Assembly: GCA_030704615.1 (NCBI GenBank)
Contig: CM060731.1
Coordinates: forward strand, 62,496,001-62,560,000
Length of the DNA: 64,000 nucleotides
From: Takakia lepidozioides
Lineage: Eukaryota; Plantae; Bryophyta
Direction: 5' to 3'
Made by a program: the position numbers and the translations under genes. The notes under the pieces were generated by a model. That model saw only the letters and a list, made by a program, of their open reading frames with translations, was not told where the DNA came from and made no database searches. This document shows positions 1 through 64,000 of the stretch, piece after piece; positions within the stretch are counted from its first letter, which is position 1, and every line of letters starts with the position of its first letter.

Positions 1-830
1 CATATACAACCTTCAACCTTCTCTCAATATCCACTTGTATGTGGCTTTGTACCAAAAGCCTTGGAAGCCCAAATAGCTTTCTTTAGACAATGAATTCTAC
101 TGATTTACAAATTTTGTGTCGGGCAGAGGTTGCAGGGGCAGCTTCATCTTGCCTCCCCACACTTTCTGACCCATCCTCTTTACTTGTCTTTACTTGTCTG
201 ACCTCCTTCAGGGTGATACTAGAACAGTTTGATTTCTTTTTGACAATATATCTAGCTCTATGAGATTCTGTTTCTCCTCTTGGGGATAGTTTTATCCATT
301 TCTAGAGTCACCCCACTTGGGTCTTTTTGTCCCCGTGTACATTTAATATATCTTTGCAACTCTTCCAAACACCATATTGGACAACTTGTTGCAATTGCAC
401 CCTAACTTAATTTGCTCCTCTTCGGTGATTTCAACTCCGTCTCCAAGAGTAGTCGTATGTAGATCATTGTCAATAGGTCGCCTACAAACCAAACTACAAT
501 TCAATATATAAGTTAATACAAACACCTCATTCTCAACAAGAAGGTAATTTCTAACCACCGGATAGCATATCACCTCAAAGCAATATATGCCATACATGAT
601 AATATCCCCCAACGAGTTAACCCCTAAACGCCTACGCCGCCCTCTAGTGGCCCACTGCGGTTCTACATCCACAAGTCATGTGCATTGCATTCTCTACAAA
701 AATTCAGAGCTGTAAAATGCAACATCGGAAAGGAAATTAGCATAAGCACATTGTCTTCTCCGATATTGCACATTGTTTGGATTACGAGAGAGATGAGCAC
801 AAGAAGGTCAATTTGGTGTGGGTTTTCTAC

Positions 831-2115
831 TAGTGTTGCGCGGATATTTGATTCAGCCTCAAACCCCCGGCGGAGCCTAACCCGGATATATATATATGTG
901 GATCTGCCGTAGGTCAGAAAATCAAATATCCGCCTCCGTTAAGAACCGCCAGATATGAAGTGATGGCATAACCGGATCCGGTTGAAAACTGGTGGGTTTG
1001 TATTACTTTTTTATTTGATTTGAACCGGAACTAGTGGTCCAAAAGAAGCATGTTATGAACCCATGTATCCGGCATATAAAATCGGAGGTTATAATCCGGA
1101 TAACAACTGGTTATTGCGTTCACTCGACATAAACGAGGCGGGTCATAGGGCCGTTCCAGACTAGCGACCGGACAAAACGAACTTACACTCTGATTGGTTA
1201 AAAACTGGATTTTGTCCGCCACATGCTTTCAGACTTGGCTTTGTCGAGTGAAGAGGAGTCTCTCCAACGTGCCGAATCATCGTTCCAATTGAGCCACCTC
1301 AGCGGACAAATCAAAGCAAATTTGGGTCCAGGGTAGTAGCAGGCCCCAAATCTTGTCCATTGGACAAAACCTAATGAAGCTTGTTAGCGGGTCTCTTCGC
1401 GCCTCTTTCTCTGTTCCTGTACCTTTTCCAAAGCATCGTGAGCACAATATCTGATCGCGATATCATTTGAGCGTGATATCTTGTCCAGTGGACCCTTTTT
1501 GTCCACTACTTGGTGAAAACGCTATGAAGCTCGCCCCTGGTTCCAGCAACTTCTCGCAACTTTTAATGACATGGCATCTCTGAAGCGGCCGAAACAGTGG
1601 ACAAACATTGTTTTTGAGTGTTTTGTCCGGTCGCTAGTATAGAAGGACCATAGTTGAGGTGGCCCTACCTTCATTTGAAGAGGGGCACGCACATTTACAA
1701 CTTCATGTTTTACGATGCGTTGCCATTTTATGAGATTTGAATGTACACTTGCATGTTTTACATTATTTACATTAGAAAATCTCCTAATAGCACTCTTCTA
1801 TGTTCTATCCTAATAAGTGTAACTATTTTTATTAGTACTTTAATACATTAGATTTTTAAGTTTGGGTTATTTTATTTTATTAAAATAAGCTTGGATTTGT
1901 TTGATAATTGGATACTAAACTGTCGTATGCCATTCTCACATAAACTCCATTTGTCCATAACCGCATAGGGCTAAATTTGTATTTGGTGCGAAACGACATG
2001 ATATCAGAAACGGGAAAGCTCCAAAACCCCATAACCGGAGGATGCGAACACAAAGTTAAAGTTAAACATCTGTAACCGGCTGATATAGAAAAAATCAAAT
2101 AACCGCATAACATTT
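831..2115. mobile_element. Degenerate hAT-like MITE with AACCGG/ATCCGG-rich subterminal regions
   Basis: Imperfect TIR TAGTGTTGCGCGG / CCGCATAACATTT. Similar flanks GGTTTTCTAC / GGTTTCTAC. ACCGG motifs cluster at both ends. Confidence 0.3.
1148..1649. mobile_element. PIF/Harbinger (Tourist-like) MITE
   Basis: ~30-bp TIR starting GGGCC / ending GGACC, with a perfect 19-bp core ACTAGCGACCGGACAAAAC (1160-1178) and its reverse complement (1620-1638). 3-bp TSD ATA. Confidence 0.7.
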
Positions 2116-5100
2116 GGTTTCTACAAGTATTGCGACAAGACTACTACTCAAGTACTTTGCTACTTGATTTTAGCAATGTGCTAGGGTGGCAATGGCAATC
2201 GCCAAGGAATTTGCCAAAATGGTGATAGCCATTTTTACTCAAATTTATTCTAGAGGTAGAATGTGCACCATAATACATATGTAGGTCTCCTCATTCATTC
2301 TTCTGTGAGTTGTGCAATCGTTGGAGGTCCCGCCCGTTCTTTTTTGTCCAGCTTCTTTTCTTCCTCGTTTTTTGGTTGTTTGGTAGCGCGTGGGTGATTC
2401 CCACTCCATCCTCCTGTCTCCATCTTCAAGGCCTGATCTCAATGGTTTGGTTTGTAGAATCATGCTTTCATTTTGTGCTCTCGATCTTCAAGTCAAACAC
2501 CCCAAATCTATGATGAAGGTCATTGAAGTGAGAACAGTTGCATACAACCATAATTTGATAATAATAAGATCAATAACATATAATGACATTGTCTCATTGC
2601 AAAAATACGCAAATTTCATACTTCCACAAAATTGATATACACCCAAAAAAACAAGTCTACGAAGCATGCAACACTTCCAATGTAATTTTAGGAATTTGAC
2701 AAGTTCAGAATAGCTACCTGAGTAAGCATGCACAAATAATTTGTTTTTTAGCTTTAGGACTTAGGCAATTTCGTGGGGGGGTCACTCCTACATTACAATA
2801 TGCTCATTCCAATGGTGGATTGACTTGAGAATTTTTGACAACCTATACGATGTAGTTACTAACAACATTGTAGGGTGATTGCAGCCTATAGTGTCCATTT
2901 TTTGCTGTCCCAGCACTGTTTTTTCCAGACATAGAATAGTGGTAAATTATCATACTCTTACATAACAATGTCATCAATAAAAGGGGACTAATATATAGAG
3001 GCTCATCTACACATACTTTCACACATTTAAATCTCATTATCAAAAACCAGAATCTCTAGATGCTATGGACTTTTAAAAAGTCCATAAGGAATTGTCATAG
3101 TCCATTAAAAAAAGACGTTATGGACTTTTTTAATATAGGAGTCAGGACAAAGTCAAGAAAAGGGACTCTCTCAACCTTGCTTTGGAGATTGAGGAATCTG
3201 GAATGAAAACTATCATTTAAAAATATAAGTTAAGAAAAAATTATGTACTATTTTGAGCCTCTTATTTTCATAAAGTCATTTATGACTAAATTCTTTTGAA
3301 ATAACAAAACTTTTTTCATTAGACACATTCATTCACCATAAATGCAGAGTTGATTTTGATCAAAATATATTTTTTTAAATTATAAATCGATATTATCGTA
3401 ATTTGAAAATCTTGGTTTTAACCGGCAATAATAGACGGTCAAGATTGTCAGTTGAAGCAAATCCGATGGTTGAGGATCTGCCACATCCTCCTTTATGTAC
3501 TCTTTATGTACTCATGATATGCCGTTTTTGGTCCACTCTAGTTTGCAATCACCCTGTACGGTTCATCCACATGGATGAACTTTGGCAACAACATACATCC
3601 GCTCTTGTCAGGCCATGTCAGGTTTTTCTAAAAAATCGCAAAAAAAACTCTCGTCCTTTAGGGGTTAAGAAAGCCCCCAATGTGGAGAAGATCTTCTGAA
3701 AGTAGTGGGATAGCCATCTGATTTTGCCACAACAAAGTACTCGTTGCTATAGAACTTAGCGGCATGTATTTGGTGGGAAGGCAACCCATTTGGCAGGTTG
3801 GCATAGTTAGGCCTCACCAAAGCCCACTTAGTGAAGGTGGCTATTGGCTGGCAAAGGTGCAATCGCGTGGTTTAGCCTGAGCCAAATTTCTCACCCATTT
3901 CCCTTCATGTACAAAAAAGCCCCCAAGAAATTTAAGAATTTGGATCTGAAATTTGGTGAACATGTGCACAACTTCATCCTACATATGCACAACTTCTCAC
4001 TTTCGAGGTCATTTGAAGAAAACTTTCAATGTATGTATTGCCACACAAGTTTGGAGGGGTAATCCCTCCTTGCTTGAGAAACTTGTCTCTCATCAAACAT
4101 TCTAATCTCATAGATGAAACTATGTTCTTGTTTATGCATTGGCTACCCATAGTAGGTGGGTATCCAAGCATACGGTGCAAAAGCCTAGAATTGTCCAAGG
4201 CTCGCACTATGGCTTTGAAGTTGCCTTTGGGTACTATTTTCATCTACATTTTCTAGCTCCCCCCTTGGGCCTTTAGGGGTTAAAGGCAATCATATCTGAC
4301 TTATACTATTTTGTTTTGTTAGGAATGGGAACATTGAATTGTAGATTAATCCCATATGCTAAGAAAAATTGCAATCTTTGAACTATAAAACTTGATTCTG
4401 CCCATTCCTGGGGTTGATCATGCAACGCTACTACAATTAATATAATTATATCGATACTTGGTTGTGAGAACTTGAGTTCAAAGACATTTGATATAATAAT
4501 TCTCTTAATTAAAAATATCAAGGTACAAAACATTAGCTCCCGAATTAGATGGTTCACTACTATATAAACGAGGATAATATATACTATCTTCATTTAAAAA
4601 ATTGTAATTCTAGTTTGAATGAACTAAGATAACAAAGTTTGCACTCGCTATTGAATGGTTTAGGGACTGAAAATACTCAGAATTTTTTCCAAAACCATTA
4701 TTATTTTTTAAACGTTGTTAACTGAAATTATCACTATAATTGTGGAACAATCCAAAGCCTTATAAGTTGAGTTACACACTCATATGCTCACGGTTAAGCA
4801 TCCAAGAAATGGTCCAATGGTTATGGCACAATACTACTTTATAAGTGGTCGTGGTTACACAAGTGTGTGTTGGATATCCCCACCCCACTCCCAGTCACAT
4901 CATCATTGAACAACTACATTGGGTATGTATTGTAGTCATTTCGTCCCCAAATGCACTTACATTGGTCATAGCCACTCAACATCCATATAGTCTCCACTAT
5001 CCCTCCCTAGTTCTTCATACACACTTCATCGCTACCATCAACCTCAATTATTCAAATTATCACTTGGTCGCTTCTTTCTGCACCTATAGCACTAAGAGGC

Positions 5101-5157
5101 CTCTCTATTAGCCATCATTTGTACAAATATACAAATCATACCACTAGAGCACCTTAA

Positions 5158-5970
5158 CCCTTAAGTTCCCAAGCGACCTGAATCAGGTCACTTTGAATTT
5201 GCAGTTCCACCTAATTTTTGGAGATCTAATCTGATGGGGCCCACTCCTGACAAGGGATTTGTCTGGAGTATGATGCAAAAAATAAAATTTAAAAAAAAAA
5301 CAAAAGCTGCGACTTACAAAAAATATCTTAGATCTTTAATTTACGTTTTGGGGCCTGAAAAGGGCTATCGCTGACGTGGCAGGTAAACAAGCCCAAAACA
5401 GATTGCACTCCAAAGGGCATTTTTGGCAAAAAAATTAGCAATTTTGGAAAAAAAACATTTCACCTTGTGGTGTGTGAGCATTACATACACACATCCACCG
5501 TTGGCTTTTAAAAAAATTGTAGAAAAAAAAGTACTTCATTTGGAGGCACATTTTCTGTTGTCAATTTTGAGATTTCAACCCCCATGTAATTGCATGAATA
5601 GCAACCATAGATGAAAAAATCAGTTGGACCTGCAATTTAGTGGGGTCATGGCCACTCCACTATTGATTTGGAAATGGTGGGTCTTGGGGCAAGAAAAATT
5701 GGAGAAAGCTAGGTTTGGATTTGGTCAAACCTATTTCTTTCTCACTTTTTCTTTGGGACCTGATATTTGAGGTCCGGGCCAACGCTATAATCTCACAATT
5801 TCCACGGTGGACTTGGCTCATTTTTTGGTATGTCATGCATAAATGAGCTGGGCCCATTGCTATAAGGCTGGAATCTGTGGATGATTTTTGGTAGGTTTCT
5901 AGGGGCAATTTACTGCAGCTGGGTACCCAAAATTGGTAAAAAGTCCAAAAAGGGCTTGGGAACTTAAGGG
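5158..5970. mobile_element. piggyBac-like non-autonomous DNA transposon (MITE)
   Basis: Perfect 17-bp TIR CCCTTAAGTTCCCAAGC / GCTTGGGAACTTAAGGG. TTAA on both sides (5154-5157, 5971-5974). Confidence 0.85.
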
Positions 5971-6499
5971 TTAATCATTTCATCATTGAAATCCCTCAAT
6001 CATTTCATCGTCATTTCATCCCAATCATTACCTCCTGGTCCGGAAAAGAGGCTGATGGCCATCGCTGATATCTCATAAGACCAAATACACATCCAATATG
6101 GCTCACACACACATATAGAGAGAAGAAACAAGACACCAACCGGGCCAGCGTAACTAAGAGCCGCTTCACCTTTCAACTAGTGCCCCTTGCCCACGCAAAC
6201 ATGTTATATATATATATAACATGACGCCTCCCGAATGAAGCATAAATTATGGTGTCTCTTCGATGAGCAAGCGTAGGCTTGCGGAGGTGGAGCTCCGTTC
6301 TCCCGCCGCTACCTCTGCTAACTCCCTTAACCATGACTTGTCATTTAGTGCTCTGCCATATTTTCAGCTTTCTTGTCTTTTTTAATGCTCTCTTTAGTGA
6401 CTTCGCTGATCTGCCCCCAACTAGCTGTGTATTTGCAACACGAACCTATGCTCCCATAGCGCAAACCAAATCCCAATGTCATCACAGATATTGCAAGTA

Positions 6500-7622
6500 C
6501 ACTACAAGAAAATGAGAGGGGGGGGCGGGGGAAGCCCCAGTTTGGAACGCCCGGGCGTCGCAAGCCCGTCGCAGGGTCGTCGCTGGAATAACGTATGGGT
6601 GCCGCAAGGTGACGCCGGCGCGACTTGCAACCCCCGGGTGTCGTAAGAAAATAAAATTAAAAAAAAATCATTATCTGCGATGCCGCATTAGCGACGTCCA
6701 GGGGTTGCAAAGTGCGGCCCCTAGACGTCGCAGTTTAGGGGGATATATTTGAATTTAGGTGGGAAAATTTAAACTTCATAATTTGAATTTGAATTTGAAA
6801 TTTGAATTTCAAAAACTTGTTGACCATTGATTCCGGTTCTATCCAATGGCAGTACCTGCATTGTTCCACATATATTAGGCAATGCATACTTGAACATTGG
6901 ACCTTCACGTTATAACATTTCTAAGACACTACAACCTAACCAACACATCTACGATACATCTATGTATCACAAAAGCAGTCTAAGTTTATATGTACATATC
7001 AAGAGTTCTTTCAAGTTCCTTCTAAAGGGGTCCATCTTGTGATGTCGGGGAATTGCAATCTCCGCAACTGCCCAGCCCCAACCCCAACCCCAACGTCGTC
7101 GCCGTTGCTACAGCCCCAGCGTCGGCGCCCCAAACGACGTCTTTGTAATATCCTAAGCTGGCTACGACACCATTGCGACCCCCTGGCGTCACAGCATTGG
7201 GTGCCCATGCCGGTGACGCTTTTGTGATGTTGGGAGGTGCAAGGCCCAAAAAAAAAAAAAAAAAATGGCGACACCGCTGCGACCCTCCGGCGTTGCAGCG
7301 TCGGGCGCCTCAGCGATGCTTTTGCGACGTCGGGAGGTCACTACGCCCAAAAAAAAAAAAAAAAAAAAAAAAAACCATTGCGACCCCCCTGCATCGCATT
7401 TTGCGACGGCGGGGGCGTCGCTAGGGACGCCCGACACTGGGGCTGTCGCAACTGTGACGCCACGCGCTTGGGCTGCGACGCCCCAACATCACAAACCTCA
7501 ACGGCTGCGATACTACAGCGTTGCAAGAGGCGGCACGACGCTGCCGTCGCTGGTGCGCGCTCCCGCCCGCACCCATCCACGGCGAGGCGTCACAAACCCC
7601 CCCCCCCCCTCTTGCAGTAGTG
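6500..7622. mobile_element. Non-autonomous CACTA/EnSpm transposon
   Basis: Starts CACTACAAGAA and ends CTTGCAGTAGTG. 3-bp TSD GTA (6497-6499, 7623-7625). Many GCGACG/CGTCGC subterminal repeats in both orientations. Confidence 0.9.
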
Positions 7623-8243
7623 GTAGATCAATTTTTTCAAATCACTCTGCCCTCGAGACCAAAGGGTAAAATTTCTCTTCGATACATTCAGGCCATCAAA
7701 TGAGACTAGCAGTCTCGGCCTTCCGCACCCTTCTCATGATCATTAAACCTGCAATCTTAGTACTTCAGAGGGCTTGGTACAGACCCACCCTCCCTCAAAA
7801 GGGGTCAAAGTTAAAACCTGGCTTGGCCCCTTTCTCCAAACTGACTCGATTATCTTCTTACATGAGCACAAACTCGATCTGTACAAATTAATCAACAATC
7901 TTTTGACCATCTTTGGCCCTTAACCTCTGCCCTCTGGAAACCCACATCAGAAGGCATAAAAAAGAGATATTGCAGTCTTAATCTCTCCCTCTCTCAAACA
8001 AACACAAGGGTCGGGATCCACAAAACTTGTGTACGTTAAAGACTTGTGAAGAATCAAAGGCCAATGGACTAGTGGATGGAATCAATCATTATGTACAACT
8101 TTGTTATAAAACTTGGGAGGATTGAAAGATACCTCTGAGCTTCACCAACAACGGCAAAATTGTCATCACGCCACATCACCTGAAACACTATCCCCAGGTT
8201 GCCAAAGACCAACTTCTAGAGTCCAATGTTGGCTGGAAATATG

Positions 8244-8431
8244 TGTCGTGCGTATACATATCGCTACACAACTACATCGTTGTCCAAAACCACACAACAC
8301 ATGTGCACACCACACACTAGTATACCACTAGTCCACCACTAGTCCAGCCACTAGTCCAACCACTAGGCTACAACTAGTCAGTCACTAAGCTGCCACTATG
8401 CTGCCCACTATGGCAGTCACTAGTCCACACA
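8244..8431 (-). repeat. LTR segment Y2 (terminal copy of the U3-proximal half)
   Basis: Matches 8762-8926 except ~5 transitions and a 23-bp expansion of CCACTAGT repeats. Confidence 0.92.
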
Positions 8432-8432
8432 A

Positions 8433-8926
8433 TGATAAAGAAGAAGAATACAAGCACAAGCTCATGCGAGCTCACAAAGCTGAAGCATAAACTCATGCAT
8501 ATATAACCTCATCATTCAAATACAAGTCAAGCCAAGTGCACCCCACGCCATAGGGAATCCACACTACGGCGCCATAGCTAGGCGCGGTGAGGCTCAACTC
8601 GAGAAAGATGAGTCTCCCGCGCTTGCCGTGAAGATAACCACTCCAGGGCCTAAATCTGCCTTGACCCCTGGATTGACACTTGGGCCAATCCCAAATGTCA
8701 ATATGTAAAAGCTAGCTATTTCCTACCTAGTTTCACACTAGTGGTAAAATAACTTGACAGCTGTCGTGCGCATACATATCGCTACACAACTACATCGCTG
8801 TCCAAAACCACACAACACATGTGTACACCACACACTAGTATACCACTAGTCCAACCACTAGGCTACAACTAGTCAATCACTAGGCTGCCACTATGCTGCC
8901 CACTATGGCAGTCACTAGTCCACACA
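8433..8926 (-). repeat. Complete 3' LTR (Y1-GC-X2), TG...CA in element sense
   Basis: Begins TGTGTGG just after the PPT and ends CTTTATCA. Contains the palindrome GACAGCTGTC at 8756-8765. Confidence 0.88.
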
Positions 8927-8927
8927 A

Positions 8928-8937
8928 TCGCCCCCCT
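8928..8937 (-). promoter_or_regulatory. Polypurine tract
   Basis: Minus strand reads AGGGGGGCGA-T-TGTGTGG at the internal/LTR boundary. Confidence 0.75.
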
Positions 8938-9186
8938 AGCTGGTGCTTAGGTCCCTCTAAGTCCAGGTAGCCACAAGATGTGATAGTGACCATAGCCTCA
9001 CTAAATCCTCCACCACTATCCCTACTACACTCAAACTCGATAGATCAAGAGGCCGGGTGCAAGAGTTGCCCCATCGTTAGTCGCCGTCTTGCAACCTGTG
9101 AACTTGAGCTTGGGATCTCATGTATTGACTCCTATGAGCTTGGCCTCCCATGTCTTGTTAGGTGCCTCCAGTCGTGTCCACTGCCA

Positions 9187-9335
9187 TTATCCCAAGCAGT
9201 GTGGACACAACCAATCTCCGTCAGGAACCTTCTCAAGAGGTGGTGTCAAGCATCTCATATGCCAACCCCTTGAGCATCGATCACACACCAGCATGGTGGC
9301 TGCTCCTTTGACAGACCCATAGAGCATGCACCTCA
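9187..9335 (-). pseudogene. PHD finger at the integrase C-terminus
   Basis: C-M-L-[Y]...MLVCDRCSRGWHMRCLTPPLEKVPDGDWLCPHC, a C4HC3 pattern with the second Cys mutated to Tyr. Same frame as RNaseH and integrase. Confidence 0.9.
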
Positions 9336-10470
9336 AACCTGCAGGTACCACTGCCAAGTTTGGGTCAACTCTGTCATCGACATTGGGAAGGTGACATGGC
9401 ACACAATTACGCACATAGTCCTTCCAAGTCATGCCATCCCGACCCTCCAAGATCAGGACCCCTGAGGGCAACACCTCTCGAACCCTCAGAATAACATGCC
9501 CTGTAGTAACATCCAGAGTCGTAGGAGCAGTCTGCTACAAATAAACATAGTCACCAGGGCTAAACCTCCGAACCCCAGGACGATATCCTCCACCACGTAT
9601 AGTGGCATACCTCAACGTATCACGGTGCTGCGCAATGGCAAGGTTCTCAAAAGCCATGGGCATGACTTTCTTGAACAACTCTGCACGCTGATCACATGCA
9701 CATACCTACACGTCCGGATCGTCAAGGTTAAGGACTTGAGCAGTGTCCCTACGAATGGCTACAGGCAAATCCGGCTCTCGGCCAAAGAGAAGGAAATATG
9801 GTGAGAAGGAGGCAAGTGATGTTTGTTTGCTGAACCTGTAGCCCATGGCTAACCAAGGAACCTGAAGATCCCAATCTCCTAGGTGTCCCTTCTGCAAACC
9901 ATACTTGCGCAAACCCCTCTTCACCGTCTGAACAACTCTCTCTGCCAAGCCATCGGCCTCAGGATGATCCCGAGAAGTGGTGCGGTGGTCTATCAAGGCT
10001 TTATCACACAAATCCTGAAACTCCCCCAAGAACTCTCTCCCTTGGTCCGTGAGTACCTCAGCTGGAGCACCAAATCGGCTAAGCACACGATCCAAGAATG
10101 CATATGCAGCCCCCTCACTAGCCTTGTCAGGCAATGGAACCAACTCAATCTACTTGGAGAAGTGCTCCACCATCACCAACACATATCTGTGGTGGCGCAT
10201 AGTCAGTGGCAACGGTCCTGCGAAGTCAAGACTCCACTTGTAGCCCAATCCCATGATTGGTAAAGGATGCAATTGTGGTGTAGGGGTGTTGAATGAAGCA
10301 CACACCCTGTCACACACCATGCACCTAGCCACGAACTGTTGCACCTCTGTATGCATACCACGCCACTAATATTGCCCCTGCAGTAAACTGTGAGTGCGTC
10401 GCACTCCAAAATGCCCCAACTTCTCATGAGCATGCCGCACTAACCGTGCACGCTGTGTGGGGTGAGGCAC
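9336..10470 (-). pseudogene. DDE integrase (rve) with HHCC zinc finger, interrupted by stops
   Basis: HEKLGHFG...CMVC; WSLDFAGPLP; VLTDQGREF; HPEADGLAERVVQTVK; FSPYFLLFGREP. Confidence 0.93.
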
Positions 10471-11700
10471 AATCCTCACCCGACCATCCTCCCACACTCG
10501 AAGTAGGTGTATCCTCTCCCACTTGAACCTCTTGGCTCGTTGCAGGATCCGATCCCTCTCCCTGGCAGTCATAGTGGTTGTCGTGTCTCTCGTGTGGAGG
10601 TAGTCCAACACAGCCGAATCCTCATGTATATCTATAGCACCACCTGGCTCATCACTAGCCTCAGGGTCCTCAGACACTCCGTCTACAGTCATCCCTGTTG
10701 TAGGTCCAACCTGACCTCCCGATGCCAAGATACACAAAAATGCAGATGCGTGCCATCCCGGCACCATCTCCTCGTCCGTCTCACCATGCCACCGAGCTCC
10801 AGTGTCATCCTGCTGGCTCATGCATGGATTGCGACTCAATCCATCCGCATCCCGATTGACCAAACCCGGTCGATGCACAACCTGAAAGTCACACTCCTGG
10901 AGTATGAGTGCCCACCGTGCAAGCTTCCCCGTAAGCTTGTCTGACTCCATCAACCACTTGAGTGGCTGGTGATCTGTGACAAGGGTGAAAAGATTGTCGT
11001 ATAGATAGCACCTGAAGTGTGCCACGGCCCACACTGCAGCTAAGCACTCTCCCTCATATGAGCTGTACTTAGCCTCTGCAGCGTTGTTGGAGCGGCTAGC
11101 ATAAGCTACTACGAACTCTCTTCCCTCATCATCCACCTGTGTGAGCACCGCTCCAAGCCCCAACATGCTCCAATCCGTATGCAGCTGAAAAGGACGCCCC
11201 CTGATAGGTCGTCTCAGGATAGGCGTCGAGATCAACCTCGCCTTGAGCTCTTGAAAAGCTCGTTCCTGCTCATCTTCCCACTGCCACTCCTGGTCTACCT
11301 TGGTCAGCTTGGTTAGAGCCTTTGCAATGGTACTAAATCCCTTGACAAACCGTCTATAATAGTTTGCCAACCCCATGAAAGCTCGAACTCGGCTCACATC
11401 CGTGGGGCGTGGAATTTGTGCAATGGCCTCTTGTGGCTAAAGCATACTCTCCACTAGAGAGCTCCACCAAACCTGCCTCCCAGAGATCTTGAGTCCTCAT
11501 CTGAATCAAAAACCTCTCCATGTCACTGTATCTATAGGGTCTCCGAAAGATTGGCGTGTCAGTGGCCAACTCAATACGGCTCTCTTGACCCTTCAGTGCT
11601 CCCAAGTCCTTCAAACTGAAGGCAAAGCAATTCCTGTAAGCCCTCAGGAACCACTGTATACGTCGTCTCTCTCCTCCGGTGACAATGGGTCCAATGTCAG
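10471..11700 (-). pseudogene. RT remnant (catalytic core deleted) plus RT thumb/connection and RNase H
   Basis: RT N-terminus PIFRRPYRYS...GLVELSSGEYA is joined directly (~11432) to AIAQIPRPTD-VRAFMGLANYYRRFV. No YxDD. RNase H motifs LHTDWS, VVAYASR, YEGECLAAVWA, LVTDHQPL, DADGLSR. Confidence 0.9.
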
Positions 11701-12086
11701 GCTCCCAATTGTCCTCCATAAACTGCAACCTTAAGTCCAGTGGGCTTAGAGGTAGAGGACGCGTCCAGTGGTTGCTATGTTGCAACCTCTTGAGCAATAC
11801 TCCCTACCTGCTCAGTCAGTGACAAGGCCTCATCCTGCCCCATCATCTCATCCTCAAGGACTTCCTCCACCCGAGAAAAATCCCCAACCTCATCTTTCAC
11901 CGCCACCTTGGCTGCCAACTCCCTTTGAACCTCGAGCACCTCCCACGTGTGCCATGGATGCCTGCACCCCATGGTCCTCACATGCTCGCCCCCACTCACT
12001 GCCTGTACCGTCTCGGTAGGCAGAGAGACCATCGAGGGAAGTGTACTCCGCACTCTACGTCGCTCAGCCATAGCCAAGCTGATAAT

Positions 12087-13022
12087 CTAGGTCAAGCAAT
12101 TGAGATCCATTGTTTGCCCCAACACCTGACGACATGATGCCTCAGAAAGAGACGACACCGCCGTGGTACCAGTGGGAAAACCCATTGCCCGCTCACACTC
12201 GTCAGCATTAGGCTCTACTAATTGCTGCAACTGAGCATCCCACAGGAGGCCAGGTCCACTATCCCGGAAAGCATGTGATCCTGGGAAGCTGAGCAGTGTA
12301 GGTAATGCTGCTCGTGGTTGACCCACCTTGTTGACCACTGCCAAAGGCGAACGGTCATCGTGTCTAACACGCTGAGACTGCCTCCCTGTGTCCAGAATGC
12401 TATCCACTGTGAGATGTGCTGGCCGCTGCACCCCATCAAATGCACGCTTGAGCAGTGCGGGTGGCATCAAATTAGTCCACCATAGCCGTGGACGATGAGC
12501 CCATGACCCCACTGTAGCTGCATCTAGCAACACTGCTGACCCAAGCCACGACCGGACTTGATGCACACTGGCCATCACCCTGGCCCGAGAATCGCCCATC
12601 AGTGGCACATTCTCCAAGATGTATGCTGGAGATACAGCTTGATGAATCTGCAAGTGGGGCAAAACCCGCACCATCTCCCAAAACAGACCTGACATTGAGT
12701 CTCGCAATCCATTGTCATGCCCGGCTGATGAATGCCCTTGGCAGGGCCAACCTGCCACTACCAGATCAATGGAGCCAACCCGCTCCAAATCCTGCGCCCC
12801 CAGCAACGAAATGTCTGCTGGCAAGGCCTGTTGATATCCACGAACTGCAGACACCGGCAACAATTCAGGGTACCGCTGCACCAACTGAGCAACATGGCGA
12901 AGTGAAATGCGTCGTGTTGTCTCATCCCTCTCCACATACAGGTAACACCGAACTCGTACACTTGCCTGTAACACAGCAGCCAATCCGGTGCTGATCCCGC
13001 CAAACTAGTCCAGAAGACAAAT
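12087..13022 (-). pseudogene. DNMT3-like C5 DNA cytosine methyltransferase domain inside the retrotransposon polyprotein
   Basis: Motif I ICLLD*FGGISTG (upstream of the listed ORF, same frame); II YVERD; IV DLVVAGWPCQGHS; VI YILENV; VIII AHRPRLWWTNL; IX ECERAMGFP; X RQVLGQTM. Confidence 0.92.
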
Positions 13023-13307
13023 GTCTTCATCCGGATACTACCACACAATAGGTGTGGTGTCCAATGGAGACAACTGAGGTGGTCCTGGTGCAATCCCCGC
13101 ACTCTCCTCCTCTCCTGACGGTACAAAAGCCTCCACCCAGGCTTGTTGCACCCGTCGATCAGTATCCCGCTACAAATCCTTGTTCGTGCCCCACAATGGA
13201 GTCTGAGCAACCATGGTAGGCAACTCCGCCATACCATACATGTTCTCCTACTCTCCAAGAGGTGGCACATCCTCTGAATGAGCGTTGCCCTCAAGCAACT
13301 CTCCAGG

Positions 13308-14231
13308 TCAATTCACTACCGCTGTGAATGCTGATAGTATCGGCATCTTGCCTCGTTGGGCAACCGCAACTCCTCCTATGAACGTCACAGGGAGCTGCAC
13401 ACGCCGGCCCTCCCCTGACTGCCATCCAGGCCTATAGGAAGCTGACTCCTCCCAAAAATCTAGGGTGAAGCCCATGGGGTACAACACTGCCCCACCAACT
13501 AGGACATCGTACGAGACCGCGTCTGTCACAATGGCCTTGGTTCGCATTACTGAGCCATCTGTAGGGTGATCCGGCCGTAGTCTGATAGCCAATTCACGCC
13601 GTGTCATGCCCTGAGCCTGCTCCGATCCTCCCAAAGCCGTCTGTATCTGGAAAGGACAAGGCTCCATATCTGCCTCCGTGAGGCCCAAGCCTGCAATATC
13701 AGCTCTGCCTAACATCAATGGCTGAGCTCCCGAGTCCAACAAGACCCGCAGTGGCCGGTACCTCTTGCCTTTCGGTCCACTCAAACAGAAAATGCCATCC
13801 TGGTTGCCAGGTGTAACCATGGCGCGCTCAATGGCTGGACTAGCTGGCAGCTCCATCAACCTGGCAGCTACAGCTTGCCATGGCGCCACCGTGGCAGTCT
13901 GCACCCTCAAATCCGAGGATCCCTCCGGCACTACACCTCCCACTATCTCCGCAGAAGATGAAGTAACCTCCCCACTCTCACAGAGTGTAGCTGCCAGCCT
14001 GAACACCTCAGCTGGTCTAACCCCCGGCGTCGCAATCATGGTAGCCGAGAACAATGGAGCCTGGTACACAGATGTGGCCGCTCCTAGCAGCACACTAGCT
14101 GCCGTAGCCTTGGCAATACTAGGTAGTGGTGCTACCCGTGTAGCTCTCCCCAATGGCATAGTAACCTCCACCTCGGTAACAGTCGGGCGAGAACTAGGTG
14201 CCATGGATGGCGTCGACACTGTCTCCGCCAA
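13308..14231 (-). pseudogene. Retropepsin aspartic protease region
   Basis: RVLLDSGA active site and YDVLVGG C-terminal motif. Confidence 0.88.
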
Positions 14232-14276
14232 TGTGAATGACTGAGGAAGCCTAGTCTGACGACTTGCCTCCCCATG

Positions 14277-15941
14277 CTATGGATCCAACTCCACCTCTGC
14301 ACCTCGTGGCTCAGGAACTCGTGCTGCTCCTCGAGTCACGGCTGCAGCAAACTCCACCTGCACTAGTGGTAGTGCTGCTCCACACATGAATCCCATGCCT
14401 CCCATATCTCCTCCCTCAGGAGTAGGAGGTGGACCATCCGGCCTTAGAGCCGGTACCACCTGAGCTGTAGCCATGGCAGCGAGCCTCTGCTCTAGCTGCT
14501 GAAGCCGGTTGGCCATGCCTTGGTCAACACCCTGACCTCCGCGTCCTTGGCCATGTTGAGCTTGCCCTTGGCCTGCACCTCGTGGTTGGCCACCTCGTCC
14601 TCTCTGGGCTGCTCCACCTCGCCCCCGGCCACCATTGTTTCCTTGGAACTGGCCTGGGCGCAACTCAGGATGCAAACCATAACACTGGGCCTCTCCATGC
14701 CCGTGCTTGCCACAATGCCCACACTGCAACTGTGCAGGCTGTGCATGTGCCGGCCCTTTGCCTCCCTCTGGGCAATCCTTCTTGACATGGGGTCCTCCAC
14801 ATGTCCAGCACACCACATCCGCCCGTTGTTGGCCAGCAAATGAAAGGAGAGACCCCTGCATCTGAGGTCCTCTCTGCCCTTCCCTGAGCTTCACCTGAGC
14901 CCCCTTGTTGCCTTGAGCACGTTGAGGTAGTGGTTGGCTAGGAGCACCACTACCCCGTGGCGTCTCCTTAGCAAATCGCACCATGACCACTCGTTCCTCC
15001 ACCATGTTGAGCTCTATCCGCTCTGCCAGCAAAAACACATTTGCTAAGGTGGGTTGGGCCGCTTGTAGGAGAGTTGCATCCCGCACCCTTCTCCTCAGCT
15101 CTTTGTCCAATATCCCATACCAGAATTACACTGCCTGAGCTTCTGTAACCCCTTGGGTTACATTTATCAAGCGCCTCATGCGAGTGAAAGCCTCCCTCAA
15201 GCTCTCGGTCGGCTTCCGTTGGAACTCTTGCAAGCTCCGCAACTTCTCTGTCCTCACCCTTTGGTAGTTCCCTCTCAACTCTTCGAAGAACTCCACAACA
15301 GGGTTGAAGGCAGGCACGGGTACTAGTGCTGGTGCGGTAGTGGCTTGGGTGGACGTCGTAGCTACTGTACCACCAGTCCCACTAGTCCCACTGCTACTTG
15401 CTGAAGCTGCCGGTGCAGCGGCAGGTGTAGCCACTGCCCTCGTGGCTCTAGTGCCCCTAGTGATGGAGACATAATCGGGTGACCAGTACATTGTCCACTC
15501 CTCGATCTCAACCTCATGCCCCCGCCTGAACTCATGGTAATCATCCATAGGCGGCCCCTCAAGGTGCTGAAACAACCCCTTCCATGCCATGAAAGGCGTA
15601 AATAGTTGTGGAGTGCGCATTTGCTGCAAATCACACCAACTATCAAACTCTTGGATAAAATCATCCAACTCGATGGTGCCCACCGCCCTAGAGTACCTTC
15701 GTGGCCCCTTGGTAGCTCCATACATCTCCTCCATTGTGTCCCACAACAATGGCAAAGAAACAACTTGCACCGCCGGTATGAGTCCTCCTGATTCACAATC
15801 CGAATCAGAACCTTCCGTAGAAGACACATGAGGTGAAGGTGGCCTAAACCGCACACCTCGTCTTGTGTACCCACTAGTATTGCTAGTGCTCGAACCGGCA
15901 CTGTCCCCAGCAACTAGTGGCACCTCCGTGTTGACACTCAA
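14277..15941 (-). pseudogene. Gag with two zinc knuckles (in-frame stop at 15126-15128)
   Basis: FQRKPTESLREAFTRM homology region; CWTCGGPHVKKDC and CGHCGKHGHGEAQC; RGG-rich tail. Confidence 0.88.
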
Positions 15942-16639
15942 CCGATCATGAACATGTCCCTAACCCCCTCTCCACAAGGTAACCGGGTAGAGAACCTGTT
16001 GCGGCTTATGGTTTGGAATACTAAGTTCCTAACATAGCCTACACCTGTACCTACATCCACCGCAAGTACTCCTATGGTTGGCTGGTCATCACCTCCAACC
16101 TCACCACAGGAGAAACAATGATGGTCTGGCTGGTCATCACCCCAGCCTCACCATCGACAGCATGCTCTAGGACTGGCCGGTGATCAAATCCGGACCAATC
16201 ACCTATAAAAAACAAGCGCCCACACAAAACTAGCATGGCACACAGTCAAGCATGCAGGTATGGAGGGGATCCAAACACAAGAAATCAGAACGACAACTCC
16301 CCCACACCAAAAACAACTCCACGGTGTGGCTCTTGCAAGGACACCCCAGCCCAAACCCGGACTGACTCTTGCCTCCACCTACGGAAAGGTCTTGGCCTAA
16401 TGAGAGGGTGGAAACTACGAGGAAGAGAAGCTAAAGCAATGCCTAACCCCAGCATGCCCTCATCCCAACACTCTTCCTCTCCTCTCTTCCCTCACTTGCA
16501 TGACCATGGGAATATCATGAAGATACTCCTCAAACCGCCCTCCACGAGCTTCAAAATTCGGCCTTCAAGACCACATACCAGTCCTTAGGCAGTCCACCAG
16601 TGCCTCCACAAGTCAGCACATGCCATCCACAGCTCAACA

Positions 16640-17385
16640 CGGGTCACCACAGACCAGCAGAGGCCCACACAGCTCACAGGCCACAGCCTGTCACAGCCCT
16701 ACACAGGTCACAGGGTCACAGCCCCACAGGCCGCAGCCTGTCACAGCCCATCACAACCCCAAAGGCCACAGGCACAGCCTGTCACAGCCCTACAAAGGTC
16801 ACAGGGTCACAGCCCCAAAGGCCACAGCCTATCACAGCCCCTCACAGCCCCATAGGCCCACAGGCACAGCCTGTCACAGCCCGACACAGGTCACAGGGGT
16901 CACAGCCCCAAAGGCCACAGCCCCTCACAGCCCGTCACAGCCCCACAGGCCACTAGGCACAGCCTGTCACAGCCCCTCACAGCCCCTCACAGCTCGCCAC
17001 AGCCTGTCACAGCCTGTCACAGCTTGCCACAGCCCATCACAGCCCATCACAGCCTGTCATAGCCCCACAGGGCACAGGGCACAGCCTGTCAAGCCCCTCA
17101 CAGCCCGTCACAACCCCACAGGCCACTGGGCACAGCCTGTCACAGCCCGCCACAACCTGTCACAGCCCCTCATAGCCCGTCACAGCCCCAAAGGCCCGTG
17201 ACAGCCCCGAAGGCCACTGGCGCAGCCCGTGACAGCCCCAAAAGGCCACCGGCACAGCCCCTCACAGCCCATCACAACCCCCAAGGCCACCGGCGCAGCC
17301 CGTCACAGGCCCTCACAGCCCATCACAGCCCCGAAGGCCACTGGCACAGGCCCTCACAGGCCTTCACAGCCTGTCACAGCCCCAT
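16640..17385. repeat. Degenerate CACAGCC/TCACAGCC minisatellite in the element 5' leader
   Basis: Dozens of ACAGCC units with ~11-bp sub-periodicity. Confidence 0.9.
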
Positions 17386-17824
17386 CCATGGCCGCTCAGG
17401 CAGTTTAGCCATTTCTCCAAGGGGTTTAGCCACGCCAAGCTAGGGTTTGTGTCTCTTGGACTCTAGGCTTCTTTCCACCGAGCTATGGCGGCTGTGAGGA
17501 AATCAGCAAGGTATTCTTGCTCTTTCGGCTCCCACACACCACCATAGTAGCCCTAAGCCATGAGGTGGTTGCCACAAACCAAGCCTTCTTTCTCACTTAG
17601 CCTCCCCAAACACGCCACTAAACTCAATGGCAAACAACCAAGCCTTACTGGTTTCCAGCCCTTGTGAGCACTCATTCAAGCGTTTCCCTTGGCTATAGCA
17701 TCTGTCTTAGAGCCTATTCCAGCCCCCTACACCTGTCACTTCAAGAGCCATGCTCTATCTAGGCTTGAGGTTGAAACCCCAACTCAGAACACGCTCTACA
17801 AGTATCGGACTGTCACATAAGAGC

Positions 17825-18230
17825 AGATCAGCCCCTTACCTTCTCTTCTAGTTCTCTAAAGCTTGAAAACAAAAGCCCAATGGACTGTAGGCATGCTCCA
17901 CACATGCCCCACTCTCACCACCAGAGAATCAGCCCCTTTGCTTTCTTTCTTGCACCCACCAACCTGAAAATACACGCTTCAGCGGGCTGGAAGCATGCTC
18001 CACACATGCCCTACAGGGAAACCAGCCCCTTCCTTCCTTTCTTGCACTCCCAAACCTGAAAGTACAAGCCTTCAACAGGCTGAAAGCATGCTCCACACAT
18101 GCATTGCTCTCACATAAGGGAAGTCAGCCCTTCCTTCTTCCTTGCTTGCCCTCCAAGCTTGAAGATGGTATGAGCTGAATACATGCTCCACACATGCAAC
18201 CTCTTCACACAAGAGGTATCAGCCACCTAT
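17825..18230. repeat. Four degenerate ~95-bp tandem repeats in the element leader
   Basis: (G)CATGCTCCACACATGC at 17891, 17993, 18086 and 18181, each followed by CAGCC(C) and a pyrimidine tract. Confidence 0.8.
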
Positions 18231-18900
18231 CTTGGCTCCTTGGCTCCTTGATGCTCTCTAAGACAAGACTAAGCACTCCACAGCCTTTGCCAAGCTCCCG
18301 AAACCCTAAGGCTTACATTTCCAGCCACAAGACACTCCTTTTGTGGTGCAAGAGCTCTTCTTCCAAGCTCTGAAACCCTAGGTGCACATTCCATGGCCTT
18401 GCCGCACCTCTTAGCTCCTGTTCCAGCCTTGCTCTTGCCATGACAAGAGCCCTCTCAATGCTGAAGCTCGAGATTGAAACCCACTCTCAACATACTCCAC
18501 AAAGTGCACTGATTTGCCCCAAGCCAAATCAGCCATTTCGCTTGGTCTTGCAATCCTTCACACAATGAAAGCTCGCATTCCCAAGTCCAGTTCTCAGCTT
18601 TGCCACCAAAGCCAATATAACCTGCTCTTGACTGGTCCTCTTCCCAATCGTGCTTGCTCATGCATGTACACAATCTGAAACCATCAAGGTGCTCTGGAAT
18701 TACCTGCAGTATGGTGCTTTCATCTCTGAAGCTGAAGATCGAATGCCAAGGTTTACCACCTCGTAACCCACATCACCTCCGCTTCTAACAACCAAGAGCT
18801 CCACGGTGCTCCTTGCATAACAACCTGGTTTCTCTCATTCTCAAGCAAAAACCACAAGTGCTACAACTAACTCGTATCTGGCACTCATAGATACGAGCTG

Positions 18901-18912
18901 ATCTTTCTCGAG
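18901..18912 (-). promoter_or_regulatory. Putative self-priming primer-binding site
   Basis: CTCGAGAAAGAT immediately follows the LTR-ending CA. It is complementary to (A)TCTTTCTCGAG inside the LTR (19078-19088; 8598-8609). It does not start with TGG. Confidence 0.65.
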
Positions 18913-19239
18913 TGATAAAGAAGAAGAATACAAGCACAAGCTCATGCGAGCTCACAAAGCTGAAGCATAAACTCATGCATATATAACCTCATCACTCAAA
19001 TACAAGTCAAGCCAAGTGCACCCCACGCCATGGGGAATCCACACTACGGCGCCATAGCTAGGCGCGGTGAGGCTCAACTCGAGAAAGAAGAGCCTCCCAC
19101 GCTTGCCGTGAAGATAACCACTCCAGGGCCTAAATCTGCCTTGATCCCTGGATTGACACTTGGGCCAATCCCAAATGTCAATATGTAAAAGCTAGCTATT
19201 TCCTAGCTAGTTTCACACTAATGGTAAAATAACTTGACA
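18913..19239 (-). repeat. 5' partial LTR (segment X1)
   Basis: 327 bp with about 8 differences from 8433-8759. Starts TGTCAAG and ends TTTATCA. Confidence 0.93.
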
Positions 19240-20615
19240 TATGAGCAAAGCCTTGATGTCAACTAAGATTCTAAAACTTATATCCTTCTTTCTACAAAGC
19301 CAACTCCACAAAGAGGTTGCAGCAAGGAGCGGGAACGCGTGCCATTTGTTACAGAACCTTAAGATCATGTCCAGATCCTTCTGGCTCTGGGGCAGTACAA
19401 AAAGAAAAGGGCTTCTATCCCATGTTTAACAGTACGTTAGCGAGAGTGGAAATATCATAGCCGTGCTCAAACTTTGCATCGTAGGGCAGCAGAACTGGAA
19501 CTCACATGTGGAATGAGAGATTGTGGAGAGTGTTCGATTGAGTATCACGCTGATTCTCCGGAAGGAGAGATAAAGTAGCGGGTGAACCTAAGATGCAAGA
19601 ATAAGGGTTATGAGAACATTGGCTAATCATGTGATGACTATCATGCTGCAACTCAGGAAGGAAGGTCATTGGAACGCAAGTGAAAGCAGGAACTGACCTT
19701 GTCCAGCTGCACTTCTACTAACTATGGTCCAGTATAAGGAGTCATATGGCCTCATGTGTCCTTCATCTTTGAAGGTATGTAATGAACAACCAAATGAACA
19801 ACTGAATCGGGGTGTGCTATATTTCTTTCTCAATATTTACTACTGCTCTTTATGTTGCTAGAAATCTCATGGACCTGTATATGAGAGGGTGATATGTGGC
19901 CGATGTGTTAGAAAAGCAACTGCGGAAATGGGTGGGAAGTACTGCGGCCAGACCACGACGCCCCCTATCTCTGCAGGGAAGAACATCTCGATTGGGTTTC
20001 CAAGCAGGCGGGCTTACCTAATATATTTCATGTTAATGTTAAGAGTAGTTTTATACTACTCAATGGCTTTTTGAATGGACATTGTCAATTTTTCTACATC
20101 TTCAATGAGAGAGAAACTGAAGCAAGATGTTGATCCCTGGCAAAGTTGAAGGCGAACTGCAGATATATGTGGCGCAAGACACCATAAAAAATGGTGGGAA
20201 CATGCCTGTAGCTTAACAGGATACACTAGCTGACTTTCTACTATCTCCACCACGGACCCCATGCTCAGACGAGTTGCAGGTATGAGCATTGCATGCATGC
20301 ATATTTCTTTCTACCTCTGATCGATTCAATTGTGTCATCATTCATTAACTGTGTCAGCTGTATCATGTCATCATTCCTGCAAAATTACAGTCAGTCATGG
20401 TGCTCAGTAGTTACTAATCAACACTTAAAGGGCAGGATGGCTCCTGAAGTCTGAATACAACGACATATAGATCTGCCGGTTTCTTTGCCAAAATGGTACA
20501 ACACCACAAAATTTCTCTAGGGCAGGGACGGCAAGTACCTAGACCATGCATAAGAGTAAGAGGTATTTAATATGGGGTCTACAGGAGGGTGTACCTGGAA
20601 CAAGTGCAACCTGGT

Positions 20616-21072
20616 TAACATGGGTTATGGGGAGATGTTCATCTGACTATGGGCGTTTCGTTCAGCTGGCAGAGGAAGTAAGTTGGACAATTAATGTACT
20701 TGGTCCAAAAAATCTTCCACATAAGCAAGAAACGGAGTGAGTTATATCAGTAGACTTGATTGTTGTCGCCGTCCACCATAGATCCTGCCGAGTTCGGTAA
20801 AGCAACTAGAGATCAAGAAGTGATGAAACTCTTTCCCTATGGTTGTAACATTAATGGTGCTGCTTTTGCTTCAATTTGCTGGAACGTTTGTGATAAAAGC
20901 AGCGCTTATTCATGTTTGGCATATATATAGGTGGTAAACAAACAAGGGGTGATGTTTGTCAGCAGTGTTGGAAATAATGGACCATCATTGACCAGGGGGC
21001 ACAACCTCCAGCATCTTGGGCATAGGGGCCTATGTGTCCCCTGCAGTGGCAACAGCCGCTCACTCGATGGTA
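20616..21072 (+). pseudogene. TPP2: Two-exon fragment of tripeptidyl peptidase II (subtilase)
   Basis: NMGYGE..DYGRFVQLAEE | GT-AG intron 20678-20930 | VVNKQGVMFVSSVGNNGPSLT..SILGIGAYVSPAVATAAHSM. Matches recalled plant TPP2 sequence. Frameshifted; no other exons seen. Confidence 0.75.
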
Positions 21073-22849
21073 GTTTTAGTTTATTTAGAATATCTCAGAT
21101 CCCTTAAGATCCAGGTCACTTTAAGATCCATCAATTTACATATAGATGAAAAATTAAAAAATTAAAAAATAATTGAGTTGCAAATTAAGAATTATTTTTG
21201 GTTTTAAAATCATTTAATTTCAATAAGTCTTTATCGTATTGATATTATCAATCTTTAGAAGTTAGTACAATTATATTATATATTATAAATACATTTTATT
21301 GTTGATTTGTTGTCTTCTTCTTGAAATTATTGTATATCATTGAAAAAATATTGGAATTAATATATATATATATATTCTCATATTTATCAATTTCTAATTC
21401 TTCTTTAATTTGTTATATATCTATATGTAAATGAATGCAGGTGTTTATTTTAATTTAGATATATAATTATTAAATGATTTTCTTCAGTCTAGTAATATCC
21501 AACCTCTAGGTGTTTTCAGATCTTAATCCCTTCAGGTCCTTTAGATCCATCTATACCATTTCACATCTACTAACAATAGTATTGTAAAATCAATTTTTTT
21601 TTATTTCATATACTCTTAAGGTTTTTATTATTATTTAACATGTATTTATTTATATAATATCATTTATAATTTACAGTTCTAACTCATGATGATCTATATT
21701 CATCGACACAAACGAACTTGTACAAAAAAATAAATCAAGCAGTATGTCGTTTTCAATATCCATTACCTCCCATGATTTTATAACCTTTTCAATGACAATG
21801 ATACAAGATGATATGCAAAAATAACAAACGATATATTTGATACACTAAATAAAATGGATGTTAATAGAAATATTTCATTCAACAAATTTATCAGATTATT
21901 TAATTTAGAAATGGACACATATATAAAAATTTACGAAGTCGACTGAAAAAACCAACAATAGTTTAGCTGCAACCCAAGGCAGGCCCCCCCCCGACCACAC
22001 TGTATCCTCATGGCTTCTACCATGTTCTTGCCGATCACCCCATCCAAGCACTTGCACTGCCAGACTCTGTCCAGACATACTGCTAGTGCATGGGTTGCCC
22101 ATAAATGCACCACCACCTGACACCCCTTCCCTTAACCTCACCATACACTTTATTGAATTCACATATTGTAATGACCGTTACCCCTGCTCTTCCATACTAG
22201 AAAAATGCCAGAAATATGCCCCGCTCATCCTTGCACTCCGCCGACACGGCTAGTCCACTGGCCCCTTGACCGTCGTTACCGCCGGCACTAGATGAGGCAT
22301 CCACAATGCTCGTATCTCCGATTTCCACAAAAACTTCAAAATCCCTATTTCCCCCATAGACAAATGCTTCAAAGCCATCGACTTGACGGCGATCCGCTCC
22401 CTCACTGTTATCAACACCAACAAAAGACAGCTTAAATCCAGCCTCTCCACGGCCCCTTAGATACCACGAGGTTCCCTTGGGGTACCCACCATCTTCCCAT
22501 TGTTACTGCGTGCCCTTTGGGCACCCTCTAGTTTTATAGGGCCCACCCCCGAAACGGGGCAGTAGCCGCAAAGTGAAGTGGCTCTTAGTTACGCCGGCTT
22601 CGGCCGGAGTCATCTCTCTATAGCTGCAACATTTAATTTGAATACCAGGAAAACAATTCATATTATTGCGGTCTTTATAAACCTCCAACACTATAATTTA
22701 CTATTTTCTTGTAATCTCTCAAAAAGCTCATTGATAATATCCCACATACAATAATAATATGAGATTTTAATGTATATCTTTTACAAAATAATACCGTAAC
22801 AACAAATCAATTGTAAAAATTCATGTTTTTTTTTCACATATATCATCAT

Positions 22850-23123
22850 CAGTGTTTTTTTTAAGAAATTTGGAAAATAGCACGAGTGGCTACAGAGTTT
22901 TGCAGAAAAAACGATACATTCCGTTCATCCACTGAAATTCATCCACCTCTATACCATAATCCATTTATATCATCCATATTTGGTGGATTCATCCATAATT
23001 TATTTTTTATTTGGAGAAATTTGGCGATTCATCCACGAAAAAACAAGGGATTTGTGACAGAATATTCCATTTTATTTTTTGAGGTCGAAATCTGGCGAAA
23101 ATTCGCTAATAGAAAAAACGCTG
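22850..23123. mobile_element. hAT-type MITE
   Basis: TIR CAGTGTTTTTT / AAAAAACGCTG and 8-bp TSD ATCATCAT (22842-22849, 23124-23131). A related partial end lies at 41786-41835. Confidence 0.85.
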
Positions 23124-24423
23124 ATCATCATAGTACTCTAATAGGTAGTCACCATAAGGAGGAGCCATTACGCGACGAGCCGCTTGTTTTAAAAAACATC
23201 ATTGACCGAGGTGGTTGTGGAATTTTTAAATTTTAAATAATATATTAAAGAAGAGACAAAGCCTGGAACTTTATTAAGAAATGAGAGGTAAAAAAATTAA
23301 ACCCCACAAAGCCATACTAAAGGCATGATATACAGAAACTCATGTGAGGGCATCGCTGCCTCGAGAACAAACCGCCTATTACGTTGAGGTTGATAGAGAT
23401 TGATTTGAACACATCTTCTTTTTTATCTTTTCAAATATTATAACCTTTGAAATCTAAACCTGGTAATTTTTCGTGTATCTGATTGATTAGGTGTCTCCAA
23501 CAAGTAGTTGAATATTGATGCATGTCACATTTAAAAGATGTGGATCACAAATCAGAACTTCATCCATCAAATTTATTGAGTATATGTGACATTTATACCA
23601 TAAAATATGACCAAATGATATTAATGTTCAGACCAGACTTCCATATCTATCAAGGAAACAAGATACAATAAACTATCTTGTATGCTCATCTTGAATGGAA
23701 CTTTAACGTGTTTGCACTGAAGCTCCATATTGAAATGTAAAATAAACCTCTCTTTCATAAAGTAATTTAAATGTCATTCAATTTTTCTATTTATGCAATA
23801 AAATACTATTGAGGTAGGGGATACTTAAACGTAATGTTTCTTATTCTGATAAAATCATTAAGTGTTAAATAACAACCTCTCTTATCTTTCTATATGAAAA
23901 TTATGGAAAAAAAAACAATTGTTTGCAATAATATTCTTTTTTCTTTTTTCTTTTTTCTCAAACAGGGAGGTGAGGCCCTGGATACCAACTTTATTTGGGG
24001 GAAAAAGTTAAAACCCTGGACTCGCGACTCGCCCACCATAAGGCACACAGATTATTATTTTTATTTTTATAGAAACGGAGTGGTCCTGATTTTTATTTTA
24101 TTTTTTATTTTAAAGAGAAGAGGGCTTAGCCTCAAAGCTTTATTTGAATTATTGAAGGGAAAAAAATTAAAACCCTTTTATGTCCGAAGGCTGTCATAAG
24201 GCTTAACACACGACAGGGCGTGACGGATATCCCGATGAACTTTAACTGTACTGCAGAACCTTCCTGCAGGACCGATTACCGAAACCGATGACTAAAACTA
24301 GTTTCGAGAGAGCAGAAATAACGTGGGACAAGCCCAATGCTTGTAGCCTTGAAGAGGCTCTGGTGCTACTTAGTGCATAGTAGTAAGCATGGGGGACCAA
24401 TCTGTCCATGATGAAGATTTCCT

Positions 24424-27400
24424 TTGCAAAGAACCATTGTAGAGAGCAAAGAAAATCTAAGTGCAGAAGTGGAGAGGAGGGGAGATCTATCTGTAGAGCA
24501 GCTTGGTCCTTTTGCCCGTCTTCACATGCTTCCAGTTGATATCCTTATCGAACTCAGGAGAAGCGGAAGAGGAGGGCCCTGTGGTGTTGCCATTGAGGGG
24601 GGATTTCACCAGGCCAGACACAACCTCCCGCTCCCGTGCATGTGCAGATGACGTCGTTTCTGCCCCAAGTGCCCCTGAAGGGACTGATGAGGGTATGCTG
24701 CCGCTCTGGGTGTTTGACGATGCCTGCATGCACTTTTTCCCAAGCCAGTTTAGCTGCTATGGTAAGATCAAAAAATATGTTTGTGATTGTAGCAGTGGCC
24801 GTGGAATTGACATTGTCCAAGGACCAGGAACATCTAGCTTTCCATAGATGCCATAGAGTGTATCCCCTCAAGGCTTCATAAACTGGACAGTCATTTGCTA
24901 TGGATTTGGTTGTCCTGTCATAGTTGAGAAGTATTGCCACCTGGTTGGAGGGGAACACTTCCCATGAAGTACTATAGAACGAGTCAATAAATGGCCATGA
25001 CAGACGGGGTGCCTGACAATGAGTGAGGCAGTGTTCCAGTGTCTCGATGGTCCCTGATTGACAGCATGAGCAAAGCAGGGCCTCCGGGAAATTGAGAAAT
25101 TGCTCGACCTTGAGCACCCTGTTTGCTACCTGCCAGAGGAAGGCGCTAATTTTTGCGGGCTTAGATTTTTCCAAATGAGTTTCCAGATGTCTCCCCAATT
25201 TTCGTCGTGGAAGTATTCATGCTGCCATCTTGCATTCCATTTGCCTGGAAGGGATTTGGCATTTGCAAGGGCCCTATATGCCTTCTTGGCCGAGTAGGAG
25301 AAGAATCCTAATTTGGTGTCCCCAAATTTCCACTGCCACTCTCCAGGGTCTATTTGCAGATCCTGGAGAGGCATGCCACCAATCCAGGCAAAGGAGGCAG
25401 AGAGAAGCCAAGGAAAAGGGGGTATTCCCACTGGGGCAGAAGGGTTGAAATCTTTGGCAGGGGAGGACCACAGGCAGATTCTTGCCGGCAAGGCATCTAT
25501 GCTGCAGAGACTTTGGGTAGTGTTTGAGAAGAGTGTCAAGAACCCTGAAAAGGTATCTACTTTGAATGCATAGCCAGTTAATATATCATGTTGCACCTCT
25601 GTAATGTACATTATCAAGTAGGGTTTTCCAAAAGCCACAACCCAGTTATGAGGAGAATGCAGGGGCTGACCATTTCGCATGATCAGTTTCCAGGAGTCTA
25701 GGATATTTGTGACAATGGAGTCGATGCCGGATGCCAGCCTTCTTATACCCAGGGCCGCTTGAAGGGATTCAGTGGAGCTTTCCCATAGGTGGGCAATCTG
25801 AGAGTATCCTCTGGTTTCCCACTTTGCCCACCTCTTGGCCTGAGTGCGCTGCAAGGGGGATGGAGTAGCCTCATTGAGAAAGAGGTGTTGCCTCATTGTC
25901 TCTTGGAAAGATGTAGGTTCTGATTTGAGTAGGAAGGGTCTAAATTTATTCCATGCTTCCCAGATTGATACCCAAAGGGGTGAACCAATGGATTTGTTGT
26001 CTAAACCCTTGAGTTATCCACCTCATAGAGGGTCTCCATTGGGTGTGACTTAGTGGGGAGCTGAGTGAGATAGCCTGTCCGACCAGCAATTTCCACCAAC
26101 CCCCCTCCGGCCCAAGGAACCTTGGTAACCATTTTCCCAAGAGTGCCAGGATTTGAGTTGCTGGATCTAGCACTCCCAGTCCTCCTTTTTTCTTTGGAAG
26201 GCAGATTTGCTTCCATGTGACCTGTGGCCTCTTGTTATGGGTGGTTGATTGGGCACCCCAAATGAAGTTCCGGATGCACTTCTTAACCTCTCCTAGAAAT
26301 TCAGGGTCAGGTTACCAGATGGCTGCGAAATACCAGATCCCTGCCTGGAGGATCTGATTTGCAATGAGAGCCCTACTTGTTATGGTTAGAAAACGTGAGC
26401 CCCAGTATGCCAGCTGTCTTTTAAGAGCTGTCAGCGTAGGGCCCATTCTCTGCTTGTCAGTGAGGTTGATTCCGAAGGTGTGGCCCAAGAGAGTTGTGGG
26501 TTCATCCTCCTTCAGCCAGAACAGTCCAGAGTCATTTCCCCATGTGGGATACCGAGCCTATGGTGGATTTGGATATATCCCCAACCAGAAGGGCTTTGGT
26601 TTTAGACCAATTCACTCTGAAGCCGGAAACTTTGCAAAATTGCCCCAGTGTTTCTTCTGCAGCCTGAAGCGTAGATGGAGTGGCATCCAACAGCAAGCAG
26701 GTGTCGTCAACAAACATTGAGTCCTTTACTTGGATCGAGATTTGTGCCACGGGGTTCAGTATGTTCAACCCTTGAATGGACAAATTTCTATCAAACAGGT
26801 AACCCAGGGCGTCTGCTACGAAGAGGAACAGGAATGGTGCAAGTGGACAACCTTGTCTCACTGATCGGTGAAGCTGAAAGGGCTTGGAGAGATGACCGTT
26901 AACTGTTACCCTGCTGGTTGAGTGTTGCAGTAGGATCATGACCCAATTACGGAAGGTCTGGGGCATCCCCACCTTAGCCAGAATGTCAAGAAGAAAGCCC
27001 CAATCTACTTTATCGAATGCCTTTTCAAAATCCAATAACCAGAGTGCCAGAGCCTGTCCTGATGCCATTGCAAAGTAAGCTGCTTCATGAGCTAGCAGTA
27101 CATTATCTAGGATGTATCTCCCCTTAATGAAACCCGTCTGACCCGTTCTAATCAGTGCGGGAAGGAGAGGCTGCAGACGGAGTGCCAGAGCCTTAGCTAT
27201 TATTTTGTAGGTCACATTCAAAAGAGTGATTGGTCTATAGTTGTTAATGTCTGCGCTGTCTCCCTTTTTGAACAACAGAGTTATTACCCCTTGGGCCATA
27301 GGGGAAGGCATGATCCCGTCGGATTTAATCCTATTGGCCATAGAGCAGAAGTCCTGGGAAATGTGAGGTCACATTGCCTTGTAGAACTCCACTGGCATGC

Positions 27401-28860
27401 CGCCAATGCCCGGGGCCTTTTTGTTATTTATTTTGTCTAGGGCCTTCCCGAGCTCAAGAAGAGTAAAGTCAGCTTCCAGATCTTGAGACAGGTGAGGCTG
27501 AAGTTTACAGGGCACAGCCGAGAGCACTTCATCCAAATAATCACGATGATGGGGTTCCTTCGGATCCGCTTGGAAGAGTTTGGCAAAGTGATTGAACGAT
27601 GTCTCACTCATATCTTAGGGTCGGAGGATTTAGTGCCCTGGTGAACCCTCTAGAGAGATCTTTTAAGTTTGACCTTCTCGAAGAAGTATTTAGACATCTT
27701 TTCTCCTTTTGCTAACCAGTTGATGCCCGCTTGCATACGCATTTTTTGCTCTTGCTTGAGCTGGAACATGTCAAGGTTTTGGCGGGCTTCCAGGTAGGTT
27801 TGGAAGGTATGGTCATCGCATGTGTTGTTTTCTATTTGTTTCTGACTTACATTCAGGCACTTTTTGAGGGCCAGAACGCGTTCCTTTTGGGCAGCTGATA
27901 TATCTCTACTCATGTCCTGACTTGCCTTACATGCTGCTTGAAGCTTGAGGGTAAATTTGATAATAGGGCAAGATATGTCGTTGGCTGTCTGTTTCCATGC
28001 TAGTTCCAGGCCTAACTTGAAAGAGGGGATGAGGAGATGTGAAGTGTTGAGCTTATAGATACCTCTACCTCTCCTACTTTTACAGGGCATGGAGAGAGAG
28101 GCTGAAACAATGGCATGATCGAACCCATGAGCAATGGGTTCTTGCGGGTGACGGCTTGCTCCATTAGAGATTGAGAGTGAGATATATATTCTATCCAATG
28201 TGGCCATGCAGAGGTCCTGGAGGGTGCGGTTGTTTGTCCAAGTGAAGAAAGGGTTATTCCTTCCCGGGGGGCTAGGATTTGAGTCAATTTCCGAAAGGCT
28301 ATGTGATTGGATGAGAGAGAGCCAAGAGACCTCCTCATCAAGGTTAAGATGATGAGATGCCAAACCTCGTCTATCTTGGTTGTTGTCTACCATATTGAAA
28401 TCTCCTGCCAGAATCCTGGAGTGGGCTACTGGTTGCGAGGACATTTTATGGTTGATGAGAGCCCAGAGTTCAGCATGTTCTACGTAGGAGTTCGGAGCGT
28501 AAATGTTAACAAAGCCAAGAGGGTCAGGTTGGCTGGGAAGTTTGAGAGAGCAAAACTGGACTCGACCTGGCTCCCAAACTTCCTCCCTGATGATGAACTG
28601 AAATAAGGAGGGTGCCAGGAGGATGGCAGTACCCCCCCTTGAGCCGACACGGGAAGGTTTCCAGAGGGCAGCAGATGCTGGCCAGAGTTGGTCAGAGAGG
28701 TTAGAGATTTTTGCTGGCAGAGCTTGTGTTCTTGGATGAACACGATAGTCTCCGTTCGTTGGAGAGGTGCCAACCAGGTGCGTAGCTTGATTTTTTTGTG
28801 TTTTCCTGGTCAGAGCCAATCCCCCTAATGTTCCACGAGTGAATACTAACCTGCATCTTG
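24424..28860 (-). pseudogene. LINE ORF2 (endonuclease, reverse transcriptase, zf-RVT), frameshifted
   Basis: SWNIRG, VFIQEH, VNIYAPN, LAGDFN, LDRIY, FDH; NYRPITLLN, LDFEKAFD, VRQGCPLAP, FVDD; CSCCQSGTIETLEHC. Confidence 0.92.
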
Positions 28861-29512
28861 AGGTATAGACAGGCTGAGAGGGAATTTCTCAATTGATGGC
28901 CTGGTGTGAGAGTATTGGAACTTAGTTCTTTTGTCGGAGGGAAGAGGGGATGAGACCCATTTGTAGTTGACAGGTGCTACTGGTGTGGGGTTACTAAGCT
29001 GTATGAACAGGACTTGGGTGAAAGGGTTGAGCGGTTGGTGATGGTGGCAGTCGTTGGGAAGGGTCAAGAAACGAGCCGAGGATATTGAGTCTGTATAGAT
29101 TTTCGTGGGTGCCTCCGTGAGTTGGAGGAAGAACTCGGAAAGGAGGATAAGGCCAAGGGAAGTTGGCGTTTCTGGAGATAGGGTACCAACAGACATTTCT
29201 AAAGCTAAGTCGACGAGATTGACAGGGACCGCTATAGATGGTAAGACTTTGCTTGTTGAGCTGGCATCAGATTTAAGACACACAATTTTACACCTATTTT
29301 GCCAGGTAGAGAAGGGAGAGAACACCAAGAAGGGAATGGGGTGAAGGTAGAGGCTTACATGAAGAAGGGGTGACTGAGTGGGAAGGGGCGTGGGCGAGGG
29401 CAGTGAAAGCACATGCTGGACAGGGTTGCTTCTCAGCTGACGGGTGCTGCGATTCCGAGAGAGGAGATTTGTTAGGCTTGTCGTGGACATGTGTGCGCGA
29501 GCTGGGCTCCAT

Positions 29513-31450
29513 TTACGCTTCTGGAGATAAGGGAGGGTCGGGGCCGATGGGGTTGTAAGAAGGCTGTTGCTGATCCGGGAGCCTTCGAAGCTCGATGGCC
29601 TCGTTCTGTTCACGAACCTCGGCTTCCGGCGTCGCGTGGAGGAGAGTGAATGAAGAATGGATGGTGTCTCTTGCTCGAATGGTTGCCAAGTTGGTGGTGG
29701 GGGGCTGGTCGAAGGGGGGGAGATGAATCCAGAGGCCCTTGCCTTGGGGGTGATTTCCGAGCAGCATTTTTTCCTCGATTAATGCTAGAATTTGGGTTGA
29801 TGGAGTAAGATCCGAAACCAGGCCAGGATACTGTTCAACGTAGGCTCCCCAGGTGATGACTGTGTGGGCCTGCAGTGAATAGTTGGGTGAGTACTTCAGA
29901 ATAATGGACTGAATTCTCTCCCTAAGAGTGGGGATGGGGTCCCCATCGATAGGGCAGGTAGCCATGAAGTATCTCACGTCCGCCGTTGTGATCCAGTGTG
30001 ACTCCAGAGCGATCCCTTGTGGGGCAATGGCAAGGAGTGCTGGTTGTGGTGTCCTTTGAAAAATGAGGGGAGTGATGCATGTTGCCTTTGGTGCAGACCC
30101 ATGTAACAATTGCGAGCAGCTCCTCAGGGCCAAACTTGGAAATGACCGGAGCGTTGCACAGTTCCTAGCAATAACAGGGTTGATTGCAATTGTAGTTTTT
30201 CCTTCCTTTGGTGTAGTCCCTGATGATATCTGCCTTGTGTGGAAGTGTGCCGGGGGTTTGCTAGAGCTAGCCTTCGGGATAGAGTTGTGGGCTTGATCGG
30301 ATCTGGGGCGGGGTGGTGGGGCAACTCCAGCCATTTGTGGATTTGGTGCTAATTCAGTAGCCGCCGCTTCTGCCCTCATGGGGTCCACATGGTCTTTAAG
30401 CCTCTTTCCGGGGGGAGAGGAAGAAGATTGAGGTAGAAAGGAGTCCCAATTTCCTTGGTTGGGAAAGAGAGATCATTGAGTCTTTCTGCTTCTTTGTGGA
30501 CTGCAGCTGCTGGGGCTGCCGCATCAGGGTCTTTTCGATTCGACTGGAATTGTTTTGATTTGAGATTGTGAGCCAGAGCATGTGCCTGAGAGCTGGGGGA
30601 GCCGTGCATGGAGGTTCTCTTGTGCTTAGCTTTTGGGCAGTTGACCCTCAGATGGCCGGTCTGGCCGCAAGTGTAGCAAGCGGAAGATGAAGTGTCTTCA
30701 GTGATTTTTACTGAGAAATAATTACCTTCCCTGTCAATTGGCAGACGAATAAATTCCGGCAGTATTGCATCAGCTGGCATTGAGACCACAATCTTTGCAA
30801 AACCCGTATCATGAATTTTCGATGCAATTGTTACTCCTCTCCACGCTGGATGTTTTTTGAGAGCCTTTGTGCACATCTCTGGATCAAAGATTGAGAGGCA
30901 GCCTAAGAAAACTCCAAAGTGATTGCCTATATCAGGTAGGCAGAAGAGATACTGATCCGGGATATATGGAAGAGCTAGCTAAAATCCTGGGGGCCCATAC
31001 TATCCCGTTACGGTTGCCCAGTGCCGCTGACCAGGGGAAAATATTAACGTTGAATCCCAGGAGGTGTGGGTTCAATGAGAGGGCTCTATCCGCTGCTTCT
31101 TTTGTACCAAGCAGGATGGAATAGAAGCCTTTGCCCCTGGAGTGGCAAAACTGCTGCTTTATGTCCCCTGATCCCCCCAAGTGTTTGATTGCCCATTCTC
31201 TTGCTATATCCCTGTCCACTTTTTTTCCGGGGAAGTGCAGTAGCACTCCCAATCCCAGTATTTCGGTGACCATGTCATTGACGAAATCAAGGTCCACATC
31301 AACCAGTGGATCATTCTCGGACATTGCAAGCTGCAGAGCCGAGGGTGCTTCCGATCGCTCCGGCATGGTGTCTGCTGCCCCTTCCATGATTCCATTGAAG
31401 CTGCTTTCCACACTGTGAGAGTTGCCAATGAACAGGCCCTCCAGCCTCAA
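29513..31450 (-). pseudogene. LINE ORF1 (DUF4283-like region, CCHC knuckle, extra C-terminal region), frameshifted
   Basis: GVLLHFPGK..REWAIKHLGG..GKGFYSILL; CYTCGQTGHLRVNC; collinear with 35662-37342. Confidence 0.8.
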
Positions 31451-32425
31451 TCCTCATTACCTCTGAAGATAGGCATGACCTGGAATCTTTGTGGATCACC
31501 AATCAAGATGTGTTAAGTTTTATTGAAAAGTGCCCCCCCAACAGCAACCCGCAATGCATGCTCATGGCCAAGATCCAGGACTTCTTTGCCAACCATCTAC
31601 CATGCTATCTCATTGCCCCCTCCTCTGTCGTCACCTGGGGGTTGCACTGATGCAGTGGGCGAGTAATTTGGACTGGGAAGTGCGACGAGGAGGGATCGTG
31701 AAGGTGGAGCTGGGGAGGTCGCTCCACTGTCGATGCCAATTTGGTTTGCGCCTGGTGCGCCCCGTTCCCGAAGAGGGTTGTGATTTGCGAGAGACTGGAA
31801 GTCGAGTGTAGTTGTGTTGTCGGCCTTTAGCCGCTCCCATACGGCTACTGCTTGGGTAAGGGTCATGGAGAAGGATGGTGACAATACCAAGTTGACAGGG
31901 ATTAGTACAAGAGGCAGATCTGCAAAAGGCAGATCTTCCAGCAGGCTTTGGGGACAGAAGAGAGATGATGTTGATTGAAGCTAACGGGGAGAGATGCAAG
32001 TCAGTGGTGTATTGAACGACAAGGAGCGTGAGGGAGAGGTGAGGTAGAGGAGACGATGAAAGAGAGGGAACAATGCTGAGGAGGGGTATCAAGAGCGCTT
32101 GAATGGGGTAGAGTTGCCGTAGCTTGCAGAGGTTGTCGGCTGCCTATTAGTGAGAGATGAATGAGGGAGGTTTGGGCCTGTGGGGGAGAGGGAATCCTGA
32201 GTGTACAGCTGCTTGGGCGGCTGGAGTTATGAAGGTGATAATAAGCAAGCTTTGATGAAAGCTTCAGAGGTGGTCGGGGTGGGATGAAGGGAGAAAGTTC
32301 ATCCTCTCTTTGTGGGGCAAGAGAGTGGTGAGACAGAGGCGAACGCATGGAACCTTTCTTCTCACATTCATGCCCTCTTGCAATGTGAACTCTCTCCTTG
32401 CTTCTTGTTGTCCTGACAACATGAA

Positions 32426-32429
<4 letters not shown>

Positions 32430-32466
<37 letters not shown>
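32430..32466. repeat. (CT)n microsatellite
   Basis: About 18 CT units. Confidence 0.9.
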
Positions 32467-32468
<2 letters not shown>

Positions 32469-33315
32469 AACCTTTGCTATGGCTGGTCCTAGATATCTCT
32501 TAAGATAATTAGAAGGACATAACCTAGCCATCCCTAAGATGCAACATTTACCCTGAGCAGTACACTAATTAGGGTTAGTAATAACTCTTAGTGTATAACA
32601 CTTTAAAATAGGGAGATGATGGCAAAGGGAAAATAGAGCCATGTGAAGCTGTCGGACTCGTTACTCTTTAGAGTTTTGAAGCTACATTGACCGTTGTTAC
32701 GGGCAGCCTTGCTTTTATGAGCAGCAAAACTCAGAGCTATGGGATGAATTGGGTCCTGAAGTACAAGGAGCCGAGAGCAGGAAGTATCATTCACTCTTTG
32801 TCTTGCAATTGTCCTCTCCTGCACAAGTGGATACTCGTACCTCAAGGTCCTTACAGGATATGGCACGAATGTAGGTAGTACGTCGTGAGGTGCACTGTGT
32901 TTAGAAGCAGGTTGTGACGTATTGACAAGCATGGATGGCATGAATGAAAGGACGCTGTATGGGACAGGGTTCAGAACCGGGCTGAGACAAAGAGCATTCG
33001 TTTTAGAGTTTTGATATTTCTCTTATCTGAGAAAGGTAGGCGTCTGGGGGCAGTGTATTGAGAGCTTGAGGGATCAAAGATGCAGATTTCTCTTCGAAGA
33101 GACGATGGTGGGAAAGGATCCGTTGGGCTTCTCTCACCTTCACTCTCTCTCTCACCGCGAAACGCGGAGCTACATCGCGCCCCCCGGTCTCTCCCTGATT
33201 TTCTTAAAATCATAATATTGTAGACAAACAACTAAATTTGAATAATACCGATTTTTGACAATAATTGATCATCTAAATTGGTTGCGATCTACATCTACCT
33301 ATGTATCAATGTCTG

Positions 33316-33351
<36 letters not shown>

Positions 33352-35036
33352 ACATTAAATTATCTTGCAAAAAACAATTTAGAAATTAGCTTTAACATGA
33401 AGAGGAGTACAAATGGACAATTCTCCGACTCTCGGACATCAAGTTCTTCTGCGAAAAATGAGTGCCCAGTTGGCAGGTTTCAGGTGTGCATTACCTACTT
33501 TGTTTAGTCATAATATCTAAGATAACATAATGGTAAGTGCAATTGAGCATCAATACATACGACATTAACATTAATGATGGTCAGTTGTGTTTAGCAATCA
33601 ACATTCTAAGCGATCTAGGAGCAACTAACATATATCATGATCAAGATTAATTACTTTGGCAAGATTGTGGAAGATTTGAACAATCACACATTACTACTTC
33701 ATTAACAATCAATCAATATTGATAGCATGCGCCATAGTTGATCTATATCGCTTAAATATGCATCAGGTTTGGTATGCAAAAATTTAACCTTAAGCATGAG
33801 TAGAAAATTCATCAAATTGATTTTTTCCAGAATGTAAACAGAATATAAACAACATAGAATTGTCATTGAATAAATTCTTAAGATCAGATATATTCATTCA
33901 TATGTCATATGTCCAGAATTAAAATTAGAAGCCCCCATTCCCTTCTATTTTCCTTTGCCACCTTTGGATTTAGGCTCTTTGGTTTCCACTTCTTAAATGT
34001 GATTAAATGTACTTGTCTTAGTCTTAGTCCATTCGGCCCTTTCTTATTGGCCGCATAGGCTGTTGTTAATGTCCTTCACATGTTCTGTCCTTCGGAATAT
34101 ATTCTCTCTGTCCTATCCTGGGGTCCATCCTTCACCAAATCTGGTGTATTTGCTTTATTTCCCCTTTGGGGTTTAATTTTCCCCCCTCTATAGTAAAAAT
34201 AAAATTTTGAGGTCCACTGTCCCCTCTTAAAAAACAAATGAATGGTACATGCGAGCCCTGCCCCTCATCATCTCAAAGTAAGGTTTATGTTCCAAATAAT
34301 GGTGTTAGTCTTCCGGTCCTGTCAATTTCGGATCAATCTAAACCATACAATTGAGTCTATAGCCTTGAATCCATCCTAGTCAGTGTTCCAAACTAATTTT
34401 CATGCAAAGAATGCAAAGATTAAATTTGTTGTTATTACCCACATGTCACTCATTCTATAAAATGCCCATGTGTTGGTGTCACTGTGTCATTTACTACTAT
34501 GACCCACTGCTACTGCCTATGCATTTTTTTAAACTTACGCGAACATCAAAATCGATGTATTCCATCCTTCCAGCAACATCAGTCCCGTGAAAAGCTGGTC
34601 CGTGACAAGCGGGGAGAAACCATTGCGTAGTCCCTGCCGGAGGGCACAACCGATAAATTAAAATGAAATCAATATTACTTCCAAAGGAAGGATGAAGATG
34701 TAAAGAAATTGGGGTGTTTATGTTTTTAAATACAATCATCGTATATAGTGGAAACGGTTTATTTGGTTTACCCTAGATTTAGCCTAGGGTTTCAGTACGT
34801 ATGTTATTTTTATGGTTTTTTTTCTTCACTAACTCACAAATGGTGCATTGTTTTGGCACTATTATTATTTCAATAGATAATTAATATCGATTTTTTATCC
34901 AATTAATCTTTCCCTTTTATTTGATTACCAGCTCTACTCATGTAGTAAACATATATTGTGTAAAACATAAGATAGACTGTTAGTACTATTATTTAAACAT
35001 GGTGTGTTATTTAATAATATGTATATGTATGAGTGA

Positions 35037-35067
<31 letters not shown>

Positions 35068-35344
35068 CTGAAGCCGGTGTAACTTCGCCTCACGGCTACT
35101 GCTCCATTTCGGGGGTGGGCCCTATAATACGTATATCATATCCAATATCGACATCACACAAAATAGGCCCATAAGTACAAAACATGTTGCTACAATTACT
35201 CATGAGCAAATAACCTTGCTAATTTTTTAATATAAATATATTCTCTCAATCTATAGAGTTTAATTTAAAATAAAATAAATAGAGTCAAACATAAAAATAC
35301 ATACTACCCACTATTCAAAATAGAAGCACTAATATATTCAAGAA

Positions 35345-38194
35345 GGTGTCTTCTTCATTCTAGATTTCACTCGCGTTTTTTTTTTTTTTCCGTCTTGGTT
35401 TTGTGTGTGGCTGTCTGTGGCTTAGAGTTTTGAAACATTGAGCTTCTCTCGGTCCGTTTGTTATGGCATATCGTGGAGAGTCCTCAAGAAGACGTGGAAG
35501 AGGAGGCTCTTTCTTCAGAGGCAGAGGGCGAGGTCGCAACTGGAGTTTCCAGCATGGCTCCTCTGAGGATACGTCCTCCTCATTTCCTTCTTTGCTAGGC
35601 AGAGGCCCTGTCCAAGTTAACTCTTCGGCGCCCTGTCCAAGTTCGTTCTCCGCCTGGGCTTGTGGATATTGTTTCTTGGCCAGACTCGGCGGTCATGGTC
35701 GAGGAGGGAGACAAGGTCTGGCAGCTAAACATGGATACTATCAGGGGTCAAACCTCTAAGATGCAGAGTAGAGGAGTTCTACTGCATTTCCCTGGTAAAT
35801 TGAAATATCGCAATTGGGTGCGAGAGTGGGTAATCGAGCATCTGGGGGGCGATGGACAGCTTAACCAACTTTTTTGCATGCCAATGGGCAGAGGATTGTT
35901 TGCTGTGATGTTTGAGTCTCAGGTAGCTACGGCCAAGGCGTTGGCCTTCAATCCACACATGTCTCGACACAAGGTGCACATATTTCCATGTTCCCAAGAC
36001 TGGGGACATAAGAATGGAGTTACATGTCGCTCCCGCACCATTTCGCTCCCGTATCTTCCTTGCCAATATTTGGATTCACTCCCTGAGATCGGGGCTGGGT
36101 TTAGAGACTACTTAGGTTGTCTCAGTGTCTTTGATCCGGAAGCGAGTAACGCTATGGTGGCCGAGATGACAGGTTGGGGTCCTTTGTCGAACATCAGCCT
36201 CATTGGAGACACTGGAGCTCCTAAGATTGTGGTATTAATGCCTGAGTGGGCTGCAGTCCCAAAAGTGATCAAGTTGCCCTCCTGGTTTGCCCTTTCATCT
36301 CTGTGGCAGTGTTCGAGGAGCAACTTTATATGGTTTGCCAGGCCTGCAATGGTGTTGGGCATTTTAAGGCAGATTGCCTTGTGATTAAAAGGAAACAAGA
36401 GGCCAGTGAGGTGGAGACTGTTCCTATGGTTCCGATGGTTCAAGTGTCAATTCCTTCCCATTCTCTCTTAACATCTCCAAGGCTTCTCCCTCCTCCCCAA
36501 TGCTCACCCTGGCTATCACGCATCTAGCTGTCTCTTCTTCTTCTCCTGAGGGTCAGGCAAAAAAGAAACTATGTACTCCCAACCTCTCTCCTGCACGGGC
36601 TAGAGTAGTTCGTAGAGATGGGAGTATGGTTTCCCCGGGGGCGGCTAAAGTAGCGCTTATTCAAAAATGCTATCCTTCCTCTGGTTTTCTCTATCGACCG
36701 GTATTGGGACTCACCCTCGAGCTTCAATGATAACGTGGCAGCAAGATGTCTTCGTCTTCATTCTTTCAATCATCTTTGCCTCGCTTCGCCAATGCTTAGG
36801 TCACACATGACGGCTTGTTGGAGTTTTCAGATCCATCTCAGGAGGTGCAGTTGATCGTGACAAAAATTCAGTCTCTTTTCTTGGCGGAGGTCACTTACCT
36901 GTCTCTCCAATCTGGTTCCCATGCTCACTTTGGATCTTACCTGACGGATAATTGCAAACATTCCTCTTTCTCAACAGTCCAAGTGCTGGTGGTCCTTGAG
37001 CACAAGGATGTTCTGACTGATGACAGCTGGGGAGGTTGTTGGTCGAATGGTAGTGTTATCCCCAATGACTGTGGAGCTAACATGGATTTTGAAGAGCAGG
37101 ACTCGGCCACCTCGGCTTTGGTGGCTGCTTGTTTGATCATTCAGGCCATCCTTGAGAAGAAGGAGCAAGCTCGCAGATCCTTAAAGGGTAAGCAAGTACT
37201 TGTGGATGATGGGTGTGAAGAGCTTAGCTCTCAGGGAGAAATTGGTGCTCATCTACTAAGGACAGTTTGCCCCCCTACCCCTGTTCTCCCCAGGCTTTGG
37301 TTCCATTTGGTCTACCTTCTCCCCTGTACGCAGATGTTCTGAGGGAAGGAAGACAGCTCTACTCGAGCAGTTTGATGAAGAACGAGCTCACCTTGGAATT
37401 CTGTGCAAACGCAAGGGAGACACAATCTCATGGACACCAAGACCTCCAATCGACTGGGGACTCTCCTAGTACTTAGGCTTTACCGGGATTCCTTGATGAT
37501 CGGGACATTAATTGGAGGCACAGGAAAAATCGAGACTCTAAAGCTTGAGCCCATCTCAACTTCGAATCGCTCAGGCCAGGTGTCTGCCTCTGGGCATGGC
37601 CAGCTATGGTTTTGCCTCTGATTTACTTTCCAGATGTTGTTGTATGGCTCTTCTTTTGTAGGTTATAAGGCTGTCGTCAGTTTTCAGATATACACCAGAT
37701 GAAGATAGGCCCTCTAGGCAGCTTTTAGCTCTCTTTCGGAGTTCAATTTTTTGCTCCTCTAGGCTAGCCGTGCAGGTCTGGAGCCCTTTCATTTCCTCTG
37801 CGGCTTTGTTTAAATTCCCATAGTGGTATGGCTGCTAGCCCTTCTTGCCTCTCTTGTTGGACCCTATTGGGGCCTCATTCTCTTCTTTCTTATAAACCAG
37901 TTTAGGGGCTAGAGCTGGACTCTGTTTTCTGTTTCTCCAGAAGATGCAGCTCTTCTGGTCCTTAGGTTGTTACTCTCTTCTTGTTAGGCAGTATGGCTTA
38001 TAGCTCGCTGGATTCCCGGTAAGCCATTTATGTGATTAGAGCTTAGCCCTAGGTGGTTGGTTCAAGGGTGCTACCCGATCGCTTGCGATGCATAGGCGAT
38101 GCATGCCTCATGGCTGCCTATCTTGGTTATTTTTTCCAAGACACCTTTTATTTAATATGAATTAAAGGGCCTCCGTCCCCTTTGTTATATATAT
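35345..38194 (+). mobile_element. ORF1-only (HAL1-like) non-autonomous LINE derivative
   Basis: 13-bp TSD ATATATTCAAGAA (35332-35344, 38195-38207) and a (TA)n tail. Degenerate ORF1 35463-37342 (RG-rich N-terminus, GVLLHFPGK, CQACNGVGHFKADC). No EN or RT motifs and no room for them. Confidence 0.8.
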
Positions 38195-38755
38195 ATATAT
38201 TCAAGAAACATTAACAAATTGAAAGTTTTATTAAGGTTGACATAGTATGTGATTGCGCAAGGCTTATGTCTTATAATGATTTTCTTGTTCACATATTGAC
38301 TGATAGTTACAGGTTATACAATATTTATACATATATGTACATATATACAACTTAAAAAACAAAATCTGTTTTGTCTAGTAATATGTAATTAAAAAAAAAT
38401 CTATATATGATTTCTTCTCAAAATAATCTCTTAATAAATTGCATATGCCTCATATGCCTCATTGTATACACATAAAGCAAATGGGAAATACATGGTTACA
38501 ATAAACATCTGTTATTTTAGATTATCATTGATATATTTGCGATTTCACACATCCAGGCTTAGTTACTAAGAAATCTTGCATGTCACTAAAACTTTTGATG
38601 CTTATAGAATTTGGGGTGAATAAATGTGAATGATATATATCTATACATATTTTTATCTATATATATAATCATTTATTTAAATAATATCCTAGATGTATCA
38701 GTAAAATATTATTGTAATATATATAAATAAAACTTATTTATACAATTATTTCATC

Positions 38756-41700
38756 ATGTGGACAAAGCATATGGGTGTGGAATCATCCACTCGGCGGAGT
38801 TTGTTATTATGCACAACGAAGATGATATTCTTTTTCTTGGTTGTTTCTGTTGTAATCTTGTTGTGGATCAAGCTTTATAAGCAATCATTTCATTCACCAC
38901 ATCAGGCTATGCACAACAACATTATCTACACAGTATATCGCAAACACACATCGCAGAAGTTTCATATAACTGAAAACAGATATATGCACCATAAAATATT
39001 AATGCATCCAAAAAATGATTCAATAGAATGGGTCTCCACTTATCGATTCCATACGGTTAAGCATTATATTAAAATGAAATTAGCTGGATCAGTGGTAAAC
39101 CTATTCCTTGATACTGGCAGCCAGCACACATGGATAAATTGTCATTTACCCGTTACACTCCCAGACGAACTTTTTCCGGATGATTATGCAAATGTATCTT
39201 GTTCAAAGGTTATCTTATAACTATTTGGATTCATTCTTTTCTAGTTATCTTTCATTTGTTTGCGTATGCAACCTTTAAACCCTCTATAAATATGATACAT
39301 GTCTTACCATGTTTATTAAAATAACCAGGACAATGCACTTGTCCAAACCTCTTCGAAGGACTTGAAAGTCCTGGCTAGGTATCCACCTCATTAGATAAAA
39401 CATAGAATGGCTATGTAATTGTGAACCCACGACCATAATTGTGTTCATTTAAGTTTAAGCAAATCATTTGTACTTGAATTCGCGTAACCTTCTTGATCCA
39501 ATTCCTTGCAAGCTGCATGAGTACTGTATTGACATAAAATAGGTGTGTGAAAACATGTTAACATTTTGCAATATTCATTGTTGATGTATTTTCAGTCATG
39601 TATCATGCATGCAGATTTTTACTCATGTATGCTTTTAAAGTGTATTTAAAACTGAATAGTTCTTCTACATACACAAAATCTAACATGCATTGACATAAGA
39701 AACCTCCAACAGACAACCCAATGGTTAGGCGTGCAAGGATGCCTTATATAAGCAATCCTTCAATATATAGATGTCATCCATCATAGCCAACCTAGCCACT
39801 TAAAAAAGGGGTCACTGGTCAACCAGTTATGTAAGCATGTAGGTACATGGGATTTTGAGTCCTAGAGTTCTCCACCTTCTAGTAGTCTTTTATGGGGTGA
39901 TTCAGCGACACAAAAACTTATGTGTGCTTAAAAAAGAGCCAGCAATTTTTTTCTTTCTTCACGGAAGATCGATAATCATCAGCAAGAGTTTATTGAAAAA
40001 ATCATGATACCATATTATTTTTTAAAGTGTTATTAATGAATTAAAAAGTTTAATTCATATCATTCATCCAATTGTATTGAGTGAATGTCTTGAAATAATT
40101 TAGTACAGTTTTTGAGATGACAAAATGTTTTTTTAATAGCAAGTCCATAGATACTATGTGGAACGTCTACAATAAATATTTCCACCGACAACCAAGTTGT
40201 AGCCCAGTGGTAATGGGCACATACAGAAGTGGTTCAATCCACCATTTGGTGTCACAAAGGTGTCCACCTTCCCGCCGGAAGGCAGTAGCCCTTCAGGCTC
40301 AAGAGACACCTTAATTTATCTTAATTTACGCTTCCTTCGGAAGGTATATTATATTATATTATTATTTCCCCATTTTTTTAATTCTGATTTTTTGGAATGT
40401 TGAACTCATTGTCAATTTTTTGTTTGTAGAAGTGGATAAGTCCAAATGAAGCCTACTCCTTGATATGTAACAACATTTGGTGAATGAATAATTTGTGATA
40501 TTGGAATTTTATAAATTTTACTTTTATTTTTTTATAAGTAGATAAGCCTACTAAATGAACCTACATTTTGACATGTATCTAGGATGTACACACACATATA
40601 TATATATATAATGATCTATTTATAGTTTGATTATTCTTATGATATTTAATTTGTTATCATAAATTTAAATTGTTTATAAAAGTATAGCTATATTAACTAT
40701 TAACATAATTGAATGTGTATTTTCTAAAATAAAATATTTTAGATTATTGCAAGGGAGGGAAAAATAAAACCCTCCAGTGAAGCAACACACCACATGTGGC
40801 AAGGGATGAGCCAAAAGCCGAGAACTCTAGATCAGCAATATTTTTCAGGTCTAGAGTTAGGTAATCTTAAAGTCATAATTTTAGTTGTACATTTTAATAT
40901 CCAGGGAGCAAATGGAATATATTATGCTGTATATGAAGATCTGATGAATTGTAAAGAACAACTGCGATGTATGCCTAAAAGAAAATGTAAACGCAAATTT
41001 CATTGGTTATGTTACTTTTTGATCGAGTATATGGATTCTTCATTTGTATATGGTGCATTCGTGGGACAAAAACTTGCATTTAGACTTACTGATGCTAATC
41101 GAGTATCCTCTGAGATGTCAGCAACAATCGTGTTTGGGTAAAATATTTTAATTACATTGACAATAATTAATGTTCGAACATCAATAATTTTTTTTGGAAA
41201 TGTTACTAATTATTGTAGGCTCTCATTTAAGATATCAACGTCTTCAATACGCCTATGGGCCCCGCCAGTACGGCCCATGGTGTCAGCTCATACGCCCACT
41301 GCCCATCCACCGGTTCTGCTGGAGGGTCCATTGGATAGTTTAGTATGTAGGTGGCAATGTTTTTTTCTTACATAAAGTATGTACTGGTAATGCACATAAA
41401 ACATTATTTATTTCTAAGGTTTGCCTAGGGAGTGGGTAGTGTGGCAGCTAAGAGCAATGAATAACAAGCATGAGGTTTGGTGTTCAATTCTTGTTAGGTG
41501 GTAATGGGCTCTGGTAATGTGTATATATTTTGTATAATGGTTCTTTCTAAGTCTTGTTCTTCTACGGCGGCGGGCCTTCCAACGGACTGGACAGACCCTT
41601 CACTGGATTGGGCAGGCGGCAAACCTTCCAGCTGGGCAGACCATCTAGCAGAGTGGGCATGTGGATTCACAATCCACTCTGCACGTACCCTCTAGCGGAC

Positions 41701-44700
41701 TTGCAGAGTGGACTAGACTGCAGAGTGGACCCTCTCAATGGACTCTGGGTCCATCGGGCTTTGCAGAGTCGGTGGACCCTCTAGCCAGTGTTTTTTTTTT
41801 CTAGCAAAACAATCGCCAAATTTCGACCTGGAAAATGGGTCAGCTACCTGTGCAAAGGAATTACGGGGGGATAAAATCCAAAACTTTCGCCAAAAAGCAC
41901 CAGTAGTTGAAAATTAGGAGCCTAATTCTGCATACGTGGACCAGTTAAAGTTTGCCACCTGGAATATAGCCACTTTTCTAGCCTTGCCACCTCGTTATTC
42001 TTGCCACATGGGCATTGGATAGATTTAACATGTGGCCCGCCAATGATTTTCGAAAAATGAGTAATTTTATGGGCCACAGTAGACCTGCTTGCCCGGTAGA
42101 CCCACCAGCAGACCTTCTTGCCCGACAGACCCGCAGACAGGGCGCTCCCACCCTTCACGACCCTCTTTGCTACACATGGGCCCGCCGCATGCACACGAGA
42201 GTGCGCATTGAAGACGCTACTCTCTTTCAATGAGAAGCTAACTATGTCATAAACAACATATATTATTATTACACTTACACTATGTAATTTAAAATGATCA
42301 GGTGTGGTCGTAAGTCCCGAATTGGTTTAAATACACTACTGGATGGATTGTTGGGTTTAAGCAACAATGTATATTCAATGCATGCACAATTGCAACAGGC
42401 CGGTATTATTGACAAAGTGGTGGCTGATTGTTTCGATATAAATGATGATTATCTCAATAATTTTAAAGATCATCCTGCAGATTATTTGATATTAGGATTT
42501 CCTAATATTGACTTTGGTAAGCAACACATTATGTGGACAAACCAATACAGACCAAGGTCAGTAAACTGAATTATATCAATTGACAATATTGGAATAGAGC
42601 AGCTTGTGGGGAAAACATTAAAGATACAAGCAAACCATACTCATGAATTTAAATTGTAAAGCCTTGAATGATTGTTGATCATTTGTTAGAATCTTTCTAA
42701 TTTTATTCTAAGTATCAGTTTATTAGACTTCTGATTATGACAATGGAGTATTTGGTACGTCTCAACTTGAATTTGAGCATAATTTTAAGCCTAAGCCCAA
42801 GGCCACCTAGTCGAGCATTGAAGAATGAATTCCACAAGTCTCTATGTTGGGTGTCACCCAATATAACCAACGTCCCCACAAAAAAAAGTTGTAGGATGAA
42901 CCAATATATAATTTCCATCCTTAGAGGGGATTACCTTCTTGTGAGTAGTATCATAATGAATCCTTCCCATGCCTTTAACCAAGAATAAACTGAATATGAA
43001 TTGAGTTCTTTTAAGCCACACAACTTAAATGCATTTAAGAACATTGAACAGTATATTATACTCATATATCTGATTTTAATGTTAGATGAAATTTATTATA
43101 AATAATATAATATTAACAAGATTAATATCATGACAATCTGAAGATTAAGATTTATTTAAAACATTTCCAGAGAAAATGGTGTTGAAGAGTACTATGATTG
43201 AATTCTGCGAGATTTAATTTCATTTTGTGTCCATGAAGAAGAGCTACAGCAATGAATACTTTGCATTTGCTAAATAATGTTCTTAAAGTTTACATGTTAT
43301 GCTGACATAGTTGGAAAAAACTCACTATTGTATCATTAATATTTTTATTATATTTTATTCGTAAGTTATGTGTATAATATAGTGCGATAACTCGACCTTG
43401 AGTGTTGCAGTGTACGCGACTACATTGCATAGTATTTCATATGGAGAAAACCTGCTATTCAGAGGATCAGCAGTCACGCAATTTGATAGTGGATGTACCT
43501 TTACCAAACTCAAGTCACCATTCTATGACAATGATTGATCGTCAGCTATGCCATGTAAAGGACTAGAGACCACACGATGGTGAAAAATGGTTGTTTATTC
43601 TCATGATGCTCTCTGAAGTGCTCCTGGAAAGTTTTCAGTACATAAACATTTATCCCATTGGATGGGTGATTGTAATTTGGTGACCATTTTAGGTCCTCTA
43701 ATACAATAGGGTTCCCATAGTCAGATTTCAGTTCTATACAGATTGCAACATATTTAAATTAAAGATCAATTTTGAGAAGGATTGGGTCTGGTCAGTGATA
43801 AATGGGATCACTGATCAGTCTAGATCACTGATAAATGGGATAAATGGGGGTCACTCTGAGACATGTAACACGTCACGAGCAAACAAATGTTTGTACTGAA
43901 AAAGGAACTTTTTAATATATTTAGTTACATAAATATAAATACTGAAGGGGGTTAGTTTTTTAGTGAATTATAACTTACAGAAGGGGTATGTTTACGACAG
44001 TCACATGTCTGGTATTATTTTACTCCATTGTAAGACTTAAAACTAGCATTATTTGTTTCTTTGTATCACGGTATGAACTATAGAACTCCTATAGAAGGGT
44101 AAATTACGAGTATAATCTACATAAGGGGGTATTTTACCAACCTACTTTTTACAATATTACATACTTAGGCGATTTAAATTTTAAGACAATACATACATAT
44201 AGAACGGTTTTAAATTCACAAAAGTTATATTATATAGAATTTTTTCAATACCCCACGTTCGCAGGTGGTATAGGACATTTACAAAGAGTGACCAACCCCC
44301 CCCCCCCCCCAAGAACAGAACCTCAAAATGTATTCAAGTAGCACAATTTTATGTGGTGATCATAATGTACTAGTGCTTGAAAGGTAGAGCACTTGTTGAT
44401 AATGCAACAATGGGGGGTTTCCTAACTCTTGCATTGTAGTTGCAAGTTTACGTTTTAAATTTGAAAATATGGCTGAATTATATATTGATCCTTGTAGATT
44501 TTTTTTTCGAGATTTCGTAGACATAAGTATGTCTACTGACAATGATATATATATATATACACACACACACAAAGAAAGAAGAGGTTACTTGATCTATTTA
44601 ACTTGATCGTAAAGCAAATTTATTATTTATATTTATCACACTTCTGGATTGTACTAGGCTCCGCGATTTGGGCCATCCAAACTTTAGGAAAAACAGATTG

Positions 44701-45245
44701 ACTCCAGCTGTTCACCGAGGTAGAAATAACATCGTCATACCTATTCAAGTATCGCTAATCAATATTAATCCGAAATCCCGGCCAGATAATTCCACGTGGA
44801 AGAATTGATATGTTGAACTGATTTGTTCACATGAGGTTGAAGATACATTCAATTAAAATCTAATCTAATTATATATGTATATATATGTACATAGTTTTGC
44901 ATATATGTATATATATATGCATATATCCTGAAAGTTTATTTTACCCAAGAACATGATTAGACAGGCTTTACTTACACCAGGTTTTGAGTAGTGTTTTTAT
45001 TATTTTCCTATCCTCATAAACTATTCTTATCGTAAGCAAATGACGTGCAGTTGTTCCTAAACTTTAAAGGATCATATCGTGCACCCAGGCATCATGCTTA
45101 AAATTTGCTCAAATAACATAAAATCATATATTAATAGACGCACAATGGCTAACTAGCTTATATATGTATATGTATGTTCTTGTGCAGAGTAAAGGAGTGC
45201 GCCTTGGACTAGAGGGTAAAGCATATTCAGAAAATGTGATTGGCA
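38756..45245 (+). pseudogene. Multi-exon A1 (pepsin-like, nucellin/APCB1-type) aspartic protease gene, possibly a pseudogene
   Basis: Exon 1: N-terminal TM helix and HYIKMKLAG..LFLDTGSQHTWINC. Exon ~40904-41138: CYFLIEYMDSS..IVFG. Exon ~42302-42556: CG..DGLLGLS..VVADCF. Exon from ~43411: LHSISYG..QFDSGCTFTKL (second catalytic Asp, soon followed by a stop). Exon ~45188-45245: SKGVRLG..NVIG. GT-AG borders visible. Confidence 0.7.
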
Positions 45246-45899
45246 AGATTGGTGGTACTTTCAACATCTTTAGGGCTCTGCCCCTTTTACAATTAAAAAT
45301 AACTTGAATGTACTCTAACTATATATAAACAAGTAACATGGTTTTGCATTTTTGATAAATAATAATCCTAAATAATAATAATCTCCTCAACTAGTTCACG
45401 AAGGAGTTCACCTCCTGCTGAATGGTTTCTCATCCTACTGGATGGTATTTCTTTTCATATTTGTCTCTTGGCTCGTCCTAACCATGTTGGTGTGTATGCT
45501 TTATGGGCCCACGGGGATTTTATTTTTTTCCCCATCATCAATAAATATCGAGGGCTTCCATCCTTTTCAAAAATAATAAAAATAATAATGATAATAATAA
45601 TATGATCTATCATATATATTCAAGACTGGATACAAACATTCCGATCACATATTTGTAATGTTATGTTTTATATTTATCGTTATATAATCATGCATTTTAG
45701 TTACACATATATTCAAAGTAAGAAACAATATGATTTTTTGAAATGGATTGATTGACAGCCATATCGATGGCGGGCTATTTGTTCATATATGATAATACAA
45801 ATGACCGCATTGGATGGATGGATAGTCCATCTTGTGACCATATTACACAACGAAATGGGAATCCAAAAGGAATAAACTCTCAGGGGAACCACAAGCAAC

Positions 45900-47378
45900 T
45901 TGGTGGATAACAGCCTTATGCAGGTCTGGTTAGCACAAGGGCCAGTAGAGGGCAAAGCACCACGAAAGCTCACCCAAAGCGAGATGAATGAGCTCAAGTT
46001 GCAGATGCAAAACATTGCCACAACTACTATAGACAATGTCTATAGTAGGATAGCAGAGTTACAAGAGGATGTAGACGGACTGCAGACTCAAGTGGAAGAC
46101 CTCACTTCAAACATCGACAAAAGAGTCTATATCCCTCAGGAACAGCTAATGGCTTCTTATTTACAAGCCAGAACTTTGGCTTTTCAGTCTTCACAGGAGG
46201 TGCATGAGATGCCAATGATACAAGAGCCAGTACCACCACCACCACAACAAGTCACTGTACCAGTAGCTGAACCTGTGGTTACTACAACCACACCACAGCC
46301 ACCACAGCCGGAGGTATGGGGCAATGCCGCTTTTAACCCACCTAAAACTCCAGCTGCAAGGGAGTACAGTATGGCTATGATTATGCCCTTCAACCAAATT
46401 CCCATCATGTTGGATTTGGCTTGGAAAGAATTTAGTCCTCCGCAGTCATTCGCACATTACTACCAAATCATGCGTATTTGGCTGCCAGTGGCAACTAGGA
46501 CTAAAGTTCTTCCGAACAATCGACATGTTGAAGATCATCACTTTGCACAATACTGGCACGAGGCAGGTACCATGTTGAGGGAATTGATTGCTTTCCAGGT
46601 TGTACATGGACTCATTTATACCAAGACCAAGGAGGTAGCAAGTATTGTCATGGGATGCGGGTTATACTACGCTGCTTGTTTTCTGGTACGTTACCACATT
46701 GAGCAACAAAAGATGCAAACACGCTTTCTGAGTTATTCCAGTGGAGATCATTGGGTATTACCTTCGGTGCCACCTCATATGTATCTATATGACCCAAAAG
46801 TTATGATGCAAAAGGATTCTCAAATTCGTTCATGGTTTCAAGCGGTCTGGAACCATTTGTCAACACAGAAATTCGGCATTGATGACATTTTCTATAAGGG
46901 ACATGTGGCATGGAAATACTTACACGCTGCACCAGTAATTGGTACCCCACTCACCTGGACAGACAATGAGCTCAGTGTCTACACCAATTTTGCTGTTCAG
47001 CGGTTACACCAAGTTGTAAAATACAAACTTCCAGACATGGTAGGACAGCATTGTATGCCCCAGATGCTTCCACAAAAAGTTCGAAAATTAAAACACCTGA
47101 GAGGCGATGAGGATTCTGATACAACTGTTTCTTCACCGAATTCTTTTGACATGGGAGAAGACTATGCAGTTCAGATGGCAGAGAAGAAGCGACGGGGGTC
47201 TCCTATGCCGGAAAGGTTACCTCGATATCAGCCTCCAGATGGCCTCACTTATCCAGGTAGTGATCAACCATCTCCGTCAACCACAGACAGACCTCAGGCT
47301 CGTACACACAGTCCGCCACGAAACTCTCAACGTCAAAAAGGTGCTCACTCACAAAGGTTTGCTAGTCGAAATCAGTAA
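45900..47378 (+). CDS. Hypothetical 492-aa protein (coiled coil, Pro-rich linker, unknown globular domain) at the 3' end of an LTR element
   Basis: Uninterrupted intronless ORF; first in-frame ATG at 45918; stop ~20 bp before a PPT. No family recognised. Confidence 0.65.
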   Translation: MVDNSLMQVWLAQGPVEGKAPRKLTQSEMNELKLQMQNIATTTIDNVYSRIAELQEDVDGLQTQVEDLTSNIDKRVYIPQEQLMASYLQARTLAFQSSQEVHEMPMIQEPVPPPPQQVTVPVAEPVVTTTTPQPPQPEVWGNAAFNPPKTPAAREYSMAMIMPFNQIPIMLDLAWKEFSPPQSFAHYYQIMRIWLPVATRTKVLPNNRHVEDHHFAQYWHEAGTMLRELIAFQVVHGLIYTKTKEVASIVMGCGLYYAACFLVRYHIEQQKMQTRFLSYSSGDHWVLPSVPPHMYLYDPKVMMQKDSQIRSWFQAVWNHLSTQKFGIDDIFYKGHVAWKYLHAAPVIGTPLTWTDNELSVYTNFAVQRLHQVVKYKLPDMVGQHCMPQMLPQKVRKLKHLRGDEDSDTTVSSPNSFDMGEDYAVQMAEKKRRGSPMPERLPRYQPPDGLTYPGSDQPSPSTTDRPQARTHSPPRNSQRQKGAHSQRFASRNQ

Positions 47379-47415
47379 ACCGTGAGGACACGGCTTTTTG
47401 AGGGGGAAGGGGTAA

Positions 47416-48380
47416 TGTTAGAGGACTGTCGGGGACTTAGACACTTATACGGGATCTGTAGGGTACCCTTAGGGGTTGTAGAGGGGGGTTACACAGCCCG
47501 TCACAGCCGTCACAGTCGTCACAGCAGTCACAGCCGACACAGCCGACACAGCCAACACAGCCCGTCACAGCCGACACAGCCGACACAGCCAACACAGTCC
47601 GTCACAGCAGACACAGTCGTCACAGCCAACACAGCCCGTCACAGTCGTCACAGCCGACACAGCCCGGCACAGCCACACAGCCAGTCACAGCCCGACACAG
47701 CCAAAACACAGTCGCACAGTCAGTCACAGCCCGTCACAGTTTCACACAGCCAACACAGCCCGTCACAGTCGTCACAGCCGACACAGCACAGCCACACAGC
47801 CAGTCACAGCCCGCACAGCCACACAGCCAGTCACAGCCCGACACAGCCAAACACAGTCGCACAGCCAGTCACAGCCCGTCACAGTTTCACACAGCCAGTC
47901 ACAGCTTGACACAGCTGTCACGATCATAGGGAACGAAGAGTAGGACAGGGAACGACTGTGGGGAACAACACCTGCGAAGGGAACATGTTAGTTCACAGAC
48001 GACGGTTAGTGAGGGAAACGGTTAGAACCACGGATAGGAAGATAAAGGGAGAAACGGGGAATGGAGGGATATCATTCGGAGGAGGACTTCTTGGTCATGG
48101 AGGAGAGGGGATCGGGCAGAGATGAAGAACGGAAGTGAAGATAGAGAGATGATGAGTAGATGCTTGATATATGCAAGGCTGTAATGATATTGTAGAGTAG
48201 ATTAGAGACACAATGGCTTCGGCCTGATACCTGATAAATCATAATCAGATACTTTTACGATACAATCACACTGTGTAGAGAGATCTGAGTGAAGCTGTGG
48301 AATGAATGGATGAGTTGATGGAATCCAATAGATTGATAAAGCAAACTGATACTTAATTATCAATGGTAAGATAGCTAACA
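47416..48380 (+). mobile_element. Putative 3' LTR of a second LTR retroelement
   Basis: PPT GAGGGGGAAGGGG (47400-47412), then TGTTAG...CTAACA (6-bp terminal inverted repeat). No partner LTR seen. Confidence 0.6.
47490..47920. repeat. CACAGCC/CACAGTC minisatellite within the LTR
   Basis: About 40 degenerate 9-11-bp units. Confidence 0.9.
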
Positions 48381-49249
48381 TGAATACCAAAAGGGAAACA
48401 AATAGGAAACACCCCCATGATACACTAGCTGTAGGTCATGACTGATTGTTCTGCGCGGGCTGAGTACTTAGAGATTTCCAACTCTTCAATCTTGGAGTTT
48501 CCGCCTCGAATAGCGAAGGGATGGGTGAGTAAAAGCCACGCGACAAGGGGATCGATGGCGGGTGGAGCGGCACGTGGCCTGTCAGGGTCATCGGCCCTTC
48601 ATCCGTCCATCATCCATCCCCTACGTGGGAGGATGAGGGGCCGATGACCCACATCATCCATTGTTTGTGAGGTTGGATGGATACGCAGGGGATCGGGCAT
48701 GGAAGATCGTAACATCCTGCCACGAACTCGCACACTCGTTCTTGTTGTCTCGTTCTTGCGGCTCTTTGTTGTCCAATGTTGCGGAGGTGACTTCGCACGC
48801 ATGCGGCTGTTCTTCTTGTTTAGGGCGATTTTAATGACGATGAAGGGTGTGCCTAAACATGAGAGGGCTGGCGGGGCTCTGCAGCCACCATCGTGCATAT
48901 GCTTCCACTATTTTCGCCTTCGTTTTGTGCTGACGTGCTTAACAGCACGTGGCGGGCGATTAGGGGTGGGGGATCACTGCCGGTCCGGAGGGGGATCAAG
49001 CCAGGTCGGGGGAGCGGCGATGTCTCGGGGGATCGCGCCGTGGATGGGAAGAGGGGATCGACGACGGGGGGGGGGGGGGGCGGGCCACGGGGCGATGGAC
49101 GCGTCATGGGGCCTTCATCTGGCTGTCATCCATCCCCTGCACAGACAAGGTTGGCTTTTGGTCATAGACGTTTATCTTCAAGTTCACCCATTTAGTAGGC
49201 TACCATGTGGGCAGGGAGAGAGAGAAAATGTGCTCATGTAGTCTCTGAA

Positions 49250-49800
49250 CAACTACTCCAGAACAATTTCAAGGGAACAGTCAACCCCATCATCTAAGGA
49301 ATCTGCATTGTCCTGGAGCAACGTCCAATTGGCATCTATTAGTCGACAGCCCTTCATGTACATTTTCCCTCCTTGGGATTATACAAACCTTCTGCAAAAT
49401 ACACGAGCAGAGTTTCAACAGAAAACCCAGCTGGTGTAATCTTCAAGTGAGCTCCCACTTTGAAATATTCTGGTTGCTTGCTTGGGTGGCGTGCACTTGA
49501 GCGAGCATTCGCTTTTAATGGCATCATCCATTGTCCCTCTGGAACCATGGTAAAATTACTCTCCTCCCTCCAATTTATTGTCATGTGGCCCTCAAGTGCA
49601 ATCACACTAAAGCTCAGATAATCCAACCTGGACTGCTGCTTCTGTTGTGGAAGCAGGAGTGAGTCAACTGAAAGATCTCTGCTTAAGATGTTGTAATCAT
49701 CAAGTCCATGGAGAGCAGGGTAACGAAACACTGCCCATTTTCTCAGGGCTGAGTAACCAAAGGAAACAACAAGGGTTTGTGGTATGAGCACAGTATTTGG
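49250..49800 (-). pseudogene. DUF2921-like plant gene fragment
   Basis: YFAEGLYNPKEGK, then after a frameshift MYMKGCRL...DGVDCSLEIVLE. Resembles the recalled EGxY...GC...DC signature of DUF2921. Confidence 0.45.
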
Positions 49801-49849
49801 CTAAAACTGAAACTGAAGGGCGGCGTGAATACACAGGACCTCTTTGTGG

Positions 49850-50150
49850 GTTGTGTTTACCAACTTTGAAAGTCTCGAGGCTGAGCCAAAAGCCCAGGCC
49901 CTTTTGGGGCTTAGTTATTGGGTAAACCACACACATCAGATTGAAGAATTGACCCTGCTAGATGTGTCTAAAGTCATGTTGGATGCTCGAAGACTGGCTG
50001 ATGGGAGAGATCCAGGAATTAATGTGGGCGTTGAAGTTAGGCATAAAACTCCATGAACTTCTTCCAGTCTATGACATGGGTAAGGACATTAAGGATGACC
50101 TGAAGGGCCTACCTACTCTCAGCACTAGACTGAAATTTAAACTTTGAGGC
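49850..50150 (+). mobile_element. Rearranged fragments of the RTE-type LINE found at 59778-62194
   Basis: FTNFESLEAEPKAQALL and DMGKDIKDDLKGLPTLSTRLKFKL match 61840-61925 and 61570-61660, but in permuted order. Confidence 0.8.
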
Positions 50151-51421
50151 TGAGCCTAAAGCCGTGGTCCTGTTGGAGTATAATTGCTGGGCAGCTCACA
50201 CACAGCAAGTTGATGTTGTTGCCGGCTCACAAGTACTTCATGGACCCAATGGACCCAAGACGACGTACACACACACACACACACACAATATGGCCAGAGT
50301 CCCCTAACCACTGGGAAGCTTCTCTAAGATAAGAGTCTACACAATTAGAATAGAAATTGACTACATTTCTGACATATTCTAGGTCAACAATGACCAGAAA
50401 CAGGCTCGTGAATGCAACCAACCCCTTACTACAGAAAGATACAGTAAGTGTACTTTGGGATGAGCCTCCAACGATCGAGCTAGCTGGAGGGCAGTCTTGT
50501 TCTGCTGCCTGACCTGAAGGTCCAGAGTCTTCAATCCTTGTAGAATGAGATATGCTGCATCCTGTTTACAGATTCACATATAGTCTTCCACTTAGAAAGC
50601 TGATTAAACAAGTGCTACCAACTGCTAACATTGGTCCAAGATATGACCTCATGAGAACATGGACATGACAAACACAAACCACAGACTTTCTATAGCTTTA
50701 CATAAAAAGGGTCTATTGTCAGAACCAAAAACACTAGGATCTTACACCAGATTTGGACCTGACAATGCCATTTCATAACTCCATCCGTCAACCCCTGATC
50801 AAAACTGTTCCGCTGACCTGCCCATATGACTCTATGAAACTCTAGATGTTCTCACAAGGAATAAGGTTTGAGTGGCAAGGCAATCAGAGCAGAATGTTCA
50901 TCTGCAACAATGGATTTTCATGGAAGTCAACACATCAAGCTCGATTCCCAAACACTGTATTAGCACTCCCTAAATCTCCACAGGCCTCTGCATTGAGTGC
51001 AAAAAGGAGTCCAGGTGACAAGGGACGTACTGCGTCAAGCACACCACCCAAGATGTTGTGCAGTGCTTGAACAACAGCAATACATTTCTTGGACCCACTC
51101 AGGCTGCCTGCCAAGACCTGTTCCAATGTACCATTAATACCAATGGTACTCTTCCAGCTTTCATTCGATCAGCTGTGCATTGCTGTCCTCCCAACTTTTC
51201 AAATATCACATCCTGGGCTTTGAGATGAAGTCCCAAAAGATAGACAGGATACCACATTGGAAATAGAAGAGGTATAATATATTAGACCCTTTTTGTTGTC
51301 AACATCTGTCCATGTTTGGTTTGGGTTTGAGAGGCTTCGAGCAGCCTCTCAATCTTTGATCAGGGTTAAAAGATAGATGGAACTTGTAATCTCAGGAGAT
51401 AGAACTGAGGGTTCTTCACTC

Positions 51422-51627
51422 ACGTCATTGTGGCCGGCAAGATATTTGGTTGCTGAATGTAGCACAAGATCTTCCCCTAAGGCCAATGCCTGCTGGTTGA
51501 CAGGGGTTGCAAATGAGCCATCAATGCAAACCAGTGCCCCATGGCTATGGCACAGCTTTGAAACCATTTCAATGTCGATACACCGCAAATAGGGGTTGGT
51601 GGGAGACTCAGAAAAAAATAATGATAC
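51422..51627 (-). pseudogene. CGS: Isolated exon of cystathionine gamma-synthase (Cys/Met PLP enzyme)
   Basis: VSLFFSESPTNPYLRCIDIE..VCIDGSFATPVNQQALALGEDLVLHSATKYLAGHND, including the PLP-binding lysine motif. Bounded by CAG| and |GTGAGT. Confidence 0.8.
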
Positions 51628-52059
51628 CTGAACCCAGCTTGCGCGGCCTTTTGACGTTCCTCACAAAATGCTTCGTAGGTAGAGCAGGTCACTGACTCCC
51701 AGATGCACAGCATCAAAAGCTGCACTCACTCAACATTCCCTATACACCCTAGCAATGCCCTACAATTGGCTGACCCTCCTAGACCTCACAGTGGGGTTTG
51801 CACCCACCACGATGTAAGCTCCCAAAAATCGTCAGCTTTCCCCCGTGAACCCACAGGGGCATTGAGAGCTGGTATTGACATCATACTATAAATCATAATG
51901 TTCAGCCCCAATATAGTGACGTACATTTACTTGAAGGTACAAAAAAGAAGAATGAAAAGAGAGAAGTACAAGAGCCAAAAAGAAGGGGAGTGGAGGGAGG
52001 GCATTGTACAACCAAAGTGATTTTTGAGGCCCTGAGCTCCACTTTCTGCTTGTGACAGC

Positions 52060-53680
52060 CTTCATCCACTAGGCCCACATGGCTACATGGAGAGAGAACA
52101 TACAAAGTTGATATGATCTGGCTTCAAGCCTTCCTGTTTCAGTTGTTCAAGCCTCCCTAGCACAGCCATGCTGACCATATCCTGCGATCATTGCATTCCA
52201 TGACACCAGATTTCGTTGAGCCATATATACTATACTTGCATCCTCTACACTACCACATTTGGCATACATATCAGCAAGGGCCACCCCCAGAACGGCATCT
52301 GGCGCAATCCCAGGTTGCTTGATGTGAGAATGTACCATTTTGCCTATGGCTGCCAGGGCTGGCACAGGCATTGAGAACGCAGATGTATGTGACCATGTCA
52401 GGCATCACCCCTTTCTCTATCATTTGCTTATACATCTCGAAAGCCTCATAGCAAACCCATGCTGAGTATATCCTGCAAACATCGCACTCCATGACACAAC
52501 ATCTCGTTGAGCCATGTTGTCGAAAACTTGAGGTGCCTCCTTGACATGTATGCTAAATATGTCAAGGAGGCACCACATTTAGCATACATGTCAGCAAGGG
52601 CTGTCTCCACCATTATATCTGGCACTATATTCCAGTTTTGTTGATGTCACCATGAACCTCTTGTCCTTTATCCAGAGCTCCCAGGCTGGAACATGCATTG
52701 AGAACAGATATGAAGGTGACCTTGTCAGGTGTCACCCCTTCCAGTATCATTTGCTCATACATCTTGAAAGCACCGCCCCAACCATGGTGACCATATCCTG
52801 TGATCGTTGTACTCCAAGAGACCACATCACGTGCATCCTTTGTACTCCCCCATTTGGCATACATGTCAGTAAGGGCAGTCTCCAGCATGCTATCTGCTGC
52901 AATTCCAATTTTGATGATATGAGCATGAACCTCTTTGCCCTGTTCCAGGACCCCTAGCTGGCTGGCACACACACATTGAGCATGCAAATGAAACTGACCC
53001 TGTCGGGTGTCACCCGCTCCTCTATCATTTGTTCGTATGTCTTGAACGCATCCCTATCAAACCCATATCCTGCAATCAATGCGCACCATGAGAAAACAGC
53101 CGTTGAGCCATATTGTTGAACACTAGTCATGAGTATTTCATGCTCCTGCATTTGGCATACATGTCAACAAGGGATGTCTCGAGTATGATATCTTGCACGA
53201 TTCCAGATTTGACAATGTCAGCACAGACCTCTTTGCCCTTTTCCAGGCCTCCTCAGTTGCTACATGCATGGAGAATGCAAGTGAACGTGACCCTGTCAGG
53301 AGTCACCCCTTTCTGTCGCATTTGCTCATAAATTTCAAGAGCCTCCATAGAACAACCATGCTGAGCATATCCTCCGGTAATTTGCTCCATGCGACCACAT
53401 CTCAATTAGCCTCTTGTTGAGAACTTGCCACACTGAGCATATCCTATGATCATGGCATTCCATGAGACCACATTTCGTAGAGCTATATTTACAAACACTT
53501 GTTGACGTATGGTGCAATTCCAGATTCGATTATTTCCGCGCGGACCTCTCTGACCTTCCAGGGATTGTAAGCTGGCACATGCATTGAGAACACGAATGAA
53601 TGTCAGGCTTGACCCCTTCCCGGTGCATTTGATGATAGATATCAAAAGCCTCTCTGCCACGACCATGCTGAGCATATCCT
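52060..53680 (-). pseudogene. Degenerate PLS-class PPR pseudogene
   Basis: Scattered DMYAKCGS, VVSWNAMI.GY and CSHVGLVDEG motifs across many frameshifts and deletions. Confidence 0.9.
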
Positions 53681-56129
53681 GCTTTATTCAACTGCACATT
53701 GTAAGCGAGAATGTTGCCAGTTGCACCGGTGTCGTTGCATCCGATCCATTCAAAGTGGGTTATCTGGGATTTGAATCTCTCCTTGACGAATTTGGTTGTG
53801 GGAGTGGATTGTAGAGCATAATGGGCTTGGAATCCTCGGACTGCAGCCAGTCCCCATTCGGAAATGAAAAAAGGTTCTGCAGCATCACCATGTAGGATCT
53901 CCTTATGAGATCGGTGTGTGTTAAACCCCTCCCTCCGCGCTCAAGCGCATGGGACATCATCGTCCTTTTCCCGCGCTGCAACACACCTCTCTCCCGGTTA
54001 TTTTCGGGCGTTTCATCGTGCAGGTTTCAAAACAATTGATGACAATGATGTGGGCATGAGCATGACGATGACGTGTCTACGTTGACGTGGCGAAGATGAT
54101 GTGGCACCATGACACCCTATTCCTGTTCTACGCTAAACTAATCTCCCAACTTCAATGGTTCGCTAGAATCTCTTATGTGAGGTAGATCCTGGACCCCTCT
54201 TGGCTAGGACCTACTTTACTGAGAAGCGAAACTGATCACTTGACGACCTAGCTGCAAATGGCTCCCTAAGCATTTTACATTCTCATAACCAGACTCCTGT
54301 GAGGAATCTCTAAGAAGATGCAAGCATCAGCCCAAGATCCTGGATTTTCGTGGAAGCATTTTGTTGCAAAGACCCTACTGAGAGGCTGGGTTTGACCAGA
54401 GCAGCAAATGTCACAACTTTGTGACGGAATGAAAGAAGGTTATCAGACTACCTTGAGATCCAGTCCAACCTCTCAAGACATAGCGGAGGACGATAGATGA
54501 CTTTCAAGCCCTTGTATATTAAGGACACAGCTCTGATGCAAGCTAGTGAGCCCTCAGGGAAGATTCTGCCGATGTGAAAATAGACGAGTGAAGGAGCTCA
54601 ACAGTGAAGGATCTGAAGCTTGTTGCAAAAGTTTACACTAAACATGGAAAGGAAATGAAAATGGTCCCATTAGGTGGATATCACCATGAGGATGCACTCG
54701 GTAATCTCTGGAAATGAGAGGCCCTCCTTGAGAGCATGAAAAAGATTGACACTGCTCTATTTGTATTTGGAAGACGTTAAGATGGGATTGAGAGACCCAG
54801 TGATCGAAGCATTGAGCGTTCTATAATGATACATACCGCTCTGTTGATCAGATAGTTTTCCTCTGTTATGCTCGAAAGTGACGAGAGAGAAGGAATTTAC
54901 TTCAGCATATCCAAATTAGGTAGGATAGCTCAACGTAGACAACTTGGTGAGGAGTTCGAGGAATTTGAGGTTCATATCAAGAGAAAGTATTGTGACGCTC
55001 TGTAGTCTGAAGTAAGAGAAATTTTCTCAGACTTATGGGTTGGGAGCACGGTCATATTTCGTGGGCTTGACTCGGGGATTTGTGGTCAGATTTGTGGTTG
55101 GAGTTTCTTATGTTAGGGCAGGGCGAGAGCGAGAGAGTGTGTGGGGTTTTCACGCCTTTCCAGACTTCCTGCCTTATTCTGTCTTTTCGGAAGCAGTGGT
55201 GATGATAAGACGACTTTGAGGTCACTTTCAAAGAGTCTTGCAGTTGGGAGGAGGTGGACGAAGCCATGGCAGGCAGGTGCATAACCTTGGCTCTTCTCAA
55301 GTCACGCCTGCTATCCCGCTCGCAAGTAAGCACGAACTCAAGTTCTAGTTTTATTTTTGTTCTCATTTACTCTGCCTTCAATTCCTCATCACCTTGTCCT
55401 GATATCAACTGCAGTGCCTTACTTTCCGACGTGTATACTGCGGATGCCCCACCCAATATCTCTAGATGACAGAACTTTAAACAACCACCACAGTAACTGT
55501 CGTATCTCATAGTCCTGTAGAGTTGGGCAAAAATGGTTGCGGTCTGAAGTGATAAGAGGGAAAAATGGGGTTGCTCGTGGACGCATGGGCTGCCAGAGGC
55601 AGAAAGCAGAGTAACAGAAATTCTTCCAATGTGCAGGTCCACCCAGGTGGAAGGCAGAGCATGGAGCTATCCCTTAGAGCATTTTCAAGTCCATCGACTA
55701 TGACCAATGGTATGTCACTTGTCCTTAGCTGTCAGGCAATTTTCTTTCTGACGTCAAGTTCCATTAGTGGATGGTATAGAGTAGATATTTTTTGCTCTTC
55801 TCCTGATCAGCTTCTCCTCTCCTCCCCTTTGCTGTTCCGTCCAAATGGATATCCATCACCATTCCTGCACTTGATTTTGCATGGTTAGCATGCTGCCTCA
55901 TCCCTGATGTTGTGGCAATGTTTGCCAGGGTTTCTTCCCAATCTGTCAGAGCAAGCAACTATGCAGCCTGCAGAAATTGCAGATTAAGGTCCAAAAGGTT
56001 GAGCATTTTTGCTCGCTGCTGAGCTCCCTGCTTAATGTGGATGTGTAGTCACTGCAGACATGATACCTCTTGATGTGGTCCTCCAATTCCCCTGCAAGCC
56101 CCTGCAGTGTTATCTGCAACAGCTGAAAA

Positions 56130-58265
56130 TTGGCATGTGCTGAATTTTCTCTTTGTTTGCTTGAGGCAGGTAAAGAGCCCAGATTAAGTTTCCAAAAAGG
56201 GGCAATAGATGGAGGCGAAAACATTACAACTGTCACTCAAGGAGATGTGATTACTTTGTGTAAGGACGGCAGATTGCGAGAGGCGCTGCACATTTTGGAC
56301 CAACAAGGCGGTCGAGCAGACTCCAGTACCTTTGTCTGTCTCTTGCAGGGGTGCATGAACACAAGAGCTTTGGCAGAGGGAAAGCAGGTGCATGCCCACA
56401 TTAGACGAAGTGAATTCAAGCCAAATGTGTTTGTAGTCAACTCCCTTGTCAACATGTATGCAAAATGCGGGAGCATGGTGGATGCTCGACAGGTGTTTGA
56501 GGAAATGCCTCAACGAGATCGGTTCACATGGACCATGCTGATGGCAGGATATGCTAAGCATGGACATGCCAAGGAGGCTCTAAAAATCTACAAGCAAATG
56601 CATTGGGAAAGGGTGATACCTGACAAGGTTACATACACCACTGTTCTCAATGTGTGTGCCAGCCTAGGTGCCCTGGAAGAGGGCAAGCAGGTCCATGCTG
56701 ACATCATCCGAAGTGGAATTGCATCCGACTACATTTTGGAGAATGCCCTTATTGACATGTTTGCCAAATGTGGAAGCATAGGGGATGCGCGTCAAGTGTT
56801 TGACAGTATGGCTCAGCGAGATGTGGTCTCATGGAATACAATGATAACAGGATATGCCCAGAGTGGGCATGGTGAAGAGGCTCTCAAAGTCTATGAGTAC
56901 ATGCAACAGGAGGGGGTGATTCCCAATCGTGTCACTCTCATTTGCATTCTCAATGCGTGCGCGAGTGTAGGAGCTCTGGAAAAGGGGAAGCAGATCCATG
57001 CTGATATCAAGAAAACTGGAATTGTGTCAGATGTAAATCTTGAGACAACCCTTGTTGACATGTATGCCAAATGTGGGAGTATAAAGGATGCATGTGAAGT
57101 GTTTGACAGGATGCCTAAACGAGATGTTGTTTCATGGAATGTGATGATTGCAGGGTTTGCTCAGTGTGGGCATGGTGAAGAAGCTCTTAAACTCTACGAG
57201 CAAATGCAGCGTGTAGGAGTTTTGCCTGACCGAGTCACCTATACGACCATTCTCAATGCATGTGCCAGCTTAGGAAACCTCGAAATGGGCAAGCAGGTTC
57301 ATTCTGATGTCCGCAAAATAGAAATTGCACCAGACGTTATTTTGGAGAATACCCTTGTTGACATGTATGCAAAATGTGGGAGCATAGAGGATGCACGACA
57401 AGTGTTTGACAAAATAGCTGAAAGAGATGTTGTCTCATGGAGTGCGATGATCACAGGATATGCTCAACATGGGTGTGGTAAAGAGGCTTTCAAACTCTAT
57501 GAGGAAATGCAACAAGAAGGTGTAATGCCCAACAGGGTCTCATTCATTTGCATTCTCAATGCATGTGCCAGCCTAGGAGCTCTAGAAAAGGTCAGGCAGG
57601 TCCATGCCCACATCATCGAAGCCCAAATTGCATCATATATTAATTTGGAGAATACCCTCGTCGATACTTATGCCAAGTGCGGGAGCGTAGAGGATGCACG
57701 TCAAGTGTTCGACAAGATGGTAAAACGAGATGTGTTCTCATGGAGTGCGATGATTGCAGGATATGCCCAGCATGGGTGTGGCACACAGGCGCTCAAACTA
57801 TTCGTTGAAATGCGACAGGAAGGTATTACCCCGGATGCTATCACCTTCACTTCTGTTCTCACTGCTTGCAGCCATGGGGGCCTAGTGGATGAAGGCCTTC
57901 ACTACTTTGAATCCATGAGTCGAGATCATAGCCTCACACCTACAGTGGAGCATTTTGGCTGTATGGTGGACCTGCTTGGCCGTGTAGGGCTATTGGAGGA
58001 GGCAGAGGACTTAATCAACAAAATGCCAATCAGACCAGATGCTGTAATGTGGGCCACCTTGCTTGGTGCCTGCAAAATCCATGGTGATGTGCAGGTAGCA
58101 GAGTGTGCTGCAAAAGCAATTCTTGAGTTAGATCCACAGGACCCTGTAGCCAATGCAATGCTGTCAAAAATCTATGCTGAGGCCGGCAAGTGGGATGATA
58201 AACCAAGTGTGAAAAAAGTGATGGAGGAGGAGGTGACACAGAGGTGTCAGGGGACATTGTATTGA
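56130..58265 (+). CDS. PLS-class pentatricopeptide repeat protein with E1/E2 domains (organellar RNA-editing factor type)
   Basis: L-S-(P-L-S)x4-P2-L2-S2-E1-E2 motifs in a 711-aa open frame. A likely splice acceptor at ~56169 suggests the true start is upstream. Confidence 0.93.
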   Translation: MACAEFSLCLLEAGKEPRLSFQKGAIDGGENITTVTQGDVITLCKDGRLREALHILDQQGGRADSSTFVCLLQGCMNTRALAEGKQVHAHIRRSEFKPNVFVVNSLVNMYAKCGSMVDARQVFEEMPQRDRFTWTMLMAGYAKHGHAKEALKIYKQMHWERVIPDKVTYTTVLNVCASLGALEEGKQVHADIIRSGIASDYILENALIDMFAKCGSIGDARQVFDSMAQRDVVSWNTMITGYAQSGHGEEALKVYEYMQQEGVIPNRVTLICILNACASVGALEKGKQIHADIKKTGIVSDVNLETTLVDMYAKCGSIKDACEVFDRMPKRDVVSWNVMIAGFAQCGHGEEALKLYEQMQRVGVLPDRVTYTTILNACASLGNLEMGKQVHSDVRKIEIAPDVILENTLVDMYAKCGSIEDARQVFDKIAERDVVSWSAMITGYAQHGCGKEAFKLYEEMQQEGVMPNRVSFICILNACASLGALEKVRQVHAHIIEAQIASYINLENTLVDTYAKCGSVEDARQVFDKMVKRDVFSWSAMIAGYAQHGCGTQALKLFVEMRQEGITPDAITFTSVLTACSHGGLVDEGLHYFESMSRDHSLTPTVEHFGCMVDLLGRVGLLEEAEDLINKMPIRPDAVMWATLLGACKIHGDVQVAECAAKAILELDPQDPVANAMLSKIYAEAGKWDDKPSVKKVMEEEVTQRCQGTLY

Positions 58266-58582
58266 CATGAACCGACAGGTTTGTTAATGTAGAAGACAAA
58301 CTACATCCACAAATTGAGGGAGACCGTCCAAGCCATGAACAGTAAGGTGCCTGACACTGGGCTTTGTATTGCCTGACCTGCTGGACTCAGTGGGAAGCAG
58401 TGTGCCATTATTCTTGGCTCCTCAGCACAGCCAATGGGATGCCCATACAGCTTCAAGATGTTCAGTTGTGTGTAGACTGCCAAAACTACCATCAAGTAAA
58501 TGTCAGGCCCGTTTTCGTATTGGATGCCAACCACTTCCTTGACTCTGGAGATGGGGTCTGTTCTCGCGGTGACCAATGGTGA
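58266..58582 (+). pseudogene. Eroded DYW deaminase domain downstream of the PPR stop codon
   Basis: LLSTANGMPIQLQDVQLCVDC...VLDANHF..GDGVCSRGDQW* matches the DYW C-terminus. HxE motif and PG box are lost. Confidence 0.85.
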
Positions 58583-59777
58583 AACAGGCAACATGCATGA
58601 TGGAGACTGTGTTGCTTCAACGTGGGGGTGGAAAGCTCATAGACTTTTCGTTATTGAAGTAATCCAGATGGTAGATTTTGATTCAGAACCTACTTCTGTT
58701 GACTTGCCTATAGGGATGACTACAGCTCAAAGATGGCTATTGACAGCAGCAGTGCAAGTCACAGAAATATTTATTGCGAAGGACATTACAACGGAGGAGG
58801 GATGTCTTCAACACCTCATCAATTTCCAAGTAAGTTTATCGATGTACAAAATTGGTCTCCTTTGCTCATATTGCCTTAGGATTTTCTGATATTCCCTACC
58901 ACTACAGTGAAGGATAAGTTATGCAGCAAAACTTCTTGGCAAACCAGCAGAGTGTCAGGGGGAGAGAGGGGGGGAAGAGGGAGACTTTTTTACACATACT
59001 AGTTTGACTGAACTCAGATCGTGCCAAAAGAACTAAGGGGTGGGTGGCTTTGGCTTCTCCACAACTATGCAACAAAAACAAAATGCAGATGAAGGGAAGG
59101 AAAGGTCACAAGGGCTTGAGGCACACCGACCGGCTTGCAGCATCATTCATGTCAGAATCATGGTGCTTCGTCATATTCTTCTTCAGTGATGTTTCAAATG
59201 GATTCAAATGTAGCTTATGTTGGAGTTATTGGCATAAGACCTTATTTTGCAGATGCCACATGAATTGGGTCTTGCACCATGTTGTTCATTTCCAGCTTTA
59301 CTACGACCACATCCATCAAGGATCCAGTTCCGGGAAAGTTCATATGATGTGATGTTGAGCACTCACATTCTGCGATACAATTCTTGACTGCTGTGATATC
59401 ATGTCTTTCACCCGTGCTTTGCCTTGGTTATGAGCATAGCATATTGTATCTGAGATTTTCCAATTCTGGAGCTTCATCCTAGCCTATTTAAAGGTTGTCA
59501 ACTACAAAGATATCGAATATAACAATGTGACAGTGAATTGTAATTGTAATTTTAATACAACCTGATATAGTTTCCATCATGAGAGCTTACTAATATCTGT
59601 GTTTGTTTCCTAGTTTGAAGAATGTGATTCTATCAGACAAGTTACTGAAACGAGGAGAGAAGTTTGATTGAACAGATATTTCCTTGATGTTGTGTACGAG
59701 GTGTGCCTTGCGAACATGATATCTTGAGGTCTTTCTCAGATACACTGTATCTAGGGCCTCGGAGGTCTGTCCAAAGA

Positions 59778-62194
59778 TTGTAATCATAAGACGTTGTTTG
59801 CCGTAGCCTTGTGGCCATTGACCCCGCGCCCAGTTTGAGCGGGAACAAAAGGGACAGAACCTACCTCTGTCAGGGGCTGACGTTGGTAGTAAGACTTACC
59901 TTCATATATAGAATTAATCCGGGTTTTCCAGATATCCTCTAGAAATCCCTTCACACAAGCATCAATCTGCTGTGTGTGATTTGCCCAAAAACTAGGCCTC
60001 AGGAGGGCCTGGGCTTTTGGCTCAGCCTCGAGACTTTCAAAGTTGGTAAACAGGGGTACAGGCACAATTCCCTTGATAGATTTGAAGAGAGCGTCTCTTT
60101 GGTGAGAGAACCCCGGACAGTGTATCAGAAATGAATACTGTCTTCAGATTGCCCACACAACGGGCAATTGCACTCTCCCTTTCCTCTCTGCTTCTGTTTG
60201 CTGTTCAAAGGTAGGCTTCCTGCCCTGAGTTTAAATTTCAGTCTAGTGCCGAGAGTGGGTAGACCCTTGAGGTCATCCAAGATGTCCTCCCCCATGTCAC
60301 TGACTGGAAACAAGTTCAGGGAAGTTTTCTGCCTAACTTCATTTTCATCAGACAATCTCATGGAACAGACATGGCTTTGGACACTACAGCCTCTAAGTCA
60401 GATTTATCCAGCAGGGTCAAAGACTTGCGGATCCAGGTCCAGGTCCTTGAGAATCTCTTCTACTCTCTTCTGCCAGGATCATATCTTCACTCTAAGCCAG
60501 ATTATCCAGGGAAGGAAAAAAGAAGGGAAACCCACTTATGTCTTTTTCCTGGATGTCAAAAGGGCTTATGACACAGTGTGGAGAGATGGCCTATGGTTCC
60601 GCCTCTGGTCTTGTGGGATCAAGGGAAAGATGTGGAGAGTTGTCCACAACTTGTATGCTCCCCTCTGCTCTTCAATGTTTTCATCAATCAACTCCTCGAG
60701 GATGTGGAAAGTGAGGGATTTGGGTTAAGGGTGGGTGATACCACCATACCAGCCCTTATGTTTGCGGATGACTTCGCAGGCATAGGGGAGACTCCAACCA
60801 ATCTCCAGGAGTTGATTGATTGCGCGAAGAGATACTTTGATCTTTGGGGGCTAGAGGCTAATGTCAGCAAATGTGCAGTGGTAGCATTCAACGACAGAGG
60901 AGAGGGAGGAAGTGATCTTAAGTGGCAGTGGGGTAGCCAAGAGATCCCGGTCCTCCCTTCCTACACTTACCTGGGCGTTGAGTTCTCCTCCAATTGTAAT
61001 TGGGATGCACATATCCGGAAAGTTGTTCAAACTGGCAAGGGCAAAGCTCTGGGGCTCACTAAATTTTTCCACTGCAGAGGGGTCAACTCTGAGGTTAAGA
61101 AAACCATGCTTTGTCGCGTTATTAGACCTGCCTTGGAGTACGGATCTGCTATATGGGTTGATAACTCCAACCAGGCTGAGTCTCTAGAATCCATTCAAGT
61201 GGGGGTGCTTAAGGAGTGTATGTCAGCATGCTCCAAAACAGCCAATGTGGCTGTTCGGGGTGAGTTGGGCATTCCGTCCTTAAGCTCCCGACGAGATGAA
61301 TTCAAGGTCAGATGGTGGGGTCAGCTGCAACATATGCCCAACACCAGATATCCTAAGTTAATCGACTCTATATCTTGGAAACAGGACCGCCCTGTCAAAC
61401 AGGCTAAGTCCTGGCAGAAGAGAGTAGAAGAGATTCTGAAGGACCTGGACCTGGATCCGCAAGTCTTGACCCTGCTGGATAAATCTGACTTAGAGGCTGT
61501 AGTGTCCTCAGCCATGTCTGTTGCCATGCGATTGTCTGATGAAAATGAAGTTAGGCAGAAAACTTCCCTGAACTTGTTTCCAGTCTGTGACATGGGGGAG
61601 GACATCTTGGATGACCTCAAGGGTCTACCCACTCTCGGCACTAGACTGAAATTTAAACTCAGGGCAGGAAGCCTACCTTTGAACAGCAAACAGAAGCAGA
61701 GAGGAAAGGGAGAGTGCAATTGCCCGTTGTGTGGGCAATCTGAAGACAGTATTCATTTTCTGATACACTGTCCGGGGTTCTCTCACCAAAGAGACGCTCT
61801 CTTCAAATCTATCAAGGGGGAATTGTGCCTGTACCCCTGTTTACCAACTTTGTAAGTCTCGAGGCTGAGCCAAAAGCCCAGGCCCTCCTGAGGCCTAGTT
61901 TTTGGGCAAATCACACACAGCAGATTGATGCTTGTGTGAAGGGATTTCTAGAGGATATCTGGAAAACCCGGATTAATTCTTTATGTGGAGGTAAGTCTTA
62001 CTACCAATGTCAGCCCCTGACAGAGGTAGGTTCTGTCCCTTTTGTTCCCGCTCAAACTGGGCGCGGGGTCAATGGCCACAAGGCTACGGCAAACAACGTC
62101 TTATGAGTACAATCTCTTCTGCCAGGACTTAGCCTGTTTGACAGGGCGGTCCTGTTTCCAAGATATAGAGTCGATTAACTTAGGATATCTGGTG
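59778..62194 (-). mobile_element. 5'-truncated RTE/RTEX-type LINE (outer copy, split by a nested insertion)
   Basis: 59778-60478 plus 62128-62194 are the reverse complement of 61341-62112. 10-bp TSD TGTCCAAAGA (59768-59777, 62195-62204). Confidence 0.85.
60479..62112 (+). mobile_element. 5'-truncated RTE/RTEX-type LINE (inner copy) with RT and C-terminal zinc finger
   Basis: FLDVKRAYDTVWR, SPLLFNVFIN, LMFADD, YTYLG, CPLCGQSEDSIHFLIHC. The QG motif is deleted. 15-bp TSD TCTCTTCTGCCAGGA (60464-60478, 62113-62127). Confidence 0.9.
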
Positions 62195-63149
62195 TGTCCA
62201 AAGAGTGAGTACTAAAGCAAGAAATGTTATCTTACACAAGGAATACCTGTTACGTATGAGAGTGATCAGTCTGATGGGGACACATCAATCACAATCTTTG
62301 AGACGGATATTCTGGGTTCTTTTATCTGTATGCAACTAACTGCTTACATGCCTAATTTCAGTCACAACAACCGAGGTGGCTGGGTCTGGGTCTACAATGC
62401 CCACTTTTCTAGTGTATCTCAGAGTCCTTGCTCTATTGAAGCTTTTACCAAAGTGCTTCAATAAACCTGTTTTGAAGTACATGGATCACTTCTTCACACT
62501 ATCTGGTGGCTTAAGAAAATCCGCCGCACAGCTTTATAGAAGCCCCAAGTGAAGGGCACCCTCCTTTGTTTTTATAGCAAAGATCCATCTGGTGCTTGAA
62601 AAAGAAATACTGATAATCAACCAGTCTCTCTCAGTGATTCATGGTCTACTGGTGTGAGCTGTGAGGTCTAAATGGTCCGCAATCCGGCACATTAGTCATC
62701 AGGTGATCACAAGCGCATGTGCCTTCGATCAGAAACGAAGAAACAAAGGTGCAAAATGGCACCGGAGACACAAGCACAGGACAAGACACAGACTGGGAGA
62801 CACAAATGCACACATGTGAAGCATCTCTGGCTTAAAGAGATCTAATGAACCCCACTTCCGGCCCAAAGGCACGAAGAACCGCAAGCCAGTGTGAGAATGT
62901 TGTGCACAATCTCTCATCGTTTAGAATAAGATGAATTGATTAATGAAGAATACTTTATCCAGTGATGGCATCTGTCGGCTGCAACAACGTGGACTAGAAT
63001 TTCGAGCAGAGTGTGTCACAATGCTGGGCCCAAGATCGATCTAGCCACAATCCGACACAGATCTCGCAGTGATTGCGCGGCCATTCACTGCAGAGCGACA
63101 GGCAACCTCGCATCTATATCTCCATAGCTATGGCTAGAGATAGAGATTC

Positions 63150-63480
63150 TACAATTTCCGTAACCAGGACAGATCGCATAAAAACAACGTAGCACTAGAG
63201 AGACACGCCTGATCAGTATATATACCTCTGGTATCATAAAACACGGGGCGAAGGAAATGACGTGATGTTCCATCTCCACTTCTCTAAGGGGGCAAGCTGG
63301 GCAAATCCAATCCTCATGGAGCAGTCTGCCTGTCTCAATCTGGGGATTGTGCGAGCCACTCTGGTGAGCAATGCGGGGGAGCATGGTGGACAAGAATCTA
63401 TCCAAGGGCCAGTTTGATCAGGTACAATGGCTGGTGCTTCTGTCCCTGCCATTGGATGGGAAGAAGATATCTTTGGTTGC
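63150..63480 (-). mobile_element. RTE-type LINE 3' fragment (different family)
   Basis: HNPQIETGR...ICPACPLREVEMEHH C-terminal zinc-finger signature. Confidence 0.6.
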
Positions 63481-63849
63481 CAGTGCTGCCTTTCGTGCTG
63501 GGGCCATCCTTCAGCAGTCTGTTATTTAAATCGGCATGTTTTTGCTCGGCATCATGCAGCCTAAGTAACTCTTTGGGCTTTTGGTTGAGGATTTGGCTCG
63601 TGTTTACAGAGAGCCTGAGAGGCTTTGGCTTCCTGTTTTAGCAGGGCTTGTGCCTTTCTTTAGACCTGTTTGGTGCACTTGCAGGTTCTTGACTTTGGCG
63701 TTACTTGCTTTTTCTGCTGCTTGCCTTATAAGGCTCTAGGTTTGGCTGAGGTTGTCCAATATCTTGATCTGGATCTTGCGCCTTCCCTCTAGTACAGAGA
63801 GATAAAGAGACACGCCTTGATCCACCAAAATGGACATGGGACTGACCCA

Positions 63850-64000
63850 CGTCGTCCATGAGACCACATCTCGTTTAGCCATTCTGGTGAACACTTGATG
63901 CGCATCCCTTATGCTACGGCAATGTCAACAAGGGTATTCTCCACAATAATGTCTGGCACCAAACACACTTTCAGCATGTCACATGTACCTGCTTGCCCTT
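63850..64000 (-). pseudogene. PPR pseudogene fragment running off the window
   Basis: Reverse complement gives KGKQVH..PDIIVENTLVD..DAHQVFTRMAKRDVVSW. Confidence 0.75.

Follow-up and report, generated by a model that had tools for sequence, protein, structure and literature searches.

A decayed Ty3/gypsy element of Takakia lepidozioides with a DNMT3-type methyltransferase domain in its Gag-protease frame, a predicted readthrough stop and circle-type ends

DNA methylation is the main defence of plants against transposons, and an element that keeps a DNMT3 of its own under selection, as is the case in liverworts, mosses and the host of the sequence described here, therefore asks what the parasite gains from the enzyme. 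The gain was left open in the accessible parts of the account of such an element in the alga Klebsormidium nitens (PMC5890265), where the activity of the algal enzyme was not demonstrable. The window analysed here is a stretch of 64,000 nucleotides from the moss Takakia lepidozioides (contig CM060731.1), and all positions given below are window positions. The reading somewhat favoured in the following, which is drawn from sequence comparison, is that of a gypsy element of the KnitGypsy-Dnmt3 lineage in which the DNMT would end the Gag-protease frame, pol would be made by readthrough of a UAG stop, and packaged DNMT would methylate the element's own cDNA before integration.

The methyltransferase domain is part of a whole, decayed element (Table 1) with the features of Ty3/gypsy, namely PR-RT-RH-IN order, a DDE integrase, TG..CA ends, a target duplication and a polypurine tract. 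Two complete matching terminal LTRs are absent from the window element; its repeats are split and permuted (A ... B-A-B), in the order A1, internal region, polypurine tract, B1, 2-bp spacer, A2 and B2. Split direct repeats are also known from elements of the DIRS order such as PAT and Ngaro. A tyrosine recombinase gave no match in the nine ORF pieces scanned, rve and H2C2 being found instead, and by its domains the element is not of the tyrosine-recombinase type. Split repeats were also found in L044, L045, L046 and L054. The target duplication is clear in the window element, L044 and L046, and not clear in L045 and L054; CATA is common to the window copy and L046, GGTC was found in L044, and these cases are too few to speak of a target preference.

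Table 1. Features of the element, in the order of its minus strand
Feature	Position	Strand	Remarks
Whole decayed Ty3/gypsy element	8244..19239	-	split direct repeats A1-internal-B1-A2-B2; termini TGTC...GACA
Target-site duplication, left copy	19240..19243	-	4 bp, CATA
Repeat A1	18913..19239	-	327 nt; 8 differences to A2
Predicted transcript 5' end and self-primer	19078..19088	-	complementary to primer-binding site; role by analogy with the Tf1/Tj1 mechanism
Non-tRNA primer-binding site, predicted	18901..18912	-	directly after A1; match of 11 nt in A1 and 12 nt in A2; 1 of 2000 shuffles as long
Array of ~10-bp repeats	16682..17370	-	in long 5' leader
Gag capsid region	15000..15734	-	PF03732 match under the cut-off, E 0.0027; start placed by alignment to Marchantia ORF1
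Two CCHC zinc knuckles	14682..14810	-	
Aspartic protease	13401..13799	-	LLDSGA at 13742-13725; weak Pfam match, E 0.004
DNMT3-like C5 cytosine methyltransferase domain	12060..13037	-	premature stops 13007 and 12089 in window copy
Conserved ORF1 stop in readthrough context	11769..11777	-	TAG CAA CCA; stop itself 11777-11775
Reverse transcriptase, N-terminal remnant	11432..11713	-	out of frame with ORF1 in window copy
RNase H	10894..11280	-	PF17917 E 3e-35
DDE integrase	9712..10467	-	H2C2 and rve
C-terminal PHD finger	9190..9360	-	PF00628 E 5e-10
Polypurine tract	8931..8937	-	in front of B1
Repeat B1	8762..8928	-	
Palindromic junction between B1 and A2	8756..8765	-	GACA-GC-TGTC; predicted integrase attachment site
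Repeat A2	8433..8759	-	
Repeat B2	8244..8433	-	23 nt longer than B1, 4 substitutions
Target-site duplication, right copy	8240..8243	-	4 bp, CATA

The window copy is dead: eight premature stops interrupt the frame of ORF1 and four interrupt pol, the frame changes ahead of RT, and about 549 nt are missing at 11431/11432, with which most of RT including the catalytic motif is lost. The family is abundant in the host: in two sequencing runs of a single sample, 19,213 and 23,958 contigs map to 2.2 kb, figures which are not a copy number. Lack of the domain in other copies, which the first-pass annotation had named as an argument against an integral DNMT, was not found; family contigs cover all 30 bins across the domain.

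The motifs of C5-methyltransferases are arranged in canonical order between 13004 and 12105 of the minus strand: FGGISTG (13004-12984), YVE (12938), GWPCQG (12752-12735), ENV (12614-12606), HRPRLWW (12497-12477), ERAMGFP (12194-12174) and RQVLG (12131). The circular permutation of the DRM type (VI-X before I-V) was not seen in the window domain, and the motif list and non-DRM order given in the first-pass annotation are borne out. The stretch 12087..13022, which had been given for the domain, covers it incompletely: the domain starts upstream of the ORF given, at about 13037, and a stop lies inside motif I. An HMM search, which had been proposed as a check, yielded PF00145 with an E value of 6.9e-12, above the cut-off. 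Regarding solved structures, the best match of the window domain was DNMT3A (1.1e-7), followed by DNMT3B, HhaI (5e-4) and DRM (0.014-0.06), and a 21-sequence profile gave 1.9e-22 for DNMT3A, 1e-12 to 3e-9 for DRM and 2e-7 for HhaI. The predicted model of the domain of L026, an uninterrupted relative, had a mean pLDDT of 91.4, and all 31 Foldseek matches listed for this model were DNMT3A/B/C (top E 1.1e-17). A likeness to DNMT3 had been read from the motif wording; DNMT3A/B also ranked first in structure, profile and fold comparisons. Only generic, mostly phage DNA-methylase clusters were matched in the ESM Atlas, and the 30 short matches of viral contigs to phage methyltransferases (E 3e-11 or weaker) were used as outgroup only. 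DUF3444 gave no Pfam match in the window pieces or in 18 relatives. By similarity ranking, fold and the published tree the window domain is DNMT3-type; by the lack of DUF3444 and by its unpermuted motif order it is neither a host DNMT3 nor a DRM.

Gag, zinc knuckles, protease and DNMT share one frame, which aligns without introns to residues 1-1243 of Marchantia Mp4g09160 (53.6%), in agreement with the earlier view of an intronless integral domain in frame with Gag and protease. The closest named proteins are those of Calypogeia fissa (74%), Marchantia polymorpha (up to 73%) and Sphagnum (46-68%), and the Klebsormidium protein KFL_009030040 showed an identity of 44% over 82% of the query; 209 clusters of a 50%-cluster library matched at E 1e-30 or better. 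Among these matches, which included no host sequence, the further objection anticipated in the first-pass annotation, that the domain is nearly identical to a host gene, was not borne out. Among 269 proteins, 69 have the order of the window element (PR-DNMT-RT), 89 have RH-DNMT-IN and 111 are unplaced; the DNMT occupies the same place in elements of liverworts, mosses and algae. In a quick DNMT tree, which took 85 of the 269 proteins, 13 loci and 8 phage rows and was made without bootstrap and without host DNMT3 rows, the window domain groups with Calypogeia, Marchantia and Sphagnum (17 rows, SH-aLRT 100), with Klebsormidium in an open basal fork. A quick tree was likewise made of the integrases (6 type-A proteins, 23 of the 63 type-B proteins, 12 loci), without bootstrap and without DNMT-free gypsy rows; all PR-DNMT-RT elements including that of Klebsormidium form one clade in it (SH-aLRT 97), within which the window element, Marchantia, Sphagnum, L026 and L031 form a subclade (SH-aLRT 99). 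As judged from its sequence, the window element is a land-plant member of the KnitGypsy-Dnmt3 lineage.

A second layout, RT-RNaseH-DNMT-integrase-PHD, was seen in P0044-P0055, P0093, P0106, P0126 and others. The DNMT domains of this layout form one clade in the quick DNMT tree (SH-aLRT 99), which includes proteins of the chlorophyte Hariotina reticulata, so that the same DNMT lineage appears at two positions in pol and reaches the chlorophytes. A second, distant family (L040-L080; identity 35-40%), with the catalytic motifs GWECQG and ENT and without the readthrough stop, keeps the split repeats, the CACGACA end and the self-priming site. Five Marchantia gene models of 1278-1281 aa (P0003, P0270, P0271, P0277 and P0278), two of them on the V chromosome and annotated as hypothetical, are uninterrupted Gag-protease-DNMT ORFs which end 90 residues past the same motif. 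A further family member, P0064, carries the annotation of a DNA cytosine methyltransferase from a bacterial MAG (Obscuribacterales); it shares 94% identity with L026 and is probably a eukaryotic contamination of the bacterial bin.

The domain had been described as part of one open gag-pol polyprotein. The Gag-protease-DNMT portion of that frame stands, and a conserved stop separates it from RT. In the window this stop has a context that fits the type I (tobamovirus-like) readthrough consensus, with the downstream ORF in frame in relatives; the tobamovirus consensus is given as UAG CAR YYA in the part of PMC3542737 consulted. Of 68 loci with enough downstream DNA, those at 45% identity or more, the window included, have TAR CAR YYN in the DNMT-RT linker in 34 of 39 cases, as against 0 of 29 more distant loci, and the same context was found at only 10 of 633 decay stops. 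The strict context CARYYA is present in 7 of the 34 loci; the other 27 belong to one moss-associated family with CAA CCC or CAA CCT, the last base of the context having been relaxed after inspection of these 27. Seven loci have TAA, and the 34 loci amount to about five independent lineages. L026 has a single stop, TAG CAG TTA, between 1369 and 1048 open codons. Regarding other stops of the window copy, 13040 and 12089 are read otherwise in more than 99% of the family contig depth, and 11777-11775 does not appear among 40 of the 41 places listed as differing in at least 45% of this depth. Of the type-A proteins, 30 of 53 end 60-200 residues past the DNMT, and five Marchantia gene models end at the same residue. 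Structure of the RNA behind the stop was inconsistent, with z from -0.01 (window) to -3.5 against mononucleotide shuffles. Readthrough of the UAG is predicted with good confidence to yield RT-integrase; the main product is likely Gag-protease-DNMT, with RT-RH-IN-PHD as a minor extension made by readthrough. The stop is absent from the Klebsormidium element and the L040-L080 family, which both have the DNMT, so that a dose at the level of Gag is not required across the whole lineage.

A programmed +1 frameshift before RT, which was considered from the window alone, was rejected, as RT is in frame in the relatives and the window copy differs from many family contigs by one base in length near 11720.

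In the mechanism proposed here, the leaky UAG would cause Gag-protease-DNMT to be made in bulk and RT and integrase to arise only by readthrough, and the DNMT, packaged at the level of Gag, would methylate the cDNA of the element before integration. The chances are about even that cDNA or circle is the main target of the enzyme and that new copies are pre-methylated, the likeliest benefit being passage through host surveillance or a damping of their own expression. A DNMT that is active in the nucleus on integrated copies or host chromatin, for silencing of itself or of competitors, and not on cDNA in the particle, appears unlikely. The amount of enzyme made in bulk with Gag would far exceed the need of a single cDNA, the family is present in the host in great abundance, and host plant DNMT3 is described in the accessible part of PMC6453930 as methylating heterochromatic transposable elements de novo, all of which would suit such a role, whereas the fusion to Gag favours packaging, the window domain lacks DUF3444 or another targeting module, and the methylome of K. 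nitens is reported as plant-like despite these elements in the portion of PMC5890265 seen. CpG depletion (o/e 0.34-0.70 in the elements) fits self-methylation and host methylation alike.

The predicted readthrough has to be weighed against splicing or re-initiation around the stop, by which pol could be made instead. In three gene models of Marchantia (Mp6g11220, MARPO_0084s0073 and MARPO_0091s0058) DNMT is joined to RT and the linker region is skipped, as would be the case with splicing, and the moss-associated family has an ATG after CAA CCC, at which re-initiation could occur. However, the stretches skipped differ among the three models, which is usual for automatic predictors faced with an internal stop, and no ATG is found at that place in the window, L026 or L031. 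DNMT and RT are in the same frame in 24 of 25 testable loci, across the conserved stop, and the CAR YY- context is kept across lineages with near-saturated synonymous sites, both of which argue against these routes; they are judged improbable, and readthrough is retained as the predicted source of pol.

The catalytic Cys was found in 170 of 174 near-full domains (the remaining four have gaps), the Glu of ENV in all 174, and the two Arg of motif VIII in 169 and 171, respectively. The putative DNMT is quite probably active on DNA. A role as nucleic-acid-binding or RNA-modifying module could explain the presence of E in place of P before the catalytic Cys in 64 of the 174 domains and the failure of KnitGypsy-Dnmt3 to methylate in yeast, a result which the authors call inconclusive in the accessible text of PMC5890265. 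Such a role is most improbable in view of the near invariance of Cys, Glu and both Arg, of sequence and fold, which are nearest to DNMT3 and far from DNMT2, and of the Symbiodinium retrotransposon Dnmt3 domains, reported to methylate CG de novo (PMC5890265, in part).

Comparison of dN/dS among copies, as suggested in the first-pass annotation, gave 0.08-0.12 for the DNMT in five between-family or intact pairs with a finite value, and similar values for the protease (0.11-0.13); dS was saturated for the window versus L003, and for Gag in the window versus L016. Among decayed copies within the family the value was 0.53 for the DNMT, no lower than for other domains, as is expected from the death of copies. 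By these ratios the DNMT domain is under purifying selection (dN/dS about 0.1); neutral evolution with loss of the PC and ENV motifs, the last of the objections foreseen, is at odds with them and with the retained catalytic residues. That the DNMT is a captured host gene and a neutral passenger in the window copy only, as the decay of this copy might suggest, is hardly credible in view of its position in liverwort, moss and algal elements, the full coverage by family contigs, the dN/dS value, the lack of an intron and of DUF3444, and the number of matching clusters.

With respect to replication, no tRNA primer site was found after A1. In eight of eight elements, with three different sequences, the 9-16 nt that directly follow repeat A have their complement 150-170 nt within this repeat, a match equalled by at most 5 of 2000 shuffles. 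Pairing of the primer-binding site with a site in the 5' repeat is known from the self-priming of Tf1 and Tj1 (PMC4600332 and PMC6317226, in part), and self-priming of the Tf1 type is very probable here on the strength of these complementary sites. In 13 sequences a junction GACA-nn-TGTC lies downstream of the DNMT, at a distance of 4.3-5.3 kb; upstream, where 29 loci extend for at least 4.5 kb, it was never seen.

Since B comes after the polypurine tract and A lies before the primer site, B+A is the working LTR. The palindromic junction suggests that the integrated form corresponds to a circle with two LTRs, one of which has been opened at its B|A junction. Reverse transcription would give a [B+A]-internal-[B+A] cDNA of the normal type, which would be closed to the two-LTR circle; integrase would then make staggered cuts after CA on both strands of the B|A junction, and the opened form would be A-internal-B-A-B; cuts across the 2-bp spacer would leave ends like processed retroviral ends. 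Closure of the cDNA to the circle with staggered opening at B|A is considered moderately probable from the arrangement of the repeats. Comparable junctions are found in bacterial IS elements. A DDE integrase acting on a circle junction, if true, would be unusual among LTR elements.

The PHD finger of a relative matches the CHD4, PHF12, PHF21A and KDM5 types; the type present in the window element is presumed to bind unmodified H3 tails, and it may, as a tentative proposal, steer integration to chromatin carrying them. CG is retained in the terminal CACGACA of otherwise CpG-poor elements. A wider scenario, offered as speculation and itself unlikely in its entirety, is that of an ancient gypsy lineage of chlorophytes, charophytes and land plants that primes itself and enters the genome from a two-LTR circle, its DDE integrase cleaving an internal palindrome, with a land-plant branch that would have evolved a leaky stop loading DNMT3 at the level of Gag; the enzyme would methylate the circle, possibly including the CG in CACGACA, and so govern the silencing state or the opening site of new copies.

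Elsewhere in the window, PLS-type PPR genes or fragments were found at 52158-53680 (minus strand), 56127-58262 (plus strand) and 63855-64000; the PPR gene scanned carries an E motif of the type of RNA-editing factors, which indicates a land-plant host. The C-terminal 113 aa of the neighbouring PPR protein matched proteins of Ginkgo, liverworts, mosses, lycophytes and angiosperms at no more than 41-58%, which likewise points to land plants in general. A decayed non-LTR element with endonuclease and RT domains occupies 25129-30472 (minus strand). An inverted repeat of about 700 bp with 96-100% complementarity (59775-60478 and 61409-62115) lies around and extends into a LINE-type RT fragment (60572-61852), and the region 59775-62195 is possibly an inverted LINE insertion. 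An array of CACAGCC-type repeats of 9-10 bp (47463-47916), which resembles the array in the leader of the element, directly follows a frame of 500 codons without Pfam match (45876-47375, plus strand), and the two together are possibly another mobile element.

Marchantia polymorpha, a genetic model with uninterrupted Gag-protease-DNMT gene models, makes activity, specificity and readthrough testable in a land plant; its copies may distort the number of methyltransferases counted for the host. Owing to their split ends such elements escape finders of paired LTRs, which may explain their absence from plant classifications. The first-pass annotation knew of no DNMT-bearing retrotransposon in embryophytes. 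No land-plant report of a KnitGypsy-Dnmt3-type element, nor any report of readthrough or self-priming for this lineage, was found in the largely open-access literature searched, where the name of the element or similar wording occurs in three papers only, and in this respect the remark holds; the lineage itself had already been described in Klebsormidium (PMC5890265, in part). The word 'methyltransferase' is absent from the text of PMC10508981, PMC13468544 and PMC9985172, the accessible parts of PMC12344493, PMC5784723 and bioRxiv 2021.11.30.470311 hold nothing on land-plant DNMT elements, and two later papers, as far as their text was available, write 'streptophytes' when citing PMC5890265.

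Among systems that combine a retroelement with a C5 methyltransferase, SymbioDIRS-Dnmt3, SymbioLINE-Dnmt and EpiLTRs differ from the window element in belonging to other element classes or in carrying a DNMT4-sister domain, and are independent captures in dinoflagellates, Euglena and Cymbomonas (PMC5890265 and bioRxiv 10.64898/2026.05.21.726589, both in part); SymbioDIRS-Dnmt3 was shown to methylate CG de novo (PMC5890265, same parts). The host plant enzymes PpDNMT3a/b have a DNMT3-type catalytic domain with canonical motif order, as in the window, but carry a C-terminal DUF3444, whereas the window domain has none and lies in the Gag frame (PMC6453930, in part). The layout A1-ORFs-B1-A2-B2 is that of DIRS-order elements (peer-review file of PMC5890265, in part), from which the window element differs by its DDE integrase, TG..CA ends and 4-bp target duplication. 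In Tf1/Sushi, Tcn1 and Tj1 of Schizosaccharomyces japonicus the primer-binding site likewise has its complement within the 5' repeat, and Tj1 also needs a stop between gag and pol (PMC6317226 and PMC4600332, in part); in the same sources, unlike in the window element, these elements have ordinary paired LTRs and no DNMT, and the stop of Tj1 follows Gag, whereas that of the window element follows Gag-protease-DNMT.

The nearest system is KnitGypsy-Dnmt3 of K. nitens, described by de Mendoza et al. 2018 (PMC5890265, accessible parts) as an intronless Dnmt3 in pol with DIRS-like repeats and a Ka/Ks below 0.2, and presented there as acquired in the K. nitens lineage. Both have an intronless, unpermuted Dnmt3-type domain in a gypsy element of the order PR-DNMT-RT-RH-IN (KFL_009030040), DIRS-like split repeats, purifying selection and a place in a single integrase clade. 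They differ in that the window element resides in a land plant and has a readthrough-type stop between DNMT and RT, whereas the Klebsormidium gene model continues into RT; the same parts of the account make no mention of readthrough, self-priming, a palindromic junction or a PHD finger. As read from the sequences, the additions to the known KnitGypsy-Dnmt3 kind are its range in land plants, the predicted readthrough stop and the circle-type ends.

Follow-up and report, generated by a model that had tools for sequence, protein, structure and literature searches.

Probable self-priming signal and split, permuted repeats in a Gypsy-type retrotransposon with a cytosine methyltransferase domain from Takakia lepidozioides

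The 64-kb stretch of Takakia lepidozioides DNA analysed here (the window) contains a Ty3/gypsy-type element with a C5 cytosine methyltransferase (DNMT) domain and a PHD finger, in which the primer-binding site (PBS) next to the 5′ repeat is complementary to a site inside that repeat. This priming signal is real and under selection, and the element very probably primes its own reverse transcription in the manner of Tf1, a reading supported by compensatory change in three families. The likely consequence is that the element starts its own copying without a tRNA. Self-priming is a known mechanism that is here extended, with the backing of compensatory changes, to a plant Gypsy lineage lacking a chromodomain. 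An earlier interpretation made from the letters alone, referred to below as the sequence-only reading, is partly supported: it read the priming correctly, but its start site is unproven and its account of the element incomplete, as it overlooked the split, permuted repeats that change the implication of the priming site. The self-priming site fixes one end of the cDNA and the polypurine tract (PPT) the other; with both ends fixed, the permuted repeats lead to definite predictions, of one particular joined intermediate and of one particular cut by the integrase.

The PBS, CTCGAGAAAGAT, lies on the minus strand at 18912–18901 and adjoins the CA end of repeat A1, the 5′ repeat. Its reverse complement occurs in A1 at 19078–19088 (11 nt, or 11 of 12 over 19078–19089) and in the second copy of the repeat, A2, at 8598–8609 (12 of 12), so that the complementarity reported in the sequence-only reading stands at the lengths given there. 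That reading had also found no TGG-type tRNA PBS, and none is present 0–5 nt past the end of A1; in all three families the PBS begins with CT. The predicted self-primer (19078..19089, minus strand) would have its +1 at 19089 and be cut after 19078. A complement of at least 11 nt placed 0–5 nt past the repeat was obtained in 11 of 20 000 dinucleotide shuffles of A1 and, as a control, at least 11 nt of complement was also present in 60 of 18 172 sliding 327-nt windows of the 64-kb sequence; the duplex between PBS and A exceeds chance expectation. The site also falls within the prediction rule of REXdb for self-priming (at least 10 nt, 0–5 nt after the LTR). Rfam gave no matches in 18700–19400 at E values up to 1 and ARAGORN no tRNAs in the 64-kb window.

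Relatives for comparison came from a scan of metagenome contigs in which 80 of 81 confirmed loci were kept; L031–L094 were searched for repeats with duplicates of one place merged, 37 loci of at least 5 kb were mapped for domains, and L095–L110 (weak, E 1e-7 or worse) were left out. L088 and L091/L092 have no usable ends, while L066 has the PPT and the palindrome described below and ends before the primer. A scan of viral sequences returned 30 loci that matched only part of the DNMT domain (30–48% identity over 49–174 residues), all of which were dropped.

Compensatory change between the two sites, which the sequence-only reading had proposed looking for across families, is present. The PBS sequences compared, from the window family, family 2 and family 3 (L063), are CTCGAGAAAGA, CTCAAAGAACT and CTTGACAAGAA, a comparison of three families only, the third of which rests on one collapsed contig. 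PBS positions 1–11 differ at 5, 4 and 7 places in the three family pairs, and all 16 differences are compensated so as to stay Watson–Crick. The primer of each family pairs with its own PBS at 11 of 11 positions and with those of the other families at 4–7 of 11, while the A repeats of the three families are unalignable, sharing only short matches at chance level. An alignment of 10 copies has changes on both sides in 6 of 12 pairs, a count reached in none of 500 shuffles, although these six two-sided changes represent one family contrast and not six independent events; L063, which MAFFT misaligned at the primer, is counted there as unpaired and was paired instead by anchoring on the repeat end. 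Among 12 A1 copies of family 2, Watson–Crick pairing is found in 6–12 copies at positions 1–11, in 4 at position 12 and in 7–10 at positions 13–16. Two further A1 copies of this family are missing the primer region, as apparently is L049, which is among the 12. The A1 repeats of L060 and L061, and apparently that of L049, lack both the primer and the inverted repeat surrounding it, and A2 of L061 still has both; the loss from A1 in these old copies was perhaps by slippage at the hairpin.

The whole element occupies 8244..19239 on the minus strand, with ends TGTCA...CGACA, and is flanked by a 4-bp target-site duplication, CATA in element sense, at 19240..19243 on its 5′ side and 8240..8243 on its 3′ side. 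The window copy is dead, with stops, frameshifts and a missing RT core. Repeat A1 (18913..19239, 327 bp), which is predicted to hold the promoter, R and U5, is followed by the PBS and a 5′ UTR in which 11 copies of the 10-mer TGACAGGCTG form a tandem array (16647..17383). Read in element sense this array resembles the palindrome GACAGCTGTC at the B|A junction, and its copies are possibly decoys or loading sites for the integrase, or a matter of chance. A similar CACAGCC array at 47463–47916 follows a 500-residue frame with no significant Pfam hit, and the segment 45876–47929 that contains them is probably another mobile element.

The coding region, again on the minus strand, begins with gag (14280..15959; weak Pfam match to Retrotrans_gag, one in-frame stop) and an aspartyl protease region (13311..14276; weak Pfam match), followed by the methyltransferase domain (12090..13004; PF00145, E 6.8e-12), an N-terminal remnant of RT (11432..11713) and a segment (9190..11430) encoding the C-terminus of RT, RNase H, a DDE integrase (H2C2, rve) and a C-terminal PHD finger; about residues 116–298 of a related pol protein find no match in the window copy. 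The canonical Ty3/gypsy order of gag, protease, RT, RNase H and DDE integrase is thereby kept, with the DNMT domain between protease and RT, and the nearest solved structure is that of Ty3. Pfam returned no chromodomain at E up to 0.1, and no tyrosine recombinase in the window ORFs scanned and the two long ORFs of L063. The DNMT domain is 73–74% identical to Calypogeia and Marchantia proteins, 47–68% to Sphagnum and 44% to KFL_009030040 of Klebsormidium nitens. A set of GC-rich relatives (L088 at 3120–4058; P0050 and P0052) carries the domain downstream of RNase H and ahead of the integrase, or immediately in front of the integrase; it has either moved or been captured twice. The element family is clearly abundant in the host: summed contig depth in run X1 is about 2.5e5–1.2e6 over the element against 70–160 in the flanks, a depth that is not a copy number.

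What the sequence-only reading called an LTR is a real repeat of 327 bp, but it is only half of the terminal repeat, the 3′ end being B1-A2-B2. The full layout is A1-PBS...PPT-B1-A2-B2, in which the polypurine tract CTAGGGGGGCGA (8928..8939, minus strand), whose conservation extends to all three families, lies immediately before B1 (8762..8927), after which come A2 (8433..8759) and B2 (8244..8432), all in the same orientation. A1 and A2 differ at 8 places over 327 bp, and B1 and B2 by 5 substitutions and one 23-nt indel. Two equal LTRs are not found: the ends are of the form A...B-A-B or A...B, the PPT precedes B1, A2 has no PPT before it, and A1 and A2 share no flanking duplication. The 4-bp duplication flanks A1 and B2 on their outer sides, and TG...CA ends with a duplication in the range of 4–6 bp, as in canonical Ty3/gypsy elements, are thus present. 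The B1|A2 junction is the palindrome GACA-GC-TGTC (8756..8765), the halves of which are the element ends and which is the predicted cutting (att) site of the integrase. The A2|B2 joint at 8433/8432 brings together the base before the PBS and the base after the PPT, with a 1-nt ambiguity due to one shared A.

The same arrangement recurs outside the window copy. In the window family, contigs of runs X1 and X12 bridge A2|B2, and 34 X1 contigs extend past the B end into unrelated flanks; contig joints close to A|B were left uncounted, being too mixed with misplaced B1 and B2 matches. Contigs of X12, tentatively an RNA run, also reach into flanks and were set aside for transcript ends, and in the raw RNA runs X13 and X14 (organism B), sampled at about 1 in 100 of each, no reads fell on 8200–8960. 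Family 2, with a DNMT domain about 60–70% identical, has B-A-B ends in L061, L065, L079 and L087, and B-A running to the contig end in L050, while ends in which PPT and B pass directly into flank are present in L036, L051, L052, L053, L060 and L077; L059 stops one base past B and L067 is rearranged. Family 3 (L063, 50% identical) has the same PPT, palindrome and order of A and PBS on its collapsed contig. A 4-bp duplication is found in all eight elements with both ends present, the window included, two of these being pieced together from loci that overlap in pairs. A spacer of 2 nt separates B from A in 8 of 8 places, and the integrated ends are at the internal CA-NN-TG palindrome. Both priming boundaries fall at the A|B joint in families 1 and 2. 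This joint is of exact length in four of six cases; the other two keep primer remnants, L061 having filler that ends in the last PPT bases and L067/L068 about 11 PBS bases with 4 others, remnants that are single copies, one of them rearranged. In 14 PBS-bearing A copies none is preceded by B, while 5 copies are of the A...B-A(-B) type. One further arrangement is seen in L034 (1676–2014), where a full A repeat is followed by a second copy of protease-region sequence in place of PBS or B.

In LTR elements the right end of the cDNA is set by the PBS and the left end by the PPT. The true LTR here would be B+GC+A, because ordinary two-transfer reverse transcription is expected to give a linear B-A-internal-B-A. 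This linear form was not seen integrated, there being no B before any of the 14 PBS-bearing A copies, and the integrated form would be a permutation of it, generated by joining the cDNA ends and opening the palindrome. We consider it probable, if by a limited margin of confidence, that self-primed cDNA is joined end to end and then cut internally by the integrase. The RNA would start at the site in A, fold back onto the PBS, be cut after base 11–12 and prime reverse transcription as in Tf1; after the two transfers the A end would be joined to the B start in a circle or concatemer, sometimes with PBS or PPT remnants retained; and the DDE integrase would cut CA^GC-TG to leave CA-3′ ends with 2-nt 5′ overhangs like those of processed retroviral ends. 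Only A-internal-B-A-B would be able to copy again, A-internal-B insertions being dead ends. Tf1 cDNA is described as often keeping PBS or PPT at its ends, and HIV circles as keeping them at the junction (PMC11042837), a retention that matches the two imperfect A|B joints. HIV integrase is likewise described as cutting the 2-LTR palindrome, and circles as able to feed integration (PMC1905944; PMC4372172).

The relatives do not fit a symmetric circle in every respect. Such a circle should also yield the mirror product A-B-A-internal-B, of which none was seen against five of the A...B-A(-B) type, although recombination between the neighbouring A copies of this product could remove it. About half of the family 2 ends are A...B, which a symmetric circle does not explain. 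The six in which PPT and B meet the flank are explicable without a circle, by linear cDNA cut at both palindromes or by recombination between B1 and B2, and A...B ends would also follow from a 1-LTR circle. Taken to its furthest, the joined-and-re-cut route would describe a streptophyte-wide Gypsy lineage with obligate end-joined cDNA, circular or concatemeric, in which the integrase passes over the ends of an ordinary two-LTR cDNA to cleave instead at an att palindrome within the LTR, and the 2-LTR circle is the only propagating intermediate; on this broader claim our judgement is evenly divided. If it is true, what is a dead end or side route in retroviruses would be the sole propagating form in an element with its own cytosine methyltransferase and PHD reader.

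For the split-repeat elements PAT and Ngaro the proposed model has the junction inherited from the RNA, with the internal B-A copy serving as a splint. Applied here, the element would still be self-primed, but B2 would be transcribed, the A|B junction would come from the RNA and the internal B-A would splint the cDNA ends with no host end-joining. This alternative, the best placed of those considered though unlikely, draws on a layout of A1-B1-A2-B2 as described for PAT and Ngaro (PMC4157794) and on the exact length of most A|B junctions, and it would account for the absence of A-B-A-internal-B. Against it, a primer at the end of A1 would, as we reason, be unable to copy B2, which lies 3′ of the strong-stop landing site, and the coincidence of the A|B joint with both priming boundaries, together with the two joints that carry primer remnants, weighs the same way.

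With self-priming as the preferred reading, the predicted +1 of the RNA lies near 19089, and RNase H would cut near 19078. The start site near 19089 put forward in the sequence-only reading is consistent in position with TATA boxes in two families, TATAAAG 31 nt upstream of the predicted +1 in family 2 and TATAATG 29 nt upstream in L063, but around −30 the window family lacks a canonical TATA, having TTATCTT at −28, and the duplex can run past the predicted +1. The TATATAT within A1 (about 18979..18985, minus strand), downstream of the primer, had been named as a competing promoter; the motif is there, but TGTGTAT stands at apparently the same place in family 2, as judged by eye, and it is apparently not a TATA in that family. 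The hairpin AGCTCGTATCT-N9-AGATACGAGTT that follows the PBS (18869..18899, minus strand; arms 18889–18899 and 18869–18879, 11 bp with one G–U) is present as had been described, but has no counterpart of the same sequence in L063 or family 2.

Folds of the RNA from the predicted +1 give the duplex in the window a probability of 0.81–1.0 for 8 pairs, the three PBS-proximal pairs being lost to another helix in the window's own fold. In L063 the values are 0.79–1.0 at positions 1–10, in L065, L050 and L074 at least 0.6 at all 11, and in L070 they drop at the last two positions. The PBS duplex closes a multiloop in these folds; immediately downstream of the primer a helix forms, with GCTTGA as the partner in the window, L070 and L063 and other partners in some copies. 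Tf1-type elements reportedly have a U5-IR structure next to the primer duplex. In all three families an inverted repeat spans the primer site (19067..19103, minus strand, approximate, by position in A; folds of the A2 copy, L065 and L063), its 5′ arm lying upstream of the predicted +1; the primer sits in its loop in the window and in its stem in the two other families. In the 3′ copy this inverted repeat could hide the primer-identical sequence from the PBS.

Pairing that extends beyond the predicted +1 means that the duplex does not fix the RNA start. The RNA may instead start some bases upstream of 19089, the primer being longer (15–20 nt) or cut from the surrounding hairpin, an option that we rate as rather improbable. 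It is favoured by a match of 15 nt in L063 and of 16 plus 3 nt in L070, by a run X12 contig whose PBS differs at position 13 in a way that extends the match (by eye), and by the inverted repeat that spans the site in every family. A start giving a primer of 11–12 nt is, however, what the TATA spacing of 29–31 nt and a pyrimidine-A initiator fit in two families; 8 of 12 family 2 copies leave position 12 of the PBS unpaired, and about 11 PBS bases are retained in L067/L068. In L067 (= L068) the terminal A piece sets in at position 180 of A, which, to within 2 nt of microhomology, is the base immediately following the primer, and it ends with the PBS remnant before B, which fits the span of strong-stop DNA, although this is a single aberrant copy. 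The region around it (L067, 12518–13414) consists of inverted pieces of A and of the gag/protease region, a short UTR piece, then A from 180, the PBS remnant and B, all within one 4-bp duplication, and looks like an aberrant reverse-transcription product that was still integrated.

Priming at the PBS by a host tRNA half or other small RNA, with the match in A as a by-product, is very unlikely: half-tRNA priming exists in plants, but the survey that describes it (PMC6317226), as far as its available text goes, finds such primers in Ty1/copia lineages only, and the three different PBS sequences each track their own internal site, with no TGG and, at E up to 1, no Rfam match around the PBS. An ordinary two-LTR element, with a chance match and B2 as a one-off duplication or assembly error, could appeal to the matches of at least 11 nt in the control windows, but is contradicted by the recurrence of B-A-B ends at four independent places in the metagenomes, where the outer ends are flanked by duplications, by the X1 and X12 contigs across A2|B2 and from the B end into flanks, and by an A2 without a preceding PPT, and is scarcely credible.

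Among known systems the closest is KnitGypsy-Dnmt3 from the alga Klebsormidium nitens (PMC5890265; de Mendoza et al., 2018), which likewise has an intronless Dnmt3-like domain upstream of RT in a Gypsy polyprotein (P0056, with the order DNMT-RT-RH-INT, is 44% identical over the DNMT domain). The legend of Fig. 4 in that paper calls the repeats DIRS-like and the domains Gypsy, and the likeness in repeat layout is drawn from this legend only; the accessible text of the paper deals with the alga only and is silent on primer, PPT, target-site duplication and mode of integration. The present element, by contrast, is very abundant in a land plant and has relatives in liverworts and Sphagnum. Streptophyte Gypsy-Dnmt3 elements are otherwise mentioned only in passing in a 2026 preprint and a 2025 paper, in the parts available. 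No account of the priming, ends or integration of Gypsy-Dnmt3 elements was found in the literature searched, where the permuted layout is noted once, in the KnitGypsy-Dnmt3 legend, with neither priming nor mechanism; subscription papers and Repbase lay mostly outside the search, and these features may have been described before.

The first 11 bases of Tf1 serve as its primer (PMC7175516), and in plants Tcn1 chromoviruses and TAR copia elements have been predicted to self-prime (PMC6317226); the latter survey, in its available text, states that Tcn1 is the only plant chromovirus clade to do so and gives tRNA primers for the non-chromovirus Phygy and Selgy. The present element resembles Tf1/sushi and plant Tcn1 elements, as these sources present them, in having no tRNA PBS and, within the 5′ repeat, a stretch of about 11 nt that can pair with the adjoining downstream site, but differs in its PHD finger in place of a chromodomain, its DNMT domain and its permuted repeats. 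With PAT, Ngaro and VIPER it shares the split direct repeats A1...B1-A2-B2 as outlined in PMC4157794, but unlike these it has a DDE integrase, a protease, a PBS, a PPT and 4-bp duplications, no tyrosine recombinase was found in the ORFs scanned, and its methyltransferase is of the C5 cytosine type. The retroviral 2-LTR circle, as described in PMC1905944 and PMC4372172, offers a precedent, in that a DDE integrase there cleaves joined cDNA at an internal CA...TG palindrome; in HIV this is a side route with the cut at the end-to-end joint, whereas here it would be the main route, with the palindrome inside the LTR and away from the joint. Troyka (PMC12440569), another Gypsy-like element with unusual ends, was considered and rejected, being described there with paired LTRs, CG...CG ends and 3-bp duplications, and in animals only; the present element has none of these end features, and its layout is unrelated to that of Troyka.

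Whether the integrase can truly use joined LTR circles as its substrates is an old question that becomes testable in plants with sequenced genomes such as Marchantia. Search tools that rely on paired LTRs would mis-bound this family, which is very abundant in its host.

Elsewhere in the window, a broken L1-type LINE with zinc knuckle, endonuclease, RT and zf-RVT lies at 24554–32564 on the minus strand. At 59775–62195 a LINE-type RT fragment (60572–61855) stands within a 708-bp inverted repeat at 97.7%, accompanied by a perfect one of 83 bp; this structure is a recent fold-back or inversion. PPR repeats occur on both strands at 52158–53682 and 56127–58265, where a 712-residue frame encodes a PPR protein that bears the E motif characteristic of RNA editing factors in organelles; the best named matches, at up to 58%, are in clubmoss, ferns and gymnosperms.
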